Shown in pieces: positions 1 through 64,000 of a stretch of DNA of 64,000 nucleotides. The stretch spans positions 83,700-147,699 of the forward strand of contig NBVN01000002.1 of NCBI GenBank assembly GCA_003056265.1, given 5' to 3'. This DNA is from Zestosphaera tikiterensis. Lineage in GTDB: Archaea; Thermoproteota; Thermoprotei_A; Sulfolobales; NBVN01. The position numbers and the translations under genes were made by a program. The notes below the pieces were generated by a model. The model was not told the DNA's origin. It saw nothing but the letters and a program-made list of their open reading frames with translations, and searched no databases. Positions within the stretch are counted from its first letter, which is position 1. The number at the start of each line of letters is the position of its first letter.

Positions 1-948
1 CTTTATTTTTTCGATTGGTTTAGGGATGACTTCATATAGATCTCCAACAACGCCGTAATCAGCTACGTTGAATATCGGTGCGGATGGATCTACATTTATC
101 GCCACGACGATCTCCGAATCCTTCATACCTGCTAGGTGTTGGGGGCTGCCGGAAATACCTACCGCTACGTAAAGCTTTGGTTTAACTATATTACCGCTGA
201 ACCCAACCTGACGATCTTTTGAGGCCCAACCCTCATCAACTAAAGGCCTGCTAACCCCCACAACACCGCCTAAAAGGCTGGCTAACTCCTCCAACATTTT
301 AAGGTCGTCCGGCCTCCTCAACCCCCTACCGCCGGCAACGACGACTCCCGCGTCTGAAATGTTAACGGCTTCCCTAGGTATCTTCCCTAAGATCTTCGTC
401 CCCGTATCTTCCACGACCTTAACCTCCTTCTCTATTATTTCACCTTTTCTCATCGGATCCCTCTCCCTAGCTTTAAACACTTTATACCTAACCGTAGTCA
501 TTACGGGTTTTGTCTTGGTTTTTATGTAGGCGAGGATGTTACCTGTGAAAGCAGGCCTAACTTGAATTAACTCCCCATCCTCATCTAACTGTAGGTCAAT
601 GCAGTCGGCGGTTAACCCCGTATTTAACGCCGCCGCTATTCTAGGAGCTAAAGACCTCCCTAAATGCGTCGCACCTATTAAGACTATCTCAGGTTTCTCT
701 TCTCTTATTAAACTCACTATGTTCTGCTTATATAGAATTGAATCAAACTCCTTAAGTGTGGGGTGGTCGAATATGAACACTTTATCAGCTCCGTAGTAGA
801 TAAGTTCTTTAGCTTCTTCCCTTATTTGATGCCCTAATATAACGCTGGATAGCTCAACCTCTTTCCTATCTGCTAACTCCCTCCCCTTACTTAATAATTC
901 AAACGTAACTGGGTGGATTTTCCCGTTATGTTGCTCAGCAAATACCAT
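1..948 (-). CDS. etfA: electron transfer flavoprotein alpha subunit; 3' end runs off the window start
   Basis: My minus-strand translation from ATG at 948-946 reads MVFAEQHNGKIHPVTFELLSKGRELA...KLYVAVGISGSPQHLAGMKDSEIVVAINVDP...IEKIK. The frame is open to position 1 and the gene follows etfB by 27 nt. It is absent from the ORF track because no stop lies in the window. Confidence 0.85.
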   Translation of the reverse strand, partial: MVFAEQHNGKIHPVTFELLSKGRELADRKEVELSSVILGHQIREEAKELIYYGADKVFIFDHPTLKEFDSILYKQNIVSLIREEKPEIVLIGATHLGRSLAPRIAAALNTGLTADCIDLQLDEDGELIQVRPAFTGNILAYIKTKTKPVMTTVRYKVFKARERDPMRKGEIIEKEVKVVEDTGTKILGKIPREAVNISDAGVVVAGGRGLRRPDDLKMLEELASLLGGVVGVSRPLVDEGWASKDRQVGFSGNIVKPKLYVAVGISGSPQHLAGMKDSEIVVAINVDPSAPIFNVADYGVVGDLYEVIPKPIEKIK

Positions 949-975
949 TATACCCTTATATTCACTTATTCTTAA

Positions 976-1779
976 TCACCTCAGAAGTCCCTCCATCTCT
1001 AAAGCCTCTATAAGCTTGTCGACTGCGTCTTCCCCTTTGAAGATCTGGCTTCTCCTCTTTTTCATTGGAGGAACTAAAACCTTAACAACTTGAGTTGGCG
1101 AGCCGGAAAACCCAAACCTGCTCACGTCGGCAACGTCCGCAAGGTCGTCAGCGCTCCAAACCTCTACCTTCGCTTTCCTAGCTTTCAACTTATCCTTTAA
1201 GGTCGGCAGTCTAGGTTTGTTAACGTCCTTCGTAACGGTAATTAACCCGGGGAGTTTTAACTCCATTAAGTACGGAGCCCCCAACTCCGACACAACTAGT
1301 AACTTCTCTTTCGTTACTTCCCTTATTTCCGTGACGTAAGCTATGTGTGGAATGCCTAACATCTCAGCAACTTCAGGGCCGACCTGCCCGGTATCCCCAT
1401 CAACCGTCTTCTCCCCGCAGATTATCAAGTTAAACCTCCCTAATTTTCTAATAGCGCTGGCTAAAGCGTAAGACGTTGCTAACGTATCAGCACCGGCGAA
1501 CCTCCTATCCGTAAGTAAGACCGCCCTATCCGCACCCCTAGCTATAGCATCTCTTAAAACGGATTCCGCCGCCGGAGGCGCCATACTAACCGCCGTTACC
1601 TCCCCACCCAACTTCTCTTTTATCTGTACGGCAGCTTCAAGAGCGTTTAAATCAAATGGGTTTATCTCTAAAGGAGCTGAAGACCTATCCACAACACCCT
1701 TCTCAACATCAAACCTTACTTTCTCCATGTCCGGGACTGGCTTAATAAGCACCACTATATGAAATTCGTTATCTGTCAT
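976..1779 (-). CDS. etfB: electron transfer flavoprotein beta subunit
   Basis: 267 aa ORF with a typical ETF-beta N-terminus (VVLIKPVPD) and the ICGEKTVDGDTGQVGP motif. It lies immediately upstream of etfA on the same strand. Confidence 0.88.
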   Translation of the reverse strand: MTDNEFHIVVLIKPVPDMEKVRFDVEKGVVDRSSAPLEINPFDLNALEAAVQIKEKLGGEVTAVSMAPPAAESVLRDAIARGADRAVLLTDRRFAGADTLATSYALASAIRKLGRFNLIICGEKTVDGDTGQVGPEVAEMLGIPHIAYVTEIREVTKEKLLVVSELGAPYLMELKLPGLITVTKDVNKPRLPTLKDKLKARKAKVEVWSADDLADVADVSRFGFSGSPTQVVKVLVPPMKKRRSQIFKGEDAVDKLIEALEMEGLLR

Positions 1780-2047
1780 TTTGCGTCCTCATATTCTCCT
1801 TGTACTTTGACTTTTAAAATAAAAGGTAAAAGATATTAAAGACTCCAAGATAAAGATCTAGCAATAACAAGTCTTTGAATTTCTGATGATCCTTTCCCCT
1901 ACTGTCATTATCTTAAAATCTCTATGATATTTCTTAACTAGTAGAATATTTAACTAATATTTCCCTTTTCTTTAAACTTCTTTGAGATATTAAAGAAAGA
2001 AAAAAACTTATTAATTTTGCTGTTAAGCTACATCTGTAGGCGATAAA

Positions 2048-2284
2048 ATGTCTTCTGAAGAGATCCCTTCTAAAGTAATGAAAATGGAAAAGAAAAAAGC
2101 TCCTTTATTAGTCCCTGAGTTTGGTCCATTAAAGGGAATTGTTGTTCCTAAATTCAGTAAAACCCCAGGTAAGGTGTGGAGAGGGTTCCCCGCATTAGGG
2201 CAAGGCACTGAAACTATACTTAAGAAACTATTAGATTACAGCGATGAAGAAATTAAGATGTTCAAAGAAAAGAAAATTATTTGA
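2048..2284 (+). pseudogene. C-terminal remnant of a family III (CaiB/BaiF-type) CoA-transferase
   Basis: The 78 aa ORF matches only the last ~60 residues of family III CoA-transferases (PKFSKTPGKV.R..PALGQGTETILKKLLDYSDEEIKMFKEKKII). Intact enzymes are ~400 aa, and the upstream DNA is AT-rich non-coding. Confidence 0.55.
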
Positions 2285-2295
2285 GGTGAAATGTT

Positions 2296-3444
2296 ATGGA
2301 AGGATATCCATATTTTGAGGAATTTCATAAAGACGTTGTTGATGTTGCTAGAAAAGCCGCAGAAGAATTTGCGCGGACTGCTGCTGAAGCGGATGAAAAA
2401 GAGGATTATACAATAATTGAGAGAAATCTAAAGAGATTAGGGGAGCTTGGATTTCTTGGCATAAGGATACCGACACAATATGAAGGTCAAGGACTAGATG
2501 TAAGGAGTTATGTCCTTGCACTCGAAGAAATTGCTAAGGCTTGCCCTTCTACAGCACTTTCATACGACGCTCACGTTCTCGCTACGGACTGTATCTTGCT
2601 AGCGGGAAATGAAGATCAAAAGAAAAGATACCTTCCTAAACTAGCTAAAACACATATTGGTGCTTTTGCACTTTCAGAACCATATGCCGGCTCAGACGTT
2701 GCTGCGATAAGGACGTTAGCAGAGCTTAGAAACGGTAAATACATATTGAGAGGAGAAAAACACTTCATCACTAACGGAAAAATAGCAGATGTGATAATAG
2801 TATTTGCGAAAACTGACCCCTCTAAGGGAGCAAAAGGAATTACCGCCTTCATAATTGAAAAGGACGCTCCTGGATTGAAGATAGGAAAGCTCGAATCAAA
2901 GATGGGTGTAAGAGGTTCCCCTACTACCCAGATATTTTTAGATGGGGTGGAAGTGCCGAAGGAGAACGTGCTTGGTAAGGTAAACGAAGGGTTCAAAATA
3001 GCTATGGAAGCTTTGGATATTGCAAGGATAGCGGTTGCGGCTCAGTCTATTGGAATTTCAAAAGCAGCCTATGAAACGGCATTGAAATACGCTAAGGAAA
3101 GAATTCAGTTTGGCCAACCGATTATCAACTTCCAGACAATTCAGTTTATGCTCGCTGACATGTACGTGAAAATAAAAGCTTCAGAAGGACTAACTTATCA
3201 CGCTGCCTGGCTAGCTGACAGAGGGGAAAAGGTAACCCTCCGGGCATCCGTAGCTAAGCTCTTTGCTAGTGAAGCAGCTTTGGAGATCACCGACAAAGCC
3301 ATACAAATACTCGGAGGAGTAGGTTATACCAGAGATTTCCCTGTTGAAAGGCTTCACAGAGATGCTAAAGCAATGACAATTGGAGAAGGAACATCAGAAA
3401 TACAGAGACTTATTATAGCGAGGAATATAATTTCAAGCAAATAA
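2296..3444 (+). CDS. acyl-CoA dehydrogenase
   Basis: 382 aa. Family motifs are present ([11 protein letters not shown], and a C-terminal [15 protein letters not shown] containing the catalytic Glu). Confidence 0.9.
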
Positions 3445-3911
3445 TAAAGTGTTTTATTGGTGTATTTCTCACTTCATCAATTATCGATGTAAATAAAGGA
3501 AAAGTAGTATTTTGCGTCTTCTAAAATAGTCGTGCTATGAAACCGGTTCCTATTATAAAGAAAGCGAAAATTCAGCGTGAAAAAGGAACTGTTATGGAGT
3601 CTTTTGTGCTTCAAGATCAATTTCTTCGATCTCCACATATAATTGAAATAGTTGTCAGATAAAAATAAGACAGGAAGGTAAGTAACTGTAATGAGCGCGA
3701 CTCTTGCAAGCATGAGAAGCCTTAAGAAAAGCTTTCACAAAGAGAAGTGCGGTAGAGCTGTTTCTTTTTGATAGGAAGTTTATGAAAGCTAATACGGTCA
3801 ATATATTTATCACAGAATTCGTTTGTGATGATTAGGTTTATTTAATTGTCTGAATAGGAGTTTTAATAGAGTTTCGTTAATCAATGAAGCTTTGGCGTTT
3901 TTCATATGTAG

Positions 3912-4695
3912 GAGGGAGTTAAGGATGGTAGGAAATTCACGAAAACTCTAGAATACTATACGTCAAAGAAGCCTCTGGTCGTTATTAAATTAGGACGTAC
4001 TTTAAGTGGTGCTAAAGCTGCTGCTTCACATACTGGAGCCATGGCGGGTAAAGATGAACTCTACGATGCTATGTTTAAGAAATACGGCGTTATTCGAGTT
4101 TATGAGTTCGATGACATGTTTAACATAGCTCTAGCATTTGCTAATCTTCCATTACCTAAAGGGGATAGGGTTGGAGTTATATCGGCTGGTGGAGGATGGT
4201 GTGTAGAAGCCTCTGATGCTCTTGAGAGCTTAGGACTTAAACTACCTCCACTTCCAGAACACGTGATTAAGGAATAAGGAAATGGACATGATCTTACCTC
4301 CCTTTTGGAATAGGAGAAATCCTATGGATCTTGTAGCTAGTGTAGATCCAGAACACTTTAAAATTGCTACTGAACTTTTAATGAAGGAAGATAGTTTTGA
4401 TAGATTAATGCTTCAAGGCTATGGAAATTTTGGTAGAATACCGAACTTACCTTTTATCATACCTAAGGAGGACGCCATAGCTAAGGAGATAGCAGATCTT
4501 GTTAAGAAATATGAAAAACCGCTAATTGTTGTCAACGTATTTGGTGGGGAATTTAGTAATGTTAAGGTCTTTGAGGAAAATGGAGTTCCAGTATATTTAT
4601 CCATTCAAAAAGCCGCAAAAGTAGTAAAAGCTTTAGTTGACTACGCACATTACCTAAAATTACTAAAAGAAAAAGTAAGAATAAAAATAGATTAG
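3912..4695 (+). pseudogene. 5'-truncated, frameshifted fragment of ADP-forming acetyl-CoA synthetase alpha subunit
   Basis: Translation begins right after a TAG at 3909-3911: EGVKDGRKFTKTLEYYTSKKPLVVIKLGRTLSGAKAAASHTGAMAG... It aligns to residues ~215-460 of the intact paralogue at 60453-61856. A stop at 4275-4277 and a +1 frame change at 4282 split it into two track ORFs, and the N-terminal CoA-binding half is missing. Confidence 0.8.
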
Positions 4696-4893
4696 ACGTT
4701 TCTAAATAACATCATAATAACATCTAATGTTCCCCTCTCATAACATCTCTTTAAAGTACTTTGCCTTACCTATAGATAGCGTTAGGTTAGGAAGTTGAAG
4801 CATGCGCTACGTTGCTTTACGGACCTTCGTTTTTGAAGATATACGCGTTGAAATATATAAGTTTACTTCTCGAGTATAGAGTGATGGTCTACC

Positions 4894-6195
4894 ATGTCCT
4901 CACAGTCTGAGGTTTTAGTTGATGAATACACTAACGGTGTGTTAGGCCCTCATAGTAGGATGGTCGGGCCTGTAGCGGATGGTGGGAGGATTGTGTTTAT
5001 AACCGCGCCTGGTTGTTGGGGGCCTATGATAACCCCGACTCTCAGAGGTGGTCATGAGGTTACGTTGCCTGTGGCTGTTGAGGGTGCTAGGGTTGGAGAC
5101 GCTGTTGTGATTTACGTTGAGTCTGTTAAGGTGTTGTCGAAAGCCTCCTCTTCAGGTGTGGATAGACCTGTTGAGGGTTCTTACGTAGGAGATCCTTACG
5201 TGATGAAGGTATGTCCGAGCTGTAGGGAGCCCTGGCCTGACTTCGAGGTTTTAGGCGTTGGTGAGGAGAGCATTAAGTGTAGGAAGTGTGGGTCGCCAGC
5301 GTCGCCGTTTAGGATGGTTCACGGCTATACTTTAGTTTTCGATGAGGTTAAGCGTTTTGGAGTTACTGTTGATTTAAAGCTAGCGTTGGAGATCGCTAGA
5401 GACGCTAGGTCTTGGAGTTCATTACCTGCTAAGTCAAAGCAGGTGCCTGTTTTAACTTTAGGTAAGGCTGACTTAGTCGGTGTAGTGTCTAGGTTGAGGC
5501 CTTTCCCAGGTCAACTCGGTACAACACCGGCTGTGGACATACCCGACTCCCACAACGCCGGTGATTTCGGTTACTTCCTTATAGACGCTCCACACCCCTA
5601 CAGAATAACGAGAGAGCAGTATGAAAGGGATTTAACAGACGGTCATTTAGACGTTGACTCGGTTAGGGAGGGTGCGGTAGTTATAGCTCCAGTTAAAGTT
5701 GATGGGGGTGGTGTGTACGCTGGCGACGTACACGCAATGCAGGGGGATGGGGAGGTAGCTGGCCACACAACAGACGTATCTGCTGAGACGCGCGTTAAGA
5801 TAAACGTAGTTAAGAATCTTAAGCTTGAGGGTCCAATCCTCCTACCGCCGGAGGAAGACCTACCGCCGCTTGCTAGGCCTTGGAGGAAAGATGAGTGGGA
5901 TGAAATCCTTAAAACCGCTAGAAAACTTGGGGTGGAGCCGGAGCCGGTAGCGCCACTACAGATAATAGGGTCTGGACCCAACATAAATGAAGCCGCTAAG
6001 AAAGGCTTTGAACGAGCTGCTAAACTCTTCAACATGAAGTTTGAGGAGGTATTAAATAGAGTTACGATAACTGGAGCGGTTGAAATCGGTAGGTTACCAG
6101 GCATTGTGCAGGTATCCATGCAGGTACCGCTGAAAACCTTAGAAAAACTTGGAATAGATGAAATCGTAGTTAAACACTATAAACTCCCATTCTAG
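4894..6195 (+). CDS. acetamidase/formamidase family protein
   Basis: 433 aa containing YAGDVHAMQGDGEVAGHTTDVS, which resembles the FmdA/AmdA family signature (G-D-x-H-A-x-Q-G-D-G-E-V). Confidence 0.75.
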   Translation: MSSQSEVLVDEYTNGVLGPHSRMVGPVADGGRIVFITAPGCWGPMITPTLRGGHEVTLPVAVEGARVGDAVVIYVESVKVLSKASSSGVDRPVEGSYVGDPYVMKVCPSCREPWPDFEVLGVGEESIKCRKCGSPASPFRMVHGYTLVFDEVKRFGVTVDLKLALEIARDARSWSSLPAKSKQVPVLTLGKADLVGVVSRLRPFPGQLGTTPAVDIPDSHNAGDFGYFLIDAPHPYRITREQYERDLTDGHLDVDSVREGAVVIAPVKVDGGGVYAGDVHAMQGDGEVAGHTTDVSAETRVKINVVKNLKLEGPILLPPEEDLPPLARPWRKDEWDEILKTARKLGVEPEPVAPLQIIGSGPNINEAAKKGFERAAKLFNMKFEEVLNRVTITGAVEIGRLPGIVQVSMQVPLKTLEKLGIDEIVVKHYKLPF

Positions 6196-6232
6196 GGAGG
6201 CCGATCTTTTACCTTATAAAGCTTTTTTAAGT

Positions 6233-6562
6233 TTAAAACATCATTAGGTAAATTACAAGCAGCATCGTGAATAACACTAAAGCAAGCACGGCGATCAACG
6301 TTTTCGAAAGGTTTAACGGACTACCATACCTTGTTAATTCCTTCCGCGCCTCAGCCATCAACCTACTTTCAAGCTCAGGTAGATTCAAATGATTTTGAGG
6401 CGGAACCACTTCAAGCAAATCCCCCTTCTCACTCACCACATACATCTTTAACTTCATAACTCGAACCCTACTTAAACTTAACGATCTCCACACAAACACA
6501 GCTATAAACACAGCAATTTGAATTAACGCAATCACCAACGCTTCAACAAACCCCACCCACAT
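6233..6562 (-). CDS. hypothetical small membrane protein
   Basis: 109 aa ORF with hydrophobic N- and C-terminal segments. I recognise no family. Confidence 0.35.
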   Translation of the reverse strand: MWVGFVEALVIALIQIAVFIAVFVWRSLSLSRVRVMKLKMYVVSEKGDLLEVVPPQNHLNLPELESRLMAEARKELTRYGSPLNLSKTLIAVLALVLFTMLLVIYLMMF

Positions 6563-6994
6563 TACCTAATAACTAAGGCTCATGAAACACGACTTAATCT
6601 TTTAATCGTCAAGTTATATATTAATAGAAAACTTATAAGTTTTCCCTCCCTCTTCAAGTAGTAAGCTAGCTTACCATCTCTTAAAGGGCATCGCACCATC
6701 AAATAAGGAACGATGCCGGAGCTGATAAACCATTCAATGCTTCGATAGATAAAACACCGACGACTTCAATTAAAGCATCATCAGCCGATAAGCACATTAA
6801 ACCCAACACACGGAACATCACATATCTACACAATACATAAATATACTGAATCGTGATTCACTCACATTACTAAAAACTAAACCCGCTGATTCCTCATCCT
6901 CTGGCGCTTGATTAAAATCCCAGAAAATCTAGGTTTTAACGCCGTTAAAGTTAGGTACGCGTGCGTTTTAGCGTGGTTTGATTGGTTTTGTTTT

Positions 6995-8371
6995 TTACTT
7001 TACGTTATTGAGTGTTTCATGACTTGCCTCATGTGCTGGGGAGTCTTTTCTTGTGGGTACTTGAGATATGTATATCGTATTGTCTTTAGAGATTAAGAAG
7101 GAGGTTGCTATTGCAACCATCGCGTTAGGTAGCATTTGCAGGCCTGAAGTCATTTCGGTAACCATCAGTAAAGTAGCTATTGGGACTCTTCCAGCTGCGG
7201 CAAAGAAGCTTATCATACCTATTATGACGAATGGGGCTATGTTGGGTACGATACTTGGGAAGAGGTGTTTGAAGATAAGGCCTACGTTCGCACCTACATA
7301 CGCGCCTATGAATAGGCCTGGAGCGAAAACGCCTCCACTACCTCCGGATGCTATCGAGAATGAAGTCGCCAGTATTTTCAGGAATGGTAGGAGCGCTATT
7401 AAAAGTAGTGGGGGAAGGATTGGAGAGTATAACGCAGCAAACCTTTCATACTCAATTAAGTTTACCCAACCATAGCCAGGTCCAAGCACTTCCGGAGCTA
7501 TTAAAGCGATTAACCCCGTCACCACCCCACCCACTGCTGGCTTTATATGGTTCGGCATTCTTAACTTTTTGAAGAACGTGTTAACTTTGTAGAATGTCTT
7601 AATGTATAAGATAGCTACCAAGCCTGTGGCGAGTCCTAAAACCGCGTACATAGGTAGTTTAAGTGGGTTATATACTTCATAGTAAGGCCCGAAAACCGGG
7701 GTGAAGCCAAATACGCTTCCGAAAATCGCGTAACCAATCGCTGAAGCTATAATAGCTGGGTAAATAACCTCAGATTCTATATCTCTTTTGTAGAGTATTT
7801 CAGCCGCTAGGATTGCGCCTCCAATCGGTGCTTTGAAGATCGCTCCCACACCAGCACCGAGTCCGACAGCCAACGCTATCCTTCTATCCTTCGGGCTTAA
7901 ACGAAGTAAGTCAGCGATGACTGAGCCTACACCAGCTGAAAATAATGCTGTAGGTCCTTCCCTACCGGCACTACCTCCAGAACCTATGGTTACTGCGGAA
8001 GCTATGATTTTAACTGGTATTACAGACCACCTTATCTTGCCTTGACGGAAGTGATATGCTTTTATTGCTGCGTCAGTGCCGTGACCTTCAGCCTCGGGGG
8101 CGAAGGTATACACTATAAGACCGGAGATCAACCCACCAACAGTTGTTGAAATCGGTATGAGGAGGTAGTTTCCGGGGTTGAACGTGAAATCTAACGTACC
8201 GCCTTCACCAAGCGGTTTTGGACTGCTCATACCTATGAAGTAAGTTATGAACACCTCTTCAAATAGTTGAAGCAATATATAGAACGTAACTGCCGTTAAA
8301 CCGGCTACAACCCCGATAATAGCTCCTAAGATAAACCACTTCTCGTAGTAAGGCATTGAAGCCAGCTTCAC
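6995..8371 (-). CDS. ClC-family voltage-gated chloride channel/antiporter, without CBS domains
   Basis: 458 aa polytopic protein with the [11 protein letters not shown] and [15 protein letters not shown] motifs typical of ClC proteins. Confidence 0.85.
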
Positions 8372-8668
8372 GTACTTCCCTCCAGCTTCAATGATAGGTA
8401 TGATAGCATTTTATAGCGGATGCGATATAAAGTTTTCATAAGATTTAAACAACTCTTTAATCCATTTAAAGAACGCAACAATTTAAAAGAGTAGGTAACT
8501 CAACTCCTTAAAGAGTTGATAAGCTGTTGCACCCTACACCTCCGTGACACGCTTTAAACTCCTCCCTAACCCCTTACGGTTTAGAAGTCTACTACGTCCC
8601 TCCTTCATCTACTTTAATCGATTCTCCATGTTCACCTCCGAATTCGCTTACTATATTTGAAGAACGGC

Positions 8669-8872
8669 TTAAGGCAGGCTTACGTTTTTAATCTTCTCGC
8701 TGGCCTGTTCTCCGCCTACACCCCAGTTTTCTTTAGGGACTTCATGAATTACTACTTCAACCGCTTCCTTCGGTATGCCTAATTCCATGAAAACCTTAGT
8801 TATGCCTGATATTACTTTCTTTTTAGCTTCGTTGGAGAAACCAAGCCATACATATACGTGAACTATAGGCAT
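8669..8872 (-). CDS. 4-oxalocrotonate tautomerase family protein
   Basis: 67 aa. It has an N-terminal Met-Pro (catalytic Pro1) followed by the tautomerase beta-alpha-beta pattern (MPIVHVYVW...EVVIHEVPKENWGVGG). Confidence 0.7.
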   Translation of the reverse strand: MPIVHVYVWLGFSNEAKKKVISGITKVFMELGIPKEAVEVVIHEVPKENWGVGGEQASEKIKNVSLP

Positions 8873-9074
8873 GGCTTAACCCACCCTCTCTAATATAGTC
8901 TGAAACTTTAATTAAACCTTCATCGTTGGGTATTCATTCTTTACTTTCGGTTTAACTTACGTTAGTTTGCCTCTATTAATGAATTTATTACAACGTAATG
9001 AGGGGTCTTACGAATGTTATACTACTTTAGTAGGCCTTATCGTTTAGAAGATAGCTATATGCGATGCTTAGCAC

Positions 9075-10640
9075 TTATGAAATTACTTGTTTTTCTAGGT
9101 ATTCTCTGTAGAAGCCTTTAAGGTTCTTGTATAGTTTAGTAAAGTATTTGAATCTCTCCTCAAGGACTTTAGTAAGCTCTGGGTCGGGGTTGAATATCTT
9201 CTCCGGTTTGACGATTTTCTTAGCTATACTGAAGTCGAATGATTTAAGCCCTACTAACCCTATTATTGACGCTCCAATAGCTGACGCCTCTCTAGCGCTG
9301 GTAACACGTATAACCTTAGTGTTAAGTAGGCTAGCTAGGAACATACATAAGCTATTGTATAACGCCCCACCGCCAACTATGTTAACGTGGTCTACCTCCT
9401 TATTGAGGAGCCTCTTATAGTATGTATACGCCCATTTAACGTTGAATGCTATACCTTCAATAACCGCCTGCGCCACGTGTTCCAACCTGTTTTCTAAGCT
9501 GATGTTTACTATTCCGCCCCTAACGTACGGATCGTCTATTGGCGACCTCTCCCCGAACAACCACGGTAAAAATAATACTTTGTTATTCTTAGGATCTATA
9601 CTTGAAGCTAGTTCGTCTATCTTTTTATATAGGTCCTCCTTAACCTCCCCAAATATTGTTTGAAGGAACCAATCTATCGTGGCAGACCCCGTTTCCTGCT
9701 CAGCTATAAGCATATACCTACCCGGTATAGCGCTAGGTAAGCAACCCATGTAATGGTATACATCTATCTTACGCCGCGGTATATGAGCTATTATCCAGTC
9801 GCTCGTCCCCACATATATATGGATTTCATAGTCTTCAACCGCTCCCGAACCTACAGCTGTGGCGGTCATATCACCACATCCAACAACTACTTTTACGTCT
9901 TTCGAAAGACCTAATTCTTCAGCTGCCTCCTTAGCTAACGTACCAACTATATCGGTTGGTTGCTTAATTTCAGGTAGTTTGCTAGCGTCTAAGCCTACCG
10001 ATTTAATAAGGCTTTCACTCCACACCACAGCGGTTGGTGTTCTAGTGTCTGTAAGCCATGTGAGGTTAGCTTCGTCGGTGCTTATAACGGTTTTTCCAGT
10101 CATCTTATACGTTAAGTAACCTTTCACATCGAGGAACTTCCACGTCTCTCTATAGATGTCTGGCTGTTCATTCATTAACCATACATACTTCGATAATGGA
10201 TCCTTACCGGCTTTGCCTGGAACGCCCCCGCTTATTTGAAGGAATTTTATTAATTTGAAGACGTTATAGCCTGCGATCTTTGGGAATCCCTTAAATAATT
10301 CGCGTGGGTAGCCGGCTGACCTAGTGTCAAGCCATGTAAGTATGTTAGTTAGTGGGGTTCCGTCCCTCGACAACGGAACTACCCCAGCCATTTGAGTATC
10401 CATCACTATCCCCATTACATCCTCCGGGTTCACGCCAGCTTCATCGATAACTTTATTCGTAGCGTCTACAAGGGCCTTCCATAACTCGTCTGGTGATTGT
10501 TCAGCATGGCCTGGCTTAGGTATATAAAGGTTGAGCTTAGCAGTTGTTTTATAGCGTATGGTGCTGTTTGCCGCATCGAATAGAACGGTCTTTATGGAAC
10601 TAGTGCCTACGTCATATGCGAAAATATACATCTGCGTCAC
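9075..10640 (-). CDS. FGGY-family carbohydrate kinase
   Basis: 521 aa. The N-terminal YIFAYDVGTSSIKTVLFD and C-terminal GGGALYNSLCMF segments fit the FGGY kinase fold. It overlaps the upstream gene by 4 nt, which suggests an operon. The likely start is GTG at 10640 or ATG three codons downstream. Confidence 0.85.
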   Translation of the reverse strand: MTQMYIFAYDVGTSSIKTVLFDAANSTIRYKTTAKLNLYIPKPGHAEQSPDELWKALVDATNKVIDEAGVNPEDVMGIVMDTQMAGVVPLSRDGTPLTNILTWLDTRSAGYPRELFKGFPKIAGYNVFKLIKFLQISGGVPGKAGKDPLSKYVWLMNEQPDIYRETWKFLDVKGYLTYKMTGKTVISTDEANLTWLTDTRTPTAVVWSESLIKSVGLDASKLPEIKQPTDIVGTLAKEAAEELGLSKDVKVVVGCGDMTATAVGSGAVEDYEIHIYVGTSDWIIAHIPRRKIDVYHYMGCLPSAIPGRYMLIAEQETGSATIDWFLQTIFGEVKEDLYKKIDELASSIDPKNNKVLFLPWLFGERSPIDDPYVRGGIVNISLENRLEHVAQAVIEGIAFNVKWAYTYYKRLLNKEVDHVNIVGGGALYNSLCMFLASLLNTKVIRVTSAREASAIGASIIGLVGLKSFDFSIAKKIVKPEKIFNPDPELTKVLEERFKYFTKLYKNLKGFYREYLEKQVIS

Positions 10641-11881
10641 TTGCTTAACTTCATGAATAACTCTTCAATGCTATAGGTCTTCCTCCCCTCAGGCCCTTCC
10701 TCAACTACTTTTATAGGTATGCCCCTCCCCATCGGCGTAGTAACGTATTTGTTAGCAAGCCTGAATAACTCCATGGGGTTAACTACGGCTTCAGGTGGGT
10801 ATACACCATACTCTTTTATCAAACCCTCCTTGATTAATAGTCCTCCTAAAGCTAGCGGTATCCCCGTACCTTCACCCATGCCGAGTCCTTTAGCAACCGT
10901 GTAGAATGTGTATTTGAATTTCACACCTTCACGCAACCCTTCAATCGTGATCATTAAGCATCCGGTGGGTTTAGTTAAACCTGCTTTCTCGAGTATCTCC
11001 TTCCTCTTCTTTAATACGTAGGCAGTCGCGAAGTCGCGTGCTTTAACAACTGTGTTATCTATTGTGACTTCTTCATCGCTAAATAACCCTGCTTTAACAA
11101 GTGTCCTTATAAGGTATGCGTACTCAGGTGGTAGGACAAGACCTAGATTAGTTACTCTTTTCTTTACGTTGATATACTTAGGTAACGTGATAGTTTCTGG
11201 GTGGGGATATAAGTATACTTTGTAAGTACCTATCTCCGGGAATTCCACGTCGTACTCAAATTCCTTGGCCAAGTCGCTATCTAGCTTAGTGTAGACTATC
11301 CTACCATCAAGGTATATAGGTATATCGATCATCATGGAATGAGCTCTATGTTGTATGACGGCAGGACCTTCATATGGTTCTCCTCCATGGGCGTGATATA
11401 TGTCGATGGCGTGAACCTCACTTAGTAGGTAGTCTGAAACCAATCTAGCAAGAATATTACTTAACCCTGGACTACTTCCCATACCGATAAGGGCTTTAAC
11501 CCCGTTCTTAACCGCCTTACTAGATAATTCAAGCATTTTAACGGTTGCGTCATAGTCGTCACATACATCCACGTAATCCACTCCCGCATCTAACGCCGTT
11601 TCTAAGACTTTAACGCCGAACCTATAGAACGGCCCCACAGCGTTTAACACTATATCGGAATCCTTCATTAGCTTCATAAGGTTACTCCTATCCTCGACGT
11701 CAACGTATTCTAACGATACAGCATGAGGGTATATCTCCTTAAAGACTTCCTTTAAAACATCCACCCTCTTATCGGCGAGGACCATCTCCTTAAAGACTCC
11801 TGAATTAACTAGGAAGAAGGAACATGCTCTGCCAACCGCACCAGCGGCTCCGAGAATAAGAACACGAGACAAATTTACCAC
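10637..11881 (-). CDS. saccharopine dehydrogenase-like NAD(P)-binding oxidoreductase
   Basis: 414 aa with an N-terminal Rossmann motif (ILGAAGAVGRA) and overall saccharopine-dehydrogenase-like length and pattern. Confidence 0.65.
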   Translation of the reverse strand: MVNLSRVLILGAAGAVGRACSFFLVNSGVFKEMVLADKRVDVLKEVFKEIYPHAVSLEYVDVEDRSNLMKLMKDSDIVLNAVGPFYRFGVKVLETALDAGVDYVDVCDDYDATVKMLELSSKAVKNGVKALIGMGSSPGLSNILARLVSDYLLSEVHAIDIYHAHGGEPYEGPAVIQHRAHSMMIDIPIYLDGRIVYTKLDSDLAKEFEYDVEFPEIGTYKVYLYPHPETITLPKYINVKKRVTNLGLVLPPEYAYLIRTLVKAGLFSDEEVTIDNTVVKARDFATAYVLKKRKEILEKAGLTKPTGCLMITIEGLREGVKFKYTFYTVAKGLGMGEGTGIPLALGGLLIKEGLIKEYGVYPPEAVVNPMELFRLANKYVTTPMGRGIPIKVVEEGPEGRKTYSIEELFMKLSK

Positions 11882-12153
11882 CGTATTATAAATAGAAATT
11901 GTTACATTTATATTTTAAACTACGTCAGCAACGCGTTGTAAAAATATGTATTTATATCGTATGTTACTTCTTAAACAACTTTAGTTAATGGATTCATTTG
12001 TTCTTACCTAGCTTCAGATTATACATGCTAGCTAATTTACTATCTATTAATGATAAGGCAGAACCTATAGTATGGTGTTATTGGAGTATATCTACAGTAA
12101 TACGTTAGTTGTTAAGCTTAGTTCTAAGCATAGTTAATACTATACTAGCTACG

Positions 12154-12657
12154 CTAGCTACGTTGCTGAAGTTTCTCCGTTATCTCCTTAACAAGTTTAT
12201 CTAGCTTATCTCTATCTTTATCTGGATCTACTACCGACAAGCAATCTACTACGTTGTATTTCATGTCTTCAAGCTCTCTCCTAAGTTTTGATGCGTAGTC
12301 CACATTAAGATCGGCTGTTGTTACGCAATATACAGGGTTGCTGTACTTTCCAGTGTGTTTAGTTATGAATGAGTATATTGGTGGTGAAGCCGCACCCCAC
12401 CATACTGGAGTAGATATTACTAATGCGTCACAGTTTTCTAGCTTAATATCACTGTTAATTAACTCAACAGGCTTTCTCATTAGGGCTTCGTAGAGTATCC
12501 TAGGGTTTAAATGGAGGAATTTATCGAAATATTCTCTAGTAGGCTTTACTAGGAAGACGTTAACATTAATGCCTGACTCCTTAAGCCTCTCCTTAATATA
12601 CTCAACTAATTTACGTGTTTTACCTGTCTTGCTATAATATACTACGCATACATTCAC
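12154..12657 (-). CDS. flavodoxin-like fold protein
   Basis: 167 aa with an N-terminal VVYYSKTGKTRKL flavodoxin-type phosphate-binding loop. Confidence 0.65.
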   Translation of the reverse strand: MNVCVVYYSKTGKTRKLVEYIKERLKESGINVNVFLVKPTREYFDKFLHLNPRILYEALMRKPVELINSDIKLENCDALVISTPVWWGAASPPIYSFITKHTGKYSNPVYCVTTADLNVDYASKLRRELEDMKYNVVDCLSVVDPDKDRDKLDKLVKEITEKLQQRS

Positions 12658-12729
12658 TAAAAGTCCCTGTTAATAAAGCATATAGCATAACTATAAATGT
12701 TTTAAAGAGGTAAAACTACATGTATTTAT

Positions 12730-13965
12730 TCATAAGCCCAACATCATCGCCAACGAGCCTTTCTTATATGCTTCGATAGCTGCCTTCAACTCTGTATTTT
12801 CCTTAGCGTATTCCTCCAGCGGTATGTTCTTTAACGTAGCCTCGATTGCTTGCCTCATGGATTTAGCCCCAGCTCTTGAACCCATTGGGTGGGCGTGAAT
12901 TGCTCCTCCAGCTGATATACCCACGTCTACCCCTAAATCCTTCATTAACTGAGGTACGTGAAGCTGTGTTATCCCTCCTGAGGGGCATGGTAGTGTTGGT
13001 TTAATACCCTCCATTGGTGCTCGAAGATATTTAGCAACTCTAATATACTTCTCCTTAGTGTAGGTTGGGACCTTACCGTATGGTGCGGGGTAAATATTCA
13101 TGTCAGCTCCAGCCAGTCTAATCAGTTTTCCAAGTATGAGTGTAGAGCTTATCCCTCCGTAGGGAGATGTGTATATAGTTCCCGCGAAGTCTATGCTATG
13201 TGCTAAGATAGGTAGCTTAATGCTTGGATCCTCAGTTAGTGATTTAAAAGCTCCTAATCCAACTGATACAGCGTTAACCATTAAGGCATTAGCGCCTAGC
13301 TCCTGTGCTTTTTCAGCTAAGTCGAATAGCTTAGGTGGATCGCTTGTTATGTTGACTGTATATAGTTTCTTCTCACCTGTCTCAGCTACTGCTTTATCTA
13401 AAGCCTCCATGAACTTCACCACCCTTTCCTCTACTTTATTATAGCTTTGATTAGCTAGTAGTTCATCGTCTTTTATAATGTCTACACCGCCAACCCATGC
13501 TTCATAAGCTAGTTTCGCACCTATATCAGGTGGGTAGTATACGCAAGGCTTTATCATAGCGACTATGAAGGGCCTTTCGTGGATTCCCATAAGGTTTCTC
13601 AACCCTTCAACGCCGTATTTAGGTCCTTTGAAGAGCTTTAGATATTCCTTAGGCATCCATATATCTAGTAGTTTTATTTTACCGTAAGCCATTATATTGC
13701 CTGTGATGGTTGAAAAGATTACTGAAATATCGGATTCGAAATTTACCCATGGAAAGCCTATAGCTATGATGAACCACCTTAACCCTTCCTTAGGCGTTTC
13801 AGTCTCGTAGTCTGGGATTTCATATACTCCTAAGACCTTCGCTCCAATGTTCCTCCGCATCTCAGGAGTCTCCATAGGAGTTCTAATCCACGTACCCGTT
13901 GTCTGCTCAGCCGCTAAAGCTCTAGCAACTACATCAGGCTCGAAGCCTGAAGATATGCCAATCAT
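12730..13965 (-). CDS. RuBisCO large-subunit family protein, RuBisCO-like (form IV-like) by active-site pattern
   Basis: 411 aa with AAEQTTGTW, ITGN, MIKPCVYY, GGVDIIKDDE, ILAHS, PSGGI and SAGGAIHAHP. Homology continues 32 codons upstream of the track start (to 14061), with no usable start codon there; see findings. Confidence 0.85.
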   Translation of the reverse strand: MIGISSGFEPDVVARALAAEQTTGTWIRTPMETPEMRRNIGAKVLGVYEIPDYETETPKEGLRWFIIAIGFPWVNFESDISVIFSTITGNIMAYGKIKLLDIWMPKEYLKLFKGPKYGVEGLRNLMGIHERPFIVAMIKPCVYYPPDIGAKLAYEAWVGGVDIIKDDELLANQSYNKVEERVVKFMEALDKAVAETGEKKLYTVNITSDPPKLFDLAEKAQELGANALMVNAVSVGLGAFKSLTEDPSIKLPILAHSIDFAGTIYTSPYGGISSTLILGKLIRLAGADMNIYPAPYGKVPTYTKEKYIRVAKYLRAPMEGIKPTLPCPSGGITQLHVPQLMKDLGVDVGISAGGAIHAHPMGSRAGAKSMRQAIEATLKNIPLEEYAKENTELKAAIEAYKKGSLAMMLGL

Positions 13966-14142
13966 GTATAAAGCTATAACGTACTTGTCTAGATCTATCG
14001 ATTCGAAGAGTAAGTCCAGAAGATCAAAATAATCAACCTTATATGGAGACGTATTTTCACCTCACATGATTGTTTAGAACAAAGGTTTATAAAACTAACG
14101 CTATGCTGAGGTTTTATAAAAGTAAAAGAACCACAATAGCTT

Positions 14143-14216
14143 AGATCTATAGATGTAGAGTGCTTTTGCAACTGAAAGCCCCGCCTCTTTAGGGCGGGGA
14201 GGAGGTCAGATCTATA
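14143..14216. repeat. GC hairpin (14179-14199) flanked by 9-nt direct repeats AGATCTATA
   Basis: A 7-bp stem CCCCGCC/GGCGGGG with a 7-nt loop is followed by AGGAGG. AGATCTATA occurs at 14143-14151 and 14208-14216, and AGATCTAT also at 13991-13998. Confidence 0.6.
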
Positions 14217-14672
14217 CAACATATATAAACACTCTGATACTTCACTAGCAAATAAATGATAGTTTATTGTGCCTTCAATAATGCAGAATAAACTAACTGT
14301 AAGCAAAGCGGTTTTAACTTTATATTTTTATAATTGGCAACGCCTTAATCACATATAAGAACTCACTTTCATGTTTGCAGAATAAATAAACTTTAACTTA
14401 CATTCTAGTAAAGCTAAACCAATGCTATAAAGAAGCGCATACTTTACTAGGCTAAACTAATTTAATTGAATCTTATTACTAGTTCTGTAGGGGAAGTTCT
14501 TAAACTTAAACTAGGATAGGGATTACTTTAGTCTTGTTTTTGATGAATCCGCGTGCTCTATCAGCCTCCTTAACTTTAGCTGTTTTTATAACGTATTTCA
14601 TAATTCAATAAATATTTTCTAAATGTTTTTAATTCTGTAATTTGAGAGACGCTTTTGTTTTATTGCGTAATG

Positions 14673-15416
14673 CTAGCTTATGAATTCGTAGATATAGTCC
14701 TCAAGTTTCTGGAACTCTGGCGATCTTCTATTCCTAGGTCTTGGGAGGTTAACTTCAACTACCTTCCGTACTTCCGCAGGTCTTGGAGTTAGTATCGCGA
14801 TTCGATCAGCCATGAAGAGTGCCTCATCTATTGAATGCGTGACCATGACTACGGCTTCAACTCCTGCGACGCCGCTGAGCCATATATCCAGGAGCTCCGC
14901 CCTTAAGGCTTCTGCGGTTAATGGATCGAGATTTGAGAATGGTTCGTCGAGGAGAAGTATTTGAGGTTTTATTGCTAACGCTCTCGTGATATTCACTCTT
15001 TGTTTCATCCCTCCAGAAAGTTGATGAGGGTAGGCGTTTTCAAAGCCGCTTAAGCCAACTAACGAGAGATACTTTCGTGCTTCATCCCTAGCTTCCTTAG
15101 GTTTTATTCCAGCGCTTTCTAATGGTAGGGCTACGTTCTCAAGTATTGTAAGCCAGGGAATCAACGTCGGGAATTGAAACACGAACCCTATCCTAGGCCT
15201 TTCAGAACTTATGTGGAATTCTATAGTGCCCTTCGTAGGCTTCTCCACCCCCGCAAGTATTCTGAGGAGGGTTGATTTACCGCATCCACTCGGCCCTAGA
15301 ATAGCTAGAAACTCACGTCGAATCTCTAGGTTAATCTTATTAAGCACTTTAATCCTAACCCTGCCGGAGAGGTATTCCTTCTCCAACTCCTTAATGCTTA
15401 CTACGACTTCAGTCAT
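14673..15416 (-). CDS. ABC transporter ATP-binding protein (NitT/TauT-like)
   Basis: 247 aa with Walker A GPSGCGKST, signature LSGGMKQR and Walker B LLLDEP. Confidence 0.9.
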   Translation of the reverse strand: MTEVVVSIKELEKEYLSGRVRIKVLNKINLEIRREFLAILGPSGCGKSTLLRILAGVEKPTKGTIEFHISSERPRIGFVFQFPTLIPWLTILENVALPLESAGIKPKEARDEARKYLSLVGLSGFENAYPHQLSGGMKQRVNITRALAIKPQILLLDEPFSNLDPLTAEALRAELLDIWLSGVAGVEAVVMVTHSIDEALFMADRIAILTPRPAEVRKVVEVNLPRPRNRRSPEFQKLEDYIYEFIS

Positions 15417-16987
15417 TCCACCACCCTATACTTCATGAATGCTTGGGTGAAGAGCCACCTCCAGAAAGTTCTATTCACGATAACTATGAAGATAGCTAGG
15501 TAGAGAGCGTAAAATAATGTGGCGTTGATATCGCCACCTATGGTAGCTACGTTAAGTAGGTAGCCTATACCGAAAAATTCAATTGTTTTAGATCCTATTT
15601 GAGCGTATTCAGCTGCGATGACGCTGTTCCAAGCACCTCCCCAAGCGGCTGAAAGCCCTGCGGTAATTCTAGGCATCATCGACGGGAGGTATATTCTAGA
15701 AAACCTTTTAAACACTCCTAACCTGTATATCTGAGCCACCTCATAGAGTCTCCGTTCAGCTTCTGTAGGTGGTGCTAAAGGCGTGTTGAAAAATATATAC
15801 CAGGCGGTCCCCTGAAACAGTATCAGGAATGAAACTAATAGCGGGCTTATGAGGCCGTTTTCAACCGCTAGTGAGAATATCGACCACCAAAGGAATGCTG
15901 GCATAGATGAGAGGACTTCACCAAGCTGGATAAGGATATACTTCGCTACCTTACCATGTTCGAAGGCATAGAAACCGGCAAACGCTATGAAAGCAAATGA
16001 AGCTAAAATCGTAGTGAAGACCCTAAATAAACTATGCAGAAGCCCTACCGTTGCGTTAAACCACGGAAGCCCCGCTAGATCAACTTTTAAAGTGTTAACG
16101 TTTTTAAAAACTACGAGGCAAGCGATCGTTAAGGTCGTAAGAACTGCTGCGATAGCAAGGACTCTCGACGTTGAAGCTTTAAATAATTTCCGTAGATTTA
16201 TGCGGCTCAACACTACATCTAGGTTTCGAGTTGAGAGTAGGTAAATCACGTAATTACTGGGTGAAGGCATCCTGCCGAAGATATGTGGTGATAGAGCTCT
16301 GAAGATGTTTACCGCCGGATAAGAAACTGCGGATCCCCCAGCTAACGCAGACACCGCATTAACTAAGGGGTTCCACAACAGCATATATAGAGCTAACGAC
16401 ACCCCAGTTAGGAGGGCTACCCCTACGTATGCGCCGAGGAAATCACCTCCAGCAGTTAAGTTCACAATATCCGCTCCGATACCTCTTAACCTGAATTCCT
16501 CGCTTCCTAACGAAATAACTTCACAAGCTGTTAAGAAGAAAAGACCGCCTGCCCAGGAGACTATACTGTTGGAAGCTATTGACAGCAGCGCTGTAGGTAT
16601 GTAGATCTTAAACAATCTTGCCGCTAAGTTAAACCTATATATTGCTGACATCATCAGAAAGTCTTCAGGAACTGCTTTTACGGCTGAGTAGACGCCTAGG
16701 ATTAGATTCCACGCTTGCCCGGTAAATATGAGGATAACGGAGGCGAGCTCCGCCCCCAGCGGTGGTTGAACAGCCTTCGTTACGAGCAGTAGGACAGCAG
16801 GGAAAAAACCTAAAACAGGTATTGACTGGAGGACGTCTATTAAAGGGTAGAGAGTAGCTTCTAAGAGTTTAGACCTTCCCATAGGAATCCCTATTAGAAG
16901 TGCTGCTACGATAGACATCGTATATGCTGTTAATAGCCTCAGTAAGCTATAGGTCAGGTCCGTCAGTAGGTAGCCATAATCCATCAA
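15413..16987 (-). CDS. ABC transporter permease with duplicated (fused) transmembrane domains
   Basis: 524 aa polytopic protein. It overlaps the ATPase gene by 4 nt and has two permease-like halves. Confidence 0.8.
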   Translation of the reverse strand: MMDYGYLLTDLTYSLLRLLTAYTMSIVAALLIGIPMGRSKLLEATLYPLIDVLQSIPVLGFFPAVLLLVTKAVQPPLGAELASVILIFTGQAWNLILGVYSAVKAVPEDFLMMSAIYRFNLAARLFKIYIPTALLSIASNSIVSWAGGLFFLTACEVISLGSEEFRLRGIGADIVNLTAGGDFLGAYVGVALLTGVSLALYMLLWNPLVNAVSALAGGSAVSYPAVNIFRALSPHIFGRMPSPSNYVIYLLSTRNLDVVLSRINLRKLFKASTSRVLAIAAVLTTLTIACLVVFKNVNTLKVDLAGLPWFNATVGLLHSLFRVFTTILASFAFIAFAGFYAFEHGKVAKYILIQLGEVLSSMPAFLWWSIFSLAVENGLISPLLVSFLILFQGTAWYIFFNTPLAPPTEAERRLYEVAQIYRLGVFKRFSRIYLPSMMPRITAGLSAAWGGAWNSVIAAEYAQIGSKTIEFFGIGYLLNVATIGGDINATLFYALYLAIFIVIVNRTFWRWLFTQAFMKYRVVE

Positions 16988-17056
16988 CTACTACCGATAA
17001 ACATTAATAGAAAGTTTAAAAGGCTCTAAATACATAAACCTATCGGTTGCTCTGGA

Positions 17057-17569
17057 GTGGATGGAGAGAACCAGCCGCAAAATAGGAAAGTCCTCGACGT
17101 TGCCCCCGTATGTTTAACACCAGATCACATACTCGGCCTTATTGAAAGCGTGTACAGCGTTGGAGGTAAGATCGACTCTGAAGAGCTGAATAACCTTATA
17201 GACGTGGATATGGATCTATTAACACACGCTATTGACGTGGCTGAAGCTCTTGGACTCGTAGTCTTCGATAGAGGTGATATTACAGTCACAGAACTTGGTG
17301 CGAAGGTCGCGGTAGCTCCCCCAAAGGAAGCGAGGAAAATCGTTAGAGACAAGCTTGCTGCGTTAGAGCCTTTTACAACGTTAATTAATGAGGTAAAGAT
17401 GCGTGGAGGTAGGATGTCTGTATCAATGGTTAGGAAGGTGTTAGCAGGTTTTTACGGTGAGGAAAACGTTGATTCAGCCTTAAACTGTTTAAGGCAGTGG
17501 TGGAGGTATTTCGAGCTGTTCTCGAGGCGTGGAGGGTATATTGAGCTTTCTAAGTCGTCACAGACGTAG
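17057..17569 (+). CDS. stand-alone AAA-associated-domain-like protein (domain usually fused to the C-terminus of NitT/TauT ATPases)
   Basis: 170 aa. It is divergent from the ABC operon. The assignment rests on my recollection of the family pattern only. Confidence 0.45.
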   Translation: MDGENQPQNRKVLDVAPVCLTPDHILGLIESVYSVGGKIDSEELNNLIDVDMDLLTHAIDVAEALGLVVFDRGDITVTELGAKVAVAPPKEARKIVRDKLAALEPFTTLINEVKMRGGRMSVSMVRKVLAGFYGEENVDSALNCLRQWWRYFELFSRRGGYIELSKSSQT

Positions 17570-18277
17570 GGACTTACATTTAATGAAGCTTAGGTATAAG
17601 CTTAAAGCCCTTCTCTCCACCTTCCTCAGTAGTTTAGCGTAGGCTGTCTTAGATATTTGAAGCTCTTTAGACAGCGTGTTAAGGTCTACCTTCCTTGGGT
17701 GGTTGTAGTAACCTCTTTCAAGCGCTAGTGAAGCCGCTTTAAACTGCCTTTCAGTTACCTTAAGGACTTTCTTCAAGTCCTCGCTTGCTGTATATAGGGT
17801 TGTTACGCCTCCCCGCATCAAATGCTCAAACTCTTCATAGCTTAATGAAGTCTCTACCTGCGCTTCATTACCTCCCTTTGATAAAGCCTCTAACACCCTA
17901 CTCTTCCCTGTCTTCGATACGACGAACCATTTTTCAATGCCGTCATATGCTATGAATGGGAAGTAGTACACGGTAACATCCTCTAAAGTTTTCATGGCGT
18001 TCGTAACCTCACGAGTTACTAACAACCCTAAAACCTCACGATCCTTTCTTCCGAGGACTTGAAACATTGAGACGTTAGGGTAGTTTGAAAGCTTATTAAC
18101 GAATTTATGCGTGGCTAGCGTACTATCTGATGAAATCTTAATTAAAGCCTCCACATGGTTATTCTTTATTTTCGAGTTGATCACAAATACCTTAACATGA
18201 TCTCCTAAGAACTTCTCCGAAGTATTAACTACCGGGCAGTCAGGTTGCCAGACTTTAAGTATGTATGCTTTCATCAA
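17558..18277 (-). CDS. HTH_10 (bacterio-opsin activator-like) transcriptional regulator
   Basis: 239 aa. The C-terminal TERQFKAASLALERGYYNHPRKVDLNTLSKELQISKTAYAKLLRKVERRAL is the typical Bat-type HTH. Confidence 0.75.
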   Translation of the reverse strand: MMKAYILKVWQPDCPVVNTSEKFLGDHVKVFVINSKIKNNHVEALIKISSDSTLATHKFVNKLSNYPNVSMFQVLGRKDREVLGLLVTREVTNAMKTLEDVTVYYFPFIAYDGIEKWFVVSKTGKSRVLEALSKGGNEAQVETSLSYEEFEHLMRGGVTTLYTASEDLKKVLKVTERQFKAASLALERGYYNHPRKVDLNTLSKELQISKTAYAKLLRKVERRALSLYLSFIKCKSLRL

Positions 18278-18316
18278 TACCCACGGTAGATAGTTGTCCT
18301 CACGTTTATAAATATG

Positions 18317-18332
18317 GGTTTACATGTAAACC
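18317..18332. promoter_or_regulatory. perfect 16-bp palindrome GGTTTACATGTAAACC next to a TATA-like box
   Basis: It lies between the divergent regulator gene (start 18277) and ilvD (ATG 18377). TTTATAAATAT at 18305-18315 immediately precedes it. Confidence 0.5.
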
Positions 18333-18376
18333 ACTATGTTTTTCCTACTTGACGAGGTCATTACTTGTGGGTTGTT

Positions 18377-20038
18377 ATGAGGAGTGACGTAACTAAGGTA
18401 GGTCTGGAGAGAGCTCCGCATAGATCTCTCTATAAAGCTTTAGGAATTACCGATGAGGAGTTGGGGAAGCCTTTCATAGCTATTGCGAACTCATTTAATG
18501 AAATCATACCTGGCCATGTACACCTGCGGGAAATCGCTGAATACGTTAAAGCCGGTGTGAGGATGGCTGGAGGTGTGCCGATTGAGTTCGGCATTATTGG
18601 TGTATGTGATGGCATCGCAATGGGTCACGAAGGGATGAAGTACTCACTACCTTCCAGGGAGCTCATAGCTGACTCTATAGAGTTGATGGTTAAAGCACAT
18701 GCGTTTGACGGCTTAGTAGTTGTTGCTTCATGCGATAAGATAATCCCAGGGGCTTTAATGGCTATAGGGAGGTTGAACATACCGTCGATATTTGTTTCGG
18801 GAGGGCCTATGCTTGCTGGAACATACCGAGGTAGGAAGGTTGCCTTAAGCGATGTTTTCGAGGCTGTAGGGGCTGTGAAGTCTGGTAGGCTATCGCTTGA
18901 CGAGTTAAGTAGGCTGGAGAATCTTGCCTGCCCGAGTTGCGGGTCGTGCGCTGGTATGTACACCGCCAACACGATGAACTGCTTAAGCGAGGCTTTAGGT
19001 CTTTCCCTACCTGGGAATGGAACCGCCCCAGCACCTCTTGCCGAAAGACGTAGGATAGCTAAGTATACTGGTATGAAAATCGTTGAGCTTGTTAAGAAGG
19101 ACGTAAGGCCTAGAGACATAGCTACGAGGGAAGCTTTCCTAGACGCCATAGCCGTTGACTTAGCTCTCGGCGGGTCAACAAATACTGTGTTACATTTGCC
19201 GGCGATAGCGAGGGAGTTTAACGTTAAGATAACGTTAGATGATTTCGATGAGTTAAGCGAGAAAACACCTACGCTTGCTAAGTTAAGCCCCGCAGGCCCT
19301 TACCACATTGAGGATCTTCATGAGGCTGGAGGCGTTTTAGCCGTTATGAAGGAACTGGATAAAAAGTCCTTAATACATAAGGATAGGATGACGGTCTCGC
19401 TGAAGACTGTTGCTGAGTTGTTAAGGGGTGTTGAGGTTTTACGTCGCGACGTCATCAAACCTGTTGAGGATCCATGGAGGTTAACTGGCGGTATAAGTAT
19501 ATTGAAGGGCTCCCTCGCTCCTGAGGGGGCGGTTATTAAGGTGTCGGCGGTGGCGGAGGGGTTGACTGAGTTTGAAGGGTATGCGAAGGTATTTGATTCT
19601 GAGGAGGAGGCTGTGGAAGCCATTATGGCTGGTAAGGTAGGGCGTGGTGATGTAGTCGTAATAAGGTATGAAGGCCCTAAAGGAGGGCCTGGAATGAGGG
19701 AGATGTTAACACCTACGTCGTTAATTAGCGGTATGGGTTTGGATAGGGATGTAGCGTTGGTCACTGATGGGAGGTTTTCCGGCGCTACGAGAGGTATATG
19801 CGTTGGTCATGTGTCGCCTGAAGCTGCTGAGGGAGGGCCTATAGCCGTGGTTAAAGATGGTGATCCAATCAGAATAGACTTGAAAAAGAAGAGTATAGAC
19901 CTGCTGCTTTCAAGTGATGAAATTAAGGAGAGGCTCTCGAGGTGGAGGCCTCCGGAGCCGAAGGTTAGGGAAGGATACCTCATTAGGTATTCGAAGCTTA
20001 CATCTTCAGCTAGTACTGGAGCTGTGTTCAGGTGGTGA
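18377..20038 (+). CDS. ilvD: dihydroxy-acid dehydratase (IlvD/Edd family)
   Basis: Family motifs are present ([32 protein letters not shown]). I prefer the ATG at 18377 ([17 protein letters not shown]) over the track TTG at 18365. Confidence 0.9.
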
Positions 20039-20045
20039 GGTGTTT

Positions 20046-21023
20046 ATGGACGCGAAAGCTTTGAAGGTCTTAAGTAAGATACCTGACTTTCTATGGCTCT
20101 ATACGTTGGTGGCGATGGCGTTAGGCCTTACATACCCAGCAACGTTTAAGCAGTTGGCGCCGGCTATAACGCCTCTCTTAGGTTCGGTGATATTAGCGAT
20201 GGGTTTAACGTTAAGGGGTTCGGACTTTATGAACGTCTTTAAAAACCCGAAGAAGGCGTTAGTTGGTATCCTATCTCAATATACGGTTATGCCGTTGGGA
20301 GGATTTATAGTTGCTGTGGCTTTACTTGGTGCCGTACCTGAGTTTATAGCTGGTCAAGTCCTTACAGGAACTTGCCCGACCGGTGTAGTTTCAAATGTTT
20401 ACACGTACTTAAGTATGGGCAACGTAGCTCTCTCCATAACTCTCTCAGCCATCAATACGGTTATAGCTCCAATACTAACACCCACTTTAACAGGCGTTCT
20501 TGCCGGGAAGTTCGTTCCAGTTGATGTGTGGGCGCTCTTTCTAGATATGGTGCAGGTAACTTTAATACCTGTAACTATCGGCGTAGTCATCAACACAGTC
20601 GCGTCTAAGTATGTAGCGAAGATTAAACCGATACTGCCGGCATATTCAAGCTTTGCCGTAGCTACAATTGTTGCTTACGTAGCAGCGAGCGGGCAGGCGC
20701 GGATACTAACCTTAACGCCATTCATGATCTTGTTGTTGATAGTGGCGACGTTAATACACCTATTCCTAGGTTATGCGTTAGGCTACGCATACGGTAAAGC
20801 TTTTAAGTTAGACTTACCTGATAGGATAACTATCAGTACAGAGACAGCCATGCAGAACTCAGGCCTTGCCACGGTCTTAGCTATAAAGCATTGGGATGCT
20901 TTAGCAGCGTTGCCGGCGGTGACTTACAGCATCGTGCAGAACGTTTTAGGGCCGTTTATATGTCAATTCTTCAGGAAGAGAGTGGTTAAAACAACGCAGC
21001 AAGCTAAAGGAGGGAAGACTTAA
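20046..21023 (+). CDS. bile acid:sodium symporter (BASS) family transporter
   Basis: Polytopic membrane protein. The in-frame ATG at 20046 (MDAKALKVLSK) avoids the overlap with ilvD implied by the 19914 track start. Confidence 0.75.
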   Translation: MDAKALKVLSKIPDFLWLYTLVAMALGLTYPATFKQLAPAITPLLGSVILAMGLTLRGSDFMNVFKNPKKALVGILSQYTVMPLGGFIVAVALLGAVPEFIAGQVLTGTCPTGVVSNVYTYLSMGNVALSITLSAINTVIAPILTPTLTGVLAGKFVPVDVWALFLDMVQVTLIPVTIGVVINTVASKYVAKIKPILPAYSSFAVATIVAYVAASGQARILTLTPFMILLLIVATLIHLFLGYALGYAYGKAFKLDLPDRITISTETAMQNSGLATVLAIKHWDALAALPAVTYSIVQNVLGPFICQFFRKRVVKTTQQAKGGKT

Positions 21024-21247
21024 TTAAAATTCTTTGTAAGCTGCTGATGAATGCAGGAAATACCGCATGTGATTACGCCTTTAATTTTCCAACACTTTCC
21101 CTAACTACTGTGATGTTAGTACCTAAATCATAAACAAGCGCTTTAGAGCAAACATACTTTATCTCAACCTACATAAAGTTAAGAAAATACTCTATCCAGT
21201 AGTGAACACGTTCTTCATAACAGGTATGATTACACCGAATCCTTCAA

Positions 21248-21357
21248 GGATAGGATGATGGGTTGGAGGCCCAACCCGGGGCTAAACGAAGCGGACGTAG
21301 CCCCAAACCAATGAACCTCTAGGGGGCTCTCACTCTTCAGGGCGGGGGAGGAAATCG
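21248..21357 (+). repeat. GC-rich structured element, copy A (partner at 59586-59710)
   Basis: A GC island in an AT-rich intergenic region. It shares the blocks GGATAGG, ATGGGTYGGAGGCCCRRCCCGG, CCRATGAAC and TCAGGRCGGGGAGGA with copy B. The hairpin at 21260-21277 keeps pairing between copies despite sequence differences. Confidence 0.6.
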
Positions 21358-21484
21358 GTAAAAACGTAATCTTTCTGGGAGGACTTGATAAATGCCGGAT
21401 TAATCAAAGGTTTTAAGAGAGGGTTCTATTCATTGAAGTATAAGAAGGTAAGGGTTAAGATTGTTTAAGGGGTGTGAGTAGTTA

Positions 21485-21667
21485 GTGAGGTTGAGTATGG
21501 ATCGTAGGTACGGGTGGATTATAGTAGATCCTAACATATGTCATGGAAAACCTGTGTTTAAAGGGACGCGTGTATTAGTTGCTGATGTACTTGATATGAT
21601 AGCTTCTGGGATGGGTATTGATGAAATTTTAGAGGAATATCCTCAATTAAGTATATGTTTTACGTAG
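21485..21667 (+). CDS. DUF433-domain protein, possibly 3'-truncated
   Basis: IVDPNICHGKPVFKGTRVLVADVLDMIASGMGIDEILEEYPQLS fits the DUF433 pattern. The usual C-terminal helix after YPxLs is missing. Confidence 0.6.
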   Translation: MRLSMDRRYGWIIVDPNICHGKPVFKGTRVLVADVLDMIASGMGIDEILEEYPQLSICFT

Positions 21668-21903
21668 TGAAAACGTAATTCTTACTTACCTATGTTTTTA
21701 GGTGTGGTTAGAGCTGTTGGTTTAATGTTACTGTTCGTCGGGGTTGTAGGTTATTCAGCAATTGCTGTTCTTACTTTATTTATAAGTGGCCGGTGATGTG
21801 TTTACATGGTTTTTAACTAGGTGTAAGTGATTGTCCAAGCACTTCTGCTCCCGTTCCTAGTGAAGCATACAGTACGTACGTTACCATTCTCTACGTTGTC
21901 TGC

Positions 21904-24318
21904 TTAGCGGTAATACACTACTAGCGTTGTTGGGCTTTCTACTTCCACCCAAACGCTAAGGGGGCGGTCTTCGATATGTGGAGCTAGTTCTTTGGCGATG
22001 TAGTCAACCCATTGCTTATGGAATAGCGGTGAGTAGAGCTTAAGTACGTCCCAAGTCCATCGTATTCTCCACGAGTATTCCGACCTGCAGGCGTATGTAC
22101 ATGACGCACCTAGTATCGCCGCAAGTTCCTTACAAACATCATCAGCAAACTTGGAGGGGATCGCGTCACTGAAGTAGGTGTCCCTGTAATCCTTGCTTAA
22201 CTTATAGAACTCTACTGTGGGTCCGCCCTGTGTATCATATGACACTCTATAGACATACACATACCCTAATATGTTGACTTCATACTCAAGATAATCACTC
22301 CACTCCGCTACTGGTAGGTGCTGGTCTAAGACGAAGAGCGTGTCATTTATCTCTACGGCGGCTGTAGCGTGTCGGCCCTCCGTCGTGTTGAGTGAGAGGA
22401 TGTACACAGGTTTAACGCCAGCTGAGATGAGTGTAGCAACAAGAAAAACTGCGTAATCCGCACATACTCCGCTCCTCCTCTCGGCGAATTCTATCGGGTC
22501 GTATATATTTGAAACGCTTACTAGCCCTGCTTTCACATAATCGTACCCTGCATTCTCGTCAACCCACTCTAGAGCTTTCCAGGCGGCCTCTTTAACGTCT
22601 CTTGGGGGGACGTTATCATACACTAGTTTCCTTAGGTAGCTAATCGTAGTCTCGTTGAAAGAGCTAAGAATTACGTCATAGAATGTGTTTCCAAAACTTA
22701 AGGATCGTATAAAAATAACGTTTTCACATCCCCCGAAACTCATTGATTTCTTACTCCAGTCGACGCGCAACTCACATGTCTTGCTAACGTCGTATAAATC
22801 AATCTCGAAATTCGATATCCCGGCTCTCTTTAATGCCTCTAGTATTTCGTTTAGTGGGAATAGGGCTTTAGCATATGTCTTATTAACGAACACGTACGCA
22901 GCGATAACATGTGATGTGCTTGGATCTATGGGGTAGGGCGTTAAATGAAGTTTATACTCACCCCCCTTGATAACGAAGTAGGGATAGCTAGGCTTCCCGC
23001 TCCAAAACTCCTCTATGATTAAGTGCGTATCGTTTACGTAGATTTTCATGGAGCCGAGGTCGAGGCGCTCCCTATATTGTTGAAGCATGCTGGGTGTAAA
23101 CGGTGATGTCTCACGTAATAAAGCTGTAGTTGCAGTCGTAGTTGTAGGTACAAGGCTAACTAGTACATCAGACTTAAGACTTTCTGCCGTAGTCGTAGGT
23201 GGGGTTTCGTTGAGTTGTTGATGGAAAAGTAAACTAGCAGTAGGCAGTAGTGCTAAAACAGCTATCAGCGCAATCACAACCTTAGCAAAAACACTTAATC
23301 GTTTTGATCTTACCTCTTTTCCTTGCGAGTCCACTGTTGTCCTACCGATTTCAGTGCTTCTTTCTTCAGTGCCGACCGTAATTGTTCTCAAGCATCCTTC
23401 AGTCCCTGCTTCTTTTTCATTTGGTTCGTACTCAATTCGAACCGGTATAACATATTCTTTATCTTTAGCCTCTAAGCGTTCTTTCGGTCGTTCGCTAACG
23501 ATGCGGGACGTCCATGAAGCAATTACATCGCTTACTGATCTGAGTGTTTTAAATCTAACGTCTGCTCTCGCGAGATCGGGTAGTAACTTGATATCTTGTA
23601 TCTTCGCAGCCGCTTTAATTACGTTTGGATGTTCAAGTACTTGCTTAAGCACTTCCCTAAGGTCTAGCCCTAACCTCAGCTCGGTATTTAGGGAGCTGAA
23701 ATAAGAATATACGCTATCAATCGCCATAGCTACGCAGTACGCCGTCCTACAGAACCCTAATGACGTAGTAAGCTTCTCAGATTGCTCGCGTATAAAGCTC
23801 TCAAGCATAGACTCTACGTATGAGGCCATCTCCGCATGAGTAGGCATTCTTTGTGAATAGGGCCTCTCCTTAAACCCCATAGCTTCTAAGAACTCACCAA
23901 CGGACTGGCTATAACCTACCGCCCCGCTCTTACTTCTTTCCCCCAACCCTAGGTAAGTCCTCACAACCTCCCTAACCTTTACGTACACATCGGGTTGCAA
24001 TACAGGGATAACGCCATCCTCGACAAACGCCCTCCCGCGATTCGTGACCGTATATAAGATTTTCTCGAGCTCGGAGGTAGTGCCGTACACATTTATATAC
24101 TTCCGCATGTGTAGCGTTTGTATATCGCGGTAAAGCTCTGAATGAATAGTGGAAGAGACTGCGACGTCAGCGTAGAGTCCCTCGAAGTAATTACTCAATT
24201 CTGGAACTGAAGACTGAACACGTAATACAAGCTCTTTAAGCCTATCCATACCTTTGACGCTATTGGCAAGATATACCACAAACAACGGTAGAGCGTATCT
24301 AGGGAGCTTCACATTCAC
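21904..24318 (-). CDS. membrane protein: cytoplasmic N-domain, single TM, Thr-rich linker, extracellular transglutaminase-like domain
   Basis: 804 aa. The TM segment is VFAKVVIALIAVLALLPTASLLF, followed by PPTTTAES...PTTTTATTA. A C-terminal Cys-His-Asp core is present (SGVCADYAVF ... GRHATAAV ... VLDQH), along with many N-x-S/T sequons. An alternative start at MDRLKELV is possible. Confidence 0.7.
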   Translation of the reverse strand: MNVKLPRYALPLFVVYLANSVKGMDRLKELVLRVQSSVPELSNYFEGLYADVAVSSTIHSELYRDIQTLHMRKYINVYGTTSELEKILYTVTNRGRAFVEDGVIPVLQPDVYVKVREVVRTYLGLGERSKSGAVGYSQSVGEFLEAMGFKERPYSQRMPTHAEMASYVESMLESFIREQSEKLTTSLGFCRTAYCVAMAIDSVYSYFSSLNTELRLGLDLREVLKQVLEHPNVIKAAAKIQDIKLLPDLARADVRFKTLRSVSDVIASWTSRIVSERPKERLEAKDKEYVIPVRIEYEPNEKEAGTEGCLRTITVGTEERSTEIGRTTVDSQGKEVRSKRLSVFAKVVIALIAVLALLPTASLLFHQQLNETPPTTTAESLKSDVLVSLVPTTTTATTALLRETSPFTPSMLQQYRERLDLGSMKIYVNDTHLIIEEFWSGKPSYPYFVIKGGEYKLHLTPYPIDPSTSHVIAAYVFVNKTYAKALFPLNEILEALKRAGISNFEIDLYDVSKTCELRVDWSKKSMSFGGCENVIFIRSLSFGNTFYDVILSSFNETTISYLRKLVYDNVPPRDVKEAAWKALEWVDENAGYDYVKAGLVSVSNIYDPIEFAERRSGVCADYAVFLVATLISAGVKPVYILSLNTTEGRHATAAVEINDTLFVLDQHLPVAEWSDYLEYEVNILGYVYVYRVSYDTQGGPTVEFYKLSKDYRDTYFSDAIPSKFADDVCKELAAILGASCTYACRSEYSWRIRWTWDVLKLYSPLFHKQWVDYIAKELAPHIEDRPLSVWVEVESPTTLVVYYR

Positions 24319-24511
24319 AAAGCACCTACAAGATACTTACATGAGTAAGATAAAAATTAATAAAATAAATTAATTTGACGCCAATCAGCTTAGTTCTTCC
24401 TCGACTACCTCTAGTTTGCTTCACAAGCGTTTCTTAGACCTAGATAATGAACGTGGACACCTTACCCCACAAATTTAAATATTATTCACAATTAAGGTAT
24501 TTAGTAGGGAT

Positions 24512-25567
24512 TTGGTGTTAAGCCTTGAAGACGAGATAAAGAGGTTTGTAATCTGTACGGATACTTGTCGAACCGTTGACTGTGTTCTTGTGTGTCTCTC
24601 TTTGGCGTTTTCCGAGATTAGCGATTTTGTCAAGGGTTTTCCGACAAGTGCTAGTGAGGAAAAATTGGTCAATGACTTTCTTAATCACCCTGATGTTAAG
24701 AGGGGTTTAGCGGGATTAACTGGTAGCACAGGAGCCTTAGAGATCAAGATTAATAAGGATCCCCGCTTTAAAAATCTCCGTCAATACATTCCTCAGATAA
24801 TAGACGTCATTAGACACGCTTCCGCAGAATATGCTCCTCAACGAGTATACCAAGACATTGAAAGACCCCCGTTATGGCGTATAGAGTACGAAGAGCGCGA
24901 AGCTGGGAAAATAGATGTGAGGGAGGTAACGCATCATACGAGCTACAAGAAATCCTATGCTGAGCGGTCTAGCAAAGAGACGAACATGGATTCCGGAAAG
25001 GCATATACTGTGCCAGTATTGCATCTAGATGAGACTCGGGGTGAGGAGAAAGGTAGAAGACACCTATCTCTCAGGATAAACACTTCGAAAACTTCTTTAG
25101 TTTTGTATGTACTGATGTTATTGATAAACGCTTATGTGTTTATAGAGATTCCATGGGTATCATACTACGGTAAGCAATACCGTATAGGTACACTGGAGAT
25201 TACAGAAGTTAGAGCAACTTATACAGGGTGGGATATGACACGCTTCTTTATAGAGCTTTGGCGACTTTTCAATGTACGTCCGCCAATATTTATGGTGTAC
25301 TTTATCGGTTTGCTTATAGCGGTTATAGCTCTCGTAGTGAAATCTCCAGCTTTATCGACGATTTCTGGGTTGGCGATGCTTATCGGGTGGAACGATTTCT
25401 ATACATCGGCCACTCTACTTTACAAACTCTATCTCCAGCTCGTAGGTCTTCTCGGACTTATCTCCATAGAGTCCGCAGAATTGGAAGTAGGAGCAACACT
25501 TGGAGGTATTCTGTCGCTCCTACAATTAGTGATCGGAACATACTTAATTTACAAAGCATCGCACTGA
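24512..25567 (+). CDS. polytopic membrane protein; its cytoplasmic N-domain is paralogous to part of the 21904-24318 product
   Basis: 351 aa. It shares CRT..CV, L.HP.V, RFK.LR and RIEYE..EAG blocks with the divergent neighbour. The C-terminal half has 4-5 hydrophobic helices. Confidence 0.6.
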   Translation: MVLSLEDEIKRFVICTDTCRTVDCVLVCLSLAFSEISDFVKGFPTSASEEKLVNDFLNHPDVKRGLAGLTGSTGALEIKINKDPRFKNLRQYIPQIIDVIRHASAEYAPQRVYQDIERPPLWRIEYEEREAGKIDVREVTHHTSYKKSYAERSSKETNMDSGKAYTVPVLHLDETRGEEKGRRHLSLRINTSKTSLVLYVLMLLINAYVFIEIPWVSYYGKQYRIGTLEITEVRATYTGWDMTRFFIELWRLFNVRPPIFMVYFIGLLIAVIALVVKSPALSTISGLAMLIGWNDFYTSATLLYKLYLQLVGLLGLISIESAELEVGATLGGILSLLQLVIGTYLIYKASH

Positions 25568-25685
25568 AGTAACCGATTAGGATGATGAAGAGCATTATTT
25601 CCATACCTGAATTGCTAATAACCTTGATAATCTTTCATTAAAATTTAAATGTGTTTAGAAGCCTAAAATAGCTGGAGAAAGCTCT

Positions 25686-27101
25686 ATGAGTATAAAACAA
25701 ACGTTTTCAGAGGTAAAGATTCTTGCTATAGTAGCCACATTACTTATTCTATCACATCTTTTAATCATCGCTAAAGTGATGTATGCTCAAAGTACTGAAT
25801 ACACATATGCTATAGCTGTGGTGAGTGTGCGTGCTGGTGTTAGAATTTCGTCTGGAACCTTTAAGATAGAGACTCCCAAACACCTGCTAGTAAACAGGAA
25901 TAACATTTTGAAGGTGTATTTTGAAAGAAGTGGAGATAGCAATGATGTTATTGTAATATTTACAATAGGAGCAAGAATTAACACTGCCGACGGTAGTAAA
26001 GAGTATAGTCTTCAAACAGTTTCATTTCCGCTAAAAGGTGATGCATCACAGCAAGCTTTGATAGATTTTAACGTTCCAGAGGAACTATATAGACAATCAA
26101 CAGATAAAAAAGTAAAGGTATTCGTGAAAGGTATGGTTTGCTCGCCAATGTATATAAGCACGTTCATTGATACGTGTAATATCGGTGAGAATATTCCTGC
26201 TGAAGCTTACCTTGTTTACGGCGTTCCTCAGCCTCAGTTGTCTGTGAGGGGTTTAGGTCTTGGTTATGTGAATATGTCGGTGGGCGAAGTTAGGAGTATA
26301 TTTATTGATGTTAATGCTATGTATGCACCAATACTTGTGAGAAGTGTCGACATATCTATCCCATCGTTTGTGGCTGTCTACATAAATACCCCGCTTCCTC
26401 TAAATGTAGGTGTTAATGAGTCTATACCTATCGCAATATCTGTGAAGGGTGTTCAGCCTGGTGCTGGGGTTATTGACGTAGCTATTCGTTATTATACAGG
26501 AGTTGATGAAAGGTACATCACCATATATATACCTGTCGTAGTTGAAGAGAAACACATCTTTGAACTTATTAATCAATACAGGTATGAATTGCAACAATTG
26601 CTACAAGATGTTGAAAATCTTGAGACACAACTAAATATAAGAATCAGCGATATACACGATTTGACACAGAGACTTGCAACAATATTCAATACGTTAGTAA
26701 ATCTTGAGCGTCAATATAGCGAAGCATTAAATAAGATAGACATAGCTTCATCGAAAACATCACAACTTAGCAATAGTATCACCAGCTTAACACAGCAACT
26801 CAATCAAGTCAATATAGAGATAGCTAACCAGAAAACAACGTTAGAAACACTTAATCGGTATACTAATAGCTTATCACAGCAAATTCAGCAACTAACACAA
26901 CAAATAAACCAAATAGAGAAAACTATAAACAATCTAAGCAGTTCAGTAAAAGACATCAGAGGTTACATAGACGAGCAGGACACCTCAATAAAAGAACTAC
27001 AGCAAGTTATAGACAGAAACACTATATTGGTCTTAGGAATCACAGGCATATCCATAGCTACATTGATATTAGTTATAAGAATCATTAAAGGCAGATATTA
27101 A
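25686..27101 (+). CDS. envelope protein with N-terminal signal/TM, beta-rich region, long Q/N-rich coiled coil and C-terminal TM anchor
   Basis: 471 aa. The N-terminus is ILAIVATLLILSHLLIIAKVMYA. Heptad-like repeats span residues ~285-445 (LTQQLNQVNIEIANQ, IQQLTQQINQIEKTINN). The C-terminus is ILVLGITGISIATLILVIRII. Confidence 0.65.
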   Translation: MSIKQTFSEVKILAIVATLLILSHLLIIAKVMYAQSTEYTYAIAVVSVRAGVRISSGTFKIETPKHLLVNRNNILKVYFERSGDSNDVIVIFTIGARINTADGSKEYSLQTVSFPLKGDASQQALIDFNVPEELYRQSTDKKVKVFVKGMVCSPMYISTFIDTCNIGENIPAEAYLVYGVPQPQLSVRGLGLGYVNMSVGEVRSIFIDVNAMYAPILVRSVDISIPSFVAVYINTPLPLNVGVNESIPIAISVKGVQPGAGVIDVAIRYYTGVDERYITIYIPVVVEEKHIFELINQYRYELQQLLQDVENLETQLNIRISDIHDLTQRLATIFNTLVNLERQYSEALNKIDIASSKTSQLSNSITSLTQQLNQVNIEIANQKTTLETLNRYTNSLSQQIQQLTQQINQIEKTINNLSSSVKDIRGYIDEQDTSIKELQQVIDRNTILVLGITGISIATLILVIRIIKGRY

Positions 27102-27445
27102 CACGTTAAAGACGTATTTGTTTTAACAAACTTTTTCTTTAACTGCGGATATTGCCGTTAATTAGCTGATGCTAAGTGATTTAAGACTCGTTAATCCAGT
27201 GCCTACCTTAACCTTATCTAGGAACACACCTCTAATGTATTTCATGAACGAGATTTGCTGTTTTAAACAGTGCTACACTCTATTACAATAGATTTATATT
27301 TTCCTCTATCGCTAAATAGGTTCTAGATGATGGCAATGACACCTAGGAAGATAGTAGCGCAAGTAAATGATAAAGAATTAAATATAAGAAGAATATAGAA
27401 GTTGTTGCCTAGCGTAAGGTCGATTTCTATTTAGCTCACTATTCT

Positions 27446-28321
27446 CTAACTTAACAACGATAGTAGCGCAAGTAACGTGATTAATGCTGTCAGCCCTATT
27501 AAAAAATATCCTATTAAGAGGTAGGGGCGTATTCTTCTCTTTACGTCTAATACAACTTTAACGTTGTTGCTTCCTATAGGTATGTTTATATACTTATCGT
27601 TTGGTGCGATTTTCTTTAATACTTCTCTAGTTCGTTCATCCATTATTGTAGCTTCTTTAATTTTATTGGGTATTATTATTTTAATTTCTGAATATTTTTT
27701 AACGGGTATTATTAATTCACCGTTATCTCCCGTTTTCATTGTAGCTTCATTAGCTATGATTATTCCTTTTTCAGGTGTTTCAACGTAAATTTTTACGTCA
27801 TAATTTGAAAGAGGTTTTTTGCCTTTCTGCACAATTATTTTTACCCCAACTATATCGCGTTGGTCGGCCTGACCTAAGGATTCCATATACTTAGTATACT
27901 GCTTCAGTATTTCCTCCGTAGGCAGTTTTCGTGAGGATTTTATAGTTAAAGAACATCCTGAAGCTAGTAATATTTCCTTTAAATATGGGTACATTAATGG
28001 TGCTCTATAGTACGTTACAAACGTTAATCGACCAATCTCTTGCCTGAAGACGTTGACATCAATCTTACCGCTAACTAAGAAATGTTTTAAATTATTGAGG
28101 GTATCTATAACTACTTCCTCAAATTTTTTACCGGCATCTTCATGGACGACCTCAACACGAGCGCCTTCATCTTCATTATACCACGTTACCGTCTTCCTAT
28201 GTTCGATGTTTTTCCTATAGAATCTTGTGAAAAGCTCCGCAACAATTACGTTATATTTTCTTGTTAAGAAATCGTGTAAATCCTCGATCAAGTTCACACA
28301 CTCAAGTTTATAAGAATTCAC
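27446..28321 (-). CDS. tail-anchored protein with a carboxypeptidase-regulatory-like beta-sandwich segment
   Basis: 291 aa with no N-terminal signal. VKIIVQKGKKPLSNYDVKIYVETPEKGIIIANEATMKTGDNGELIIPV resembles prealbumin-like fold domains. The C-terminal TM is LLIGYFLIGLTALITLLALLSLL. Confidence 0.5.
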   Translation of the reverse strand: MNSYKLECVNLIEDLHDFLTRKYNVIVAELFTRFYRKNIEHRKTVTWYNEDEGARVEVVHEDAGKKFEEVVIDTLNNLKHFLVSGKIDVNVFRQEIGRLTFVTYYRAPLMYPYLKEILLASGCSLTIKSSRKLPTEEILKQYTKYMESLGQADQRDIVGVKIIVQKGKKPLSNYDVKIYVETPEKGIIIANEATMKTGDNGELIIPVKKYSEIKIIIPNKIKEATIMDERTREVLKKIAPNDKYINIPIGSNNVKVVLDVKRRIRPYLLIGYFLIGLTALITLLALLSLLS

Positions 28322-28620
28322 AACCCCACCTCTGCTGTCGTAGGTGGCTATAGGTTCTCTCCAACATTATATTGGAGTAAGAACAATATAACCTTTCCTT
28401 CCTTAATTATAAGTCATAGGTCTACTTATAGCAGTTGGAGACATCCGTGTCATAAACCTTATCCTTATGTATGGTTCTAGGAATGCGCTACCTCCGACGC
28501 TAGTATGGAAATCGTACTTGGGATAAATAGTTGGTCTTTGGTCTTAGCACCTATGTGTCATTATTGGTTGTCTAGGAAATAACGCGCGTTATGAGACTTT
28601 AGGAGAATCTAGTTTAGAGG

Positions 28621-29265
28621 TTATTTAGTGAAGTCTCCGTATGCCCTCTCAAGAGACTTTACGAACTGTTTAAGCATGGATGACGTTATATCGAGTACTG
28701 GAGGTGTCTTGCCCACACTCTTCTTAGACATAGCAAATAGCGATTTAGGCAATTTCAGCGTTATATCGAGAATGCTGGTCAATGCCAACGCAATTCCAGG
28801 GTATTTATCCTCAAACAACTGTTCTAGAAACCTATGCCACCTATTAGGTTTCTTGTTCGTCTCAGGGGGAAAGGTAGGCTCCCACTAAGGAACCAAGGTC
28901 TTCCCGTATCGTGTAGGTTCTTCTAGTTTCAGTTGTCTCTCTGGCATGGTAGCATCGCCTAAGTCTACGTACCTCATAACCAAGTCTATAACTGTGTTTC
29001 TTAGCTGGGGATTCGCTAAGCTAGCTTTAACTACTTGGATGAGGGTGTGGGGTCTCTATGCTCTCAATGGCTTAAATTTCTGTAAGCTCAGCCAGCTTCT
29101 CCGCCATTGGATATTCCAGAAGTTTTGTCAGTGCGGTATCAGCTACAGATGTCATCCTATTCTTGATCATGATGGTGTAGGATGGGTGAATACCTAACTC
29201 AAGGCTTCTACACTTCTTCTAAAGATGCGTAAATACACTAGATTAATATATGGCTTGATATTCAT
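28621..29265 (-). pseudogene. degraded ORF of unknown family (several stops and frame changes)
   Basis: My minus-strand translation gives consecutive pieces in different frames: MNIKPYINLVYLRIFRRSVEALS*, LGIHPSYTIMIKNRMTSVADTALTKLLEYPMAEKLAELTEI*, RPHTLIQVVKASLANPQLRNTVIDLVMRYVDLGDATMPERQLKLEEPTRYGKTLVP*, WEPTFPPETNKKPNRWHRFLEQLFEDKYPGIAL...GDFTK*. Confidence 0.45.
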
Positions 29266-29286
29266 GATGGGTAGTGGTGTTGGGTT

Positions 29287-29364
29287 TGGTGGGCCCGCGG
29301 GGACTCGAACCCCGGACCTCCGCCGTGTCAGGGCGGCGTCCTAACCAGGCTAGACGACGGGCCC
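29287..29364 (-). tRNA. tRNA-Val (anticodon GAC) with encoded CCA
   Basis: The reverse complement folds as a cloverleaf: acceptor GGGCCCG/CGGGCCC, anticodon arm CCGCC-CUGACAC-GGCGG, T arm CGGGG-UUCGAGU-CCCCG, discriminator A, then CCA. Confidence 0.93.
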
Positions 29365-29400
29365 TATACCAGAAAATCAACGAGTAAGACCTAATAAGTC

Positions 29401-30396
29401 TTACGTTTGTTGTGTTCTTTTAAGTTCTTCGTTTAGTAGTTCTATGAGTTTGCTTAGGTTTTCTTTAGGTATTCGAGCTCCTGCTGCGTTTTTATGTCCT
29501 CCTCCGCTACCTCCTATTGTTGGTGTTATTTTTCTAAGTGTGTTGTTTAGGTTTAGTTTTTTGTTTGTTGTTCTTAAGCTCATTACTATTAAGTCGTTCC
29601 TCACCTCTCCCGCGATCCCTACTTCCGTGTTTGCTGTTCTTAAAGTGTATATGGCTGCTATGGGTATGCTTCCAGGCGGGTTTAACACGTAGGCCACCCT
29701 CCCCTCAATTCTCACGTTTTGCTCTACCCAAGTCAGTAGTTTTTCGTTTTCCTGTGTTTGGTTTAAAGCTCTCTTAAGTAGTTCTTCATGTGTTGAAGGT
29801 CTTAAGTTCTTGCTTAGGTGGTTTACAACGTCTCTTTTTAGGTTGTATAGTTTTCTAGAGTTTTCAAGTCCTTGGGAGAGGATCCCCGCTTCGAAGTATA
29901 TCTGCCTCTTATCCCACCTACTTAAAGCCTCCTCAACCCACGGGGTTACGTCCGCGTAGTCTGCTATAGCCCCATAGAGAGCAACCCTATCGAAGTCTTT
30001 ACTTAGTTCTTTACGGTATTTCCTATACGTAAGTTCTGAGGTTGATGCTTCCTCAACGTAGTCTACGTAGGTTTCAGTAAAGCCTAAATCCTCCACGGAA
30101 GTGTTTAGGGGTGGTGGGTGGTGGTCTATATACGTTACTTCACCGCCGTAGTTTCTCAGGTAATTCCTTATGTTTTCAACGTGTGTTTCGTTGATGGCTA
30201 CGTCGACTATTATTAAATCGCCTGAGGCGAAGTTCGTTAAGTCTTCAAGCAGTCCCGCCGGGTGTGTGAAGAATACCTTAACTTCATCGTATCTGCTGCT
30301 TAAAGCGGCTTTAGCTATCGCTGCTGAGCAAACCCCGTCTGAGTCTCCATGAGCTAATATGGTTAGGGTCTTACCCACGGTTACCAACCGTCTCAA
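29401..30396 (-). CDS. DHH/DHHA1-family phosphoesterase (NrnA/RecJ-like)
   Basis: 331 aa with the AHGDSDG, DHHP and GGGH motifs. Confidence 0.8.
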   Translation of the reverse strand: MRRLVTVGKTLTILAHGDSDGVCSAAIAKAALSSRYDEVKVFFTHPAGLLEDLTNFASGDLIIVDVAINETHVENIRNYLRNYGGEVTYIDHHPPPLNTSVEDLGFTETYVDYVEEASTSELTYRKYRKELSKDFDRVALYGAIADYADVTPWVEEALSRWDKRQIYFEAGILSQGLENSRKLYNLKRDVVNHLSKNLRPSTHEELLKRALNQTQENEKLLTWVEQNVRIEGRVAYVLNPPGSIPIAAIYTLRTANTEVGIAGEVRNDLIVMSLRTTNKKLNLNNTLRKITPTIGGSGGGHKNAAGARIPKENLSKLIELLNEELKRTQQT

Positions 30397-30935
30397 CTCC
30401 CTAGCTCTACTTCCGTGAATTTACTTAACGTTTCTTCAGCGTTTTTTCTTTCTTGTTGGTTTACCTCAACTACGCCGACCCCTACGTTCGGCATTCCTAG
30501 GAAGACGCATGTTTTATTGGGTGCTTCCTTAATTAAAGGAAGCGCCAGTAGGTCTTCCTCCCCGTCGATTACGATTAAGACTTTCAGGTTTTCCTCTACG
30601 GCTTCCTTCAGCGCTTTATTTAACGTTTTAATCGCTTCTAACGTTATATGTCCTGCTGGGTTTTTAACTTGGTATGTTTTGTTGAATTTGCTTGGGTCTA
30701 TCTCTACGTTCACTTCCTTCCTCTGTGTTTTTCCGTCTATAACGCATATGTTCGGTGTTTTACCTGCTTTAATTAACGTGTAGCATATTACGTCGCCTAC
30801 GGCTATTACGTAATCGCATGTGGTTTTGTTTAATGCCTCCTCAACTGTTTTTATGGGGTTTTCCCCCGCGAATATTTTCTTAGGTCCTTCAGCTAGTTTA
30901 GGCCTTAACTCTTCAGGCATTTTAAGGGCTTTCAT
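30393..30935 (-). CDS. DUF359-family protein, probable GTP-dependent dephospho-CoA kinase
   Basis: 180 aa. The AVGDVICYTLIKAGKTPNICVIDGKTQRKE pattern matches the archaeal DUF359 family. The functional assignment comes from published work on the Thermococcus homologue. Confidence 0.6.
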   Translation of the reverse strand: MKALKMPEELRPKLAEGPKKIFAGENPIKTVEEALNKTTCDYVIAVGDVICYTLIKAGKTPNICVIDGKTQRKEVNVEIDPSKFNKTYQVKNPAGHITLEAIKTLNKALKEAVEENLKVLIVIDGEEDLLALPLIKEAPNKTCVFLGMPNVGVGVVEVNQQERKNAEETLSKFTEVELGS

Positions 30936-31202
30936 GATCTACGCCTTCACTTTTCATTATCTTATTCCTCTCGTTTTTATTTTTGTTGTTTAATTTTATG
31001 TTTGAGGGTTGGTTTGATGATTCGATTAAGAGACGAAGGCAAGGGTGAGATTCAACTGAATGGAGCTTCTACCTTCGCTTGAGGTGTTTAGTGGAGGGGT
31101 GGGGAGGGTTTGAGCTATGAAGCTAGGCTCTCGGAATTCGGGGTAGAGTAAAGAATAGAGGTGATGGAGACAAGTAATTGAAAATACGATGGAGTCGAAA
31201 CC

Positions 31203-31778
31203 CTACGTGATGTCTTCTTTGGTTGCTAGTATTGCCCCTTCTTTTAGGAGTTGTTTTAAAGCTTCTTCGGATGTTTGTTTGTTTACGCCTGCTATCGCGT
31301 CGGTTAGGACTATGGTTTCATACCCTAGTTTTAAAGCGTCTAGGGCTGTTGCTTTAACGCAGTAGTCCGTCGCTATACCGCATATGAAGACCCTCTTAAC
31401 TTTCTTTAGGGTTAGTACGTAGTGTAGGTTTGTGTTTTCGAACGCTGAATACGCTTCTTGATCTGGTTCGGTTGCTTTAGATATTATTATCGCTTCCTTA
31501 GGTAGTTTTAAGTTTGGGTGGAACTCAGCTCCTTTACTTCCTTTAACGCAGTGTGGTGGCCAGGGACCTCCCCGCGTCGTGAACGATATGTGGTTTTCAG
31601 GGTGCCAATCCCTACTCGCTACTATAGTTGCTTGAGCTTCCGTGAATAGCTTAACGTAGTCGTTTATCTTAGGTATTATTGACGTACAGCCTTCAACTGG
31701 TAGGGAACCACCCTCGCAGAAATCCACCTGCACATCAACTATTATAAGGGCTGAGTTCTTAACCACGCTTAACTTCAT
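31203..31778 (-). CDS. pncA: nicotinamidase/pyrazinamidase (isochorismatase family)
   Basis: 191 aa with IIVDVQVDF, DWHPENHISF (metal site) and CGIATDYCV (catalytic Cys). Confidence 0.8.
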   Translation of the reverse strand: MKLSVVKNSALIIVDVQVDFCEGGSLPVEGCTSIIPKINDYVKLFTEAQATIVASRDWHPENHISFTTRGGPWPPHCVKGSKGAEFHPNLKLPKEAIIISKATEPDQEAYSAFENTNLHYVLTLKKVKRVFICGIATDYCVKATALDALKLGYETIVLTDAIAGVNKQTSEEALKQLLKEGAILATKEDIT

Positions 31779-31898
31779 TCAACCCACCTGAAATACTTAA
31801 TTAATTAACGCTAATAACTTCATTTCAGACCATTATACAAAAACTCTATACTCAAAACAAGAAACCACCCACAACCTAACATAGCGGGAAGGGGAAGA

Positions 31899-31910
31899 GC
31901 TTATTAAGGG
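31899..31910 (+). promoter_or_regulatory. candidate TATA-like box of the rRNA operon
   Basis: GCTTATTAAGGG lies ~20-25 nt upstream of the point where the GC-rich leader begins (~31930). Assigned by position only. Confidence 0.3.
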
Positions 31911-32086
31911 TTCAAACAATAATTAGATTACGGCGATAACGCCGCGGTTAAGGCGGCGGCTGGGTAGGACACGGGGTAAAACCCCGAGAGTGAAACACCG
32001 CCCTCCAACCGCGGCGACAACTCACGCTAACAGGAAATGGAGGCCCGAATAACCTGGGGCGCTAACCCCAGAACATTCGGGCCTGA

Positions 32087-32129
32087 CAAGGGATCACCCC
32101 AAACCACGCAGTGGGTAGGTCCTCAACCC
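32087..32129 (+). other. 5' strand of the 16S processing stem (pairs with 34455-34498)
   Basis: CAAGGGATCACCCCAAAC pairs perfectly with the spacer GTTTGGGGTGATCCCTTG. After an internal bulged region, a second helix (GGGTAGGTCCTCAACCC / GGGTTTGAGGGCCTACC) flanks the 16S. Confidence 0.8.
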
Positions 32130-32223
32130 CGCGGCCTGCGGCCGCGACTCCGGTTGATCCTGCCGGACCCGACCGCTATCGGGGTGAGGCTAAGCCATGG
32201 GAGTCGAACGCCTCGAACACCGA

Positions 32224-32257
<34 letters not shown>

Positions 32258-32423
32258 CTACCCTCGGGACGGGGACAGTCCCGGGAAACTGGGGCTAATA
32301 CCCGATAGGTGAGGGCGCCTGGAAGGGTCCCTCACCGAAAGGGCTTCACGGGGATGTCCGTGAAGCCGCCCGAGGATGGGGCCACGGCCTATCAGGTAGT
32401 TGGCGGGGTAACGGCCCGCCAAG

Positions 32424-32462
<39 letters not shown>

Positions 32463-32469
32463 ATGGGCC

Positions 32470-32514
<45 letters not shown>

Positions 32515-32612
32515 CTCCGCAATGCGGGAAACCGTGACGGGGTCACCCCGAGTGCCCCGAAGAGGGGCTTTTCCCCGCTGTAAATAGGCGGGGGAATAAG
32601 CGGGGGGCAAGT

Positions 32613-32649
<37 letters not shown>

Positions 32650-32701
32650 ACCAGGCCTCACCCATTAACCTATTTAAACATGGGTTGAGGTCCGGCGCGG
32701 A
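32650..32701 (+). other. 16S mini-intron 1 (52 nt, ORF-less hairpin)
   Basis: It interrupts the conserved CCAGCCCCGCGAG | TGGTCGGGACGG. The insert folds as GGCCTCACCCAT...ATGGGTTGAGGTCC. Boundaries are good to a few nt. Confidence 0.75.
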
Positions 32702-32839
32702 TGGTCGGGACGGTTATTGGGCCTAAAGCGCCCGTAGCCGGCCCGGTAAGTCCTCCCTTAAAACTCGGGGCTCAACCCCGAGCCGGGGAGGATACTGCCG
32801 GGCTAGGGGGCGGGAGAGGCCGAGGGTACTCCCGGGGTA

Positions 32840-33511
32840 ATGGAGGAATCTTGGGCAGGACCGCTTTATAGGGGGAAGTTTCTATTTACAATATTTACAA
32901 TAGGGAGTTATGATGTGTGAAGCATACTTAGCTGGATTAATAGCTGCTGATGGACACATTAATCCTAAGGATTACTCGATAACAATATATACGGGTGATC
33001 TTGGGAGAGCACAGACTATAAAGAATATGCTGGAAAAGCTAACCTGCAATAAAGTTAGTATCAGAAACCATAATGGAGCATATGAAGTCACTGTAACAGA
33101 TAAGAAGCTTACATTAAAGTTTTCCACTAAATACATGATCCCTATTGGTAGGAAGTCTGAACAAATAATATTACCAACAACCAATATTAATAAGAGGGAA
33201 TTATTAGAATTCATAGCTGGATACTTTGATGGTGACGGCTCAATATACAGACGTATACATAGGGCAAGGGATGGTAGAATCAGAGTTTACTACGAGGTAA
33301 AAGTTAAGAGTAAGAGCTTATACTTCCTTAATCAATTGAGAAACCTACTTGCCTCATACAACATAGTTTCTCGTGTGAAAGTATATAAAAACATGATTCC
33401 GTACCTTGTTGTTTCACGTAAAGGCGATGTTATACGGTTCTTTAGAATTTTTAAACCAAGATTTAAAAACCTTTAAAACCCCTAAACCCTGCCTGGGATC
33501 CTCCACCCCAA
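32840..33511 (+). other. 16S intron 2 (672 nt) carrying a LAGLIDADG ORF
   Basis: It interrupts CTCCCGGGGTA | GGGGCGAAATCCGATAATCCCGGGAGGACC. The termini GGAGGAATCTTGGGCAGG and CCTGCCTGGGATCCTCC are complementary, and the interior is AT-rich. Confidence 0.85.
32910..33476 (+). CDS. double-motif LAGLIDADG homing endonuclease (intron-encoded)
   Basis: 188 aa with LAGLIAADG and IAGYFDGDG motifs ~100 residues apart. It lies wholly inside the 16S intron. Confidence 0.88.
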   Translation: MMCEAYLAGLIAADGHINPKDYSITIYTGDLGRAQTIKNMLEKLTCNKVSIRNHNGAYEVTVTDKKLTLKFSTKYMIPIGRKSEQIILPTTNINKRELLEFIAGYFDGDGSIYRRIHRARDGRIRVYYEVKVKSKSLYFLNQLRNLLASYNIVSRVKVYKNMIPYLVVSRKGDVIRFFRIFKPRFKNL

Positions 33512-33596
33512 GGGGCGAAATCCGATAATCCCGGGAGGACCACCAGTGGCGAAGGCGCTCGGCTGGAACGCCCCCGACGGTGAGGGGCGAAAGCCG

Positions 33597-33630
<34 letters not shown>

Positions 33631-33731
33631 CGGCTGTAAACGATGCGGGCTAGCTGTTGGACGGGCTTAGAGCCCGTCCAGTGGCGCAGGGAAGCCGTTA
33701 AGCCCGCCGCCTGGGGAGTACGGCCGCAAGG

Positions 33732-33775
<44 letters not shown>

Positions 33776-33890
33776 GCCTGCGGCTCAATTGGAGTCAACG
33801 CCAGGAATCTTACCGGGGGCGACAGCAGGATGATGGCCAGGCTAACGACCTTGCCGGACACGCTGAGAGGAGGTGCATGGCCGTCGCCAG

Positions 33891-33932
33891 ACACGCCTAT
33901 GGCAAGATCAAGGATGCCATGGCGTGGGCGAA
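33891..33932 (+). other. 16S mini-intron 3 (42 nt)
   Basis: It interrupts GGCCGTCGCCAG | CTCGTGTTGTGAAATGT. The hairpin is CACGCCATGGCA...TGCCATGGCGTG. Confidence 0.75.
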
Positions 33933-34077
33933 CTCGTGTTGTGAAATGTCTGGTTAAGTCCAGCAACGAGCGAGACCCCCACCCCTAGTTGCTACCCGGC
34001 TCTTTTGGGTCGGGGCACACTAGGGGGACTGCCGCCGTTAAAGGCGGAGGAAGGAGGGGGCCACGGCAGGTCAGCAT

Positions 34078-34109
34078 AAGGGTCTGGCTTTAAGGCCGAC
34101 CCTGCTGAA
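34078..34109 (+). other. 16S mini-intron 4 (32 nt)
   Basis: It interrupts GGCAGGTCAGCAT | GCCCCGAAACCCCCGGGCTGCACGCGGGCTACAATGG. The hairpin is AGGGTC...GACCCT. Confidence 0.7.
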
Positions 34110-34266
34110 GCCCCGAAACCCCCGGGCTGCACGCGGGCTACAATGGCGGGGACAGCGGGATCCGACCCCGAAAGGGGGAGGTAATCCCTCAAACCCCGCC
34201 GTAGTTGGGATCGAGGACTGTAACTCGTCCTCGTGAACGAGGAATCCCTAGTAACCGCGCGTCAAC

Positions 34267-34317
<51 letters not shown>

Positions 34318-34384
34318 TCCGAGTGAAGAGGGGGTGAGGCCCACTCTGCCGGGGTTTCCCGGTAGGGTGGGTCGAACCTCCTCT

Positions 34385-34449
<65 letters not shown>

Positions 34450-34548
34450 ACGACGGGTTTGAGGGCCTACCTACGTGAGAGTTTGGGGTGATCCCTTGAT
34501 GAGGCTCGGGTCTTAGACCCGAGTTGATGGCGTGATTATGTTGATGAA

Positions 34549-34591
34549 CGCCACGCACAGGTTCCAACGCAACTGTACTAACCAACACCCG
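34549..34591 (+). other. 5' strand of the 23S processing stem (pairs with 39099-39141)
   Basis: CGCCACGCACAGGTTC pairs with GAACCTGTGCGTGGCG, and GTACTAACCAACACCCG pairs with CGGGTGTTGGTTAGTAC. A ~10-nt internal mismatch separates the two helices. Confidence 0.8.
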
Positions 34592-34980
34592 AGGCGTCGG
34601 CGCGAAGCCGTCTGGTGGATGGCTCGGCTCGGGCGCCGATGAAGGGCGCGGCAAGCGGCGATATGCCCGGGGTAGGCGCAAGCAGCCGTCGAACCCGGGA
34701 TTCCCGAATGGGACTTCCTGCTGAGGGTTAACAGCCCTCAGCGCCCCCATTCGGGGGCGGGAACCCCCCGAACGGAAACATCTTAGTAGGGGGAGGAAAA
34801 GAAATCAAATTGAGATCCCCTGAGTAGGGGCGACCGAAAGGGGGACAGCCCAAACCAAATCCCCACGGGATAACCGTGGGGAGATGTGGGGTTATCGGCT
34901 CCACGGCTGGGGCTCGACCCCAGCGAGCCGACCCACCGTAGCCGAAGTGGGCTGGAATGCCCCACCGTAGAGGGTGACAG

Positions 34981-35019
34981 TCTGGGGGCAGGCGTTGATT
35001 GCTCTGCCCTCAGGTCAAC
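34981..35019 (+). other. 23S mini-insert 1 (39 nt), probable intron
   Basis: It interrupts GAGGGTGACAG | TCCCGTAGGC (compare bacterial GUGACAGCCCCGUA). The hairpin is GGGCAG...CTGCCC. Confidence 0.6.
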
Positions 35020-35872
35020 TCCCGTAGGCTAAACGGTGGGGGCTCGTGCCGTGGAGCAGAGTACCACGGCTTGGTTTTGCCGTGGGAAGTCGGGGGTCAC
35101 CGACCTCCAAGGCTAAATACGTCCCGAGACCGATAGCGCACTAAGTACCGTGAGGGAAAGCTGAAAAGTACCCCGGAAGGGGGGTGAAAAGAGCCTGAAA
35201 CCAGGCGGCTAATAACGGTGCGGCTCGAAAGGGGTGAATCCCCCCGAAGGAAAAACGGGTGACCGTTGAGTACGAGGGGGGAGGACCGGGGTCGCACCGT
35301 CCGTCTTGAAACACGGGCCGGGGAGTTCACGGCAGTGGCGAGCTTAAGGGGGTTAACCCCGAAGGCGTAGGGAAACCGACCTGCCCGCAGCGGGAAACCG
35401 TGAGGGGCGGGGTCTGCAAGGGCCTGGAGTCACTGCCGTGAGACCCGAAACCGGGCGATCTAGGCGGGGGTAGGGTGAAGCCGGGGGAAACCCCGGTGGA
35501 GGCCCGAAGGGGTGCTGACGTGCAATTCGCTCCTCTAACCTCCGCCTAGGGGCAAAAGACCAATCTAGCCCGGTGATAGCTGGTTCCCTCCGAAGTGTGT
35601 CTCAGCACAGCCCCGCTGGAGGTGGGTCACGGGGTAGAGCTACGGATTGAGGGTGCCGTGAGCCGGAAGGCTCCGGGCTCTCAGTCCAACTCCGAACCCG
35701 TGGCCACCGTAGAAGGCGGGAGTGGGGCGCCCCGGGGTAAGCCTGGGGGCCGAGAGGGGAACAACCCAGGCCGGGGTTAAGGCCCCAAAGTGCCGGCTAA
35801 GTGCCAAACGTAAAGGGCGTCCGCGGCCTAAGACAGCGGGAAGGTGGGCCTAACAGCAGCCATCCTCTAAAG

Positions 35873-35899
35873 GCAGGGCCTAAAACCCTGCCGGGGAGG
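35873..35899 (+). other. 23S mini-insert 2 (27 nt), probable intron
   Basis: It interrupts CCATCCTCTAAAG | GAGTGCGTAA. The hairpin is GCAGGG-CCTAAAA-CCCTGC. Confidence 0.55.
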
Positions 35900-35909
35900 G
35901 AGTGCGTAA

Positions 35910-36635
35910 GCCACTTATCTCTCCGCCAATTTTAAAATGAATCGTACTGCATAATAATGGGTCGAGTATGTAAAATGACTGAGAGGATATATTTAAAAGC
36001 ATATATTGCTGGTGCTTTAAGAGACGGTTACATTGGAAGGTATGTAGAAAGAAAGAATAGCAAGGAGCATTGGGTGCTGAGAATATATAGCAAGGATGTA
36101 GAATGGCTTAATGAATTGGTTAAAATACTCAAGTACGCATATGGATTTGAGACAAATGTGATAATCCCACATAGAGGTATACCGTATATAGAGAAATACT
36201 CAAAGAAAATAGTGGAGCATATCGCTAAAGAGTTAAACCACCCAATAGGTAAATCAATAAACTGGGACACGCCAATGTTCATTAAAAACACCAACGATAA
36301 GGGTATATGGAGGTATTACATAGCTGGATTCTTCGATGCAGAGGGTGGAGTGGATATAACTAAGAAGCAATTGAAGATATACCAATCATGGAGAGGTGAA
36401 GTATGTCCCCCATTAATGGATATAAAAGATAAGATGCTAACTCTTTTTGGAATAGAGAGTGGGGAAGTATCCAGGTACCCTAATAGAAGATACAACCCAA
36501 GATTCGTTGTAAGAATAAAGAAAAAATACACATATATGTTTTACAAAACTTTCCCATTATTAAACCCATCTAAAATAAACAAGATCAAGCTCATTATTTA
36601 AATCCTTTTAGGGCGGAGGGATGGTGGCCGCAAAA
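35910..36635 (+). other. 23S intron 3 (726 nt) carrying a LAGLIDADG ORF
   Basis: It interrupts GAGTGCGTAA | CAGCTCACCCGCCGAGG. The termini GCCACTTATCTCTCCGCC and GGCGGAGGGATGGTGGC are complementary. Confidence 0.85.
35957..36601 (+). CDS. double-motif LAGLIDADG homing endonuclease (intron-encoded)
   Basis: 214 aa with YIAGALRDG and IAGFFDAEG motifs. Confidence 0.85.
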   Translation: MGRVCKMTERIYLKAYIAGALRDGYIGRYVERKNSKEHWVLRIYSKDVEWLNELVKILKYAYGFETNVIIPHRGIPYIEKYSKKIVEHIAKELNHPIGKSINWDTPMFIKNTNDKGIWRYYIAGFFDAEGGVDITKKQLKIYQSWRGEVCPPLMDIKDKMLTLFGIESGEVSRYPNRRYNPRFVVRIKKKYTYMFYKTFPLLNPSKINKIKLII

Positions 36636-37462
36636 CAGCTCACCCGCCGAGGCCGCGGGCCCCGAAAATACGTCGGGGCTTAAGCCGGCCGCCGAGACCC
36701 CGGGGCACGGCCTCCATGAGGCCGTGATCCGGTAGGAGGGCGTCGGGATGGGGTAGAAGTCGGGCCGTGAGGTCCGATGGACCCGTCCCGAGTGCGGATC
36801 CCGGCGGTAGTAACAGCAAAGTGGGGTGAGAATCCCCACGGCCGGAAGGGCCAGGGTTCCTCAGCAACGGTCGTCAGCTGAGGGTTAGCCGGTCCTAAGG
36901 CAGGCCGTAACTCGGTCCTGCCGAAAGGGAAACGGGTTAATATTCCCGTGCCGCGGAGGTAGGTGCGGCAACGCAAGCCCGAACCCTGACGCGTCGAGGT
37001 AGGCCGACCGAGGCAGCCGCCTCGGCTAACTACCCGAAGGCCGGGGAGTGCCGTAACGGCGAGAACCGGCTGAAGGGAGGAATGGCCCCCGTTAGGGGGT
37101 TCGGCCGAGCCTCGGCGCCCTTGAAAAGGGGTTCGGGAACGAACCTCCGCGACCGTACCGAGAACCGACACAGGTGCCCCTGGGTGAGGAGCCCAAGGCT
37201 TGTGGGGGCTAACCCAGGCTAGGGAACTCGGCAAATTAGCCCCGTAACTTCGGGATAAGGGGTGCCTGCGGTTCTGCGGAAAACCCGTGGAACCGCGGGT
37301 CGCAGTGACAAGGGGGTCCTGACTGTTTAATAAAAACATAGCTCCCCGCTAGTCCGAAAGGATTAGTACGGGGGGTGAATCCTGGCCACTGGCGGTACGT
37401 GAAGCCGGGGTACAACCCGGTGAAGCGCCGCTGAAGGCCGGGGGTAACTCTGACCCTCTTAA

Positions 37463-38046
37463 CGGGGGTCTCCCACCCGCTAGCAACACGGTAGTTTATA
37501 CTTATTACATGGGTGGAAAAGATGCAACTGGGACTGGTGAGGTAATGAGGCCAGAAATAATAGGATATGTTGTGGGCTTCATTGATGCTGAAGGGAGTTT
37601 CTCAGTGAGCGTGAAGTTACAGAAAGACGTTGTATATGGAGTGAGGCTTGATCCCGTCTTCAGCATAACTCAGCAAGGGAGGGAGCCTCTTGAAGTTATC
37701 GCTGATGTACTTAATGCGGGAAGAATAATTCGAAAGCCTGGTCAAAGACACCTGTGGTTGCTTATAGTAGATAGAATGAGTGAGCTGACTCAGAGCTTAA
37801 TACCGTTCTTGGACAAATACAGGGATCTCCTTCTAGCTAAGAGAGAAATATATGAGCTGTTTAGGGAGATAGTCATTGGCTTGCATAGTGGAATGCATAA
37901 AAGACCTGCGGGTCTTAAGAAGCTTGTGACTTTATCTTACAGCCTCTCTAGATTGAACTCGAAGGCCCATAGAAAGAGGGCCCTTAAACAAATTTTAGAA
38001 ATAATCGATTCCCGTGTTGCCGAGTGGGGGGAGCCCCCGGGAGATA
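37463..38046 (+). other. 23S intron 4 (584 nt) carrying a single-motif LAGLIDADG ORF
   Basis: It interrupts GGTAACTCTGACCCTCTTAA | GGTAGCCAAATGCCTTGCCGGGTAAG. Confidence 0.85.
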
Positions 38047-38051
38047 GGTAG
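37509..38051 (+). CDS. single-motif LAGLIDADG homing endonuclease (intron-encoded)
   Basis: 180 aa with one VVGFIDAEG motif near the N-terminus. The stop codon TAG (38049-38051) lies in the downstream exon sequence GGTAGCC. Confidence 0.85.
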   Translation: MGGKDATGTGEVMRPEIIGYVVGFIDAEGSFSVSVKLQKDVVYGVRLDPVFSITQQGREPLEVIADVLNAGRIIRKPGQRHLWLLIVDRMSELTQSLIPFLDKYRDLLLAKREIYELFREIVIGLHSGMHKRPAGLKKLVTLSYSLSRLNSKAHRKRALKQILEIIDSRVAEWGEPPGDR

Positions 38052-38072
38052 CCAAATGCCTTGCCGGGTAAG

Positions 38073-38117
38073 GCAGGCACCACGTATTGCATAATATGTG
38101 GTGTCTGCCCTCGACAG
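38073..38117 (+). other. 23S mini-intron 5 (45 nt)
   Basis: It interrupts GCCTTGCCGGGTAAG | TTCCGGCGCGCATGAATGG. The hairpin is GCAGGCACCAC...GTGGTGTCTGC. The boundary is ambiguous by 1 nt. Confidence 0.75.
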
Positions 38118-38713
38118 TTCCGGCGCGCATGAATGGATCAACGAGGGCCCCACTGTCCCAGCCTGGGACCCCGTGAAGCCCACGGGGCTGGTGCACAGGC
38201 CAGCATCCCCCCGTAGGGAGAGAAGACCTCGTGGAGCTTTACCGCAGCCTGGCGTTGGTTCTCGGGTTGCGGTGCGTAGCGTAGGCGGGAGGCTGTGAAC
38301 CCACTCTTCCGGGGGTGGGTGAGCCGTAAGTGAAACACCGCCTACCGCGATCTGAGGGCCTAACCTCGGGTTCGCCCGAGGGACAGCGTCAGGTGGGCGG
38401 TTCGGCTGGGGCGGCACGCCTGCGAAAAGATAACACAGGCGCCCAAAGGTCAGCTCAGGCGGGTCAGAACTCCGCCGTAGAGTGCAAGGGCAAAAGCTGG
38501 CCTTACCAGACCCTTGAACGTAAGGGGTCTGGTCGGGAAACCGCGGCCTAGCGAACGCTCGTGCCCCCTTCGGTGGGGGCCGGGCATGACAGAAAAGTTA
38601 CCCCGAGGATAACAGGGTCGTCGCGGGCGAGAGTCCCCATCGACCCCGCGGTTTGCTACATCGATGTCGGCTCTTCCCATCCTGGGAGTGCAGCAGCTCC
38701 CAAGGGTGGGGCT

Positions 38714-38763
38714 AAGGGGGTAAGGCGCTTAAGAAGGTAAGCGTTCTTCCCCCTCCCTAAGCC
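38714..38763 (+). other. 23S mini-insert 6 (about 48-50 nt), probable intron
   Basis: It interrupts CCAAGGGTGGGGCT | CGCCCATTAAAGGGGAGCGTGAGCTGG, a hairpin loop in other 23S rRNAs. The insert is an imperfect hairpin, AGGGGGTAAGGCGCTTA...TAAGCGTTCTTCCCCCT. Boundaries are uncertain. Confidence 0.55.
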
Positions 38764-39196
38764 CGCCCATTAAAGGGGAGCGTGAGCTGGGTTTAGAGCG
38801 TCGTGAGACAGCTCGGACTCTACCCACGGGGGGTGCGGGCCGCCTGAGGGGAAGGCATCCCAAGTACGAAAGGAACGGGATGTCGCGGCCTCTGGTCTAC
38901 CGGCTGTCCGGCAGGGCATGCCGGGCAGCTACGCCGTGCGAGCTAACCGCTGAAAGCATCTAAGCGGGAAGCTCGCCCCGAAAAGAGGCGGCCGTTCGCC
39001 GGAGGTTCCCTCCGGCGACGAGGGCACCCGTAGAAGACGGGTTTGATGGGGCGGGGGTGTATGCCCGCCGCTCCCAATAGCCCGAGGCTGACGCTTGCCG
39101 GGTGTTGGTTAGTACGGTGTTGATAGAACCTGTGCGTGGCGTGAGGTATTTCTTAATCATTTATTTTGAGGTATTCACCTCATCGTTTTTAAACGT

Positions 39197-39991
39197 TCAT
39201 AACCTCATACGACCTTCTACGAATTCCTTAAGGGTTTGTAATTCAACGTATTTCTCACTGCCTACGTTTAAATTTATGTTTAAGGGGGTTATAGTTACAC
39301 ACCCTTCCTCAAACCTCTTAACGTCGCTATCCTCCTCCAGCGAAGACCTCACAACCTTAAGCCAGTAGTAGTCATGACCTCTTGGATCAACCCCCTTAAC
39401 GTATGTAGCTCTCCACCTAAGTCTAGCTGCTTTAACTACGTCAACGCAGTTGCTGTAATTCATAGGTATGTTAACGGAGAGTACGTCAACACCTTGAGGT
39501 AGACCGTAAACCAACACATACTCAGTTAAAGCCCTAATAACTTGAGACGCAACACCTCTAAACCTCACATTGCTGAAGCCCTCGAAAGATTCGGAACCTG
39601 AAGAAAAAGCCACAGCAGGTATACCCATCAAAGCAGCTTCAATAGCTAAAGCTACCGTACCGCTGTAGAATATATGTTGCAACGATAGATTATCACCGAC
39701 GTTAACGCCTGAAAGCACCACATCCGGCTTAAAACCTAGGACCTCCATAGCTAAGTGCAGCCCATCAACTGGAGTGCCGTCAGTAACGTAAACATCCCAC
39801 CCCTCCCAACCCTTCCTAACAAACCTCAAAGGCTTGCTGAAGGTTATCTCCCTACCAGTAGCTGACCTAGGGCTCTCAGTAGAAACTATCAAAACCTCAC
39901 CTAAATCAGCTACGGAGCCAGCAAGCAGGTAAAGACCTGGGCTTAAATACCCGTCATCATTCGAAACTAAGATCCTCCAACTCAACTCCAA
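39197..39991 (-). CDS. surE: 5'/3'-nucleotidase SurE
   Basis: 264 aa with the N-terminal ILVSNDDGY signature. Confidence 0.88.
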   Translation of the reverse strand: MELSWRILVSNDDGYLSPGLYLLAGSVADLGEVLIVSTESPRSATGREITFSKPLRFVRKGWEGWDVYVTDGTPVDGLHLAMEVLGFKPDVVLSGVNVGDNLSLQHIFYSGTVALAIEAALMGIPAVAFSSGSESFEGFSNVRFRGVASQVIRALTEYVLVYGLPQGVDVLSVNIPMNYSNCVDVVKAARLRWRATYVKGVDPRGHDYYWLKVVRSSLEEDSDVKRFEEGCVTITPLNINLNVGSEKYVELQTLKEFVEGRMRL

Positions 39992-40114
39992 CCCTAAATA
40001 GTATGGTTACTAACGTAAAATAACTTAAAAATAATAAGTGCTGAAGTAAGAAATCATAGGCAATGAGGGAGGCTGGTATTACTGACGAGTGATGAAAGAC
40101 ACCGGAACCGAGCC

Positions 40115-40882
40115 ATAATAAACGAAGGAGACTTAGTACTTATTTATATAGACCCTAGAAGACATAAAGTAATACAGGTAAAGAGAAGTAAAACCCTACA
40201 TACGGATAAGGGGTACGTAAGGCTTGACGACCTAATAGGTTTGGAGTGGGGCACACAGATAACTTTAAGCACAGGAGCTAAAGCATACGTGCTTAAACCA
40301 ACCTTAAACGACGTATTGATGACAGCCTTCAAAAGAGTGACGCAGGTTATATATCCTAAAGACATATCATTAATGATATTCTACTCAGGCATTAAACAAG
40401 GCTCTAAAGTCCTTGAGTCAGGAGTGGGTACGGGCTTCCTCACAGCAGCGCTTGCTTGGTACGTAGGTAACGAAGGGCATATCTACGGCTACGAAATAAA
40501 CGAGAAATACGTAGAGGTAGCGCGTAGAAACCTCGAATTGATAGGCCTAGCAGATAGAGTCACTATAAAAAATAAAGACGTAACTCAAAACGTAGATGAG
40601 GTGGAACTCGACGCCGCATTCCTAGACATACCAAACCCTTGGGATGCGTTACCGCAACTCAACAAAGCTTTAAAACCCTCAGCCACAGCCGTGATTTTCA
40701 TACCAACAGTAAATCAAATAATCAAAACAACGCAAGCGCTACTTAAAGAGGGGTTTATAGACGTTAAAGTGTTTGAAACAACCCTTAGGGAATACCAACC
40801 AAATCCAGAAGCGCTTAGACCTAAGACGTTCTACGTAACGCATACAGGCTACATAATCACAGCAAGAAAAACAAAACAGTAA
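40115..40882 (+). CDS. trmI: tRNA (adenine-N1)-methyltransferase TrmI/Gcd14 family; start codon unresolved
   Basis: The SAM-binding motif LESGVGTGFLT is present, and the conserved N-domain IINEGDLVLIYIDPRRHKVIQVKRSKTLHTDKGYVRLDDLIG is encoded upstream of the first canonical start (TTG 40241). The frame is open from 40067 with no ATG/GTG/TTG. ATA codons lie at 40115 and 40118. Confidence 0.75.
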   Translation: MINEGDLVLIYIDPRRHKVIQVKRSKTLHTDKGYVRLDDLIGLEWGTQITLSTGAKAYVLKPTLNDVLMTAFKRVTQVIYPKDISLMIFYSGIKQGSKVLESGVGTGFLTAALAWYVGNEGHIYGYEINEKYVEVARRNLELIGLADRVTIKNKDVTQNVDEVELDAAFLDIPNPWDALPQLNKALKPSATAVIFIPTVNQIIKTTQALLKEGFIDVKVFETTLREYQPNPEALRPKTFYVTHTGYIITARKTKQ

Positions 40883-41105
40883 CAAATTAAACCGCACACC
40901 GCTTTAAACTCCAAACCAAGATAATGCGCTACCGCACACACACTCGCGCATATCGACTCCCACCTCAAAGAGCGGGAATCCACTCAGAGGAGTTTACTTG
41001 TCTTAAATACATTCCTCTCACCCCTTACGAGCTGAGATCACCAGATCGTAAAATCCAACGTTTTTTAATTTATTATAAACAGCTAAGATATCTCCGGTGT
41101 AGGAA

Positions 41106-41738
41106 GTGCTTGTTAAGTTAATCGCCTGGTCTTCCGGCCTCGTTAAAGACCCCCGCAGACTCGTGTTACTAGCTATAAAGACATCAGCAGGCAAGCTAAA
41201 GGAAAAACCCCTCGAACATTACCTTAAGGAATATCCTGAAGACAGACTCAGCGAGTGGTTATTACAAGCAGTTAAATACCCCTCAACATTAGAACACATT
41301 ACATTCACATTCTACATAGAAGGGATATCCAGAGTCACCAGCCATCAGCTAGTAAGGCATAGAATAGCTTCATACACGCAAGAAAGTCAGAGATACTCAA
41401 CAGCAGAAAACGACTACATCACACCACCGTCGATAGCCAACAACATGTGGGAGCTTAAATTCAAGGAGTACGTAAATAAAGCCTACGAGTTATATAATGA
41501 AATGATTAAGTCAGGCATACCTTACGAAGACGCTAGATACATACTACCTCAAGCATCGTCAACACGCCTCTTAATGACTGTAAACCTTAGGGAATTCATC
41601 CACATAGCATGCTTACGAACGTCAATACACGCGCAGTGGGAAATCAAAGAACTCTTAAACTCCATGGTAAATGAAGTCTCTAAGGTAATCCCAGAAATAA
41701 ATGAGTTAATACTGAAGGGATGTGAAGAAGGGATTTAA
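41106..41738 (+). CDS. thyX: flavin-dependent thymidylate synthase
   Basis: 210 aa with the ThyX motif RHRIASYTQESQRY. Confidence 0.9.
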   Translation: MLVKLIAWSSGLVKDPRRLVLLAIKTSAGKLKEKPLEHYLKEYPEDRLSEWLLQAVKYPSTLEHITFTFYIEGISRVTSHQLVRHRIASYTQESQRYSTAENDYITPPSIANNMWELKFKEYVNKAYELYNEMIKSGIPYEDARYILPQASSTRLLMTVNLREFIHIACLRTSIHAQWEIKELLNSMVNEVSKVIPEINELILKGCEEGI

Positions 41739-41776
41739 CATAATTATAACGTTCTTAACGGGCTCATCACACCCCT

Positions 41777-42415
41777 TCAGCACTCAATTATGTTAAACAA
41801 CTCCCTTAAATCATAAACTACGTAATCGGGGGCAACCCTAGTGTTCTTACACGTCCCCCTACATACCAGCACAGCAATAGAGCCTATCTCCTTAGCTGGC
41901 AACACGTCGTATTCCGTATCGCCAACAACCACCGCTTCACTGAAGGTAAGGTTAAGCTTCTTAATAGCTAACACGAAAGTTTCAGGGTCTGGCTTACCCT
42001 TACCGACGATATCGCTGCCGACCACCACATCCACGTAATTTCTAATCCCCACAGCGTTTAACACAGCTTCAATCGTTTCAACGTTGGTGGAGGACGCCAC
42101 ACCCACCGAAACTTTACATTCAAATTTCAACCTACTTAAAACCTCAGGAACCTCACTATACAGCTTAACCTCATTCACCCTACTTAAATAGAGCTTCCTT
42201 TTAAACCTAGCCAACCTCAGAGCTAGGCCCTCATCCTTAACTAACGTCTTAGCTATATCCTCAGCCGACATTCCAACAAAACCTCTAACCTTCTTGGGAT
42301 CCACCTCCACACCGAAAACACGGCCTGCTTCAACCCACGTGCTTACATGCAAATCGACGCTATCCACCAACGTACCATCTAAGTCAAAAATCACGCCTTT
42401 AACCCTCGCAGGCAT
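41777..42415 (-). CDS. HAD-superfamily hydrolase (phosphatase/beta-phosphoglucomutase-like)
   Basis: 212 aa with motif I VIFDLDGTLVDS and motif IV VVGDTEYD. Confidence 0.8.
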   Translation of the reverse strand: MPARVKGVIFDLDGTLVDSVDLHVSTWVEAGRVFGVEVDPKKVRGFVGMSAEDIAKTLVKDEGLALRLARFKRKLYLSRVNEVKLYSEVPEVLSRLKFECKVSVGVASSTNVETIEAVLNAVGIRNYVDVVVGSDIVGKGKPDPETFVLAIKKLNLTFSEAVVVGDTEYDVLPAKEIGSIAVLVCRGTCKNTRVAPDYVVYDLRELFNIIEC

Positions 42416-42434
42416 AGCCTACACCCCCAATAAA

Positions 42435-42734
42435 CTAAGCGCTGGGTAACAACCTGTAAAGGACTTCATAAACAGCTACCCACGAGATAAACTCAACCGA
42501 GTAGAATAAGCTAATACTTAAAGCCTTTCCGGAGGCTTTAACTATCCTACTATAGATAAAGATGTAAATAAAATAGCTTAAGAAATACACAGCAACTAAA
42601 GCCACATCAAAGAATACGTTGCTAAACCTCAACCAACGCTTAACTACAAATGAAGTAACGCCTAAAACAACACCATAGAATACGCCGAAGTACAAGCTTC
42701 TTTTAAGCAATGGCTCCACATCATCCACCTCCAC
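42435..42734 (-). CDS. hypothetical membrane protein
   Basis: 99 aa with three hydrophobic segments. It overlaps the upstream ORF by 14 nt. Confidence 0.4.
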   Translation of the reverse strand: MEVDDVEPLLKRSLYFGVFYGVVLGVTSFVVKRWLRFSNVFFDVALVAVYFLSYFIYIFIYSRIVKASGKALSISLFYSVEFISWVAVYEVLYRLLPSA

Positions 42735-43278
42735 ATAACTCTTTAACCTTACTTAAAACTTCATTACCTAAAGAACACAGCGTTGAAACGTAGCCTTTAA
42801 TCACATTAACATCGCATAAATGAACCTTAAGGGATGAGATCTCCGTAAGTGAAGAACTACAGAAGACTTCACCACCCTTTAAAAGCAACGCTTTAAGAAC
42901 CAACCTACCGTCGCGTGCCTTACGCACCTGCGTAAAAATAGATAGATCCCCACCTACTTTTTTAACGCATCGAAGCTCCCCACCCACGCTGGAACACACA
43001 CCTAAAAACCCTCTAAACCTAGATAAAGCACCGCATTCTAAAGTAACAACTAAGTAAACCTCCATATAACAAGAACTTACGTACCCGAGAATCCCCCTAA
43101 AGAAATCTTCAGGAGGACTCTCCCCACAACGACCTCTTAAAAAAACCTTAAAGAAACCCGAGCTGGAATCAAGGACAAGAACTTCACCACGCCACAACTT
43201 TACGAATTTACTAAAACCAACGTAGTCACTCCTTACCTTACCGGACACCACAAAGTTTAACATTACATCACCATCCAT
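42721..43278 (-). CDS. hypothetical protein
   Basis: 185 aa ORF. I recognise no family. Confidence 0.4.
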   Translation of the reverse strand: MDGDVMLNFVVSGKVRSDYVGFSKFVKLWRGEVLVLDSSSGFFKVFLRGRCGESPPEDFFRGILGYVSSCYMEVYLVVTLECGALSRFRGFLGVCSSVGGELRCVKKVGGDLSIFTQVRKARDGRLVLKALLLKGGEVFCSSSLTEISSLKVHLCDVNVIKGYVSTLCSLGNEVLSKVKELCGGG

Positions 43279-43422
43279 AAAAACTACCTATCACGCAGCT
43301 TATAGGCGCTCTATATTAAATAACCTACACAATTAAAACTACCCAAATGGTGGGATATCAACAACACTTTAAAATCTATGGCGTAAGGAAGAACATAGTA
43401 CTTCGTTAAGAGGGATGCGGGA

Positions 43423-43671
43423 TTGAGCCCAGCCAATAGATATACATGCCTCGTATGCGGTAGGAAATTCCCTGAAGGGCAAGGAGTAACGTTAGAAGTC
43501 GGTAGTAGGAAATACGCGTTTCACAGTAAAACATGTGCGTTGAAGTTTTTGAAGAAAGCCTTAGAAAACATCGAAATCAACGCATTAATTAACACCTTCG
43601 ATAAAACAGCTAAGGAGTTTGAAGAAGTTTTAAAAAGTAAGAGCGAATTAAAATCTAAGAAGATAGGGTAG
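43423..43671 (+). CDS. small zinc-ribbon (TRASH-like) protein
   Basis: 82 aa with a CLVCGRKF...FHSKTC ligand pattern. Confidence 0.45.
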   Translation: MSPANRYTCLVCGRKFPEGQGVTLEVGSRKYAFHSKTCALKFLKKALENIEINALINTFDKTAKEFEEVLKSKSELKSKKIG

Positions 43672-43691
43672 AAAGCTACAGCATCAACTCA

Positions 43692-43982
43692 TCATCTCTG
43701 ATGACATAGCTTTACTATCACATCAGTTAGTTCCTTAAATGACTTCACGTCCCTCCCATATTGAATAAATACAACATTCGGAAATTCCTTAACTACGTCG
43801 AAAACGTGAACATCTCTATCGTCCACGTATATAAGCAATTCAACATAAACCTCATCGGAAATCTCCTTAGAGAGTTTAGCTAAATAATCTTTAAGCATTA
43901 AATGTTTATTAGGATGAAACTCTATTAGATGAGCGTCAAACAATTCATAAATCCCGAAAAGCTTTAAAGCCGTAGCACGTTC
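43692..43982 (-). pseudogene. C-terminal half of an MDP-1-like HAD phosphatase gene split by IS insertion
   Basis: It encodes ERATALKLFGIYELFDAHLIEFHPNKHLMLKDYL...ELLIYVDDRDVHVFDVVKEFPNVVFIQY (HAD motif IV DD). The coding frame continues upstream of the track Met to 43982. Confidence 0.7.
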
Positions 43983-44012
43983 TATATAATTTCTTGATAT
44001 TCTTAAATAGTC

Positions 44013-44153
44013 TTAATCACTTTCTTCTATGGCTATAACGTTAATTTCTTTTCCGTGGAGCTTCTTAAGCTTCTCCTGGTATTCCTTTGGTGGGTATATT
44101 AGGTATCTTGTGTTGCTTTTAACTACTCTAGCTTTAAAGACGTATATCAGCAT
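44013..44153 (-). CDS. 46-aa ORF inside the left part of the IS element
   Basis: It reads MLIYVFKARVVKSNTRYLIYPPKEYQEKLKKLHGKEINVIAIEESD. No confident family; it may not be expressed. Confidence 0.2.
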   Translation of the reverse strand: MLIYVFKARVVKSNTRYLIYPPKEYQEKLKKLHGKEINVIAIEESD

Positions 44154-44232
44154 ATATTCACTCACCAAGATGTGGTCTGTGCATAAAAGCTCATAAATCT
44201 ATACACCAATAGAGTTTTTAGGTGTTTGCCTG

Positions 44233-45465
44233 ATGAAGGCGTTTATCCGCTCTAGAGTTGGGCGGATGCCTGAGGGAGTATATCATAGGGCTTTAAAAGC
44301 TGAGGCTGAGGTTGTAGATGGGGATATTGGGGATCTACTCTATGACTTAGCCATTCATAGATACGTTCTTCAGAGGGTTGTGGATGCGTTATGGGATTTG
44401 GGGGAGATACCTAAGAAAGATCAAGCACATCAAATGTTCTACGAAATGCTTAGAGTATATGGTTTTAGAGCACATGTAGCTAGAAACATATACAACACAG
44501 CAATAGCTTTTTAGTTAAATCCACTAAAAACAACGGAGGTTCAAAACCTACCGTTAAAAAGCTTAGTGCTAGACTAGACCATCAAGACGCTAAAGTAAAT
44601 TTAAGCAACAGAACAGTTAGAATAATCCTTAGAGATAAATGGTATACACTCAGAATTAAGCACAGGAATGGATATATTGAAAGATTCGAAGGCTTGAAGT
44701 GGAAGGAGGTTCACGTTAAATACCGTAGTGGTAAGCTCTACGTTAGCATAGTGTTTAAGGTAAGATACACACCATACATTCCTAAAGGTGTTGTAGCTCT
44801 AGACCTGAATTTGAGGTGTGTCGTATCGTATGATGGCTCTGATGTTAGGAGGTATAGAACTAAATTTATAGATGCTCTCAGTAAAAAAGCTAGAGCTGAA
44901 GAAATTCGGAAGAAGTATCCTAAGAGGTGGAGATACAATAGGAAGATTTTGAAGAGGGTTAGGAGCCTCCATAGGAGGTCTAGAAATATTGTTGTGGATT
45001 GGTGTGGGAAGTACGCTAAAGAAATTACGTGGAAGGCTAAGAAATATGGCTACGCAATAGCTTTAGAAGATTTAAAGGAACTTAGAAAATCATTCAATAA
45101 TAAAAATGATAGAGTTGTTTGGAAGCTCACGATGTTCGCATATAGGAGGCTTCAAGAATCAATAATGAATAAAGCTATTGAGTATAACGTCCCCATAGTG
45201 TTTGTGAATCCAAAGAAAACATCTTCAACATGTCCAAGATGTAAATCAAAAGTTAGATATAATTGGAAGATTCGGGATATGTAACAAATGCGGGTTTAAA
45301 GCCGATAGAGATGTAATAGGAGCTATAAACATTTGGCTGAAGGTTTTAAAAGCGTGTGCGGGGGTGTTTGGGTCGCCCCTAAGAGCCTCCGCAGTGAAGG
45401 ATGAAACCAGACAGAGCGGAGGAACAAAACATGAGGGGATGAAGAAAGTAATCAGAAGTAACTAA
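44233..45465 (+). pseudogene. tnpB: TnpB (IS605 OrfB-type RNA-guided nuclease) with two frameshifts
   Basis: Three frame segments are 44233-44514, 44514-45284 and ~45253-45465. RuvC-like residues are present in VVALDLN, AIALEDL and KADRDVIGAINI, and the zinc finger is CPRC...CNKC. The first shift lies in a T5 run at ~44507-44511. Confidence 0.8.
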
Positions 45466-45500
45466 AAGCGATTGAGAGTATCATTCAGACTCGAACCCTC

Positions 45501-45725
45501 TTCAGCTACTTCCCTCACATTCCAACTCAACGTAACTACCTTAAAACCCATTTCTTTACAGAAAGTTACTAACTCACGTACGCCTTCACGTAAATTAACT
45601 TTAACGCCTTGAGAATCTACTATAGTGTAGTCATCCAACTTTTTGAAAGGCGGGTTTAACGCCGATATATCCAGCGTATCCCAAACAACGCCGTCTAGAT
45701 CAAGCGCTAAGATCCTTATCCTCAA
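45501..45725 (-). pseudogene. N-terminal half of the split MDP-1-like HAD phosphatase gene
   Basis: It reads MRIRILALDLDGVVWDT (HAD motif I) ... VVTLSWNVREVAE. The track ORF reads on into IS sequence (GSSLNDTLNRF*). Confidence 0.7.
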
Positions 45726-45811
45726 GTCCTCAACCCTAAGCTGATTAACGCCGATTTATTTAAGCGTAACGAACTTAATTAGCGGTTTTAAACCCTTAAA
45801 CACCTTATTTT

Positions 45812-45870
45812 AAATGAATGATGAGTGTGGCGGTCACGGAACAGTGAAGACTTAGGAGCCCACTGACTTA
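45812..45870 (+). ncRNA. candidate C/D box sRNA
   Basis: C box AUGAUGA (45818-45824), 12-nt guide, D' CGGA, 3-nt spacer, C' GUGAAGA, 12-nt guide, D box CUGA (45863-45866). It is intergenic. A small hairpin plus a T run follows at ~45875-45900. Confidence 0.5.
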
Positions 45871-46074
45871 ACTCTAACGAAATCATTACCTTCGTTTTTT
45901 ACATTGGGTTCATTAAGTGAAGGTAGCAGTGGAAGAATCGCTACACTTAATTAGGTAATCGATGAAGTCAATGAAAAATTAGTGAAGCGATTCAAGCACG
46001 CTTCAAATAGCCATATATTCCATGTTTTTTAAAGAGGGTTTTGGAAAAAAGCTTTGATGCTTACCTCGGCTTTA

Positions 46075-46368
46075 TTACTCCTTCTTGCTTATTATTATTT
46101 CTATCGTCGAGACTCTAGACTGTTTGCCTTCAGAGCTAGTTACTACCTGACTTCCGATCTTTATCTCCTTAACGTTTACTTTCTCAGGTAGAAACCTGCT
46201 CCTAACAATCTCTACTGTGTCGACAGCTTTGCTTATAGCTCGTCCCCTAGCCTTAATGACGATCTCAGGCACTCCTTGGTTTAACAGAGTTAGAGTTGCT
46301 AATACGTAGTTCATTACGGGTTTCTTACCTACTAACACTACGTTGCTAGACATCGGACCTTGCGCCAT
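46075..46368 (-). CDS. albA: Alba (Sac10b family) DNA/RNA-binding protein
   Basis: 97 aa. [22 protein letters not shown]...[22 protein letters not shown] is the typical Alba core. Confidence 0.9.
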
Positions 46369-46508
46369 TTCTACACACCTTGTTGTTGCTTGTTTTTATT
46401 TCGTTAATGTTTAATACGGTTAGCCTTAAAAAGTTTTTCCTATTAATGAAGAAGGAACGTCCCCACTAATATATAAGTTCCAGCGTGAATAAATGATTAG
46501 ATGGGAGT

Positions 46509-46841
46509 ATGGAATTCGAAGGGAGAGTTAAGGCGTTGTTTAACGGATATGCTAAAATAGATAAAATACCCGTTAACATAGCTAAGGGTTTGGCGGAGGC
46601 TAAGATCACACCTCAAGACTTAACCAATCCCATCGCTTTCCAGCTAGCTTTTTCAAGGCTTTACGATGCCCTACTTAAGGTGGTGGAAAGCGGAAGCGAA
46701 CCGTCATACATAGCTGAAGTTAGGTTTAAAGACAGCTTAGGCAATGAAGTGGTTATGGCTGTAGACCTAGGTAAGGAAATGCCGGCTTTCACAAGCAACG
46801 TAGTTAGAGCTAAAATCACTGTAGAGTTGTTTGAAGAGTAG
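46509..46841 (+). CDS. hypothetical protein, probably co-transcribed with the helicase
   Basis: 110 aa ORF ending 23 nt before the helicase start. I recognise no family. Confidence 0.45.
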   Translation: MEFEGRVKALFNGYAKIDKIPVNIAKGLAEAKITPQDLTNPIAFQLAFSRLYDALLKVVESGSEPSYIAEVRFKDSLGNEVVMAVDLGKEMPAFTSNVVRAKITVELFEE

Positions 46842-46864
46842 TTGCGTTGCTAGGATGAGATTTA

Positions 46865-48520
46865 ATGAAGGATGAAGACCTAATCGTGAGGTATAAGGGT
46901 TGGCTCAGTAGGGAAGACTTCAGTAAAATGATTGAAATAGCTGATTACTTAGGGAAAGACCTAGGTGCTATAGCCTTCAGACTATCTAAAGAGAAGATAA
47001 TGCGTAACAACCTAACCGTCGACGAAGTTCTAAGCATACTTGACGACATCGGCATCGAATACAGTGACGCGTTAGTGGAGACGTTAAATAAAGTCTTATC
47101 TAAAAACCTGGGAAGAGCCGTTATTAGTTTTGACGGGGCTAAGATATACGTAAAATTCGATAGATTCATAGGTGAGACATACCACAACAAGTTGAAAAAC
47201 CTCCTTAAATACGACTTTAAATCTAAAGCGTTCTATACATACCCGTTCAACTATTTTAAAACGAAGAACATACTTAAGGAGCTGGGGTTCACAGTAGAGG
47301 ATTTAACAGGTTTTAAAGAAACTAACGCGTTACCACTTAAGGTAGAGTTTAAAGGAAGCCTTAGGGAATACCAGAAAGAAGCTTTAGATGCGTGGTGGAA
47401 GGCCTCAGGGCAAGGAATTATAGCCCTCCCTACAGGCGCTGGAAAAACAGTCGTTGGCATAGCAGCTCTTTCCCTAGTCAACGAAGCGACTTTAATAATC
47501 GCCTACACGAAAGAACAGCTAATGCAGTGGGAGAAATTCATCGTTAAATTCACGAACTTAAGTCCCTCATTGATAGGGCTTTACTATAGTGAGGAGAAGA
47601 AATTAGCGCCTATAACCTTAGCTACTTACCAAACAGCATACAGATATATGAGTAAGTTAGCACCTTACTTCAGCCTTCTAATAATAGACGAGGTACATCA
47701 CCTGCCAGCAGATAAATTCAGACATATAGCTATTACATCACCAGCTAAGTTTAGAATGGGTCTCTCAGCTACACCATATAGAGAAGATGGAAAACATGAA
47801 GATCTCTTCCCACTTATGGGTGGGGTTGTATACTATAAATCACCTTACGAACTTGCTGAAATGGGTTACTTAGCTAGGTATAGGGTAGTAACCATACGAG
47901 TTGAGTTGAAGGGAGAGGAGAAGAAGAGGTATTTAGAGCTTAGGAAGGCTTTCAAAGAGCTTTCCGGAGGTCTAGACTTCAAGACGTTGGTGGACTTAGC
48001 CAAGTCCGGAAATCAAAGAGCCATTCAAGCCCTTAAAGTTCACAGCGAAATCATGAAGATACTTTCTACGTGTAGAGCTAAAGTAGATAAGGTTAAGGAG
48101 TTGGTAGAGCGTGAGGTAGCTGAAGGGAGGAAGGTTATAGTCTTCGCTCATTACGTCTCTCTAGCTGAGGAAATAGCTAAGGAAACCAACGCATATCTAC
48201 TTACCGGTGAACTAGACGAAGCGAGAAGGAGGAGTATTTTAGAACAATTTAAAAACGCGAAATCAGGGGTTTTAGTTGTTACGACTGTGGGAGACGAAGG
48301 CATCGACATTCCTGACGCTTCAGTGGGGATATTCGTCGCTGGAACCGGGTCAAGAAGGCAATTCATTCAAAGGCTGGGAAGGCTTTTAAGACCTCAGCCA
48401 GGTAAAGAGGCAGTTCTCTACGAAGTAGTTGTTAAAGGCACAAGCGAGGAACTTCAGTCGAGGAGAAGGAAGACTTTAAGCTTAGAAGACTTAGCAGACG
48501 TAGATGAAAGCTCTGATTAA
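46865..48520 (+). CDS. XPB/Rad25-like superfamily 2 DNA helicase
   Basis: 551 aa with ALPTGAGKT (motif I), DEVHH (motif II), SATP (motif III) and an N-terminal XPB-type domain. Confidence 0.85.
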   Translation: MKDEDLIVRYKGWLSREDFSKMIEIADYLGKDLGAIAFRLSKEKIMRNNLTVDEVLSILDDIGIEYSDALVETLNKVLSKNLGRAVISFDGAKIYVKFDRFIGETYHNKLKNLLKYDFKSKAFYTYPFNYFKTKNILKELGFTVEDLTGFKETNALPLKVEFKGSLREYQKEALDAWWKASGQGIIALPTGAGKTVVGIAALSLVNEATLIIAYTKEQLMQWEKFIVKFTNLSPSLIGLYYSEEKKLAPITLATYQTAYRYMSKLAPYFSLLIIDEVHHLPADKFRHIAITSPAKFRMGLSATPYREDGKHEDLFPLMGGVVYYKSPYELAEMGYLARYRVVTIRVELKGEEKKRYLELRKAFKELSGGLDFKTLVDLAKSGNQRAIQALKVHSEIMKILSTCRAKVDKVKELVEREVAEGRKVIVFAHYVSLAEEIAKETNAYLLTGELDEARRRSILEQFKNAKSGVLVVTTVGDEGIDIPDASVGIFVAGTGSRRQFIQRLGRLLRPQPGKEAVLYEVVVKGTSEELQSRRRKTLSLEDLADVDESSD

Positions 48521-49192
48521 AACCTCATTAAGTAAGTCGGTAACCTCTAATTCGTTTCTTGAAACGCCATTAACAACTATAGACCTATTGAAGCTTAACT
48601 CACCTACAAGAACCTCATCGTTAAGAGTTAATAAAGGCTTGGTAAGAAGTTTCAACTTAGGTATGTCATTTAAATCTACAACCTTGTAAAACTCAACCTC
48701 CGAGTTAGGTAATACCAGACCAGACAGAATCGGGTGTGAAAACCATAGAGATTTAAGCAATCCCTTACAACTCCTTAACCTAACGTCATTAAGCGAATGC
48801 AGTAATGCCACATGTCTCTCCATAAGGAAGTTATTTAAGTACGTCTCTAAGCTTAAGTTGCTGCCTTCATCAATTACGGTACACCTTCTACCCTTAACAG
48901 ACGAGGGATCATCCTTAACTACCTTAGAAGGCAGCAGAGTCTCAACTAACTTCCTTAACCTACCATTACCTATAAAAACAACAGACTCAGACTCAAAAAC
49001 TTTCTTAACATCACACCAAACGTCCTCAGCTAAAACGTAATCAGGATCCCTAATCGATAAAGGCTCTGCGGCAAAAATGGAAAGTTGAGGTAAAGCAATG
49101 CGTATTGAAGAGACGCCCCTCCCTTTAACTAAGGCGGTAGTTGGTTTAAGCAATATGTAAGTATCTTCGCTATGTTCAATCAATTCACTCAC
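48491..49192 (-). CDS. hypothetical protein
   Basis: 233 aa ORF convergent with the helicase gene and overlapping it by 30 nt. I recognise no family. Confidence 0.4.
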   Translation of the reverse strand: MSELIEHSEDTYILLKPTTALVKGRGVSSIRIALPQLSIFAAEPLSIRDPDYVLAEDVWCDVKKVFESESVVFIGNGRLRKLVETLLPSKVVKDDPSSVKGRRCTVIDEGSNLSLETYLNNFLMERHVALLHSLNDVRLRSCKGLLKSLWFSHPILSGLVLPNSEVEFYKVVDLNDIPKLKLLTKPLLTLNDEVLVGELSFNRSIVVNGVSRNELEVTDLLNEVLIRAFIYVC

Positions 49193-49477
49193 TAAGCTAA
49201 GGTCTTCACTAAACCTCCTTACTAAATAAACAACACTCCCGGAATGTAACCTTATACCTAATCACCTATTCAAAAACGTTAAGCTTTCTTATATTGATTT
49301 GAAGCCAAACCATAAACATAAGCTCTTTATGTAGCGAGGGCTTAGGATGTGATATTCGGTACAATGTTCAATCAAATGGAAGGTGTGTGGCATCCACCTT
49401 GACATAACCTCATGCAGTACGGATGAAATCTATAAAATAGAGTTGAAAGATAAATATAACCTTCAATACAAAGCTAA

Positions 49478-49533
49478 ACTTGATGAAGAACCTTGTAAGG
49501 TCTGAAGCTGTGATGAAGACCAGGCTTCTGAAA
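49478..49533 (+). ncRNA. weaker C/D box sRNA candidate
   Basis: UUGAUGA (49480-49486), 15 nt, CUGA (49502-49505), 4 nt, GUGAUGA (49510-49516), 11 nt, CUGA (49528-49531). The spacing is non-canonical and it overlaps a 30-codon ORF. Confidence 0.3.
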
Positions 49534-49677
49534 TTTTATGTGGTCTTTAGAGCTGATGAGGAGGTTCTGTAAAGATGTTTCAACGTAAACTTATTCTCCG
49601 CAATTACCTATTTTACGATGTTTAAGGCATTAATAGAAAGCTTTTAATTTCCGATAAGAAATATAATATGATGTGAT

Positions 49678-49926
49678 ATGCCCGCAGCTTTAGTTCTTAT
49701 AAATACAGAGATAGGATCTGAAAGTGACGTTATGAACGCGCTATCTAAGATTGACGGCGTTAAGGAAATCTATGAGGTTTATGGTATGTACGACATAGTC
49801 GTTAAGGTCGAAGCTGAAACGCATGAAGCCCTTAGGGAGTTAGTCATTAATAAAATTAGACGTATACCTCAAGTTAGAGGAACAACTACGATGATAGTTA
49901 TTGAGCAGAGGGTAATAAGTAAGTAA
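49678..49926 (+). CDS. stand-alone Lrp/AsnC ligand-binding (RAM) domain protein
   Basis: 82 aa. ALVLINTEIGSESDVMNALSKIDGVKEIYEVYGMYDIVVKVEA shows the RAM-domain pattern, and there is no HTH. Confidence 0.75.
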   Translation: MPAALVLINTEIGSESDVMNALSKIDGVKEIYEVYGMYDIVVKVEAETHEALRELVINKIRRIPQVRGTTTMIVIEQRVISK

Positions 49927-49970
49927 GCTCTGAAAAACACTTGATTTTCCAAAAGGGGAAAAACTTAAAG

Positions 49971-50609
49971 TCAGGCTTTCTTTTTACGAATATATTCAAC
50001 CGTGTCTGGACGCACGTTTTTAGACGCTTTTTCATAACCTACGTCAAACAGCTTTAAGTTAACTTCTCTTACCTTACCTCTGCCTATGTTAGCTACTTCC
50101 TGCCTAACGCTGTCCTTAGATATTATGTTACCTTCGCTAAGGATGTATGTAGTAAAACCAAGCAGCACTATGTTGGCTCCGTAGGGATTGCCTAGATTTA
50201 AAGACTCTTCAGAAGCGTTAACTAAGTAGAAATGTTTTACGGCGTTAGCTACCCTTATAAGATCGTCTCTACTGGGTAATACGATCTTGGGGATGGAAGG
50301 ACGGATGATCTTATCGTTAGAAATTAATATGGAGTCCTTCTGCTGCATTGAGATGTTTCTAACAGCTTCAATTAACTCAAGCGATACATGTATGTCAACC
50401 TCCCCCTCAGGTATTAAAGGAGCTGATAACTCGTCATTGCCTATCCTGACGTGCACCACTACAGAGCCTCCACGTTGACTTAATCCATGTGTTTCAGCTA
50501 CGTATGCTTTCATGCCTTCCTTTATAGCTGCCTGGCCTAATAACCTAGCTAGAGTAAGGAGTCCTTGGCCGCCAACACCTGAAACTAATATGTTAATCAA
50601 CATCCTCAC
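49971..50609 (-). CDS. iorB: indolepyruvate:ferredoxin oxidoreductase beta subunit
   Basis: 212 aa with the GVGGQGLLT motif. It overlaps iorA by 4 nt. Confidence 0.8.
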   Translation of the reverse strand: MRMLINILVSGVGGQGLLTLARLLGQAAIKEGMKAYVAETHGLSQRGGSVVVHVRIGNDELSAPLIPEGEVDIHVSLELIEAVRNISMQQKDSILISNDKIIRPSIPKIVLPSRDDLIRVANAVKHFYLVNASEESLNLGNPYGANIVLLGFTTYILSEGNIISKDSVRQEVANIGRGKVREVNLKLFDVGYEKASKNVRPDTVEYIRKKKA

Positions 50610-52504
50610 CTCCAGTACTTCTCCACCTCTTCCTGGTCGTACTCTTCAGAAGGAACTATAGCTTTTGTGGGACATACTTGAACGCATGCTGCGCAACCTA
50701 CACACAGCTCCGGATCTATAGACGCTTTTCTATTGCTTAAAGAGGTTATCGCTGGGCATGAGAACCAGTCATAACATATGCCGCAACCTATACATTTATC
50801 CTCAAGTACTTTAAACGTAACGTATTTAACGCCCGCTCGAGTTAAATCCCTAACGACCTCTAAAGCACATCTCCTCCTAACAACAACCACAGCAGGTTCT
50901 CTATTCGTTTTAACGTACTCTACAGCCTTCTTCAGAACTTCACGAACTTTTTTAATGTCGAAGGGATCCACAACTTCAACGAACTTAACCCCTATGCCTC
51001 GGGCAACCTCTTCTATAAGTATCGGTTGTAGATTGCCGTCCCTTCTGGAGGAAGGCGCTGGTTGATGACCCGTCATAGCAGTTACTTCGTTATCTAACAC
51101 AACTGTAATGAGGGGTTTCCTTAACCAAACAGCGTTTACGAGCGGTGGAAGACCGGCATGGTAGAACGTAGAATCGCCTATAGTAGCTATAACGACATCT
51201 TCTGTCACTACGCTTAACCCACCACCTACACCTATACTACTTCCCATCTCAATCGTAACGTCCTGAAGGTTGTATGGGGGATTATACGCTAGTGAATAAC
51301 ACCCTATATCTCCAGAGATAATGTAGGGTAGTTTCTCTTGGGTTAAGAACCTCCTTAACTCGAAGAAGAACGGCCTGTAGGGACATCCGGGGCAGAACGT
51401 AGGGGGTCTAGGCGGTAATTTAACATCTACCGTTAATGGAGTTGAGTCAGTACTTAATAACCGCACCCCCATAAACTCCGCGATGGCTTTCCTAACTCTA
51501 TAGTGTGTGAGTTCAAACTCCATACCAACTAAGTCCTTACCTCTAACAGGTATTTTAACGCCTTCGTCATAAAGTATCGATTTAACTTCTTTCTCAACTA
51601 ATGGATCAAGCTCCTCAACTACGAGTACGTTCTCAACGTCCTCAACGCTTTTAAGCAGGAGATCCCTAGGTAATGGGTACGTAGTAGCTAACTTAAGTAT
51701 TTTAACTTTATCCTCAACGCCTAAATACTTAACCGCCTCCCTAACATACCCGTAAGCTAACCCTGAAGCAACTATTAAGCTCTTCCCATCCCCTTGAATT
51801 GAGTTGAACGGAAACTCATTCACGGCTTTGGAGATTTCCTTCCACTTCTGTAAAAGCCTCTGTTTGTTTCTTCGCGCGTTAGCAGGCACTACAACATACC
51901 TGTCCTCTTTGTTAAACTTACCTTTAACTTTAGGTTCTGGTATAGGGCCTAGATCAACATATCCTCTAGTATGGCTAACTCTAGTTGTAGTTCTTAACAA
52001 CACCGGATGTTTAAACCTAGAACTAAACTCAAAAACAGCCTTAGTTAAGTCTTTAGCTTCAGTAGCATCGTAGGGCTCAAAAACAGGTACGAAGGCGTGA
52101 ACTCCAAACCATCTGTTGTCTTGCTCGTTCTGGCTGCTATGCATACTGGGGTCGTCTGCGGTAACGATAACAAAACTTTCTTCAACCCCCGTATAAGCTG
52201 CGCTCATAAACGGGTCGGCCGCTACGTTTAAACCTACGTGCTTCATAGCGGTTAAAGACTTAACCCCAGCTATTGCAGCAGCGTATGCCGTCTCGAAAGC
52301 TACCTTCTCATTAACACTCCATTCAACGTAGATGCCTAAAATGTCTTTAACACTCATTAACGATTCGACAATCTCTGAAGAGGGTGTACCTGGGTAAGCC
52401 GCAGCTACCCCCAACCCAGCCTCCAAAGCTCCGCGGGCGATGGCTTCATTACCTAAAAGAAAGTGTCTCCCACCGCTTAACCTGGCTAAACTACTAAAGC
52501 TCAC
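50606..52504 (-). CDS. iorA: indolepyruvate:ferredoxin oxidoreductase alpha subunit
   Basis: 632 aa with LLGNEAIARGALEAG, a TPP-binding region (GDSTFYHAG) and two C-terminal 4Fe-4S motifs (CIGCGIC, CVGCAACVQVCP). Confidence 0.85.
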   Translation of the reverse strand: MSFSSLARLSGGRHFLLGNEAIARGALEAGLGVAAAYPGTPSSEIVESLMSVKDILGIYVEWSVNEKVAFETAYAAAIAGVKSLTAMKHVGLNVAADPFMSAAYTGVEESFVIVTADDPSMHSSQNEQDNRWFGVHAFVPVFEPYDATEAKDLTKAVFEFSSRFKHPVLLRTTTRVSHTRGYVDLGPIPEPKVKGKFNKEDRYVVVPANARRNKQRLLQKWKEISKAVNEFPFNSIQGDGKSLIVASGLAYGYVREAVKYLGVEDKVKILKLATTYPLPRDLLLKSVEDVENVLVVEELDPLVEKEVKSILYDEGVKIPVRGKDLVGMEFELTHYRVRKAIAEFMGVRLLSTDSTPLTVDVKLPPRPPTFCPGCPYRPFFFELRRFLTQEKLPYIISGDIGCYSLAYNPPYNLQDVTIEMGSSIGVGGGLSVVTEDVVIATIGDSTFYHAGLPPLVNAVWLRKPLITVVLDNEVTAMTGHQPAPSSRRDGNLQPILIEEVARGIGVKFVEVVDPFDIKKVREVLKKAVEYVKTNREPAVVVVRRRCALEVVRDLTRAGVKYVTFKVLEDKCIGCGICYDWFSCPAITSLSNRKASIDPELCVGCAACVQVCPTKAIVPSEEYDQEEVEKYWR

Positions 52505-52536
52505 GTTTTTACCCTAATAATTTAAGTTATAGAAAG

Positions 52537-54156
52537 TTATATAGTGATCCTTGTTAGAATTGTTTTAACAAACCTAAAGAATATTGGTGATGGTGATATA
52601 GGTCTACTCTTAAACTCGGGATGGAATTGCGTGCCTAAGTAAAACTCGTTACCTTTAAGCTCCATAACTTCAGGGAACCCTTCCTCACTAAATCCGCTGA
52701 CTTTAAATCCAGAGCTTTCGAAATCATCTATATATGCTGGGTTTACCTGATATCTATGTCTGTGTCTCTCATATATGATTTCAGCGTTTCCGTAGATATC
52801 GCTTATTAACGTGTTCGGCACTAACCTCACAGGCAACGCCCCTAACCTCATAGTACCTCCCTTGACTAAGACGTTTTTCTGATAGCTAAGTAAATCCACA
52901 ACAGGATGTGGGGTGGTTGGATCCACTTCAGTTGTGTTGGCTCTTTCATACCCTAATACGTTCCTAGCATATTCAACAACCATTAACTGAAGACCAAAGC
53001 AAATTCCCAATACCGGCTTTCCAACCTCTCTTAAGTACCTTATAGCTTTTATCTTGCCTTCAACACCTCTAGCTCCAAATCCAGGCAATATTATAGCACC
53101 ATCAACACCGTCTAAAACGCTTCCTACGTCTAGATTACCTTTCTCTATATCCGTTGCTTCAACCCATATAAACTCAGGCTTAACCCTTTGATTTAATGAA
53201 GCATGCTTAACTGCTTCAACGATACTTAAGTAGCTATCCTTAAGTTTAGTGTACTTCCCTACCATACCTATCCTTACCTTCTTAGTGGAGGATCTGTAAT
53301 TCTCTATTAACACCTTCCAAGCACTTAAGTCAGGTTCCCTATAATTAAGTCTTAGCTTATCGGATACGGCTTTCGTAAGTCCTTCGCTATGGAGTATTAA
53401 AGGAACCTCATAAATTATATCCACGTCTGGATTGCTGAATATGAAGTTTTCGGGTAGATTACCATAAAGGGATAGTTTCCTCCGCGCATCACCGTCTAAA
53501 GCTTCTGAAGCCCTAGCTACGATAATATCCGGTTGAATACCTATTCGCCTTAACTCCTGCATACTGTGTTGAGCAGGTTTTGTCTTCAGCTCACCCGTAG
53601 TTGATAATTTAGGAACTAAAACCACATGCACAAAAACCACGTTTTCAAGGCCTTTCTCTAACCTCATCTGCCTAGCAGCTTCTAAAAAAGGCAAGCCCTC
53701 TATATCTCCTACCGTACCCCCTATTTCAACTATGGTTACATCGCTTTCATATCTGTTAGCTATCTGTTCTATCTCACTTTTTATCTCGTCAGTTACGTGG
53801 GGAATCACCTGTACGGTCTGACCTAAGTAATCCCCTCTTCTCTCCTTCTCTATAACAGCTCTATAGATCTTACCCGTAGTTATGTTGTTGTCCTTAGATA
53901 GATTCACGCCTAAAAACCTTTCGTAATGGCCTAAGTCTAAATCTGTTTCACCACCATCTTCAGTTACGAAAACTTCTCCATGCATGTAGGGATTCATAGT
54001 ACCTGCGTCTACGTTTACGTAAGGATCTATCTTAATTGCTGTGACGTTATACCCAAGCAACTTAATTAGAAGGGCTATGGAGGCTGTAGTAACACCCTTA
54101 CCCAAACCCGAAAGTACCCCGCCAGTAACGAACACATACTTCCTAACCGTTTTCAA
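52537..54156 (-). CDS. pyrG: CTP synthase
   Basis: 539 aa with [15 protein letters not shown] and the glutaminase GICFGLQ motif. Confidence 0.93.
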
Positions 54157-54262
54157 CCACCTTAAACGATATGAATTTTGTATCGAAGGTTTAAAGTTAT
54201 TAATGTTTAATCTTAATATAGAGATAAATTAAATAACCTAACACTTTAAAAGGTGTTAAGTA

Positions 54263-57200
54263 TTGAAGTCTTTCTACAGGAGTTGGAGAGTGTTAATAAA
54301 GAACATGTGCCCTAACTGCGGCGGCATTATTGCTGAGGAAAGGTTGAGTAAAGGACTTCCATGCAGTTCGTGTGTCCCAGACGAAGCCCTCTTAGAGGGT
54401 GGGGAAGTAGACCTCCCTAAGGTTTTGAGCAACCTAAACAAAGGTTTCAAACTTCTTGACTTATTCCTAATGGAGGACGAACTAAAAAGATTTGAGGAGT
54501 TCTTCACGACAGTTACTAAAGGTAAGAAACTATGGAGTATTCAAAGGTCGTGGGTTAAGAGGATGTTAAGCGGGGAATCATTCGCTTTAATCGCTCCTAC
54601 AGGTGTAGGTAAGTCAACGCTACTTCAGGTATACACTCTTTATAACGCATTTAAGGGTAAAGCAGTGCTCTACTTAGTGCCTACAAGACAGCTAATGACT
54701 CAAGTTGCTCAATCGATTAAATCGATGAGCAACAGTAACGTAATAGTTACGACCTCAGACAACTTTAAAGAATATTTTCAGATGAGGGATTCAGGTAGGG
54801 TTGATATCCTTACTCACGCATTCATATACAAGAACTTAAGCTCTTTTAATGGCTTAAGATATGACGTCATCGTCGTCGACGACTTTGACGCTTTACTTAA
54901 GTCTTCAACCATCGTTAACGTACTTCTTAATCTACTCGGTATATCCAAAACAGCTTTGGATTTAGCTACTAAAGTGTTGCAGGCGAAGCAGGAAGCTGTC
55001 ATATATAAGTACTTAGGTAACGTCGAGAAAATGCGTGAATTGTTTGTTCAAATAGAGAACTTAGAGTTAAACTTAGCTAAGAACTTAAACTACGTTAACG
55101 TAGGTCAATTGCTAATAGCTAGTGCTACTGGAAGAGGCAGGGGCAGTAGAGTTAGAATACTTAGGGAATTGCTTGGGTTTGAGCTAGGTTCCATAACGGA
55201 TTACATGCGTAACATAGTTGAAGCGTATCAACCTCTAAACTACCGGGAGTTGGTTGAGCTTCTGAAAAAACTCACTGGAGGAACTTTAATATTCGTAAGT
55301 AAGGATCTGGGCTTAAGTAAGGCTAAGGAGCTTACGAATATGTTAAAGGCTGAAGGGTTTAAAGTAAGTCTAGCTAATTCAAGAAGAGCCCTCGATAAGA
55401 TGAGGAACGGTGAAGTCGACATCTTAGTTGGTGTTTCCACGTATTACGGAATCTTAACTAGAGGTATTGATGAACCCTTACGGATATACAACACAGTTTT
55501 TATGGGCATACCTAAATTCGAGTTAAGCTTAGACGCTATGCTTTTAAACCCTGTAAGCTTAGCTAAGTTGATAGGTGAGTTACCTAAGCATGGATTTAAA
55601 CCAAGCACTGAAGATATAAACGTCGTTAAAGCCATAAGCAGATTAAATAGTGGTTCGTTGAAGGTACTTCAAAAAGGTCTTAAAGGGTTTATAGATCTTA
55701 ACGGCTATCTAAAGGAGTTAAGCACGTTGATTTTATTAACTGCTGATAGAATACGTAAATTCGTTGAGGAAGAGTTAAGCAAGTCTGGAAAGCTCGTGTT
55801 AAGTCACTTAGTTATAAAGAGAAAAGATAAGGACATAGTGTGCGTGATACCGGACGTTATGACTTACATTCAAGCATCAGGAAGAAGTAGTAGATTACTT
55901 AACGGCAGGATGACTTTAGGATTATCCGTAATATTCTTTGACGACGAGGATCTGCTTAAGATCTTCATTAACAGAATTAAGAATTACATAAACAACTATA
56001 CGCTAAAGCCGTTAAACCAAATCGACCTTAACTACGTTAAAGAACAGCAGAGACTTTCTAGGTCGTTAAGTAGTTACTCAAGCATGTCCATAGATAGGAT
56101 TCGATCAGCCTTAGTCGTTGTTGAATCACCAACTAAGGCTAAAACCATAGCTAAAATGTTTGGAACACCCGGCAAGAGAATACTTGGGGATTACGTAGCC
56201 TACGAGACTGTTGTATCTTTAGGTGATAAAGTATATGTGGTCACTATAGCGCCTACGTTAGGGCATTTACTAGATATTACGATTGGGGAGGGGCTTCACG
56301 GCGTATTAATGAATGAAGACGGTGATGTCACCCCGATTTACACGACTTTAAAGAGGTGCTACAGCTGCGGCCATCAATTCACAGAGGATAGGAGCAACTG
56401 CCCTAAATGCGGTTCTGGGAGGATTAGGGACAGCAAAAAAATAATTGAAGCACTTAGGAAAATCGCTAAGGAAGTTGATGAAGTCTTCATTGCTACAGAT
56501 CCAGACGACGAAGGTGAGAAAATAGCTTACGATGTTTTCATATCTGTAAAGCCATTTAATAAAAACGTGAAGAGGGTTGAGTTCCATGAAGTAACTCGAC
56601 AAGCGTTTATTAAAGCCTTAAGCAGTCCTAGGGCAATTGATTCCCATAGAGTTAATGCTCAAATAGTACGTAGAGTTGATGATAGACTACTAGGATTTGA
56701 ATTAAGTAATATCCTGCAAACCAAGTTCGATAAGCAATGGCTGGGTGGGGGTAGGGTTCAAACACCCGTTTTAAAGTGGGTTGTTGATAAATATGTGGAA
56801 TACATCAACAACAAAGGCTATAAAGTAGTGATTTACCTGCCTAACGAACTTAAAGTTAATTTCTTCTTTGAAAACGAAGAGGATATGCGAAGGTTACTCA
56901 CCGCGTTAAATAAGGAACCGGTGCGTTTAGAGGTACTTGATGAAAAAGAGAAAGATGTGAATCCCCTACCTCCCTACACTACCGACACGATACTCAGCGA
57001 AGCTACTAAAACACTAAAGTTAAGCCCTACCGCGGTAATGAAAGGTCTGCAAGAACTTTTTGAGTTAGGTTACATCACCTACCACAGAACAGATAGTACG
57101 CATGTTTCTAATGTCGGCATTGAAATCGCTAGAGAGTATTTCAGTAACAGGCCGGAACTTCAGGAGATTTTCACACCTAGAAGTTGGGGTACGGAGGGCA

Positions 57201-57913
57201 CTCACGAGTGCATTAGACCTACTAAACCTATAGAGAAAATCGATGAAGACTTTTGGAACGCGGTTGCTTCAAACCTTACGTGGATTCATAAATCATTATA
57301 TGACATGATATTCCGGAGGTTTATGGCTAGTCAAGCAGGTCAGGCAAAAATCCTCTATAAGAAAGTTAAGATATCTATTGACTCATATGAAGTTATAGCT
57401 GAATACCCCGTTAGAATACTTAAAGTCGGCTTCACGAGGTTAACACCTATACGAATATATGAAGAGTTAGATAGAGTCGAAAGATTCGCTGAGGTGAAAC
57501 CGATAAAAGTAGATCACTTCAAATCCTCGAAAGCTACTCTATTTTCGACGTCAGACGTTATTAGGTTAATGAAGGAAAACCGTATAGGGCGACCAAGCAC
57601 ATATGCGAAAGCCATAGAAAATAATCTAAGGCACGGTTACGTAGTATTATCTAAGAAGAAGCAGTTCATCATACCTACGAAGACAGGACTTGAAGTAGTT
57701 AATTTCATACAGGGTAGGTATCCATATCTAACAACACCTCAATTCACAAGAGATTTGGAAGCACTTCTGGAGTTGGTTAGGTCAGGCAGAATCAGCCGAG
57801 ATAAAGCACTTACATTCATACTAAGTGATGTAATAGTCCTTAGAACGCTGAACAACATAGTTGCTGAGGCGGATAAAACCTTAGTTGCGGATAACTCAGC
57901 CATAGCTGACTAG
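54263..57913 (+). CDS. rgy: reverse gyrase
   Basis: 1216 aa. Features are an N-terminal zinc finger CPNCGG...CSSC, helicase APTGVGKS and VVDDFD, Toprim ESPTKAKTI and DPDDEGE, and the topoisomerase IA active-site YITYHRTDS. An alternative start is ATG 54305. Confidence 0.95.
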   Translation: MKSFYRSWRVLIKNMCPNCGGIIAEERLSKGLPCSSCVPDEALLEGGEVDLPKVLSNLNKGFKLLDLFLMEDELKRFEEFFTTVTKGKKLWSIQRSWVKRMLSGESFALIAPTGVGKSTLLQVYTLYNAFKGKAVLYLVPTRQLMTQVAQSIKSMSNSNVIVTTSDNFKEYFQMRDSGRVDILTHAFIYKNLSSFNGLRYDVIVVDDFDALLKSSTIVNVLLNLLGISKTALDLATKVLQAKQEAVIYKYLGNVEKMRELFVQIENLELNLAKNLNYVNVGQLLIASATGRGRGSRVRILRELLGFELGSITDYMRNIVEAYQPLNYRELVELLKKLTGGTLIFVSKDLGLSKAKELTNMLKAEGFKVSLANSRRALDKMRNGEVDILVGVSTYYGILTRGIDEPLRIYNTVFMGIPKFELSLDAMLLNPVSLAKLIGELPKHGFKPSTEDINVVKAISRLNSGSLKVLQKGLKGFIDLNGYLKELSTLILLTADRIRKFVEEELSKSGKLVLSHLVIKRKDKDIVCVIPDVMTYIQASGRSSRLLNGRMTLGLSVIFFDDEDLLKIFINRIKNYINNYTLKPLNQIDLNYVKEQQRLSRSLSSYSSMSIDRIRSALVVVESPTKAKTIAKMFGTPGKRILGDYVAYETVVSLGDKVYVVTIAPTLGHLLDITIGEGLHGVLMNEDGDVTPIYTTLKRCYSCGHQFTEDRSNCPKCGSGRIRDSKKIIEALRKIAKEVDEVFIATDPDDEGEKIAYDVFISVKPFNKNVKRVEFHEVTRQAFIKALSSPRAIDSHRVNAQIVRRVDDRLLGFELSNILQTKFDKQWLGGGRVQTPVLKWVVDKYVEYINNKGYKVVIYLPNELKVNFFFENEEDMRRLLTALNKEPVRLEVLDEKEKDVNPLPPYTTDTILSEATKTLKLSPTAVMKGLQELFELGYITYHRTDSTHVSNVGIEIAREYFSNRPELQEIFTPRSWGTEGTHECIRPTKPIEKIDEDFWNAVASNLTWIHKSLYDMIFRRFMASQAGQAKILYKKVKISIDSYEVIAEYPVRILKVGFTRLTPIRIYEELDRVERFAEVKPIKVDHFKSSKATLFSTSDVIRLMKENRIGRPSTYAKAIENNLRHGYVVLSKKKQFIIPTKTGLEVVNFIQGRYPYLTTPQFTRDLEALLELVRSGRISRDKALTFILSDVIVLRTLNNIVAEADKTLVADNSAIAD

Positions 57914-58293
57914 GTTTTAAACGCTTTAAACTAGATAGTTTCTATTATTATGAGGTATCAAACACTTGAGAATAAGACTACTGGCCTTAACGAATGAACT
58001 ACTTAGGAAGATATTTACGTTGATGAGCTTAATCCTAAGCGCTATCTACATAGCTTTAGTAGCTCTAGATATGTTTATAATCTACCTAGAGATTCGATTC
58101 GCTACTTTTAAGAACCTACTGTTGTTTAGACTAATACTTACACTTAATGGATTGCCAACTGACGTTAGGGCTGTGCTTACGTCAACATATAGAAATGGTT
58201 TGAAAACGATCAGGTTTAATTTAAAGGATCTCCTCAGAAGTTTTAGATGACTACATCCGACCCAACAAAACTTGCTTAACCACTTCCCACCTT

Positions 58294-59250
58294 TTATTTA
58301 AAAAGCCTAGTGCTAAAGTATCTAGCGGCATAATCCGGCAATATAGTCACGATCTTACTGCCTTCACTTAAGTTAAACCTTCTCGCTATCTTTATAGCTG
58401 CCATTACATTAGCGCCTGAGGAGATTCCTACAGCAAGGCCTTCATACCTGGCTAGTTTTTTAGCCATGGAAATAGCTTCATCAGACGTAACCACTTCGAA
58501 ATGATCTATGAGGTGCCTGTATTTTCTAATTATGTTTGGTACAAAACCGTCTCCCACACCCTCTATTTCATGTCTTCCCCAAGGCCCTTCCTTACCTGTA
58601 TAGAACCAATGATAAGCAACTGGACATTCAGCAGGTTCAGCACCTACTATTAAGGTTTTAGGGTTTCTTTCCTTAAGTCTCTTAGCTATACCTACTAAAG
58701 TTCCACCCGTACCTATATGCGCTACGAAGGCATCTACAGAGTTTAGCTGCTGTAATATCTCAGCTCCTGTAGTCTCATAATGTGCTTCCACATTAGCTTC
58801 ATCATCCCATTGATCTAGGAATACGTACTTATCTGGGTGTTTTTCCTCAAGTTCTTTACCGTATTTAAGTGCTGCGAAAGCGTCTGATTCGCCTCCCGGC
58901 ACTTTAACTATTTCAGCTCCGTAATGACTTATTAACATAAACCTTTCCGCACTCATTTCCTCAGGAATTACAATCATTACTTTATAACCTAAAGCAGCGC
59001 CTAAAGCAGCGAAGGCTATCCCCGTATTTCCTGTAGTAGCAACTACTATAGTTTTATCTTTAGTAAGCCTTCCCTCCCTCTCCGCCTTTTTAATCATGTA
59101 CAAAGCCATTCTATCCTTTACACTCCCTGTAGGATTCATAAACTCCAGCTTAACCCAAATCTCCGCCTTTACGTCTTCAGGTATTGACCTCCCAAGCCTA
59201 ATTATTGGCGTGTTTCCGATAACGTCAGCTATACTTACGCCTCTTTTCAT
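58294..59250 (-). CDS. PLP-dependent cysteine synthase family protein (CysK/CysM/CBS-like)
   Basis: 318 aa with NPTGSVKDR (PLP lysine) and TTGNTGIA. Confidence 0.85.
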   Translation of the reverse strand: MKRGVSIADVIGNTPIIRLGRSIPEDVKAEIWVKLEFMNPTGSVKDRMALYMIKKAEREGRLTKDKTIVVATTGNTGIAFAALGAALGYKVMIVIPEEMSAERFMLISHYGAEIVKVPGGESDAFAALKYGKELEEKHPDKYVFLDQWDDEANVEAHYETTGAEILQQLNSVDAFVAHIGTGGTLVGIAKRLKERNPKTLIVGAEPAECPVAYHWFYTGKEGPWGRHEIEGVGDGFVPNIIRKYRHLIDHFEVVTSDEAISMAKKLARYEGLAVGISSGANVMAAIKIARRFNLSEGSKIVTILPDYAARYFSTRLFK

Positions 59251-59585
59251 TTAAGACACCATGTATACCTGCTGTATGTTATTAATATAAAGTATTTTAT
59301 GTCGTTATGTAAATTAACTCTTCTTAGACGAGAGAGTGACCTTACCAAAGTCGTGAACTTAGGAGTTACTGTAGTGCTTTACAACCGAGAGCCTCGTTAT
59401 TTGTGGTGGGGATGGGAAGGTTTTATATAATTGCTTTTAGTTTACTCTTGATTGCAGTGTTTAATATGGTGGTGTAGTATAGGTTGTGTTTAATTAATTG
59501 CTTGGTGTTTACCTCCCACATGAATGCTTGAGACCTTCGGAGGTCGATGATTGGTGAAGGTATTCCATAACCTCGAGACCCTATG

Positions 59586-59710
59586 GGATAGGGATAATGG
59601 GTCGGAGGCCCGGCCCGGAGGTGGGTGAGGTGGGTGGAGAGAGATGCGTCTTCAAGCCGATGAACTGCCTGAGGAGGAATCCCCACCCCTCAGGACGGGG
59701 AGGAGATTAG
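59586..59710 (+). repeat. GC-rich structured element, copy B (partner at 21248-21357)
   Basis: A GC island between cysteine synthase and the PHP gene. It shares sequence blocks with copy A, has a hairpin at 59599-59616, and overlaps the last ~19 codons of the PHP ORF. Confidence 0.6.
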
Positions 59711-60386
59711 TCTTAAAAGCAAGTTGCTTTTCTGAAATGCCGTAGAGCCGAGCCTTAAAACTCCAGCTAAACATTTTATGGAGAGCGTTAAACTTGTAAG
59801 CCGGTCTCATAAGCGTTCGTCCTTTCTTTAAAGCGTCAAGCACTTCTTCCTTTTTTAAATCATTTACGTAAATTAAGTTATATGAACATCCTATTTCAGA
59901 GAGGGTATGGGCGTCGGAGTTTGATAGTAGGGTTTTAGACTTATTACGTAACATTAAATAACTAAGCAAGTTGGTTATAGGGTCTGAGCGTGCGTTAAAT
60001 ACTTCAAATCCATCCCATAAATCATAAATTCTCGATTTACCGCCGACGCCGAGTCTTTTTAAATCGAATGGGTGTGCCGGTATTATAACGCAGGAATTTT
60101 CTTTAGCTATATCACGTAAGAGGTAAGGATTTTCTGAAACGGTAATAGGTTCTTCACAGAATATTAGAACATCGCCCCATACCGTCCTGACTTCATTTCC
60201 CAATAACACAACTATATCATGTTCCTCTGCATATCTAGACGCTATTACAGATCCTAAAAAGCTGTTGTGATCGGTTATGGATATTACATTAAGTTTTAAT
60301 TTACGGGCGTATTTCACTATATCTTTAGGTGAGGCTTCACCGTCGCTAACGTAGCTGTGTATGTGTAAATCAGCTCGAGCAAGCAT
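59652..60386 (-). CDS. PHP-domain metal-dependent phosphoesterase
   Basis: 244 aa with the N-terminal ADLHIHSYVSDG motif. The low-complexity C-terminal tail (GGDSSSGSSSA) is read from the GC-rich element and may not be genuine. Confidence 0.75.
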   Translation of the reverse strand: MLARADLHIHSYVSDGEASPKDIVKYARKLKLNVISITDHNSFLGSVIASRYAEEHDIVVLLGNEVRTVWGDVLIFCEEPITVSENPYLLRDIAKENSCVIIPAHPFDLKRLGVGGKSRIYDLWDGFEVFNARSDPITNLLSYLMLRNKSKTLLSNSDAHTLSEIGCSYNLIYVNDLKKEEVLDALKKGRTLMRPAYKFNALHKMFSWSFKARLYGISEKQLAFKTNLLPVLRGGDSSSGSSSA

Positions 60387-60452
60387 TCTTCAACACAACG
60401 TATGTTTCTTGCTGTTATTTGAGTAAAGCGTGATTCACACCTTATCTAACAG

Positions 60453-61856
60453 CTATGACGTATGTCTTTTCGATATTTCACTCCATAGAAAAACGTATTT
60501 TAACGCCTTAATGGCTTCTTCAGGCGTTTTGAAAGCTGGTATCTTAACCTCACGTTCTAAGGTTTCTATATGTCTTTCTGTGTAAGAACCACCTGGCGAG
60601 GCTAAAACCACGGGTTTCCTATACGACTTTACTAAAGTGCTTAACTCCTTAACAAAGCCTAATGGCTCGAAAGCCGGTGACTGCATAAGAGTTATCACTA
60701 AAACTAAGTCTACGTTATCGTCTTTCAAAACCGCTTCCACAGCGATTTTATATCTAGCGGGGGGAGCATCACCTAAAATATCCACGGGGTTTTGAACTGA
60801 CGCGGCTGGAGGCAACTCTCTTCTTAAGTATTCTTTAACTTCACTAGAGAGTTCAACGATCTTAAGGCCTTCTAGTTCTGCTGCGTCCGTAGCTAAGACA
60901 CCAGCCCCTCCGCCATTAGTGACTATGGCTAAGTTATTGCCTTTAGGTACCGGCAACCAACTTAATGCTTTAGCAACTAATATAAGTTCATTTAATTCTT
61001 TAACTACTATAGCTCCAGCTTGTTTTAAAGCAGCTTCGTAAACCTGGTAGGAACCAGCTAAGGAACCTGTATGCGACGCGACTGCTTTCATGCCCTTCTC
61101 CGATTTCCCCGCTTTAAGTATGACTACAGGTTTTCCAAGCTTTACAGCGGTTTTTATAGAGTTGAGGAACTTCCTCCCATCCTCAACTCCCTCTATGTAT
61201 GCTAAGATAACTTTAGTCTTAGGGTCGTAAGCTAAGAACTCTATTAACTCCCATTCTTTAACGTCAGCAGCGTTACCGAAGCTAACGAATTTAGACATAC
61301 CTACACCGGCTTCACTAAGCCAGTCTAACACAGCAGCGCCTAAAGCTCCAGACTGCGATATGAAAGCCACATCACCCGGTAAAGGTTTACTTTGCCTATC
61401 TGAGGGGTTGAAGATAGTGTCCAAGCCTGTGTAAGCATCGTATATACCTAAGCAGTTAGGACCTATGACTCTCATACCATGTTTCCTAGCTATTGAAACA
61501 AGTTCTTTCTCAAGCATCTCGCCCTGAGGACCTACCTCCTTAAAACCAGCACTTATGACTATGGCCGCCTTAACACCCCTTAAGCCGCACTCATCTAACA
61601 CCGAAGGAACGACTTTAGCTGGGACGGCAACCACAACTAGGTCTGGAGTTTCAGGAAGCTCCGCGCAGCTCTTATAAGCTTTAAAACCTAAAACTTCGTC
61701 GTATTTAACATTTACGGGATATATCCTACCTTTAAACCTTTCAATGAGGTTATCCATTATTGCCCTACCTATAGTGCCCTTAACAGGTGACGCACCTATG
61801 AGTGCTATGCTGGAAGGCGCGAAAAACTTTTCAAATATTTCGTATCCAACACCCAT
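60453..61856 (-). CDS. ADP-forming acetyl-CoA synthetase alpha subunit / CoA-binding protein
   Basis: 467 aa with IALIGASP, GPNCLG and ASHTGSLAG (phosphohistidine loop). It is the intact paralogue of the 3912-4695 fragment. Confidence 0.85.
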   Translation of the reverse strand: MGVGYEIFEKFFAPSSIALIGASPVKGTIGRAIMDNLIERFKGRIYPVNVKYDEVLGFKAYKSCAELPETPDLVVVAVPAKVVPSVLDECGLRGVKAAIVISAGFKEVGPQGEMLEKELVSIARKHGMRVIGPNCLGIYDAYTGLDTIFNPSDRQSKPLPGDVAFISQSGALGAAVLDWLSEAGVGMSKFVSFGNAADVKEWELIEFLAYDPKTKVILAYIEGVEDGRKFLNSIKTAVKLGKPVVILKAGKSEKGMKAVASHTGSLAGSYQVYEAALKQAGAIVVKELNELILVAKALSWLPVPKGNNLAIVTNGGGAGVLATDAAELEGLKIVELSSEVKEYLRRELPPAASVQNPVDILGDAPPARYKIAVEAVLKDDNVDLVLVITLMQSPAFEPLGFVKELSTLVKSYRKPVVLASPGGSYTERHIETLEREVKIPAFKTPEEAIKALKYVFLWSEISKRHTS

Positions 61857-61928
61857 TGGTCAACTCCCTAATCTACTAACCACAGGCTTAAAATTATTTA
61901 ATTAACTCCAACTACAGATATGAGTTCG

Positions 61929-61962
61929 CACCTACGTAAGTAGGTTAATGCTTACGTAGGTG
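61929..61962. promoter_or_regulatory. 12-bp perfect inverted repeat CACCTACGTAAG-N10-CTTACGTAGGTG
   Basis: It lies ~75 nt upstream of the 60453-61856 gene start, in a divergent intergenic region. Confidence 0.4.
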
Positions 61963-62350
61963 TTCATCGCCTATGGAATCCTTCAAACCCGACTGCGGGA
62001 GCTATTCATTCCTTCATAACTCCCCTCATCGAACTTGAATTCATTTAACGCTTATCCACCTCGCCATCATCATCAGTGTCGAAACCTCAACAAGTTTAGC
62101 ACTAGAGATACATAAGTGTTTTAATATGTTATCGTTAGCTAAAAATTAGTGTTAGATATTCACGCAACATCAGCATATCTACTAACAATAAAATATCTGA
62201 AATCCATTAACGCTTGGTAACACCTATGAAAAACGAAATCGTTTCTCGAAGGCGATCACAAACTTAGCAAAATTAAAACTGCCTACTTAATAAAAGGTAG
62301 GGTGTTGACTGCTGCCTAGCTTAAGTGAAGTACATCACGCGTGTTATGAG

Positions 62351-62962
62351 GTAGTTGTTCTAGACGTTGATGACACGCTTGTAAGGACAGGTATTGACTG
62401 GCGTAGGATTCGCGCGGAGATAGCTAAAGTTTTAGGGTTTGAAGTCCCTAAAACCCCTCTAGCCGAGTTTTTAAGCGGCGTTTCTGGGAGTGTAGATGCT
62501 CGTAAGCTAGCTACGGTTTTAGAGATCGTTCATAATGAAGAGATGAAAAGCGTTGACAGGATTGAAAGCAATGAAGCGTTGAAGGAGTTGATGAGTGAGT
62601 TAAAAAATCTAGGTTTGAAAATATCTGTAATTACTTTACGAAGTAAAGACACAACTGTAATGATATTAAAGAAGTTGAACATCCTCGAATTTATCGATCT
62701 AATAGTTACGAGGGAGGACGTCAGTCAAAGACTAGAGCAGCTAAAGTTAGTTCTAAAGTTCTTTAAAGTCCCTCCGCATGCTATAGTATTCTTCGGAGAT
62801 CATGAAACAGATTTAATAGCTGGTCAAACACTAAACGTAAAAACCGAATTAATACCTAAGAATCCTAACTCCTTAGGAGTGCCTGAAGAGCTTCTTATTA
62901 AATTACGTTCTTTAGTAGAGCATCATAAGCTGTTCTGCAGGAATTCAGGCCTACCTTCGTAA
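62351..62962 (+). CDS. HAD-superfamily hydrolase; start codon unresolved (apparent 1-nt indel near the 5' end)
   Basis: Motif I VVVLDVDDTLV (62351 onward) lies upstream of the first in-frame canonical start (62543). The frame is open from 62309 with no ATG/GTG/TTG. An ATG at 62346 is out of frame by one nt. Motif IV is FFGDHETD. Confidence 0.7.
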   Translation, partial: VVVLDVDDTLVRTGIDWRRIRAEIAKVLGFEVPKTPLAEFLSGVSGSVDARKLATVLEIVHNEEMKSVDRIESNEALKELMSELKNLGLKISVITLRSKDTTVMILKKLNILEFIDLIVTREDVSQRLEQLKLVLKFFKVPPHAIVFFGDHETDLIAGQTLNVKTELIPKNPNSLGVPEELLIKLRSLVEHHKLFCRNSGLPS

Positions 62963-64000
62963 ATAGGGTTTAAAAGCTTAACTTTCACGTAACTCCCTTC
63001 TTCATATCCTTCAACATTCTCATCAATAACTAAAACAGCATTGCCTTTAAGTAAAGTTGAAAGAATGCCTGAACCAGTGAGCCTTAAAGGAGTGATGTAA
63101 ACCTGACCATTATCCTCGTAAACAACAACTCTGAAGTAAGACTTAAACCCTACTACATTAGCTAACCTACGAGTTAACTTACCCTCAATAACGGACTCAG
63201 GCAATTTCCTCATGTTTAAGCGGTTCTCTATTAACGGTTTTAAGAAATTCTCTAAACCTACGAAAGCAGCGACCGGAAGACCGGATAGCATAAGCACGGG
63301 TTTTCCATCAATTAAAAACGCTCCAGCGGTTCTTCCAGGTCTTAAGTTAACTCCGTGAAAAATAAGCTCAGCTCCATTAAACTTGGATAGAACGTCAGGC
63401 ACGAGATCCTTACCGCCAACCGAAGTACCGCCGGTCACCACTACAACATCACACTTCCTTAAAGCCTTCTCAACAATATCTTTAATAGCAACTTCATCGT
63501 CTGGAACTATACCTAAATAAACGGGTTCACAACCTAATTCACTAACGTAAGCGGTGATTAGAGGTCCTGTTGAGTTCGGTATACCTGATTTATTACTTGC
63601 TTCATCAGCGAATTCATAAAGCTCATCCCCTACGTTAATCACGCAGACTTTAGGCTTTTCAAACACTTTAACCTCCTTATAACCTGATTCCACCAACGCA
63701 GCAATATGCCAAGGCCTAATTAAAGTCCCCTTAGATATGAGTAGCTCACCCTCCCTAAAATCCTCCCCTTTCCTACTTACGTTTTTAAACTTCTCCACCT
63801 GCTTGAATACGTAAACGTAGTTTCCCTCAATTAAAGCTTCTTCAAAAGGTATTACCGCATCGGAATTTTGAGGTAGTTGAGCGCCTGTATATACGATCGC
63901 TGCTTGGTTAACGTCAATACTTAAAGACTTACCGGAAATCACGTCTCCCGCTTCAACAACTCCAACTATCTCTAAGCGTATGGGGTTTGACTGAGAAGCA
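62923..64000 (-). CDS. moeA: molybdopterin molybdenumtransferase MoeA; 5' end runs off the window end
   Basis: AIVYTGAQLPQNSDAVIPFEE, VCVINVGDEL and VVVTGGTSVGGKDLVP fit the MoeA pattern. The frame stays open upstream of the track start to position 64000 (ASQSNPIRLEIVGVVEAGDV). Confidence 0.85.
   Translation of the reverse strand, partial: ASQSNPIRLEIVGVVEAGDVISGKSLSIDVNQAAIVYTGAQLPQNSDAVIPFEEALIEGNYVYVFKQVEKFKNVSRKGEDFREGELLISKGTLIRPWHIAALVESGYKEVKVFEKPKVCVINVGDELYEFADEASNKSGIPNSTGPLITAYVSELGCEPVYLGIVPDDEVAIKDIVEKALRKCDVVVVTGGTSVGGKDLVPDVLSKFNGAELIFHGVNLRPGRTAGAFLIDGKPVLMLSGLPVAAFVGLENFLKPLIENRLNMRKLPESVIEGKLTRRLANVVGFKSYFRVVVYEDNGQVYITPLRLTGSGILSTLLKGNAVLVIDENVEGYEEGSYVKVKLLNPIYEGRPEFLQNSL

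Follow-up and report, generated by a model that had tools for sequence, protein, structure and literature searches.

We propose that the RuBisCO-like protein (RLP) encoded in the window, the 64,000-nucleotide stretch of DNA analyzed here, belongs to a large form IV clade and probably acts with an FGGY-family kinase and a saccharopine-dehydrogenase-like (SDH-like) enzyme as one metabolic module. The most likely route is an amine-to-carbonyl conversion, followed by phosphorylation and then by Mg-dependent enolization by the RLP. To our knowledge, few RLP functions are known, namely the MtnW enolase, the R. rubrum isomerase and the apiose-pathway enzymes. No paper describing a module of an RLP, an FGGY kinase and either an SDH-like enzyme or a class-III aminotransferase (AT3) was found in the searchable literature.

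The preliminary description of this DNA had placed five genes on the same strand (RLP, flavodoxin-like, SDH-like, FGGY kinase and 4-OT tautomerase). All five ORFs were found on the (-) strand (Table 1), and the 4-nt overlap that it had noted between the SDH-like and kinase genes lies at 10637-10640. The Pfam E-values were 2e-50 for RuBisCO_large, 3e-43 for FGGY_N, 4e-17 for Sacchrp_dh_NADP and 5e-15 for Tautomerase. Genes for an ABC transporter are located directly upstream of the RLP gene on the same strand; it is uncertain that the transporter belongs to the module, since other loci gave only weak ABC-ATPase matches and other lineages have MFS transporters instead.

Table 1. Location of the RLP cluster, its flanking genes and the putative expression signals in the window.
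Feature	Coordinates	Strand	Basis
RLP, form IV by sequence, 440 aa from ACG 14052..14050	12730..14052	(-)	Homology-based start
Flavodoxin-like / FMN-reductase-like protein, 167 aa	12154..12657	(-)	Pfam Flavodoxin_5, FMN_red
SDH-like NAD(P) enzyme, saccharopine-dehydrogenase family, 414 aa	10637..11881	(-)	Pfam Sacchrp_dh_NADP, Sacchrp_dh_C
FGGY-family carbohydrate kinase, xylulokinase-like, 521 aa	9075..10640	(-)	Pfam FGGY_N, FGGY_C
4-oxalocrotonate-tautomerase-family protein, 67 aa	8669..8872	(-)	TIGR00013
ABC transporter ATPase and fused permease	14673..15416 and 15413..16987	(-)	Pfam ABC_tran, BPD_transp_1
GAGGTGA, Shine-Dalgarno-like motif	14057..14063	(-)	Read from sequence
TTTTATAAA, archaeal TATA-box-like putative element	14086..14094	(-)	Read from sequence; function inferred

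The RLP carries both domains of the RuBisCO large-subunit superfamily (PF02788 and PF00016, RuBisCO_large_N and RuBisCO_large) and the IKDDE motif, and its AF2 model matched RuBisCO and RLP structures with TM scores of 0.83-0.87 (Foldseek). Residues were checked against the form III RuBisCO of T. kodakarensis, the sequence of which is identical to PDB 1geh, and were called from BLASTP and from a MAFFT alignment of 119 sequences, which agreed. As the preliminary description had read by eye, E60/T65/W66, N123, K175, K201/D203/E204, S379-G381 and G403-G404 are present, K177 is replaced by Cys, R295 is replaced by Ser, and His327 is missing (Asn or Ile at this position, depending on the alignment). 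Beyond that description, H294 and K334 are retained and H298 is lost (Phe/Ala there); in all, the protein retains fifteen positions of the catalytic and P1 sites. E60, W66, N123, K175, K201, D203, E204, H294, K334, G380, G381 and G403 were invariant in 76/76 clade RLPs, none of which has Lys177, Arg295, His298 or His327. These four positions form the distal phosphate site of RuBisCO and hold uncharged residues in nearly all clade members; therefore, RuBP is not the substrate of the RLP. The non-carboxylating, form IV pattern proposed earlier thus held, as did the placement outside form III: the protein separated from all full-signature RuBisCOs in 60/60 NJ bootstraps. Judged by its sequence, the window RLP is a form IV protein, neither MtnW nor form III, and its profile scores lie under every curated equivalog cut-off. 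Two specific identities were considered and rejected, namely a bona fide form III RuBisCO (TIGR03326, 281 vs. 497 bits; K177, R295, H298 and H327 replaced) and the 3-oxo-isoapionate-4-phosphate decarboxylase OiaX (NF042437, 173 vs. 700 bits).

Relatives in the RLP clade were found in at least 587 species genomes, including archaea (Desulfurococcales, Bathyarchaeia, several Asgard lineages, Hadarchaeales, Archaeoglobus and Thermoplasmata) and bacteria (Chloroflexota, Bacillota and Caldisericota). An FGGY kinase gene was nearby in 62 of 81 clade loci, compared with 0/71 non-clade RLP loci. In this negative control, which comprised RLPs of ≤49% identity, SDH-like, AT3 and class II aldolase genes were likewise found in 0/71 loci. 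We defined the module as a clade RLP gene that lies at most a few genes away from an orthologous FGGY kinase gene and is accompanied by either SDH-like or AT3 but not both, and 54 of the 62 FGGY-containing clade loci have this arrangement. So does the window, in which the RLP, SDH-like and FGGY genes lie within 5 kb, with no AT3; no class II aldolase gene was found in the window. The gene orders are operon-like and varied (SDH-FGGY-RLP, AT3-FGGY-RLP, FGGY-RLP-SDH, FGGY-RLP-AT3 and SDH-RLP-FGGY). Against a joint module, some genomes have the genes split. In Thermofilaceae, SDH-FGGY pairs have no RLP within 8-10 kb; Archaeoglobus neptunius has SDH-RLP with no kinase nearby; and in three Desulfurococcales-like loci the AT3 gene is 7 kb away with no kinase within 8 kb.

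The co-occurrence of neighbors predicted in the preliminary description was therefore borne out for the kinase and the SDH-like enzyme, which accompany the RLP clade in Archaea and Bacteria in several gene orders; the rest of the proposed neighbor set fared less well. The flavodoxin-like protein scored above the cut-offs of Flavodoxin_5 (37.7 bits) and FMN_red (32.6 bits) and under those of Flavodoxin_1 and Flavodoxin_2. Its homologues lie near the cluster solely in the closest relatives (L014, 62%; L088 and L092, 40%), and it is a lineage-restricted accessory. The tautomerase exceeded the TIGR00013 cut-off (62.7 vs. 56.9 bits) and starts with MPIVHVY, with Pro after the initiator Met. Among the fetched loci L001-L170, its only homologue in the vicinity of the RLP was one at a distance of 8 kb in L008; it is not conserved and probably lies outside the module.

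Of the 81 clade loci, 34 carry the SDH-like gene. In those with an FGGY kinase, it occurs without AT3 in 32 and AT3 occurs without it in 22, and the two were never found together (Fisher p = 1.7e-10, uncorrected for phylogeny). In the FGGY tree, the SDH-type and AT3-type loci are interleaved, indicating repeated swaps within orthologous kinase lineages; for example, the AT3-type L002 is the sister of a group formed by the window, L014 and L001, all of the SDH type. The SDH-like protein has both Pfam domains and the fold of the saccharopine/carboxyspermidine dehydrogenase family, and it scored 44 vs. 800 bits against the carboxynorspermidine synthase equivalog. The best Foldseek matches of its AF2 model (pLDDT 92) were carboxyspermidine dehydrogenase (8deb, TM 0.78), L-lysine dehydrogenase, saccharopine reductase and BioU. 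Every one of the closest solved structures whose function is stated (TM 0.5-0.8) is a C-N oxidoreductase, so the pathway probably has an amine/carbonyl step. From this model, the protein is most likely an amine/imine (C-N) dehydrogenase. Given that AT3 replaces this predicted dehydrogenase elsewhere, the pathway is probably amine-linked. The SDH-like protein also has a conserved His-rich motif, YHAHGGE...HRxHSM. The kinase matched FGGY_N (148 bits) and FGGY_C (91 bits) and reached no equivalog cut-off, the best NCBIfam score being XylB with 264 vs. 380 bits. None of the three enzymes (kinase, SDH-like protein or aminotransferase) came near the curated cut-offs. Hence, of the sugar or sugar-acid pathway in archaea suggested in the preliminary description, the module itself stands; it is not specific to archaea, and a plain sugar route gives way to one that is probably amine-linked.

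All of the chemistry that we propose is drawn from family resemblance and would proceed as follows. First, the SDH-like NAD(P) enzyme would act on a hydroxylated substrate and turn its amine (C-N) function into a carbonyl, a job that a PLP-dependent class-III aminotransferase would do in other lineages. Second, the xylulokinase-like FGGY kinase would phosphorylate a terminal hydroxyl to give a keto-sugar-like monophosphate. Third, the RLP would hold the single phosphate in its conserved P1 site (T65, G380/G381 and G403/G404), coordinate the carbonyl via Mg2+ on carbamylated K201, D203 and E204, and enolize the substrate. The outcome may be a carbonyl shift (a 1,3-isomerization like that of the R. 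rubrum RLP) or C-C chemistry on the enediolate. Finally, DHAP and an aldehyde would be released by a class II aldolase, an enzyme present in several lineages. An FMN protein may contribute a redox step: the flavodoxin-like protein in the window, and a nitroreductase-like protein or OYE elsewhere.

An ordinary sugar or polyol dehydrogenase in place of the amine-specific enzyme would give an amine-free pentose or pentitol catabolism, in which a polyol is oxidized to a ketose and then passes to the kinase, an RLP isomerase and an aldolase, with the AT3-type loci serving a different pathway. The kinase is xylulokinase-like, one Thermofilaceae SDH-FGGY pair adjoins a GH51 alpha-L-arabinofuranosidase gene, the class II aldolases of the clusters best match ribulose-1-phosphate (Ru1P) aldolase, FucA or L-Ru5P epimerase, and the Rossmann domain of the SDH-like protein gave weak Pfam Epimerase and 3Beta_HSD matches. 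However, the function-assigned structures nearest to the SDH-like model all act on C-N bonds, whereas the GFO/IDH-fold sugar dehydrogenases reached only TM scores below 0.45 (Foldseek). In addition, the SDH-like enzyme and AT3 fill the same place in the operon, exclude each other and are exchanged within orthologous FGGY and RLP lineages, a pattern not easily explained by two unrelated pathways. We therefore consider an amine-free route rather unlikely.

Methionine-salvage enolase is a routine label for archaeal form IV proteins in metagenome papers and pipelines. Applied here, the RLP would be the 2,3-diketo-5-methylthiopentyl-1-phosphate enolase (MtnW) of a variant, possibly anaerobic, methionine salvage, in which the FGGY kinase replaces MtnK, the class II aldolase is MtnB and the aminotransferase or SDH-like enzyme makes methionine from the keto acid. 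The best HMM and PDB matches of the RLP are indeed MtnW (PRK09549, 342 bits; 2oej, 5.6e-75), JGI labels the homologues in this way, and some relatives have a class II aldolase, an aminotransferase and a HAD hydrolase (L088), resembling an mtnK/W/X/B/E set. However, the scores fell short of both equivalog cut-offs (NF007095, 342 vs. 409 bits; TIGR03332, 296 vs. 514 bits), and the clade lay outside the YkrW enolases in 60/60 NJ bootstraps. K98 is reportedly the catalytic Lys of the G. kaustophilus enolase, at a position that we take to be that of RuBisCO N123. This position holds Asn in 76/76 clade members, whereas each of the 12 sequences grouped with the G. kaustophilus enzyme (2oek) has Lys there; K334 is kept in the clade and replaced by Ser, Thr or Asn in the enolases. 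The aldolases of the clusters are weak against MtnB (84 vs. 137 bits), with Ru1P aldolase and FucA matching better. No MtnK-like kinase or MtnD-like cupin was found in the called-gene Pfam tables of the inspected loci, a search that did not extend to IF-2B/MtnA-like proteins, and none of the window ORFs scanned was annotated as mtnK/A/B/X/D. On sequence criteria, databases mislabel the module as methionine salvage, and the RLP clade fails the tests that define this label. That the cluster nonetheless performs methionine salvage seems improbable to us.

K334 stabilizes the carboxylated intermediate in RuBisCO. The clade RLPs keep the RuBisCO residues for enolization, CO2 addition and C-C cleavage (K175, K201, D203, E204, H294, N123, E60 and the loop-6 K334, invariant in 76/76), and the lost residues are mostly distal-phosphate ligands or second-shell. 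The RLP could therefore be a carboxylase or decarboxylase of a monophosphorylated keto compound, with CO2 chemistry of the RuBisCO type directed at a non-RuBP substrate. There is precedent in RLPs that decarboxylate or transcarboxylate 3-oxo-isoapionate 4-phosphate after a kinase, as cited in PMC6302742. The low score with the OiaX model speaks against it, and the conserved residues would fit an isomerase equally well; we consider such CO2 chemistry very unlikely. If true, the enzyme would be widespread among archaeal and bacterial anaerobes and might represent a functional bridge from RLPs to true RuBisCO.

The start of the RLP gene deserves comment. The upper coordinate of the preliminary description, 14067, cannot be the RLP start because the ATG there directly precedes TGA. 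Read in frame, the earliest canonical start codon is the internal ATG at 13965 (411 aa), which encodes Met30 and sits within the beta-strand 24-34 of the AF2 model (pLDDT 88). Homologues of 440-443 aa, 92-74% identical, align from the ACG at 14052..14050, where orthologues have ATG or TTG, and by homology this ACG is the putative start. GAGGTGA lies 4 nt 5' of the ACG, its GAGG/GGGG core aligning in close relatives, and the TATA-box-like TTTTATAAA lies about 38 nt 5' of the ACG. Since there is no canonical start codon at the conserved position, expression of the window RLP is not certain. The noncanonical ACG, the upstream ATG that meets TGA at once and the absence of the exact protein from the gene-call collection (tested with the SDH-like protein) could indicate a decaying RLP or a chance neighborhood without joint function in this organism, yet the 440-codon frame is otherwise intact, 92% identical to one homologue and complete in clade-invariant residues, the Shine-Dalgarno-like and TATA-like motifs read from the sequence are correctly placed, and the linkage persists in both Archaea and Bacteria despite rearranged gene orders and is absent from the negative control, so that we regard both as extremely unlikely.

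The module, found in hundreds of archaeal and bacterial anaerobes, points to a metabolic pathway that has yet to be described, and its compact, conserved three-gene context makes the discovery of the RLP function directly testable. The repeated swap between the SDH fold and AT3 is a useful clue that the substrate carries an amine. Furthermore, the unusually RuBisCO-like active site of the clade bears on the gain or loss of carboxylation in the superfamily.

Compared with the form III RuBisCO of T. kodakarensis (1geh), the window RLP is 32% identical and shares E60, T65, W66, N123, K175, K201, D203, E204, H294 and K334, as well as S379, G380/381 and G403/404. Unlike form III, it has other residues at K177, R295, H298 and H327 and hence no distal phosphate site, and its cluster has no AMP phosphorylase or R15P isomerase partner. 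The best match in sequence and structure is MtnW/YkrW (G. kaustophilus 2oej/2oek and B. subtilis 2zvi), with about 33-40% identity and a common fold (Foldseek TM 0.84-0.9). Both keep K175, the carbamylatable K201, D203, E204 and H294, both have lost K177 and R295, and both likely use a single-phosphate substrate. In contrast, the window clade is separate, has another gene context without mtn genes, and carries Asn in place of the catalytic Lys of MtnW, Glu in place of Gly at E60 and Lys in place of Ser at K334.

L-Lysine dehydrogenase can take the place of lysine 6-aminotransferase, and BioU that of BioA. L-lysine 6-dehydrogenase (3abi) and BioU (6k36) have a fold in common with the SDH-like protein and swap with class-III aminotransferases as the SDH-like enzyme and AT3 do here, although the identity is just 16-22%. 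The apiose-pathway RLPs (the OiaX decarboxylase and the transcarboxylase/hydrolase) follow the same logic as that proposed here, from oxidoreductase to kinase to an RLP acting on a keto-phosphate. The apiose-pathway kinase is of the DUF1537 type, unlike the FGGY kinase of the window module. The R. rubrum-type RLP ('DeepYkrW') is a 5-methylthioribulose-1-phosphate 1,3-isomerase, which shifts the carbonyl along a monophosphorylated ketose. The R. rubrum RLP has a cupin (methylsulfurylase) partner. No cupin gene was seen in the window-clade clusters; an RLP-cupin fusion that mirrors this context (P0225) has a KDDH motif and groups with P0230 and P0242, outside the window clade. We consider a carbonyl shift like that of the R. 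rubrum-type enzyme the most likely reaction type for the window RLP as well.

The RuBisCO-like protein (RLP) gene of the window lies on the minus strand in a cluster with the order RLP-flavodoxin-SDH-FGGY, where FGGY is an FGGY-family carbohydrate kinase and SDH a saccharopine-dehydrogenase-family (SDH-like) enzyme. Among the matches listed, the nearest relatives of the cluster genes were in Desulfurococcales/Thermoprotei MAGs, and an exact-sequence look-up of the window SDH-like protein returned no match. A homologue search of the whole window detected no class II aldolase, class-III aminotransferase (AT3) or nitroreductase. Elsewhere in the window, the rRNA operon of this archaeal host is broken by insertions with three LAGLIDADG homing-endonuclease ORFs; the SSU rRNA match spans 2301 nt vs a 1478-nt model, and the LSU rRNA match 4507 nt vs a 2987-nt model.

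Features of the window and of related loci (L-handles, RLP or module loci from other genomes or metagenomes)
Feature	Location	Coordinates	Strand	Remark
4-OT-family tautomerase	window	8669..8872	minus	ORF + Pfam
FGGY kinase	window	9075..10640	minus	ORF + Pfam
SDH-like protein, saccharopine-dehydrogenase family	window	10637..11881	minus	ORF + Pfam; 4-nt overlap with FGGY kinase
Flavodoxin-like protein	window	12154..12657	minus	ORF + Pfam
RuBisCO large-subunit homologue (RLP)	window	gene end at 12730	minus	ORF + Pfam
ETF subunit + acyl-CoA dehydrogenase	window	976..3444		flank of cluster
Formamidase/acetamidase-family protein	window	4894..6195		flank of cluster
ClC channel	window	6995..8371		flank of cluster
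IlvD/Edd-family dehydratase	window	18365..20038		flank of cluster
rRNA operon	window	32147..39097
LAGLIDADG ORF	window	32910..33476		16S
LAGLIDADG ORFs	window	35957..36601; 37509..38051		23S
SDH-FGGY pair	L086, Thermofilaceae	8001-12850
SDH-FGGY pair	L089, Thermofilaceae	9418-12751
SDH-like + RLP	L087, Archaeoglobus neptunius	8001-10542
RLP	L090, Anaerofustis stercorihominis	8725-11332
PF25653 protein	L081	9537-9884
PF25653 protein	L082	9538-9900
PF25653 protein	L002, L003, L041, L052, L053

The upper coordinate of the preliminary description, 14067, is not the RLP start, as the ATG there runs straight into TGA. The first canonical in-frame start, ATG 13965, gives a protein of 411 aa; RLP homologues at 74-92% identity have 440-443 aa, and the alignment begins 29 codons upstream of this ATG. 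Since Met30 lies inside the first beta-strand of the AlphaFold model (residues 24-34, pLDDT 88), a start at 13965 would be predicted to cut off a conserved structural element. Where relatives begin with ATG or TTG, the window has ACG (14052..14050). GAGGTGA is located 4 nt upstream of this ACG (minus strand), and a putative archaeal TATA-box-like element, TTTTATAAA, about 38 nt upstream. The ACG may be a non-canonical start codon in use, a sequencing error, or the result of a recent mutation.

We compared the active site with that of the T. kodakarensis form III RuBisCO (sequence identical to PDB 1geh), to which the window RLP is 32% identical by BLASTP. The mapping was the same by BLASTP and in a 119-sequence alignment. 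E60, T65, W66, N123, K175, K201, D203, E204, H294, K334, S379, G380, G381, G403 and G404 are kept; K177 is replaced by Cys, R295 by Ser and T173 by Met, and H298 and H327 are lost. The residues named in the preliminary description were thus read correctly; it had omitted the retention of H294 and K334 and the loss of H298. Among 76 clade members drawn from 80 genome loci and the window, E60, W66, N123, K175, K201, D203, E204, H294, K334, G380, G381 and G403 were invariant. Position 177 was never Lys (Cys in 72/76), position 295 never Arg (Met in 66/76), and His was found at neither 298 nor 327 in any of the 76.

In a profile search the window RLP reached no curated NCBIfam cut-off: it scored 342 vs 409 and 296 vs 514 for MtnW, 281 vs 497 for form III RuBisCO, 173 vs 700 for OiaX and 160 vs 489 for form II RuBisCO. 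A neighbour-joining tree was built from 119 sequences, comprising 50%-clustering representatives from an exhaustive HMMER search, the clade members, 1geh and the G. kaustophilus enolase. The window clade formed a group of its own. In 60/60 bootstraps it contained no sequence with a YkrW or full RuBisCO signature and lay on the YkrW rather than the carboxylase side, and in 60/60 the YkrW clade excluded it. By these sequence comparisons the window RLP is a form IV protein and not MtnW. It is apparently not of the R. rubrum type either: an RLP-cupin fusion (P0225, a RuBisCO-family representative of 552 aa), which mirrors the R. rubrum RLP gene context, falls in a separate clade. Two further representatives, P0185 and P0244 (726 and 742 aa), are fusions of RuBisCO with a domain of the IF-2B family (R15P/MTR-1-P isomerase-like); both kinds of fusion were seen among distant representatives and are uninformative about the window clade. 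Because Archaeoglobus species carry members, the window clade may equal the lineage that we take to be Tabita's IV-Aful. A related RLP from the human gut bacterium Anaerofustis stercorihominis (L090, 44% identity) shares the N123/C177/K334 signature; it adjoins a SorC-type sugar-phosphate-binding regulator, and FGGY, SDH-like and AT3 partners are all absent.

A relative was encoded in at least 587 of the genomes scanned, each species of GTDB being represented by one. The neighbourhoods of the best 80 of these loci and of the window were compared using tblastn, clustering of ORFs and HMM searches. Recurrence of the RLP neighbours in relatives was borne out for FGGY, present in 62/81 loci (many of the remainder being on short contigs), and for the SDH-like gene (34/81), in varied operon-like orders (SDH-FGGY-RLP, FGGY-RLP-SDH and SDH-RLP-FGGY). 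It did not extend to the other two genes proposed: the flavodoxin-like gene was found only in the nearest relatives, L014 (62%), L088 and L092 (40%), and the tautomerase near no RLP except for one copy 8 kb away in L008. None of the flanking genes (ETF/acyl-CoA dehydrogenase, formamidase, ClC, IlvD/Edd) was kept beside RLP in other loci. Archaeal carriers include Desulfurococcales, Bathyarchaeia, Thor-, Jord-, Baldr- and Hodarchaeota, Hadarchaeales, Archaeoglobus, Thermoplasmata and Methanofastidiosia; bacterial carriers include Anaerolineae, Dehalococcoidia, Bacillota, Caldisericota and Geothermincola. The same pattern emerged from independently called genes labelled by Pfam, and nine metagenome loci with an RLP at 65-82% identity again had FGGY with an SDH-like gene or AT3, some of them split. 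As a negative control, FGGY, SDH-like, AT3 or class II aldolase genes were nearby in 0/71 metagenome-scan loci with an RLP of at most 49% identity, indicating that the linkage is specific to the window clade.

AT3 was the fourth most common neighbour (24 of the 81 loci). The FGGY-containing loci comprised 32 with the SDH-like gene only, 22 with AT3 only, eight with neither and none with both (Fisher p = 1.7e-10, not corrected for phylogeny). AT3 is located where other loci have the SDH-like gene, immediately 5' of FGGY or immediately 3' of RLP. In the FGGY tree the two locus types are interleaved: the SDH-type window, L014 and L001 are sister to the AT3-type L002, and a Dehalococcoidia SDH-type group is nested among AT3-type bacteria. 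In the metagenome scan, RLPs at 82% identity were SDH-type and those at 72-75% AT3-type. The pattern is one of repeated non-orthologous displacement, not of two separate pathways.

The SDH-like protein was modelled with confidence (pLDDT 92), and its nearest solved structures with a stated function are all of enzymes that work on C-N bonds: carboxyspermidine dehydrogenase (TM 0.78), P. horikoshii L-lysine dehydrogenase, saccharopine reductase, the human AASS saccharopine dehydrogenase domain, BioU and homospermidine synthase. L-lysine dehydrogenase is a functional alternative to the class-III aminotransferase lysine 6-aminotransferase, as BioU is to BioA. Given the swap, the C-N-acting structural neighbours and these precedents, we infer that the module includes an amine/carbonyl interconversion. 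The alignment of the SDH-like family (A3) also shows a His-rich stretch that is invariant, YHAHGGE..EGPAV..HRxHSM, together with a YPHPET motif; they may mark a metal-binding or phosphate-binding site.

A reading in which the SDH-like enzyme acts on sugars is kept alive by the split loci. Orthologous SDH-FGGY pairs of Thermofilaceae have no RLP within 8-10 kb; one (L086) adjoins a GH51 alpha-L-arabinofuranosidase, and the other (L089) follows a nitroreductase-like gene and has an AMP-phosphorylase-like gene nearby. In Archaeoglobus neptunius, a cultured and tractable organism for work on the module, the SDH-like and RLP genes are 4 nt apart with no FGGY within 8 kb, and some Desulfurococcales-like loci are split as well. 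These splits also fit a module of dispersible genes.

Several other genes recur near the module. Bathyarchaeia and the AT3-type Desulfurococcales loci have a class II aldolase, accompanied in Bathyarchaeia by an MFS transporter. This aldolase matches ribulose-1-phosphate aldolase, FucA or L-Ru5P 4-epimerase best, without reaching any of their cut-offs, and MtnB less well. An FMN-type protein differs in fold by lineage: it resembles OYE or PNPOx in Thorarchaeota and flavodoxin in the window lineage, and in L005, L011, L035, L054, L057, L069 and L089 it is a nitroreductase-like protein encoded within the cluster. A small PF25653 (HMG-CoA_red_N-like) protein of about 115-120 aa, with no NCBIfam match, adjoins RLP in AT3-type archaeal loci and is divergent to it in all loci checked (L081, L082, L002). 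The FTHFS/FolD/FTCD folate genes beside the Thorarchaeota RLP look like lineage synteny and not like members of the module. In bacterial loci, the genes that separate AT3, FGGY and RLP (Zn-ADH, GNAT, methyltransferase, SDR, MFS, DUF2848 and CN-hydrolase) are heterogeneous and give no consistent extra step.

In the pathway that we propose, the SDH-like enzyme, or elsewhere AT3, would turn the amine of a hydroxylated substrate into a carbonyl, and the xylulokinase-like FGGY would phosphorylate a terminal hydroxyl. The RLP would then bind the substrate by its one phosphate, at the P1 site that the protein retains, with the carbonyl at the Mg2+/carbamyl-Lys, and enolise it, leading to a carbonyl shift or C-C chemistry. 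Where a class II aldolase is present, DHAP and an aldehyde would be released. With R295, H327 and H298 lost, a bisphosphate substrate is disfavoured; K334 and E60, being invariant, suggest that loop 6 still closes over an anionic intermediate. The latter leaves room for decarboxylase or carboxylase chemistry, to which we assign a low probability. Candidate substrates are amino-polyols, amino sugars and hydroxylated amino acids; an aldehyde/amine step on the product side is another candidate. A link to AI-2/P-DPD, raised by the FGGY-family kinase and the SorC-type regulator beside the Anaerofustis RLP, was dropped, as the window kinase matches LsrK at 121 bits vs 264 bits for XylB and the Anaerofustis RLP falls in a different subclade.

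Public-database homologues of the window RLP are labelled generically or as MtnW, and neighbouring RLP clusters bear generic names only. The searchable literature, which lacks the key RLP papers, neither names the window clade nor describes its gene context or function, and it contains no account that connects an RLP with an FGGY kinase or with an SDH-like enzyme. We regard the window clade as an uncharacterised subfamily of RLPs, marked by a distinctive active-site signature and by a conserved context of three enzymes. Of the characterised proteins, the MtnW enolases and form III RuBisCO come closest to it, and the window RLP shows the defining features of neither. In the alignment, the enolases (YkrW/MtnW) have Lys at the N123 position, whereas the window clade has Asn. 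This Lys (K98) is the enolase's catalytic base, as reportedly shown by Imker et al. (2007). At the K334 position the enolases have Ser, Thr or Asn, whereas the window clade has Lys.

Follow-up and report, generated by a model that had tools for sequence, protein, structure and literature searches.

What kind of element underlies two GC-rich, structured stretches of DNA in the archaeon Zestosphaera tikiterensis? Both stretches, here called copy A and copy B, lie in a sequence of 64,000 nucleotides that was analysed as a whole and is referred to below as the window. The window is archaeal, has a G+C content of about 43% and carries one tRNA and an rRNA operon containing long insertions (Rfam scan, ARAGORN). 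A protein encoded beside copy B is 100% identical to one from Z. tikiterensis, which belongs to the Desulfurococcales. An earlier note, made from the letters alone, had described the two stretches as diverged copies of a structured element of unknown class with a helix under selection. They do sit where it had placed them (21248-21357 and 59586-59710), the blocks that it quoted are found in the sequence, and the two copies are homologous, with about 75% column identity across about 150 nt of alignment. Copies A and B are very probably non-autonomous remains of IS200/IS605 elements (IS1341/IS605-type), i.e. right ends encoding the ωRNA scaffold of TnpB.

Extent of the two copies

The analysis relied on a covariance model, R1, built from nine external sequences (three tnpB-linked, four PATE and two other gene-less copies) from which A and B were excluded. 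Searched against the 64-kb window with filters off, R1 gave a full-length match to copy A (21226-21360; 72.8 bits, E 1.9e-21) and a match to copy B at 59564-59712 (75.1 bits, E 3.5e-22), the next full-length match in the window scoring 11.6 bits. The relevant strand of both copies is the + strand. The extent of copy A was corrected: it starts at 21226, about 20 nt earlier than proposed, which adds a 5' hairpin (AUCCU/AGGAU, 21239-21251), and it ends at 21358. For copy B, the conserved RNA-like part spans 59564-59710 and the whole inserted element 59383-59710. The R1 match to copy B recurs in L001, an assembly made independently from this organism. The features of copy A and of the homologous part of copy B are as follows.

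21226-21358, + strand: copy A, putative solo right end with TnpB ωRNA-type scaffold (R1 model, BLAST, sub-threshold Rfam)
21239-21243 / 21247-21251, + strand: copy A, inner part of helix P1, AUCCU/AGGAU
21260-21266 and 21271-21277, + strand: copy A, helix P2, GGGUUGG, loop AGGC, CCAACCC
21278-21284 / 21298-21304, + strand: copy A, helix P3, GGGGCUA with UAGCCCC
21305-21317, + strand: copy A, junction AAACCAAUGAACC
21327-21347, + strand: copy A, terminal hairpin CUCUCACUC-UUCA-GGGCGGGG
21349-21358, + strand: copy A, right-end terminus AGGAAATCGG
21359-21378, + strand: copy A, flank with 20-nt candidate guide TAAAAACGTAATCTTTCTGG, placed by the guide position in TnpB systems (PMC10055086)
59564-59710, + strand: copy B, putative ωRNA-type scaffold and right end (R1 model)
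around 59571-59593, + strand: copy B, helix P1
59599-59605 and 59610-59616, + strand: copy B, helix P2, GGGUCGG, loop AGGC, CCGGCCC
59617-59623 / 59647-59653, + strand: copy B, helix P3, GGAGGUG with CGUCUUC
59654-59665, + strand: copy B, junction AAGCCGAUGAAC
59681-59700, + strand: copy B, terminal hairpin CCCCACCC-CUCA-GGACGGGG
59701-59710, + strand: copy B, right-end terminus AGGAGATTAG
59711-59730, + strand: copy B, flank with 20-nt candidate guide TCTTAAAAGCAAGTTGCTTT, antisense to PHP codons (guide position predicted; boundary from the empty-site alignment)

Sub-threshold links to known RNA families

No Rfam family reached its gathering score at A or B, the rest of the window yielding only the rRNA and the tRNA. 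Below threshold, a permissive scan nonetheless linked the + strand of both copies to two families. These are sot0042 (RF02656; A 25.6 bits, E 9e-5; B 13.1 bits; gathering score 88) and HgcC (RF00062; A 16.1 bits; B 20.4 bits; gathering score 50). Canonical relatives of A and B, described in the next section, also remain below gathering (27-51 bits for sot0042, 24-40 bits for HgcC), so that the clade as a whole is distantly related to both families. The sotRNAs are transcribed in the sense direction at the 3' end of tnpB genes of the IS1341 type (Gomes-Filho et al., PMC4615843). Both the sot0042 and the HgcC families were tied to the 3' ends of such genes or right ends and to PATEs, and a right-end-like hairpin with a UUCA tetraloop is common to sotRNA, HgcC and PATE-derived RNA (PMC4615843).

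The likeness to sot0042 from Halobacterium salinarum lies in the order of helices: P1, which has a CCGA...AGG internal loop, is followed by P2, P3, the AAACC junction and a terminal hairpin with UUCA. The host belongs to another phylum, however, and A and B, in contrast to sotRNAs, overlap no tnpB. HgcC, a high-GC ncRNA of Methanocaldococcus and Pyrococcus, likewise forms GC islands in AT-rich hyperthermophile genomes. It shares a 5' hairpin followed by GAUGA, the 3' hairpin CCCCGCCC-UUNA-GGGCGGGG and the tail GAGGAGGUCAG, but the central part differs and the scores stay below gathering.

The GC islands in AT-rich spacers, their UGAUGA-like motifs and the lack of any gathering-score Rfam match could also be taken for a new cellular ncRNA family unrelated to mobile elements, or for a C/D-box, H/ACA, tRNA-like or riboswitch RNA. 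The earlier note had been unable to fit the copies to tRNA, 5S, SRP, RNase P, C/D, H/ACA or fluoride riboswitch layouts. Rfam (at gathering score) and ARAGORN gave no match to such RNAs at A or B, ARAGORN in particular finding no tRNA there. The sole C/D-box match of the permissive scan was sR47, on the opposite strand and with an E-value of 6.2, and a C/D-box reading of the UGAUGA-like motifs was rejected on account of layout, length and Rfam. This alternative is further contradicted by the tnpB-linked relatives, by the R1 scores and by the lack of conservation of the loci in relatives, and is extremely improbable.

Relatives at the 3' end of intact tnpB genes

A pattern spanning P2 and the 3' hairpins was scanned over 185,579 species genomes and JGI metagenomes. 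Homologues in other genomes, by which the earlier note had proposed to judge the element, were found in both tnpB-linked and gene-less form. Matches in GC-rich bacteria (L002, L004, L006) were dropped as chance pattern matches. At three loci, L003 (= L009, an Archaeoglobi MAG), L010 and L017, the element overlaps and follows an ORF of 414-445 aa. These ORFs are identified as TnpB because they carry the Pfam domains OrfB_IS605 and Cas12f1-like_TNB, and a Y1 transposase gene (tnpA) lies upstream in L009. The last ~40 codons of tnpB (...NADLVGAYNILITPSPERGRGNGPEARPG...) coincide with the 5' two-thirds of the element in these intact relatives. The element ends at ...GGGCGGGGAGGAGGTCAG, beyond which the sequences diverge. 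Copy A is 67-70% identical to intact IS elements over 21229-21359 (BLAST).

Intact elements and PATEs begin, right after TTAC, with AAC(T/C)GAAAGCC followed by a hairpin. In L010 and L017, the left end reads TTAC, then AAC(C/T)GAAAGCCTCGCC...GGCGGGG...TTATAAGG, then a TATA box. TTAC precedes the left end in L005, L007, L008, L010, L012 and L017. Gene-less copies of about 230 nt occur at L005, L007 (= L013), L008 (= L014 = L016) and L012, and are regarded as PATE/MITE forms since their right end, and their left end following TTAC, are those of the intact elements.

As an independent check, three loci were picked by TnpB protein homology alone: one in a Desulfurococcaceae MAG, one in a Fervidicoccaceae MAG and one in Hyperthermophilic Archaeal Virus 2. 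All of them contain tnpA and tnpB, and R1 placed the element at the 3' end of tnpB in all three (150-155 bits). The corresponding TnpB clade comprises at least 981 proteins at E <= 1e-40, one of them from an archaeal virus. No TnpB from Zestosphaera was found among the best 120 of the 981 protein matches. The class of A and B, which the earlier note had called unknown, can thus be named, since the sub-threshold sot0042 and HgcC matches and the relatives at the 3' end of intact tnpB genes identify it.

A covarying fold

RNAalifold recovered the three helices P1, P2 and P3 from 11 sequences. In P1, an outer CCCC/GGGG stem is followed by an internal loop and an inner hairpin that varies. P2 reads GGGCCGG-AGGC-CCGGCCC in the family, from which copy A departs by two double changes from C-G to U-A and copy B by one G-U. 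The observation that changes on both strands keep the pairing between GGGTTGG-AGGC-CCAACCC (A, 21260-21277) and GGGTCGG-AGGC-CCGGCCC (B, 59599-59616) stands. P3 occurs as GGGAUU/AAUCCC, GGGGCUA/UAGCCCC and GGAGGUG/CGUCUUC. With the terminal hairpin included, 94% of the cells are paired in the 11 sequences, against only 29-63% when the registers are slid by 1-3 columns. Both-sided changes affect 7 of 30 pairs; they occur in 17 cells, against 5.1 +/- 2.0 cells after shuffling, and none of 500 shuffles reached the observed covariation score. Folding of single sequences is not informative (z-scores of -1.9 for A and -0.2 for B). A long-range pairing of CCUCC in the junction with GGAGG in the 3' tail was considered but finds no support in L011 and L012 and is not claimed. 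The helix under selection postulated by the earlier note is hence confirmed as a covarying fold, but selection need not have acted on the loci A and B as sRNA genes.

In characterised IS200/IS605 elements, the terminal hairpin is also a DNA structure used by TnpA, the enzyme responsible for excision of the element as a single strand and for its insertion beside the TAM (PMC10055086). In one alternative, all the hairpins of A and B would be sites of TnpA recognition on single-stranded transposon ends, devoid of any RNA role. The terminal hairpin with AGGAGGTCAG and the left-end hairpin are indeed near-identical imperfect palindromes, as in IS200/IS605 ends (PMC10055086), and viral contigs carry this terminal hairpin but not the remaining scaffold, which is missing from most of those with the exact right-end terminus. 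P1-P3, however, sit 60-130 nt inside the right end and overlap the tnpB frame, a location that matches the known position of the ωRNA scaffold. They covary while tolerating G-U pairs (P2 of copy B; P3 GGAGGUG/CGUCUUC), which fits RNA. Since G-U pairs coincide with a location inside the tnpB frame, the pairing of P1-P3 is argued to act at the RNA level, and a purely DNA-borne structure is improbable.

The overlap with tnpB also bears on whether the similarity could reflect no selected structure at all, but solely the decay of sequence that once coded for the C-terminus of TnpB. Intact elements encode their last ~40 TnpB residues here (...ITPSPERGRGNGPEARPGATGEVAPNLPAL...), and copy A reads DRMMGWRPNPG..VAPNQ* in the same frame. 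Yet stops break the tnpB frame in both A and B, and the substitutions in the helices are compensatory. The element moreover continues beyond the stop codon of tnpB as far as the right end, and its conservation is just as good in gene-less PATE copies. The similarity is therefore in part a remnant of a tnpB 3' end, but one whose fold covaries and extends beyond the stop codon; as a full account, coding decay is very improbable. The earlier note had held that a hit to a known Rfam family, or similarity left by a duplicated coding fragment, would speak against it. Both apply in part, since known Rfam families are linked to the copies and part of their similarity is that of a tnpB 3' end.

Copy B, an insertion into the PHP gene

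Copy B is flanked by the PALP and PHP genes. Its homology extends well upstream of the scaffold, and the following features were delineated in addition to those listed above.

59379-59382: TTAC immediately 5' of copy B, inside the 3' end of PHP
59383-59710, + strand: copy B as a whole, 328-nt gene-less IS200/IS605 derivative of PATE/MITE type (empty-site alignment)
59383-59430, + strand: left end, with AACCGAGAGCC, a degenerate hairpin CCTCGTTA-TTTG-TGGTGGGG, ATGGGAAGG, then a TATA-like box
59421-59430, + strand: TATA-like box TTTTATATAA
59530-59554, + strand: second left-end-like module, GAGACC-UUCG-GAGGUC then GATGATTGG (HgcC alignment, L015 homology)

At the corresponding locus of a sister species (L018), PHP is 80% identical and the gene order is the same. 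The spacer between PHP and PALP measures 93 nt in the sister species against 401 nt in Z. tikiterensis. Once 59383-59710 is removed, the window aligns to L018 across the junction, with TTTAC followed by TCTTAAAAG in the window and an uninterrupted TTTAC followed by TTCGGGAAG in the sister species. No R1 element was present in the loci of relatives (L018-L022). Judged from this alignment, copy B is a clean insertion 3' of TTAC without target duplication, as expected for IS200/IS605. The insertion point falls within the ancestral PHP reading frame; the final ~19 codons of the PHP ORF are element-encoded, and PHP homologues cover only 88-91% of the ORF in the window. The overlap of copy B with the 3' end of the PHP ORF, pointed out before, is thus real and exists because the element inserted into PHP, a case in which the C-terminus of a host gene was rewritten by such an element.

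The left end of copy B (59379-59420) is 79% identical to that of the intact IS in L010 (BLAST, E 6e-5), and its hairpin pairs only via G-T. No credible ORF lies between the left and right ends. As in PATEs and MITEs (compare REPINs), copy B thus has both ends but no ORF, is 328 nt long and was inserted cleanly next to TTAC. It is nonetheless longer than the ~230-nt PATE/MITE forms, its end hairpins are degenerate, and it has a second left-end-like hairpin. The inner module is laid out like the left ends of PATEs, in which ATGATGGGG comes after a hairpin, and a further TTAC (59509-59512) lies ahead of it. The Rfam HgcC match begins with this module at 59530 (20.4 bits, E 0.015), and 59545-59618 is 77% identical to L015 (BLAST). 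Since a second left-end-like module with its own TTAC lies inside copy B, the latter may be nested or composite.

Copies A and C and the lack of an adjacent tnpB

No left end was found for copy A by BLAST against external elements, the homology starting at about 21226. Copy A consequently falls outside PATEs and MITEs as defined by the possession of a left and a right end. Upstream lies an SBF transporter gene ending at 21023, and synteny with relatives breaks at its stop. The region is variable and adjoins a DUF433 gene, and R1 gave no match in the corresponding loci of relatives.

A third trace, copy C, was found with an 11-mer from the 3' block of A and B.

14170-14209, + strand: copy C, 40-nt fusion of a left-end start, one hairpin and a right-end terminus (11-mer search, BLAST)

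Its sequence is AACTGAAAGCC-CCGCCTC-TTTA-GGGCGGGG-AGGAGGTCAG, preceded by TTGC (14166-14169). It matches external left ends over 14166-14203 and right ends over 14176-14209 at 85-94% identity (BLAST), and the latter segment, CCCCGCCTCTTTAGGGCGGGGAGGAGGTCAG, is exactly the 3' consensus of HgcC. R1 matched only the terminal hairpin (14179-14211; 24.3 bits).

A tblastn search of the 64-kb window with three TnpB proteins found no tnpB adjoining A, B or C, and translation of all + frames around them revealed neither an ORF nor a clear TnpB remnant. The window contains no tnpB of the clade related to A and B; its sole tnpB remnant (~44233-45470) belongs to another subfamily and is frameshifted. In the absence of an adjacent tnpB, A and B are considered orphan copies.

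Proposed mechanism and present state

In the proposed model, the GC-rich structure would be a transposon right end that overlaps the last ~40 tnpB codons in intact elements. This region would encode the guide-RNA scaffold of TnpB (ωRNA = reRNA; earlier sotRNA, HgcC RNA). The element would close with a subterminal hairpin, the same that in characterised elements serves TnpA on single-stranded DNA. In such systems, TnpB and the right-end ωRNA, whose guide is the flank following the right end, cut the empty donor joint, upon which the element is restored; the ωRNAs that PATEs frequently encode depend on TnpB in trans (Meers et al., PMC10055086). By analogy, A and B, if transcribed, would each give an orphan ωRNA with the 16-20 nt past the right end as guide. 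The RNA of copy B would start at the left-end TATA-like box and run through the scaffold into the flank antisense to PHP, and that of copy A would depend on read-through or another promoter. Either could act only with a compatible TnpB supplied in trans.

Sequence divergence points to decay of both copies. R1 scores them at about half the value of tnpB-linked copies (150-155 bits), external members ranging from 124 to 166 bits. The right-end terminus AGGAGGUCAG, otherwise nearly invariant, carries three changes in each copy. The terminal hairpin has one or two mismatches in A and B, an A-C mismatch being also found in the intact L017, and the outer part of P1 is mismatched in both. Mobility of A and B is unlikely on these grounds, given the altered termini, the weakened terminal hairpins, the outer P1 mismatches and the degenerate left-end hairpin of B. 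Both copies share the motif CCRAUGAAC, the 12 relatives all having CCUCCC(A/C)GC instead, and thus derive from one sub-lineage. A scan of viral contigs for CCRATGAA found no tnpB-linked parent with this variant.

In a rival account, A and/or B would be domesticated orphan guide-RNA genes, transcribed and kept under selection where they are. Their RNAs would be loaded onto a TnpB, or a TnpB-like protein that is nuclease-dead, with its gene elsewhere, and the complex would target or repress a fixed sequence. Inner P1, P2 and P3 are fully paired in A and B despite many substitutions, double compensatory ones included, but such changes can equally stem from active parent elements. A strong TATA box is kept in the left end of copy B and the derived CCRAUGAAC is common to both copies; against this, the copies score at about half the tnpB-linked level with an altered AGGAGGUCAG terminus, and the nearest relatives available do not share either locus. 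Trans-acting PATE ωRNAs are an accepted idea (PMC10055086), TnpB-derived RNA-guided regulators are reported (PMC10705468), and so is improved growth of Halobacterium upon overexpression of a PATE-derived RNA (PMC4615843). In the 64-kb window, though, the putative guides of A and B had no second target consisting of TTAC and a match, only chance-level near matches lacking TTAC. Domestication of either copy is on balance unlikely. The more specific version, in which both are domesticated orphan ωRNA genes of the CCRAUGAAC sub-lineage, transcribed (B from its left-end TATA box) and used in trans by a TnpB or a nuclease-dead TnpB-like protein from elsewhere in the Zestosphaera genome, is decidedly doubtful. 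Were it true, CCRAUGAAC might adopt a K-turn-like shape recognised by an RNA-binding protein of archaea, and the fixed guides would be directed, in B, against the 3' end of PHP and, in A, against the spacer that precedes the DUF433 gene. It is likewise unlikely that A and B are still functional. Most likely they are immobile fossils whose helices were shaped by selection in their parent elements, and inert for the biology of Z. tikiterensis.

Comparison with characterised systems and significance

The clade shares the main traits of TnpB ωRNA/reRNA systems (OMEGA, e.g. ISDra2, ISGst). In the relatives, the element covers the 3' end of tnpB and extends as far as the right end; its multi-helix scaffold covaries, the flank past the right end would serve as guide, and insertion occurs 3' of a 4-nt motif, here TTAC, without duplication. 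As with PATE-encoded ωRNAs, gene-less derivatives of left and right ends carry the scaffold. Copies A and B differ by the lack of an adjacent tnpB, by the missing left end of A and by CCRAUGAAC, unseen in the tnpB-linked copies found. Unlike characterised ωRNA systems, the clade described here is archaeal (Desulfurococcales, Archaeoglobi, an archaeal virus) and its ωRNA role is putative. To our knowledge, its scaffold cannot be aligned to the bacterial ωRNAs characterised so far.

The kind of element is already known, under the names of ωRNA/reRNA, sotRNA, HgcC and PATE. What is new is modest: an unannotated archaeal scaffold clade that uses TTAC as its motif, the three orphan derivatives found in Zestosphaera, and one insertion documented within the 3' end of a gene. 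The GC-rich 'mystery RNAs' of an AT-rich hyperthermophile genome are thereby explained as transposon right ends with TnpB guide scaffolds, and the HgcC and sotRNA families are tied to a large TnpB clade of hot-spring archaea. Because the clade stays below the gathering scores of both Rfam families, its elements go unannotated, and model R1 could be used to annotate them. For genome editing, a TnpB clade that is thermophilic and whose TTAC motif and scaffold are defined may, in addition, be of interest.

Related scaffolds in other loci

A complete IS605-type element with both tnpA and tnpB is carried by Hyperthermophilic Archaeal Virus 2 (GU722197; loci L029 and L031) and shares its scaffold with the family of the gene-less copies A and B. 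The viral scaffold (L029:2638-2782) scores 155 bits against R1, the covariance model of the scaffold and right end that was built without A and B; a further, weak R1 match lies on the minus strand of the same virus (L029:519-675, 27.8 bits). Another external locus, L015, holds the scaffold in a different setting:

L015:2253-2480, minus strand: scaffold copy without tnpB or canonical left end

This copy lies immediately behind a gene stop and is preceded by the TATA-like TATTTTATAAATAA and the hairpin CTTAGGCTC-TTT-GAGCCTAAG, then GCGATGATGG. It has the layout seen both in copy B's inner module and in the 5' part of HgcC (Rfam RF00062). It may represent a stand-alone ωRNA-type gene.

Other features of the window

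A tnpB of a different subfamily is present in the window:

~44233-45470, plus strand: frameshifted tnpB

Its remnant ORFs (44233-44514 and 44694-45284) match Cas12f1-like_TNB at 5e-8, and beyond 45284 another frame gives the RuvC-III motif ADRDVIGAINI. The R1 search of the window gave no match on this gene, GC-rich tail included; the tail (45350-45470) may be the ωRNA region of the frameshifted tnpB itself.

Both rRNA genes are far longer than their Rfam models:

32147-34447: 16S rRNA gene with a 676-nt insertion
34591-39097: 23S rRNA gene (4507 nt versus 2987 nt)
32910-33476, 35957-36601 and 37509-38051: ORFs within the rRNA genes

The extra sequence and its inner ORFs are probably archaeal rRNA introns carrying homing endonucleases.

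Insertion sites and host sequence

The region of copy A (21024-21900) lacks synteny to relatives and contains a small ORF:

21485-21667, plus strand: DUF433 (antitoxin-like) ORF

The equivalent place in the sister species is occupied instead by an NTP_transf_2/HEPN pair, and this stretch, which follows the SBF transporter gene, resembles a variable hotspot.

The shortest element is:

14170-14209, plus strand: mini-element C (40 nt), preceded by TTGC (14166-14169)

It consists of the left-end start, one hairpin and the right-end terminus (AACTGAAAGCC-CCGCCTC-TTTA-GGGCGGGG-AGGAGGTCAG), and appears to derive from a deletion joining the near-identical hairpins of the two ends. AGATCTATA occurs twice nearby, at 14143-14151 and, spanning the right-end junction, at 14208-14216. 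As at mini-element C, ATCTAT flanks the right end in the external locus L011.

Copy B extends into a host gene:

59652-60386, minus strand: PHP ORF (3' end 59652-59711)

Element B encodes the final ~19 codons of this PHP-domain gene. Since the PHP tail of the sister species differs in sequence, at similar length, and the TTAC site is uninterrupted there, insertion of element B gave a host protein a new C-terminus in place of its original one.

Follow-up and report, generated by a model that had tools for sequence, protein, structure and literature searches.

The two genes we investigated, A and B, stand head to head in a window of 64,000 nucleotides from Zestosphaera tikiterensis, and each encodes one copy of the same five-helix domain, about 110 residues long and placed before the first membrane helix. 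This module defines an undescribed, lineage-restricted domain family and behaves as a portable juxtamembrane head. The copies in A and B represent two old subfamilies, type-2 and type-1, respectively, and A is a mosaic of the two. The features of the locus are as follows, with positions counted from the first letter of the window.

21904 to 24318, minus strand: gene A, 804 aa with a GTG start (ORF call); from N- to C-terminus a winged-helix-like domain, type-2 module, linker, one membrane helix, Thr/Pro-rich stalk and transglutaminase-like ectodomain
23953 to 24318, minus strand: probable winged-helix domain of A, MarR/PadR-like, cytoplasmic side, aa 1-122 (AF2, profile, Foldseek)
23458 to 23838, minus strand: type-2 module of A, aa 161-287, with the motifs CRTAYCVAMAIDS and DVRFKTLRS (BLASTP against B, family HMM, hhalign)
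23425 to 23439, minus strand: RIEYE linker motif of A, aa 294-298, on the type-1 side of the mosaic junction
23224 to 23280, minus strand: hydrophobic core of the predicted membrane helix of A, aa 347-365, N-terminus in and C-terminus out (hydropathy scan)
22285 to 22608, minus strand: DUF553 (PF04473) transglutaminase-like core of A, aa 571-678, with Cys619, His650 and Asp665 (Pfam)
24319 to 24511: AT-rich divergent spacer, 193 bp, with two separate TATA-like elements
24512 to 25567, plus strand: gene B, 351 aa with a TTG start (ORF call); from N- to C-terminus a type-1 module, disordered charged linker and multi-pass membrane domain
24512 to 24841, plus strand: type-1 module of B, a five-helix bundle, aa 1-110 (AF2, family HMM)
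24863 to 24895, plus strand: conserved linear motif RPPLWRIEYEE of B, aa 118-128, between bundle and membrane
25088 to 25564, plus strand: multi-pass domain of B, aa 193-351, with 4-5 predicted membrane helices (hydropathy scan)
25686 to 27101, plus strand: 471-aa neighbour with signal sequence, beta-rich domain, coiled coil of about 150 aa and C-terminal membrane helix
27446 to 28321, minus strand: 291-aa neighbour with a C-terminal membrane helix

The product of gene A is 100% identical to the NCBI entry 'hypothetical protein B7O98_01645 [Zestosphaera tikiterensis]', which is annotated with 802 aa and the GTG at 24312 as its start. The gene is also present in an independent assembly (L007), which represents the window locus itself, sampled elsewhere. 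For gene B, other gene calls start at the GTG at 24515 and give 350 aa. Eight homologues share the architecture of B: P0001, which comes from the window's own locus and is 100% identical, and seven others with 45-54% identity.

The shared module and its place in the two proteins

A first-pass annotation of this DNA had described A and B as a pair of paralogues with a common inner module and different outer parts, and had named shuffled controls, a pairwise HMM alignment and a comparison of predicted structures as ways to check the homology. Each of these agrees with a homologous module in both proteins, and the motifs quoted at the time are all found in A and B. Residues 190-305 of A align with residues 19-132 of B at 28% identity (BLASTP, E=8e-6). 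The Smith-Waterman score of 85 for A against B compares with 40 ± 5.7 for shuffled B over the full length and 34 ± 5.2 for the N-terminal parts, and was reached by none of the 1000 shuffles in either test (z about 8-10). A profile-profile comparison with hhalign, in which A and six relatives formed the type-2 alignment and B and three relatives the type-1 alignment, gave a probability of 98% and E=1.5e-13 over 126 columns. We built the family HMM from the matches of a seed profile with seven sequences; it recovers B at 6e-42, A at 1e-25 and no other segment of the six-frame translation of the window. Because both of these modules were part of the seed, the scores are corroboration rather than an independent test.

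The predicted folds likewise agree helix by helix. In the AF2 model of A the helices of the module span residues 161-188, 193-214, 220-228, 231-237/243-252 and 254-287, and in that of B residues 2-17, 22-42, 49-57, 60-82 and 84-106, with pLDDT above 90 for aa 11-110 of B. With an offset of 171 residues, the boundaries of helices 2 and 3 and the start of helix 4 agree within about one residue in models that were made separately, as monomers. An alternative explanation is that the similarity reflects chance, or the common composition of two helical juxtamembrane segments, and the identity of no more than 28% over about 120 residues of helical sequence could be read in this way. However, the shuffles, the strong match of both genes to the family profile, the hhalign result and the coincidence of the helix boundaries rule out such an origin, to which we assign next to no probability.

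In both proteins the module is followed by a basic stretch and then a membrane helix, as the first reading had it: KEVRSKRLSVFAK precedes the hydrophobic core at aa 347-365 in A, and EEKGRRHLSLRINTSK precedes a predicted helix at about aa 194-216 in B. Five K/R residues fall within the 13 positions ahead of the membrane helix of A, and six N-x-S/T sequons lie after this helix, with the 337 residues ahead of it free of them. As marked by the charge distribution and these candidate glycosylation sites, the module is on the cytoplasmic side.

The outer parts do differ as had been described: B continues into 4-5 predicted membrane helices, and A into a Thr/Pro-rich stalk, which follows its membrane helix, and an ectodomain with an intact Cys-His-Asp triad. 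The ectodomain matches DUF553 (PF04473) with 106.1 bits (cut-off 20.5, E=1.3e-30), as do 18 of the 54 longer members of the module family. In the aligned family ectodomains the cysteine and histidine are present in 17 of 17 sequences and the aspartate in 16 of 17 (C619, H650 and D665 in the 804-aa numbering of A). In the passage of PMC10318531 that cites it, DUF553 is family 3 of the 1999 description of the transglutaminase-like cysteine protease superfamily by the Koonin group. The ectodomain of A shares with that superfamily an above-cut-off score and the triad; however, the likeness covers the outer part of A only, and the shared module lies outside Pfam.

A lineage-restricted family and the mosaic origin of A

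A search for the module in other archaea, which the first-pass annotation had also proposed, recovered 114 representative proteins among 1.84 billion (E<=1e-3). Every named carrier is from Desulfurococcales-type archaea; these include Zestosphaera, Ignisphaera, Staphylothermus, and MAGs labelled Desulfurococcaceae, Desulfurococcales or Sulfolobales. The module has no match in Pfam, NCBIfam, PADLOC or PHROGs, and a Foldseek search of the B module against the PDB returned nothing below E=0.7.

A membrane helix lies downstream of the module in at least 98 of the 114 representatives, after a median gap of 31 residues. Beyond this helix there is nothing in 47, a large ectodomain in 26 (mostly transglutaminase-like or CAP), and a multi-pass domain in 18. 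The commonest form is the module with a C-terminal membrane anchor; further forms add an ectodomain (transglutaminase-like or CAP) or a multi-pass domain, have the module twice in tandem, or begin with a winged-helix-like domain. The earlier picture of one inner module joined to different bodies can thus be extended to CAP domains, tandem copies and a sole C-terminal membrane helix. Two modules in tandem occur in the single chains of P0042, P0045, P0046, P0055, P0070, P0090 and L012_759, an arrangement that fits a self-pairing domain. The multi-pass body of the B type, for which Pfam has no match, is also found behind tandem modules (P0070, P0045) and behind another N-terminal extension (P0074).

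The most conserved motif of the module, D-P-R-F-K-x-L-R-x-Y, is partly basic and located at the junction of helices 4 and 5. A C-x4-C pair occupies the junction of helices 1 and 2 in both A and B, with each cysteine kept in about 55% of the 126 aligned module copies. About half of these copies are accompanied by a motif of the RPPLWRIEYEE type, at which AF2 confidence is low in B (aa 118-128); a distant tail-anchored member from Staphylothermus hellenicus has it as TPPALWVKEYRE.

The term paralogue pair suggests a local duplication, and in this respect the first reading does not hold: A and B are 28% identical, and each is closer to its own subfamily. The nearest relatives of the A module, P0034 and P0143, both shorter proteins, have 53-54% identity to it, and those of the B module are P0002-P0007 with 48-54% and P0008 with 45%. 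The mosaic nature of A is revealed by the different affinities of its parts. Residues 1 to about 279, comprising the winged helix and the type-2 module, resemble proteins without an ectodomain, and the sequence from RIEYE onward resembles type-1 transglutaminase proteins; RIEYE itself is missing in P0034 and P0143 and found in the type-1 transglutaminase proteins P0016 and L012_759. Both halves exist as separate, adjoining genes in a related metagenome contig (L012), and a transglutaminase remnant is found at another locus (L011). The mosaic structure and the winged-helix-like domain at residues 1-122 had both been overlooked in the earlier reading.

This N-terminal domain of A is probably winged-helix-like, of the MarR/PadR kind, as judged from its predicted model. 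AF2 places helices at 9-18, 24-37, 39-43, 55-71, 93-106 and 109-122 and strands at 20-22, 75-78 and 88-91, with a pLDDT of about 80-90; the hairpin formed by E75-78 and E88-91 corresponds to the wing after the recognition helix. The order of helix, strand, helices, recognition helix, beta-hairpin wing and two helices is that of MarR and PadR proteins, and weak profile and fold matches connect A to MarR (3f3x, 6pco), PadR and VanR. For a profile of A and six relatives, the best PDB match is the MarR chain 3f3x_A (E=1.1e-3), with 6pcp/6pco at about 0.01; in Foldseek, the N-terminal part of A is most similar to MukF (E=1.9e-3), with matches to PadR/VanR and MarR as well, none below 1e-3, and those to MarR/PadR at probability 0.8-0.93 and E>0.05. 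These values leave the winged-helix assignment short of formal significance. In contrast to these proteins, the domain of A is tethered to the membrane and has no MarR/PadR match in Pfam; neither Pfam nor NCBIfam matches residues 1-122 at E<=1. Two properties make DNA binding by this domain doubtful: its pI varies between 5.4 and 9.4 from one relative to another, and several of them have many acidic residues in the putative recognition helix.

Spacer and gene neighbourhood

The head-to-head arrangement across an AT-rich spacer is as had been reported: the coordinates agree, and the 193 bp have 32.6% G+C, compared to about 42% in the window. A TATA-like element for A lies at 24350-24376, read on the minus strand, and one for B (TTTAAATA) at 24474-24481. 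They are located about 30-55 bp upstream of their own start codons and about 100-125 bp from each other, and the repeats in the spacer are short and at chance level, with none resembling an operator. On this reading of the sequence, separate core promoters seem more likely than one bidirectional promoter for both genes, the kind of control region proposed earlier.

The head-to-head arrangement of A and B is not conserved and was found in this genome only (L007 being the same locus). A single module gene is present at five other family loci (L001, L002, L004, L013 and L017), and in L012 a type-2 gene adjoins a type-1 gene in an arrangement unlike that of the window. What accompanies the orthologues of B is not A but homologues of the 471-aa and 291-aa neighbours: the 471-aa protein is 34% identical (E=9e-80) to the product of the gene directly downstream of a B orthologue in L008, and the 291-aa protein 30% identical (E=2e-42) to that of the gene directly upstream of a B orthologue in L010. 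A weak relative of the 471-aa protein is encoded head to head with the type-2 gene P0041 in L014, and a membrane HExxH peptidase gene adjoins type-2 genes in L011 and L012. Family gene neighbourhoods are heterogeneous and point to no pathway; no genes for an archaellum or type IV pili were found in the window between 12 and 31 kb, the segment that was annotated, or in L011-L014.

The 471-aa neighbour is similar to SlaB, the S-layer stalk protein of Sulfolobales, in size (471 vs 475 aa) and in its order of signal sequence, beta domains, long coiled coil and C-terminal membrane helix. However, its matches are limited to the coiled coil (PDB 8qox_B, E=0.0046), it scores 26.9 bits against the SlaB model NF040788, below the cut-off of 700, and no slaA-like gene lies beside it.

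Possible roles of the module

We infer, with modest confidence, that the module serves as a portable domain for coupling or assembly next to the membrane, and that A resembles the membrane-tethered regulator ArnR. As a protein-protein coupling or oligomerisation domain, it would hold membrane-anchored bodies in homo- or hetero-oligomers, or dock them on a common cytoplasmic partner, with the D-P-R-F-K-x-L-R-x-Y motif and the linker motif R-P-P-x-W-x-I-E-x-E-E as likely contact sites. Within A, the module would join the extracellular transglutaminase-like domain to the cytoplasmic MarR-like winged helix, in the layout of a membrane-tethered one-component regulator such as ArnR of Sulfolobus or ToxR/CadC of bacteria. 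B, as a member that has no such output domain, would act with the two surface-protein genes downstream of it. Most family members lack a winged helix, which excludes regulatory output as a role common to the whole family.

Known archaeal regulators with a membrane tether are very few, and ArnR is the main example. ArnR and ArnR1 of Sulfolobus acidocaldarius are membrane-bound one-component regulators of archaellum and pili, with an N-terminal HTH, a cytoplasmic helical region (HAMP plus sensor) and a C-terminal membrane anchoring (PMC6396743). Compared by layout, the order of HTH, cytoplasmic helical region and C-terminal anchor recurs in P0034, P0043, P0047 and P0057, and A, by layout alone, has the same order with an ectodomain added; ArnR, in contrast, ends in two membrane helices and lacks a large ectodomain, and no HAMP match was found in A or B in Pfam at E<=1. 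The likeness to ToxR/CadC and to anti-sigma factors is an analogy of layout only, in the order of cytoplasmic winged-helix or helical domain, basic stretch, single membrane helix and extracytoplasmic domain. In ToxR/CadC, however, the OmpR-type winged helix adjoins the membrane without an intervening five-helix bundle, and the HxxxCxxC of the anti-sigma ZAS domain is missing in the module, which has CxxxxC only. Archaea have no sigma factors.

Several other readings can be weighed against this one. A and B might be a dedicated pair, co-regulated from the divergent spacer, whose modules bind as a heterodimer or as alternative partners of one factor. Their head-to-head position points in this direction, and so do the tandem modules and the differently arranged type-2 and type-1 neighbours in L012, both of which are compatible with module-module pairing; however, the finding of this arrangement in one genome only, the loci with a lone module gene, the linkage of B orthologues to the 471-aa and 291-aa neighbours, the distance between the TATA-like elements and the lack of a convincing shared operator repeat in the spacer make such a pair unlikely. 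A more far-reaching version, which we consider quite improbable, is that the module is the heterotypic pairing domain of a combinatorial membrane signalling network, in which type-1 proteins carrying extracellular enzymes, CAP domains or multi-pass bodies would dock on winged-helix type-2 proteins and hold, release or modulate their output. With its undescribed fold, such a network would give archaea an equivalent of the anti-sigma/sigma or ToxS/ToxR pairs. The membrane HExxH peptidase beside type-2 genes might govern the release, and A would be a natural sensor-output fusion with B as a competing or modulating partner next door.

The family may instead be an envelope-assembly scaffold and not a signalling system, in which the module, and in A a protein-binding winged helix, would anchor surface enzymes and stalk proteins to a scaffold in the cytoplasm or membrane, in concert with the SlaB-like coiled-coil protein encoded beside B. 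This would agree with the conserved position of B-type genes beside a beta-rich, coiled-coil protein with a C-terminal membrane helix, with its weak relative head to head with P0041, and with ectodomains of the transglutaminase-like and CAP types usual in surface remodelling; moreover, the winged helix and helical bundle of MukF, the best Foldseek match, bind proteins, and the winged helix is basic in some relatives, not all. However, only the coiled coil matches SlaB in sequence, with scores far below family cut-offs, and many family loci have no neighbour of the 471-aa type, so that we regard a scaffold as rather unlikely. Finally, the module could be a cytoplasmic sensor of redox state, metal or a small ligand that acts via CxxxxC and passes a signal to the membrane or outer part, an idea suggested by the presence of this pair in both A and B and by the description of the corresponding region of ArnR as HAMP plus sensor (PMC6396743). 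The incomplete conservation of each cysteine, the variable histidine of LNHP, the lack of any further conserved metal ligand and the absence of a HAMP or other sensor-domain match in Pfam render a sensor very improbable.

The coupling of the cell surface to the cytoplasm in hyperthermophilic Thermoproteota is poorly understood. The locus described here defines a compact cytoplasmic domain that is confidently modelled (pLDDT above 90 in B), new to Pfam, NCBIfam and the PDB, and recombined with at least five kinds of partner, and one natural mosaic joins a probable winged helix on the inside to a transglutaminase-like domain with an intact triad on the outside. If the module is merely a structural spacer, the result is a useful domain annotation and little else. 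If it is a pairing or relay domain, it would open a way into a signalling or envelope-assembly system specific to this lineage, and a function would be assigned to more than 100 protein clusters that are now labelled hypothetical.

A homologous module in two divergent membrane proteins

The two head-to-head reading frames described in the first-pass annotation are present, and encode proteins that we refer to as A and B:

21904-24318, minus strand: A, 804 aa
24512-25567, plus strand: B, 351 aa

The annotation had also aligned an N-terminal part of B with an internal part of A, and this similarity exceeds that of shuffled controls. The observed Smith-Waterman score is 85, a value reached by none of 1000 shuffles (40 +/- 5.7 for full-length sequences, 34 +/- 5.2 for the N-terminal parts), and BLASTP aligns residues 190-305 of A with residues 19-132 of B at 28% identity (E=8e-6). 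The family HMM recovers A (1e-25) and, more strongly, B (6e-42); its seed included both window modules, so that these scores corroborate the homology and are not an independent test of it. The six-frame translation of the window holds no third match to this HMM. The module occurs in two subfamilies, type-1 (B-like) and type-2 (A-like), whose profiles match each other with 98% probability (E=1.5e-13, 126 columns). Chance similarity is ruled out by the shuffles together with the profile tests.

AlphaFold models the module of B with confidence, at pLDDT above 90 in residues 11-110, as a bundle of five helices that is joined to the membrane by a disordered, charged linker. The predicted folds of the two modules agree, and the alignments from which they were computed were mostly separate: seven rows for B, including the module of A, and type-2 sequences only for A. 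At the offset of 171 taken from BLAST, the two models agree within one residue in helices 2 and 3 and at the start of helix 4. The two modules are homologous and of the same fold class, and neither outcome that the first-pass annotation had set as a refutation, shuffle-level alignment scores or unrelated predicted folds, occurred.

Predicted helices of the two modules (AlphaFold, aa)
B: 2-17, 22-42, 49-57, 60-82, 84-106
A: 161-188, 193-214, 220-228, 231-237/243-252, 254-287

The membrane helix of A is preceded by basic residues and followed by a Thr/Pro-rich stalk, and six N-x-S/T sequons occur after the helix, whereas the 337 residues ahead of it hold none. Taken together, these features suggest that the module lies in the cytoplasm. 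The ectodomain beyond the stalk is an ordinary DUF553 member with an intact Cys-His-Asp triad; a PDB sequence search returned no match for it.

Range and architectures of the module family

By profile search (E<=1e-3), only 114 of 1.84 billion representative proteins carry the module. The named carriers are Zestosphaera tikiterensis, from which the window comes, Ignisphaera, Staphylothermus hellenicus and MAGs labelled Desulfurococcaceae, Desulfurococcales, Sulfolobales or Thermoproteota, with no other names among them, and all are annotated either as "hypothetical protein" or, after their ectodomain, as "transglutaminase-like domain-containing protein". The module is a domain family undescribed in the libraries that we searched. 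A membrane helix follows it in 98 of the 114 representatives, at a median gap of 31 residues, and what is attached varies:

Architectures among the 114 representatives
Module and C-terminal membrane helix alone (tail-anchored layout): 47
Module and large ectodomain: 26
Module and multi-pass domain: 18
Module, membrane helix and short tail: 7
Membrane helix not found, mostly fragments: 16

The module keeps a constant juxtamembrane position next to a variety of partners. Pfam matches among the 54 longer members are to DUF553 (18), Transglut_core (11) and CAP (6). In family proteins P0010 and P0042 a CAP ectodomain (PF00188) replaces the transglutaminase-like one, in P0042 behind two tandem modules. 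Tandem modules are found in several family proteins, and the multi-pass body of B recurs both behind tandem modules and behind another N-terminal extension, which indicates that head and body have both been shuffled.

Conservation is strongest in the hydrophobic core residues and in two motifs. The first, D-P-R-F-K-x-L-R-x-Y, lies at the helix 4/5 junction; the second, R-P-P-x-W-x-I-E-x-E-E, is linear, follows the bundle and is present in about half of the copies, distant ones included. A defence or viral origin is unsupported by PADLOC and PHROGs: neither matched A, B or the 291-aa gene that lies downstream of B, and the 471-aa gene next to B gave coiled-coil matches alone, which we treated as noise.

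A is a mosaic of type-2 and type-1 parts

The view of A and B as a recent pair is not borne out by their closest relatives. B is a type-1 member whose nearest homologues have the same architecture and 45-54% identity to it. A is nearest to P0034 and P0143, two family proteins from other loci that match its residues 1 to ~279 at 53-54% identity; in both, a domain of about 120 residues at the N-terminus is followed by a type-2 module (CRSAYCVAMKIDS ... DVxFKxLQ) and a membrane helix, and an ectodomain is absent. These two relatives emerged from a search with residues 1-345 of A; the full-length search returned A alone, transglutaminase words saturating the candidates. Beyond about residue 400, A instead resembles the ectodomains of P0016 and a 759-aa protein at locus L012, two proteins with type-1 modules, at 55-80% identity when scored over stretches of 40 residues, and the RIEYE motif of A (aa 294-298) falls on the type-1 side of the junction. 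A is unchanged in two independent assemblies and is therefore no artefact of assembly. Its mosaic composition is solid.

At L012, the genes for P0143 and the 759-aa transglutaminase adjoin each other convergently. At L011, a 95-aa ORF (10255-10542) comes after P0034; it is 55% identical to A, links the first and last parts of a transglutaminase ectodomain and appears to be a deletion remnant of a transglutaminase gene. The L011 contig also carries a Piwi-domain (Argonaute-like) gene (842-2197).

Several relatives have tandem modules, and the N-terminal 168 residues of A were considered as a degenerate first copy; hhalign gives this a probability of 0.7%, and the region is winged-helix-like. 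The AF2 model has the topology of a winged helix whose wing is a beta-hairpin, a profile built from A and six relatives matches MarR-family PDB chains (best E=1.1e-3), and Foldseek finds MukF, PadR/VanR and MarR structures (best E=1.9e-3). Each of these lines is weak, but they are concordant and point to a winged helix. DNA binding by this domain is uncertain, given that its pI varies between 5.4 and 9.4 across relatives and that its putative recognition helix is on the acidic side. The start codon of A could be any of three within window positions 24249-24318:

24318, minus strand: GTG, 804 aa
24312, minus strand: GTG, 802 aa (NCBI)
24249, minus strand: ATG, Met24

Conservation of the first 20 residues (LPRYALPLFVVYLA) among relatives speaks for one of the upstream starts.

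A conserved trio of genes (L012, 1508-2962; L011, 7190-8641) precedes the type-2 genes P0143 and P0034, respectively:

Members of the trio upstream of P0143 and P0034
70-aa hydrophobic protein: weak holin-like Pfam match
229-aa protein: without any match
171/172-aa membrane protein: HEYAH motif; weak match, below cut-off, to DUF3267 "putative zincin peptidase" (E=3.9e-4)

The trio makes proteolysis a candidate means of controlling a membrane-tethered winged-helix protein. When searched by tblastn with the 70-aa protein of L012 and with the 229-aa and 171/172-aa proteins of both loci, the window yielded no homologue.

Gene neighbourhoods and the possible role of the module

A and B do face each other across a 193-bp AT-rich spacer (32.6% G+C, against ~42% for the window). 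The shared bidirectional control region that the first-pass annotation thought probable looks less likely than separate core promoters: each gene has a TATA-like element of its own, ~30-55 bp upstream of its start codon, and we found no convincing shared operator in the spacer, where a repeat search yielded 8-nt direct repeats, weak AT-rich inverted repeats and nothing more.

24350-24376, minus strand: AT-rich TATA-like element of A
24474-24481: AT-rich TATA-like element of B, TTTAAATA

Both elements were read from the sequence, and would fit two separate core promoters with leaderless transcripts.

The genome scan gave three loci and the metagenome scan two, one of them duplicating a genome-scan locus, so that neighbourhood statistics refer to about 12 loci. 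Among the loci examined, the head-to-head order of A and B is found in this genome only, and a single module gene is present at L001, L002, L004, L013 and L017. B orthologues go instead with the genes downstream of B: at L008 the gene directly downstream of the B orthologue is 34% identical (E=9e-80) to the 471-aa gene (25686-27101), and at L010 the one directly upstream of the B orthologue matches the 291-aa gene (27446-28321) with 30% identity (E=2e-42). Together with B, these two genes thus make up a trio that is loosely conserved. The parts of the 471-aa protein are a signal sequence, a beta-rich region, ~150 residues of coiled coil and a membrane helix at the C-terminus; the protein is like SlaB in layout and size, with sequence similarity at the coiled-coil level only. 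At L014, the type-2 gene P0041 is head to head with the gene for a weak relative of this protein. The 291-aa protein has a C-terminal membrane helix but no signal sequence, and no family match was found for it.

The remaining neighbours in the window are housekeeping genes (SBF transporter, dihydroxy-acid dehydratase, ABC transporter, DHH phosphoesterase, rRNA operon). A 60-aa DUF433 ORF (21485-21667; E=2e-19) separates the 3' end of A from the SBF transporter gene and is also called in L007, the same locus from another sample. A RuBisCO large-subunit homologue of 411 aa is encoded at 12730-13965. The rRNA operon (32147-39097) has long insertions, its 16S gene measuring 2301 nt against a 1478-nt model and its 23S gene 4507 against 2987. 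Inside the inserts are the following:

32910-33476: LAGLIDADG homing endonuclease ORF
35957-36601: LAGLIDADG homing endonuclease ORF
37509-38051: LAGLIDADG homing endonuclease ORF

These inserts indicate one intron in the 16S and at least two in the 23S gene; rRNA introns are known for Desulfurococcales and Thermoproteales.

Firm ground is reached for the domain and the mosaic, but not for function. We propose that the module may serve as a cytoplasmic coupling or oligomerisation domain. Tandem copies fit pairing between modules, as do the two differently arranged loci at which type-1 and type-2 genes are neighbours, and the conserved surface motifs would be candidate contact sites. A dedicated pairing of A with B is a rival reading that we consider unlikely. 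A role as an envelope scaffold, with the winged helix binding protein, seems comparably improbable. A Cys-based sensor is more doubtful still: A and B share a CxxxxC pair that could be a metal or redox site, but each Cys is only ~55% conserved in the family.

ToxR and CadC are membrane-tethered one-component regulators, and the layout of A could be that of an ArnR- or ToxR/CadC-like protein of this kind. ArnR, also a membrane-tethered one-component regulator (PMC6396743), is the closest known system by layout; its HAMP domain has no Pfam match in A or B, and its archaellum linkage has no counterpart at the family loci examined. The finding, whether seen as a membrane-tethered winged-helix protein or as a shuffled juxtamembrane domain, belongs to a general kind already known. 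With the module as a coupling or oligomerisation domain, A would have its extracellular transglutaminase-like domain joined through it to the cytoplasmic winged helix, and B, without a winged-helix output domain, may go with the two adjoining surface-protein genes.

Follow-up and report, generated by a model that had tools for sequence, protein, structure and literature searches.

Paired BHB introns of 584 and 45 nt at homing-endonuclease sites in the 23S rRNA gene of Zestosphaera tikiterensis

The hot-spring archaeon Zestosphaera tikiterensis has a 23S rRNA gene that is interrupted twice within the H69-H71 region, by an insert of 584 nt with an ORF for a LAGLIDADG protein and, a micro-exon further on, by an insert of 45 nt that lacks an ORF. 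Both are archaeal BHB introns located at known homing-endonuclease hot spots. With good confidence, the pair can be explained as a mobile, I-Vdi141I-lineage BHB intron accompanied by a minimal BHB intron that is likely the decay stub of an I-DmoI-type intron.

The rRNA operon was analysed within a 64,000-nt stretch of contig NBVN01000002.1 (hereafter the window), in which the 16S (32147–34447) and 23S (34591–39097) rRNA genes each far exceed the length of the Rfam model. All six of the long proteins of the window that were looked up match those of the Z. tikiterensis MAG (Desulfurococcaceae) exactly. Alignment of window positions 37100–38500 to the Rfam LSU_rRNA_archaea model returned exactly two inserts in the H69-H71 region, both with flanks aligned at high posterior probability. 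The first spans 585 residues against a single model position, from ...GACCCUCUUA(A) to GGUAGCC, and therefore measures 584 nt, while the second spans 47 residues against two model positions, from ...CCGGGUAA to UCCGGCGCG (..UCCGG), and measures 45 nt. Sites were numbered according to E. coli K-12 rrlB (2904 nt), in which the conserved block GGCCGUAAC...GGCGUAA begins at position 1906, placing the bases around the inserts at U1926, A1927, A1928 and G1929 and at U1951, A1952, A1953 and G1954, with junctions at A1927|A1928 for the large intron and at A1952|A1953 for the mini-intron. Removal of both introns at their bulges restores the conserved rRNA, with the Rfam alignment unbroken over both joins and the intron-free sequence of the window matching E. 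coli 1906–1978 base for base in the alignment.

Due to repeated terminal bases, the large intron can be placed after either 1927 or 1928, a shift of 1 nt, and the mini-intron after 1952, 1953 or 1954, a shift of up to 2 nt. By the BHB cleavage rule, the cut follows the second base of the bulge, and the introns then occupy 37462–38045 and 38071–38115, leaving a micro-exon of 25 nt (AGGUAGCCAAAUGCCUUGCCGGGUA; 38046–38070, E. coli 1928–1952) and two seamless joins; these features, and all others of the two introns given below, are on the + strand. A preliminary description of this DNA had already proposed two neighbouring 23S introns of 584 and 45 nt with a micro-exon between them, an arrangement that is seen in the Rfam alignment, and its choice of boundaries (37463–38046 and 38073–38117, with a 26-nt micro-exon) is one valid parse given the repeated terminal bases. 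The same 584 + 45 layout is present in an independent Logan assembly (L011; SRR17771679), thus excluding an assembly artefact.

Both introns possess the BHB motif, in which a central 4-bp helix is set between two 3-nt bulges on opposite strands. In the large intron, the 5’ half of the motif (37456–37462) comprises the exon bases CUCU (37456–37459), which form one strand of the central helix, and the bulge UAA (37460–37462), with a predicted cut after A37461 (E. coli A1927), and the 3’ half (38040–38046) comprises GGAG (38040–38043), pairing 4/4 with the exon CUCU, and the bulge AUA (38044–38046), cut after U38045. For the mini-intron, the 5’ half (38065–38071) is formed by the exon bases CGGG (38065–38068) and the bulge UAA (38069–38071), with a predicted cut after A38070 (E. 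coli A1952), and opposite to these are the intron bases CUCG (38110–38113), again pairing 4/4 with the exon, and the bulge ACA (38114–38116). The inner helices (H2) are strong (7 contiguous bp in the large intron and 17 bp in the mini-intron), and the outer, exon-exon helices are weak (3 and 2 bp, respectively), a relaxed form relative to the full hBHBh’ arrangement with helices on both sides of the bulges. A central helix with 4/4 pairs to the exon, followed by 5–18 contiguous intron base pairs, was recovered for 40 of 40 distinct introns at 1952 and for 23 of 23 at 1927, such that the BHB geometry is constant at both sites although the sequences of the inner helices vary widely.

In archaeal splicing, the splicing endonuclease EndA cuts both bulges, after which the exons are ligated by RtcB and the introns are closed into circles. 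In the pre-rRNA of Z. tikiterensis, the ends of each intron would pair with the adjacent exon to form the 4-bp helix between two 3-nt bulges, EndA would cut in both bulges, and RtcB would join the exons and generate intron circles, here expected at 584 and 45 nt. The spliced junctions are expected to read ...CUCUUA|AGGUAGCC... and ...GGGUA|AGUUCC..., which would give back the universally conserved H69-H71 sequence. Based on the BHB geometry and on archaeal biology, we infer that both introns are spliced in this manner.

The large intron (37462–38045, after E. coli A1927) belongs to the L1927 class based on the position of the Rfam insert and on its BHB, and its GC content (~45%) is distinct from that of the flanking rRNA (~64%). 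It contains a gene for a 168-aa single-motif LAGLIDADG homing endonuclease (37545–38051), identified from the ORF, a Pfam match and a PDB match, of which the last two codons, AGG TAG, fall in the downstream micro-exon, with the stop codon positioned 6 nt into it. The preliminary description had characterized the ORF as a single-motif LAGLIDADG protein, in agreement with the match to Pfam LAGLIDADG_1 (PF00961; 1e-13) along one stretch only. An upstream ATG at 37509 offers an alternative form of 180 aa (ORF 37509–38051). Of the 51 homologues of the endonuclease that were found, most are 159–175 aa and the ten closest are nearly all 168 aa. The ORF of the closest relative, also of 168 aa, does not extend upstream. 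Further, a Shine-Dalgarno-like GGUGA (37536–37540) just upstream of M13 complements the 3’ end of the 16S rRNA (UCACC). Due to the length of the homologues and the position of the GGUGA, the true start is probably M13 (37545). An exact look-up of the 180-aa form returned no match, and the 168-aa form is on record (P0001). A TTTATA sequence (37495–37500) resembles an archaeal TATA box and may serve as an intron-internal promoter for the endonuclease gene; in other loci, long introns also have comparable A/T-rich boxes downstream of their terminal stems.

The best match amongst solved structures is PDB 3e54 (E 4e-42), aligned almost end to end (residues 19–168) with one gap, and the motif VVGFIDAEG corresponds to ILGFIEAEG in 3e54, with the catalytic AEG conserved. 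This structure is I-Vdi141I of Vulcanisaeta distributa, a homodimer that cuts CCTGACTCTC^TTAA^GGTAGCCAAA and whose host intron is named Vdi141.L1927, and a similar enzyme, I-ApeKII, has been noted in Aeropyrum (PMC2602781). As in the lineage of these enzymes, the intron of the window is a BHB intron after A1927 (in the pseudopalindrome ...CTC TTAA GGTAGCC...) encoding a single-motif protein in the range of ~165–170 aa with full-length homology, and by these sequence features it is a mobile element of the archaeal I-Vdi141I/I-ApeKII L1927 lineage. The resemblance to I-Vdi141I and to I-ApeKII of Aeropyrum pernix extends to the length of the protein (168–169 aa), the homodimer class and a near-identical target, while the differences from I-Vdi141I include a host from another order (Desulfurococcales), the identity of about half of the aligned residues (judged by eye), and the stop codon of the ORF in the downstream micro-exon; the reconstituted 1927 target of the window differs from the I-Vdi141I site at 2 of 24 positions. 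The predicted homodimer-type enzyme should cut intron-less alleles (TCTGACCCTCTTAAGGTAGCCAAA) at ...GACCCUC^TTAA^GGTAGCCAAA, with an expected TTAA 3’ overhang, and double-strand-break repair would then copy the 584-nt intron into the cut allele. All of the long introns recovered at 1927 encode homologues of the endonuclease, some of them decayed, and every stage of this decay is represented, with ORFs of 166, 91, 57, 38 and 35 aa.

The mini-intron (38071–38115) is an ORF-less BHB intron that folds as a perfect 17-bp hairpin (38072–38088 with 38093–38109; loop GCAU; z = -4.1 vs shuffles), and it possesses the features of the short hairpin introns, being less than about 50 nt and a single hairpin, retaining the BHB and carrying no ORF. 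Its insertion point lies in the H71 loop, within GGGTAA/GTTCC (E. coli 1952–1954), the location of the I-DmoI type. To place this site in a broader context, species-representative genomes and JGI metagenomes were scanned for the exon sequence through GGGTAAG, with any base but T required at the next position. The scan recovered 51 other loci (8 + 43, respectively) with an insert at the identical 1952 junction, with lengths of 28, 34, 45, 50, 97, 322, 334, 409, 553–651 and about 1095–1100 nt; the source genome was not amongst the hits in the species-representative set. The long 1952 introns that were tested encode two-motif homologues of I-DmoI (L008, E 2.5e-39; L004, E 2e-22; against PDB I-DmoI), and in Pyrobaculum and Thermoproteus the ORFs of the 1952 introns are truncated or, at 409 nt, absent.

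As the identical junction holds I-DmoI homologues, and the 40 distinct inserts share the BHB, position 1952 is the I-DmoI-type site. The preliminary description had suggested that the 45-nt intron splits such a site, and this holds, since long introns at the same junction in other Thermoproteota encode I-DmoI homologues and the mapping agrees within the 2-nt ambiguity. The two-motif LAGLIDADG endonuclease characteristic of the I-DmoI type is lacking from the mini-intron, which has no ORF in its 45 nt. Relative to the I-DmoI intron of Desulfurococcus mobilis, the mini-intron shares the junction inside GGGTAA/GTTCC of the H71 loop (mapped through the I-DmoI homologues), the BHB and the family of the host (Desulfurococcaceae), and it differs in its length of 45 nt and the lack of an ORF. 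The likeness of its termini to those of the long 1952 introns recovered in the scan is limited to the bases that the BHB forces.

Several mini-introns elsewhere can be traced to long introns. At 1952, a mini-intron of 50 nt (L002) matches an intron of 555 nt (L038) over the first 16 nt and at 18 of the last 20 positions, and one of 28 nt (L039) shares 7 and 14 terminal nt with a Pyrobaculum-type intron, and thus decay by deletion occurs at this site. The same pattern is present at 1927, where mini-introns of 41 nt correspond to introns of 577 nt (L004 vs L031) and 615 nt (L022 vs L052). For the 45-mer of the window, with termini AGGCAGGCACCAC...GUGGUGUCUGCCCUCGAC, no long parent was found amongst the 40 distinct introns at 1952. 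Prefix and suffix taken together, it shares at most 4 nt with any one of the long introns, identity across the terminal 20 nt does not rise above background, and its ends resemble those of the long introns solely in those few bases that BHB formation and pairing with the exon impose; a remnant origin is therefore argued by analogy.

By that analogy, the 45-mer most likely represents the end state of the deletional decay of a former I-DmoI-type intron at 1952. The preliminary description had offered the same origin, a deleted remnant, as a possibility. A parent that gave rise to the 45-mer by deletion would start with AGGCAGGCACC and end with GGUGUCUGCCCUCGAC. After such a decay the intron would retain only what splicing needs, the BHB core and a closing hairpin, and it could persist for two reasons: within the H71 loop only a precise excision would be tolerated, and by splitting the I-DmoI-type target the 45-mer would protect its allele from re-invasion, an immunity that we soundly infer from homing biology. 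In the closest relative (endonuclease 82% identical; L009 and L010), the 1927 intron is present and the 1952 site is empty, indicating that the 1927 and 1952 introns have separate histories.

Additional introns are present in the same operon. What Rfam reports as a single ‘756-nt insert’ in the GTPase-centre region of the 23S rRNA is in reality a second twin intron pair, consisting of a 28-nt hairpin intron (35871–35898, after A1085), a 10-nt micro-exon (GGAGUGCGUA; 35899–35908) between the 1085 and 1095 introns, and a 726-nt intron with a 214-aa LAGLIDADG_3 ORF (35909–36634, after A1095); the 10-nt micro-exon is hidden by the automatic rRNA alignment. The 16S rRNA gene carries an intron of 672 nt (32840–33511) after E. 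coli A687, a locus that is absent from the 13 loci of a 2015 survey (PMC4496867).

Several other readings of the pair have to be weighed. The position of H71 as a conserved intersubunit contact counts against the 45-nt insert being unspliced, either as an expansion segment of the rRNA located in the H71 loop or as a sequencing or assembly artefact, a reading that we consider very improbable. The lowest-energy fold of the isolated RNA is in its favor, as this is not the BHB and instead keeps the H71 stem in its mature form, from which the hairpin projects as a simple extension (-43.7 vs -36.2 kcal/mol for the BHB at 37 °C and -13.2 vs -7.7 kcal/mol at 80 °C), and the BHB fold would have to be selected by an enzyme or by the folding pathway. 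The same would apply to every intron at 1952, where the native H71 stem always competes, and for this reason the unconstrained fold is not counted against splicing. The exactness of the BHB in the 45-nt insert, where the central helix pairs 4/4 and both 3-nt bulges are in the register that a seamless joining of the exons requires, and its recurrence amongst the 40 distinct inserts at 1952, the endonuclease-coding ones included, make an unspliced segment unlikely, and the recovery of the insert from an independent read set (L011) speaks against an artefact. For the large intron, the preliminary description had pointed to I-CeuI, and the reading as an I-CeuI-family element at the I-CeuI site draws on the recognition sequence of I-CeuI, which we take to span the equivalent rDNA, on a top-strand cut (after ...CTAA) that coincides with the junction proposed there, and on the single LAGLIDADG_1 motif of both enzymes, with the I-CeuI structure 2ex5 matched at E 3.2e-8 over 86 residues. 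The I-CeuI intron is a chloroplast group I intron. No match to group I or group II intron families of Rfam was found in the window, leading to the rejection of a group I/II reading. The overlap of the recognition sequence stands, but the I-CeuI intron is at LSU 1923 (PMC3315327) and the insertion here, at 1927/1928, is 4 nt downstream; the host element is a BHB intron and not group I; and I-Vdi141I is the nearest structure by 34 orders of magnitude in E-value. On these grounds membership in the I-CeuI family is rejected, only a minimal chance being left to it, and I-Vdi141I replaces I-CeuI as the family comparator. I-CeuI (Chlamydomonas chloroplast) and I-PpoI (Physarum nuclear) share with the enzyme of the window the same conserved LSU rDNA target in the H69 region, though both are carried by group I introns and not by a BHB intron. 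The eukaryotic analogue that has been named for I-Vdi141I is I-PpoI, a His-Cys box enzyme with an almost identical target (PMC2602781) and a different protein fold.

Mini-introns in the 23S rRNA were reportedly described from Staphylothermus marinus by Kjems and Garrett in 1991. For 16S rRNA, Jay and Inskeep (2015) identified a class of hairpin-forming introns <50 nt, in which the Pog.S1213 endonuclease drives the co-conversion of its neighbour, the hairpin intron Pog.S1205, together with the intervening 8 nt, and proposed the same mechanism for the 16S loci 901 and 908 (PMC4496867). The 45-mer could likewise be a hitch-hiker, located 25 bp from the 1927 cleavage site and spread or kept by co-conversion when the 1927 intron homes, a reading that we treat as possible, if on balance unlikely. 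In addition to the 16S precedent, both endonuclease-coding introns of the 23S gene are found near a hairpin mini-intron (10 nt at 1085/1095 and 25 nt at 1927/1952), and double occupancy is frequent, with 1927 also occupied in 30 of the 53 loci that carry a 1952 insert. Mini and long introns occur there in all possible pairings, including the mirror arrangement, itself common, of a mini-intron at 1927 and a long intron at 1952. These 53 loci are non-independent and were picked for their 1952 occupancy, and as such an association with 1927 is not measurable in them. The similarity to Pog.S1205 next to Pog.S1213 lies in a minimal ORF-less hairpin with a BHB a few nt from an endonuclease-coding intron, which creates a micro-exon. 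The 16S pair, however, has a spacer of 7–8 nt compared to 25 nt in the 23S pair, and the endonuclease of the window is expected to cut its own site 25 bp away and not that of the mini-intron. Against the hitch-hiker, the closest relative with the same endonuclease lineage has no 1952 intron, and in one locus (L001) each of the four sites holds a mini-intron although an endonuclease gene is lacking, and hence mini-introns persist without a driver and co-conversion is not a necessity. Co-conversion would, moreover, explain why the 45-mer persists and not how it arose, and it can be reconciled with a remnant origin. An extension of this idea, which we regard as speculative and doubtful, is that the pairing is more than coincidence and reflects a two-part system in which the neighbour spreads the mini-intron by co-conversion and the mini-intron blocks a rival endonuclease lineage at the adjacent site; if true, selfish elements would in effect be competing for rDNA targets that lie side by side, or engaging in a kind of vaccination against one another. 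Pairing of this kind through co-conversion has been described for one 16S pair and not for 23S.

The preferred reading, a mobile intron of the I-Vdi141I lineage next to a probable I-DmoI-type stub, is conventional in its biology. Each of the two introns fits a familiar class of archaeal introns and is unexceptional within it, short hairpin introns beside endonuclease-coding introns are already known for 16S rRNA, and the twin 23S introns change no concept. As the 2015 survey could not analyse 23S introns for lack of genomes (PMC4496867), the 23S comparison is a useful small addition. In practical terms, the 23S gene of the window calls for intron-aware annotation, and primers or probes placed over H69-H71 and the GTPase centre will fail on Z. 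tikiterensis. Across loci, the sizes of the introns at 1927 and 1952 grade from ~1100 down to 28 nt, and some of the mini-introns are traceable to long parents. The Z. tikiterensis pair is readily annotated and cleanly illustrates the life cycle of homing endonucleases in archaeal rDNA, with a mobile intron that appears intact beside a minimal spliceable stub.

Across the GTPase-associated centre of the 23S rRNA (35865-36635), where the cmscan alignment is of low confidence, Rfam places a single insert of 756 nt. This insert is a second twin pair of introns split by a micro-exon, consisting of a 28-nt hairpin intron (35871-35898; after E. coli A1085), the 10-nt micro-exon GGAGUGCGUA (35899-35908), and a 726-nt intron (35909-36634; after E. 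coli A1095), both introns being bounded by bulge-helix-bulge (BHB) motifs. Splicing of the 1085/1095 region in silico yields an exact match to the archaeal consensus. Inside the 726-nt intron, a LAGLIDADG_3 ORF (35957-36601) encodes a protein of 214 aa, for which no relative was found in the PDB.

All four of the 23S sites occupied in the window carry hairpin mini-introns in a Sulfolobales MAG, SKYB35 (locus L001 on JANXDZ010000001.1, near and upstream of locus position 2400), with lengths of 36 nt (1085), 49 nt (1095), 33 nt (1927), and 34 nt (1952), and an endonuclease gene is absent from all four. Both termini of the 49-nt mini-intron at 1095, AGCCACCTACCTCTCCG at the 5' end and GTGGCCGCAA at the 3' end, recur at the ends of the window's 726-nt intron, so that this mini-intron appears to have arisen by deletion from an intron of that type.

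The ORF of the endonuclease encoded at 1927 crosses the 3' splice site into the exon (38046-38051), such that its stop codon is the TAG within the conserved exon sequence GGUAGCC. In a circularised intron, the frame would extend 12 codons further, to a UAG in the 5' end of the intron.

The 16S rRNA also contains a BHB intron, of 672 nt (32840-33511), which is inserted in the helix of the 690 loop, following E. coli A687, and has a central helix of GGGG/CCCC. Its 188-aa protein has two LAGLIDADG motifs and matches PF14528 (2.6e-21) and PDB 2dch (8e-9). Position 687 is absent from the 13 16S intron loci listed in the survey of Jay & Inskeep (2015; PMC4496867).

Among the loci with an insert at 1952, one 2.9-kb contig (JAPWVA010000258.1) has the bin label 'Actinomycetota bacterium' and carries a 23S fragment of Pyrobaculum/Thermoproteus type with a 621-nt intron; it is almost certainly an archaeal contig that was mis-binned.

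The annotated proteins of Candidatus Terraquivivens tikiterensis include one of 107 aa (P0049) that is partial and homologous, with 54% identity, to the endonuclease encoded at 1927. The name of this organism suggests an origin in the Tikitere hot springs, as for Z. tikiterensis, and we take it to belong to a different archaeal phylum, the Aigarchaeota. If the two organisms do share a hot-spring system and differ in phylum, the homologue hints at cross-phylum transfer of the 1927 intron lineage.
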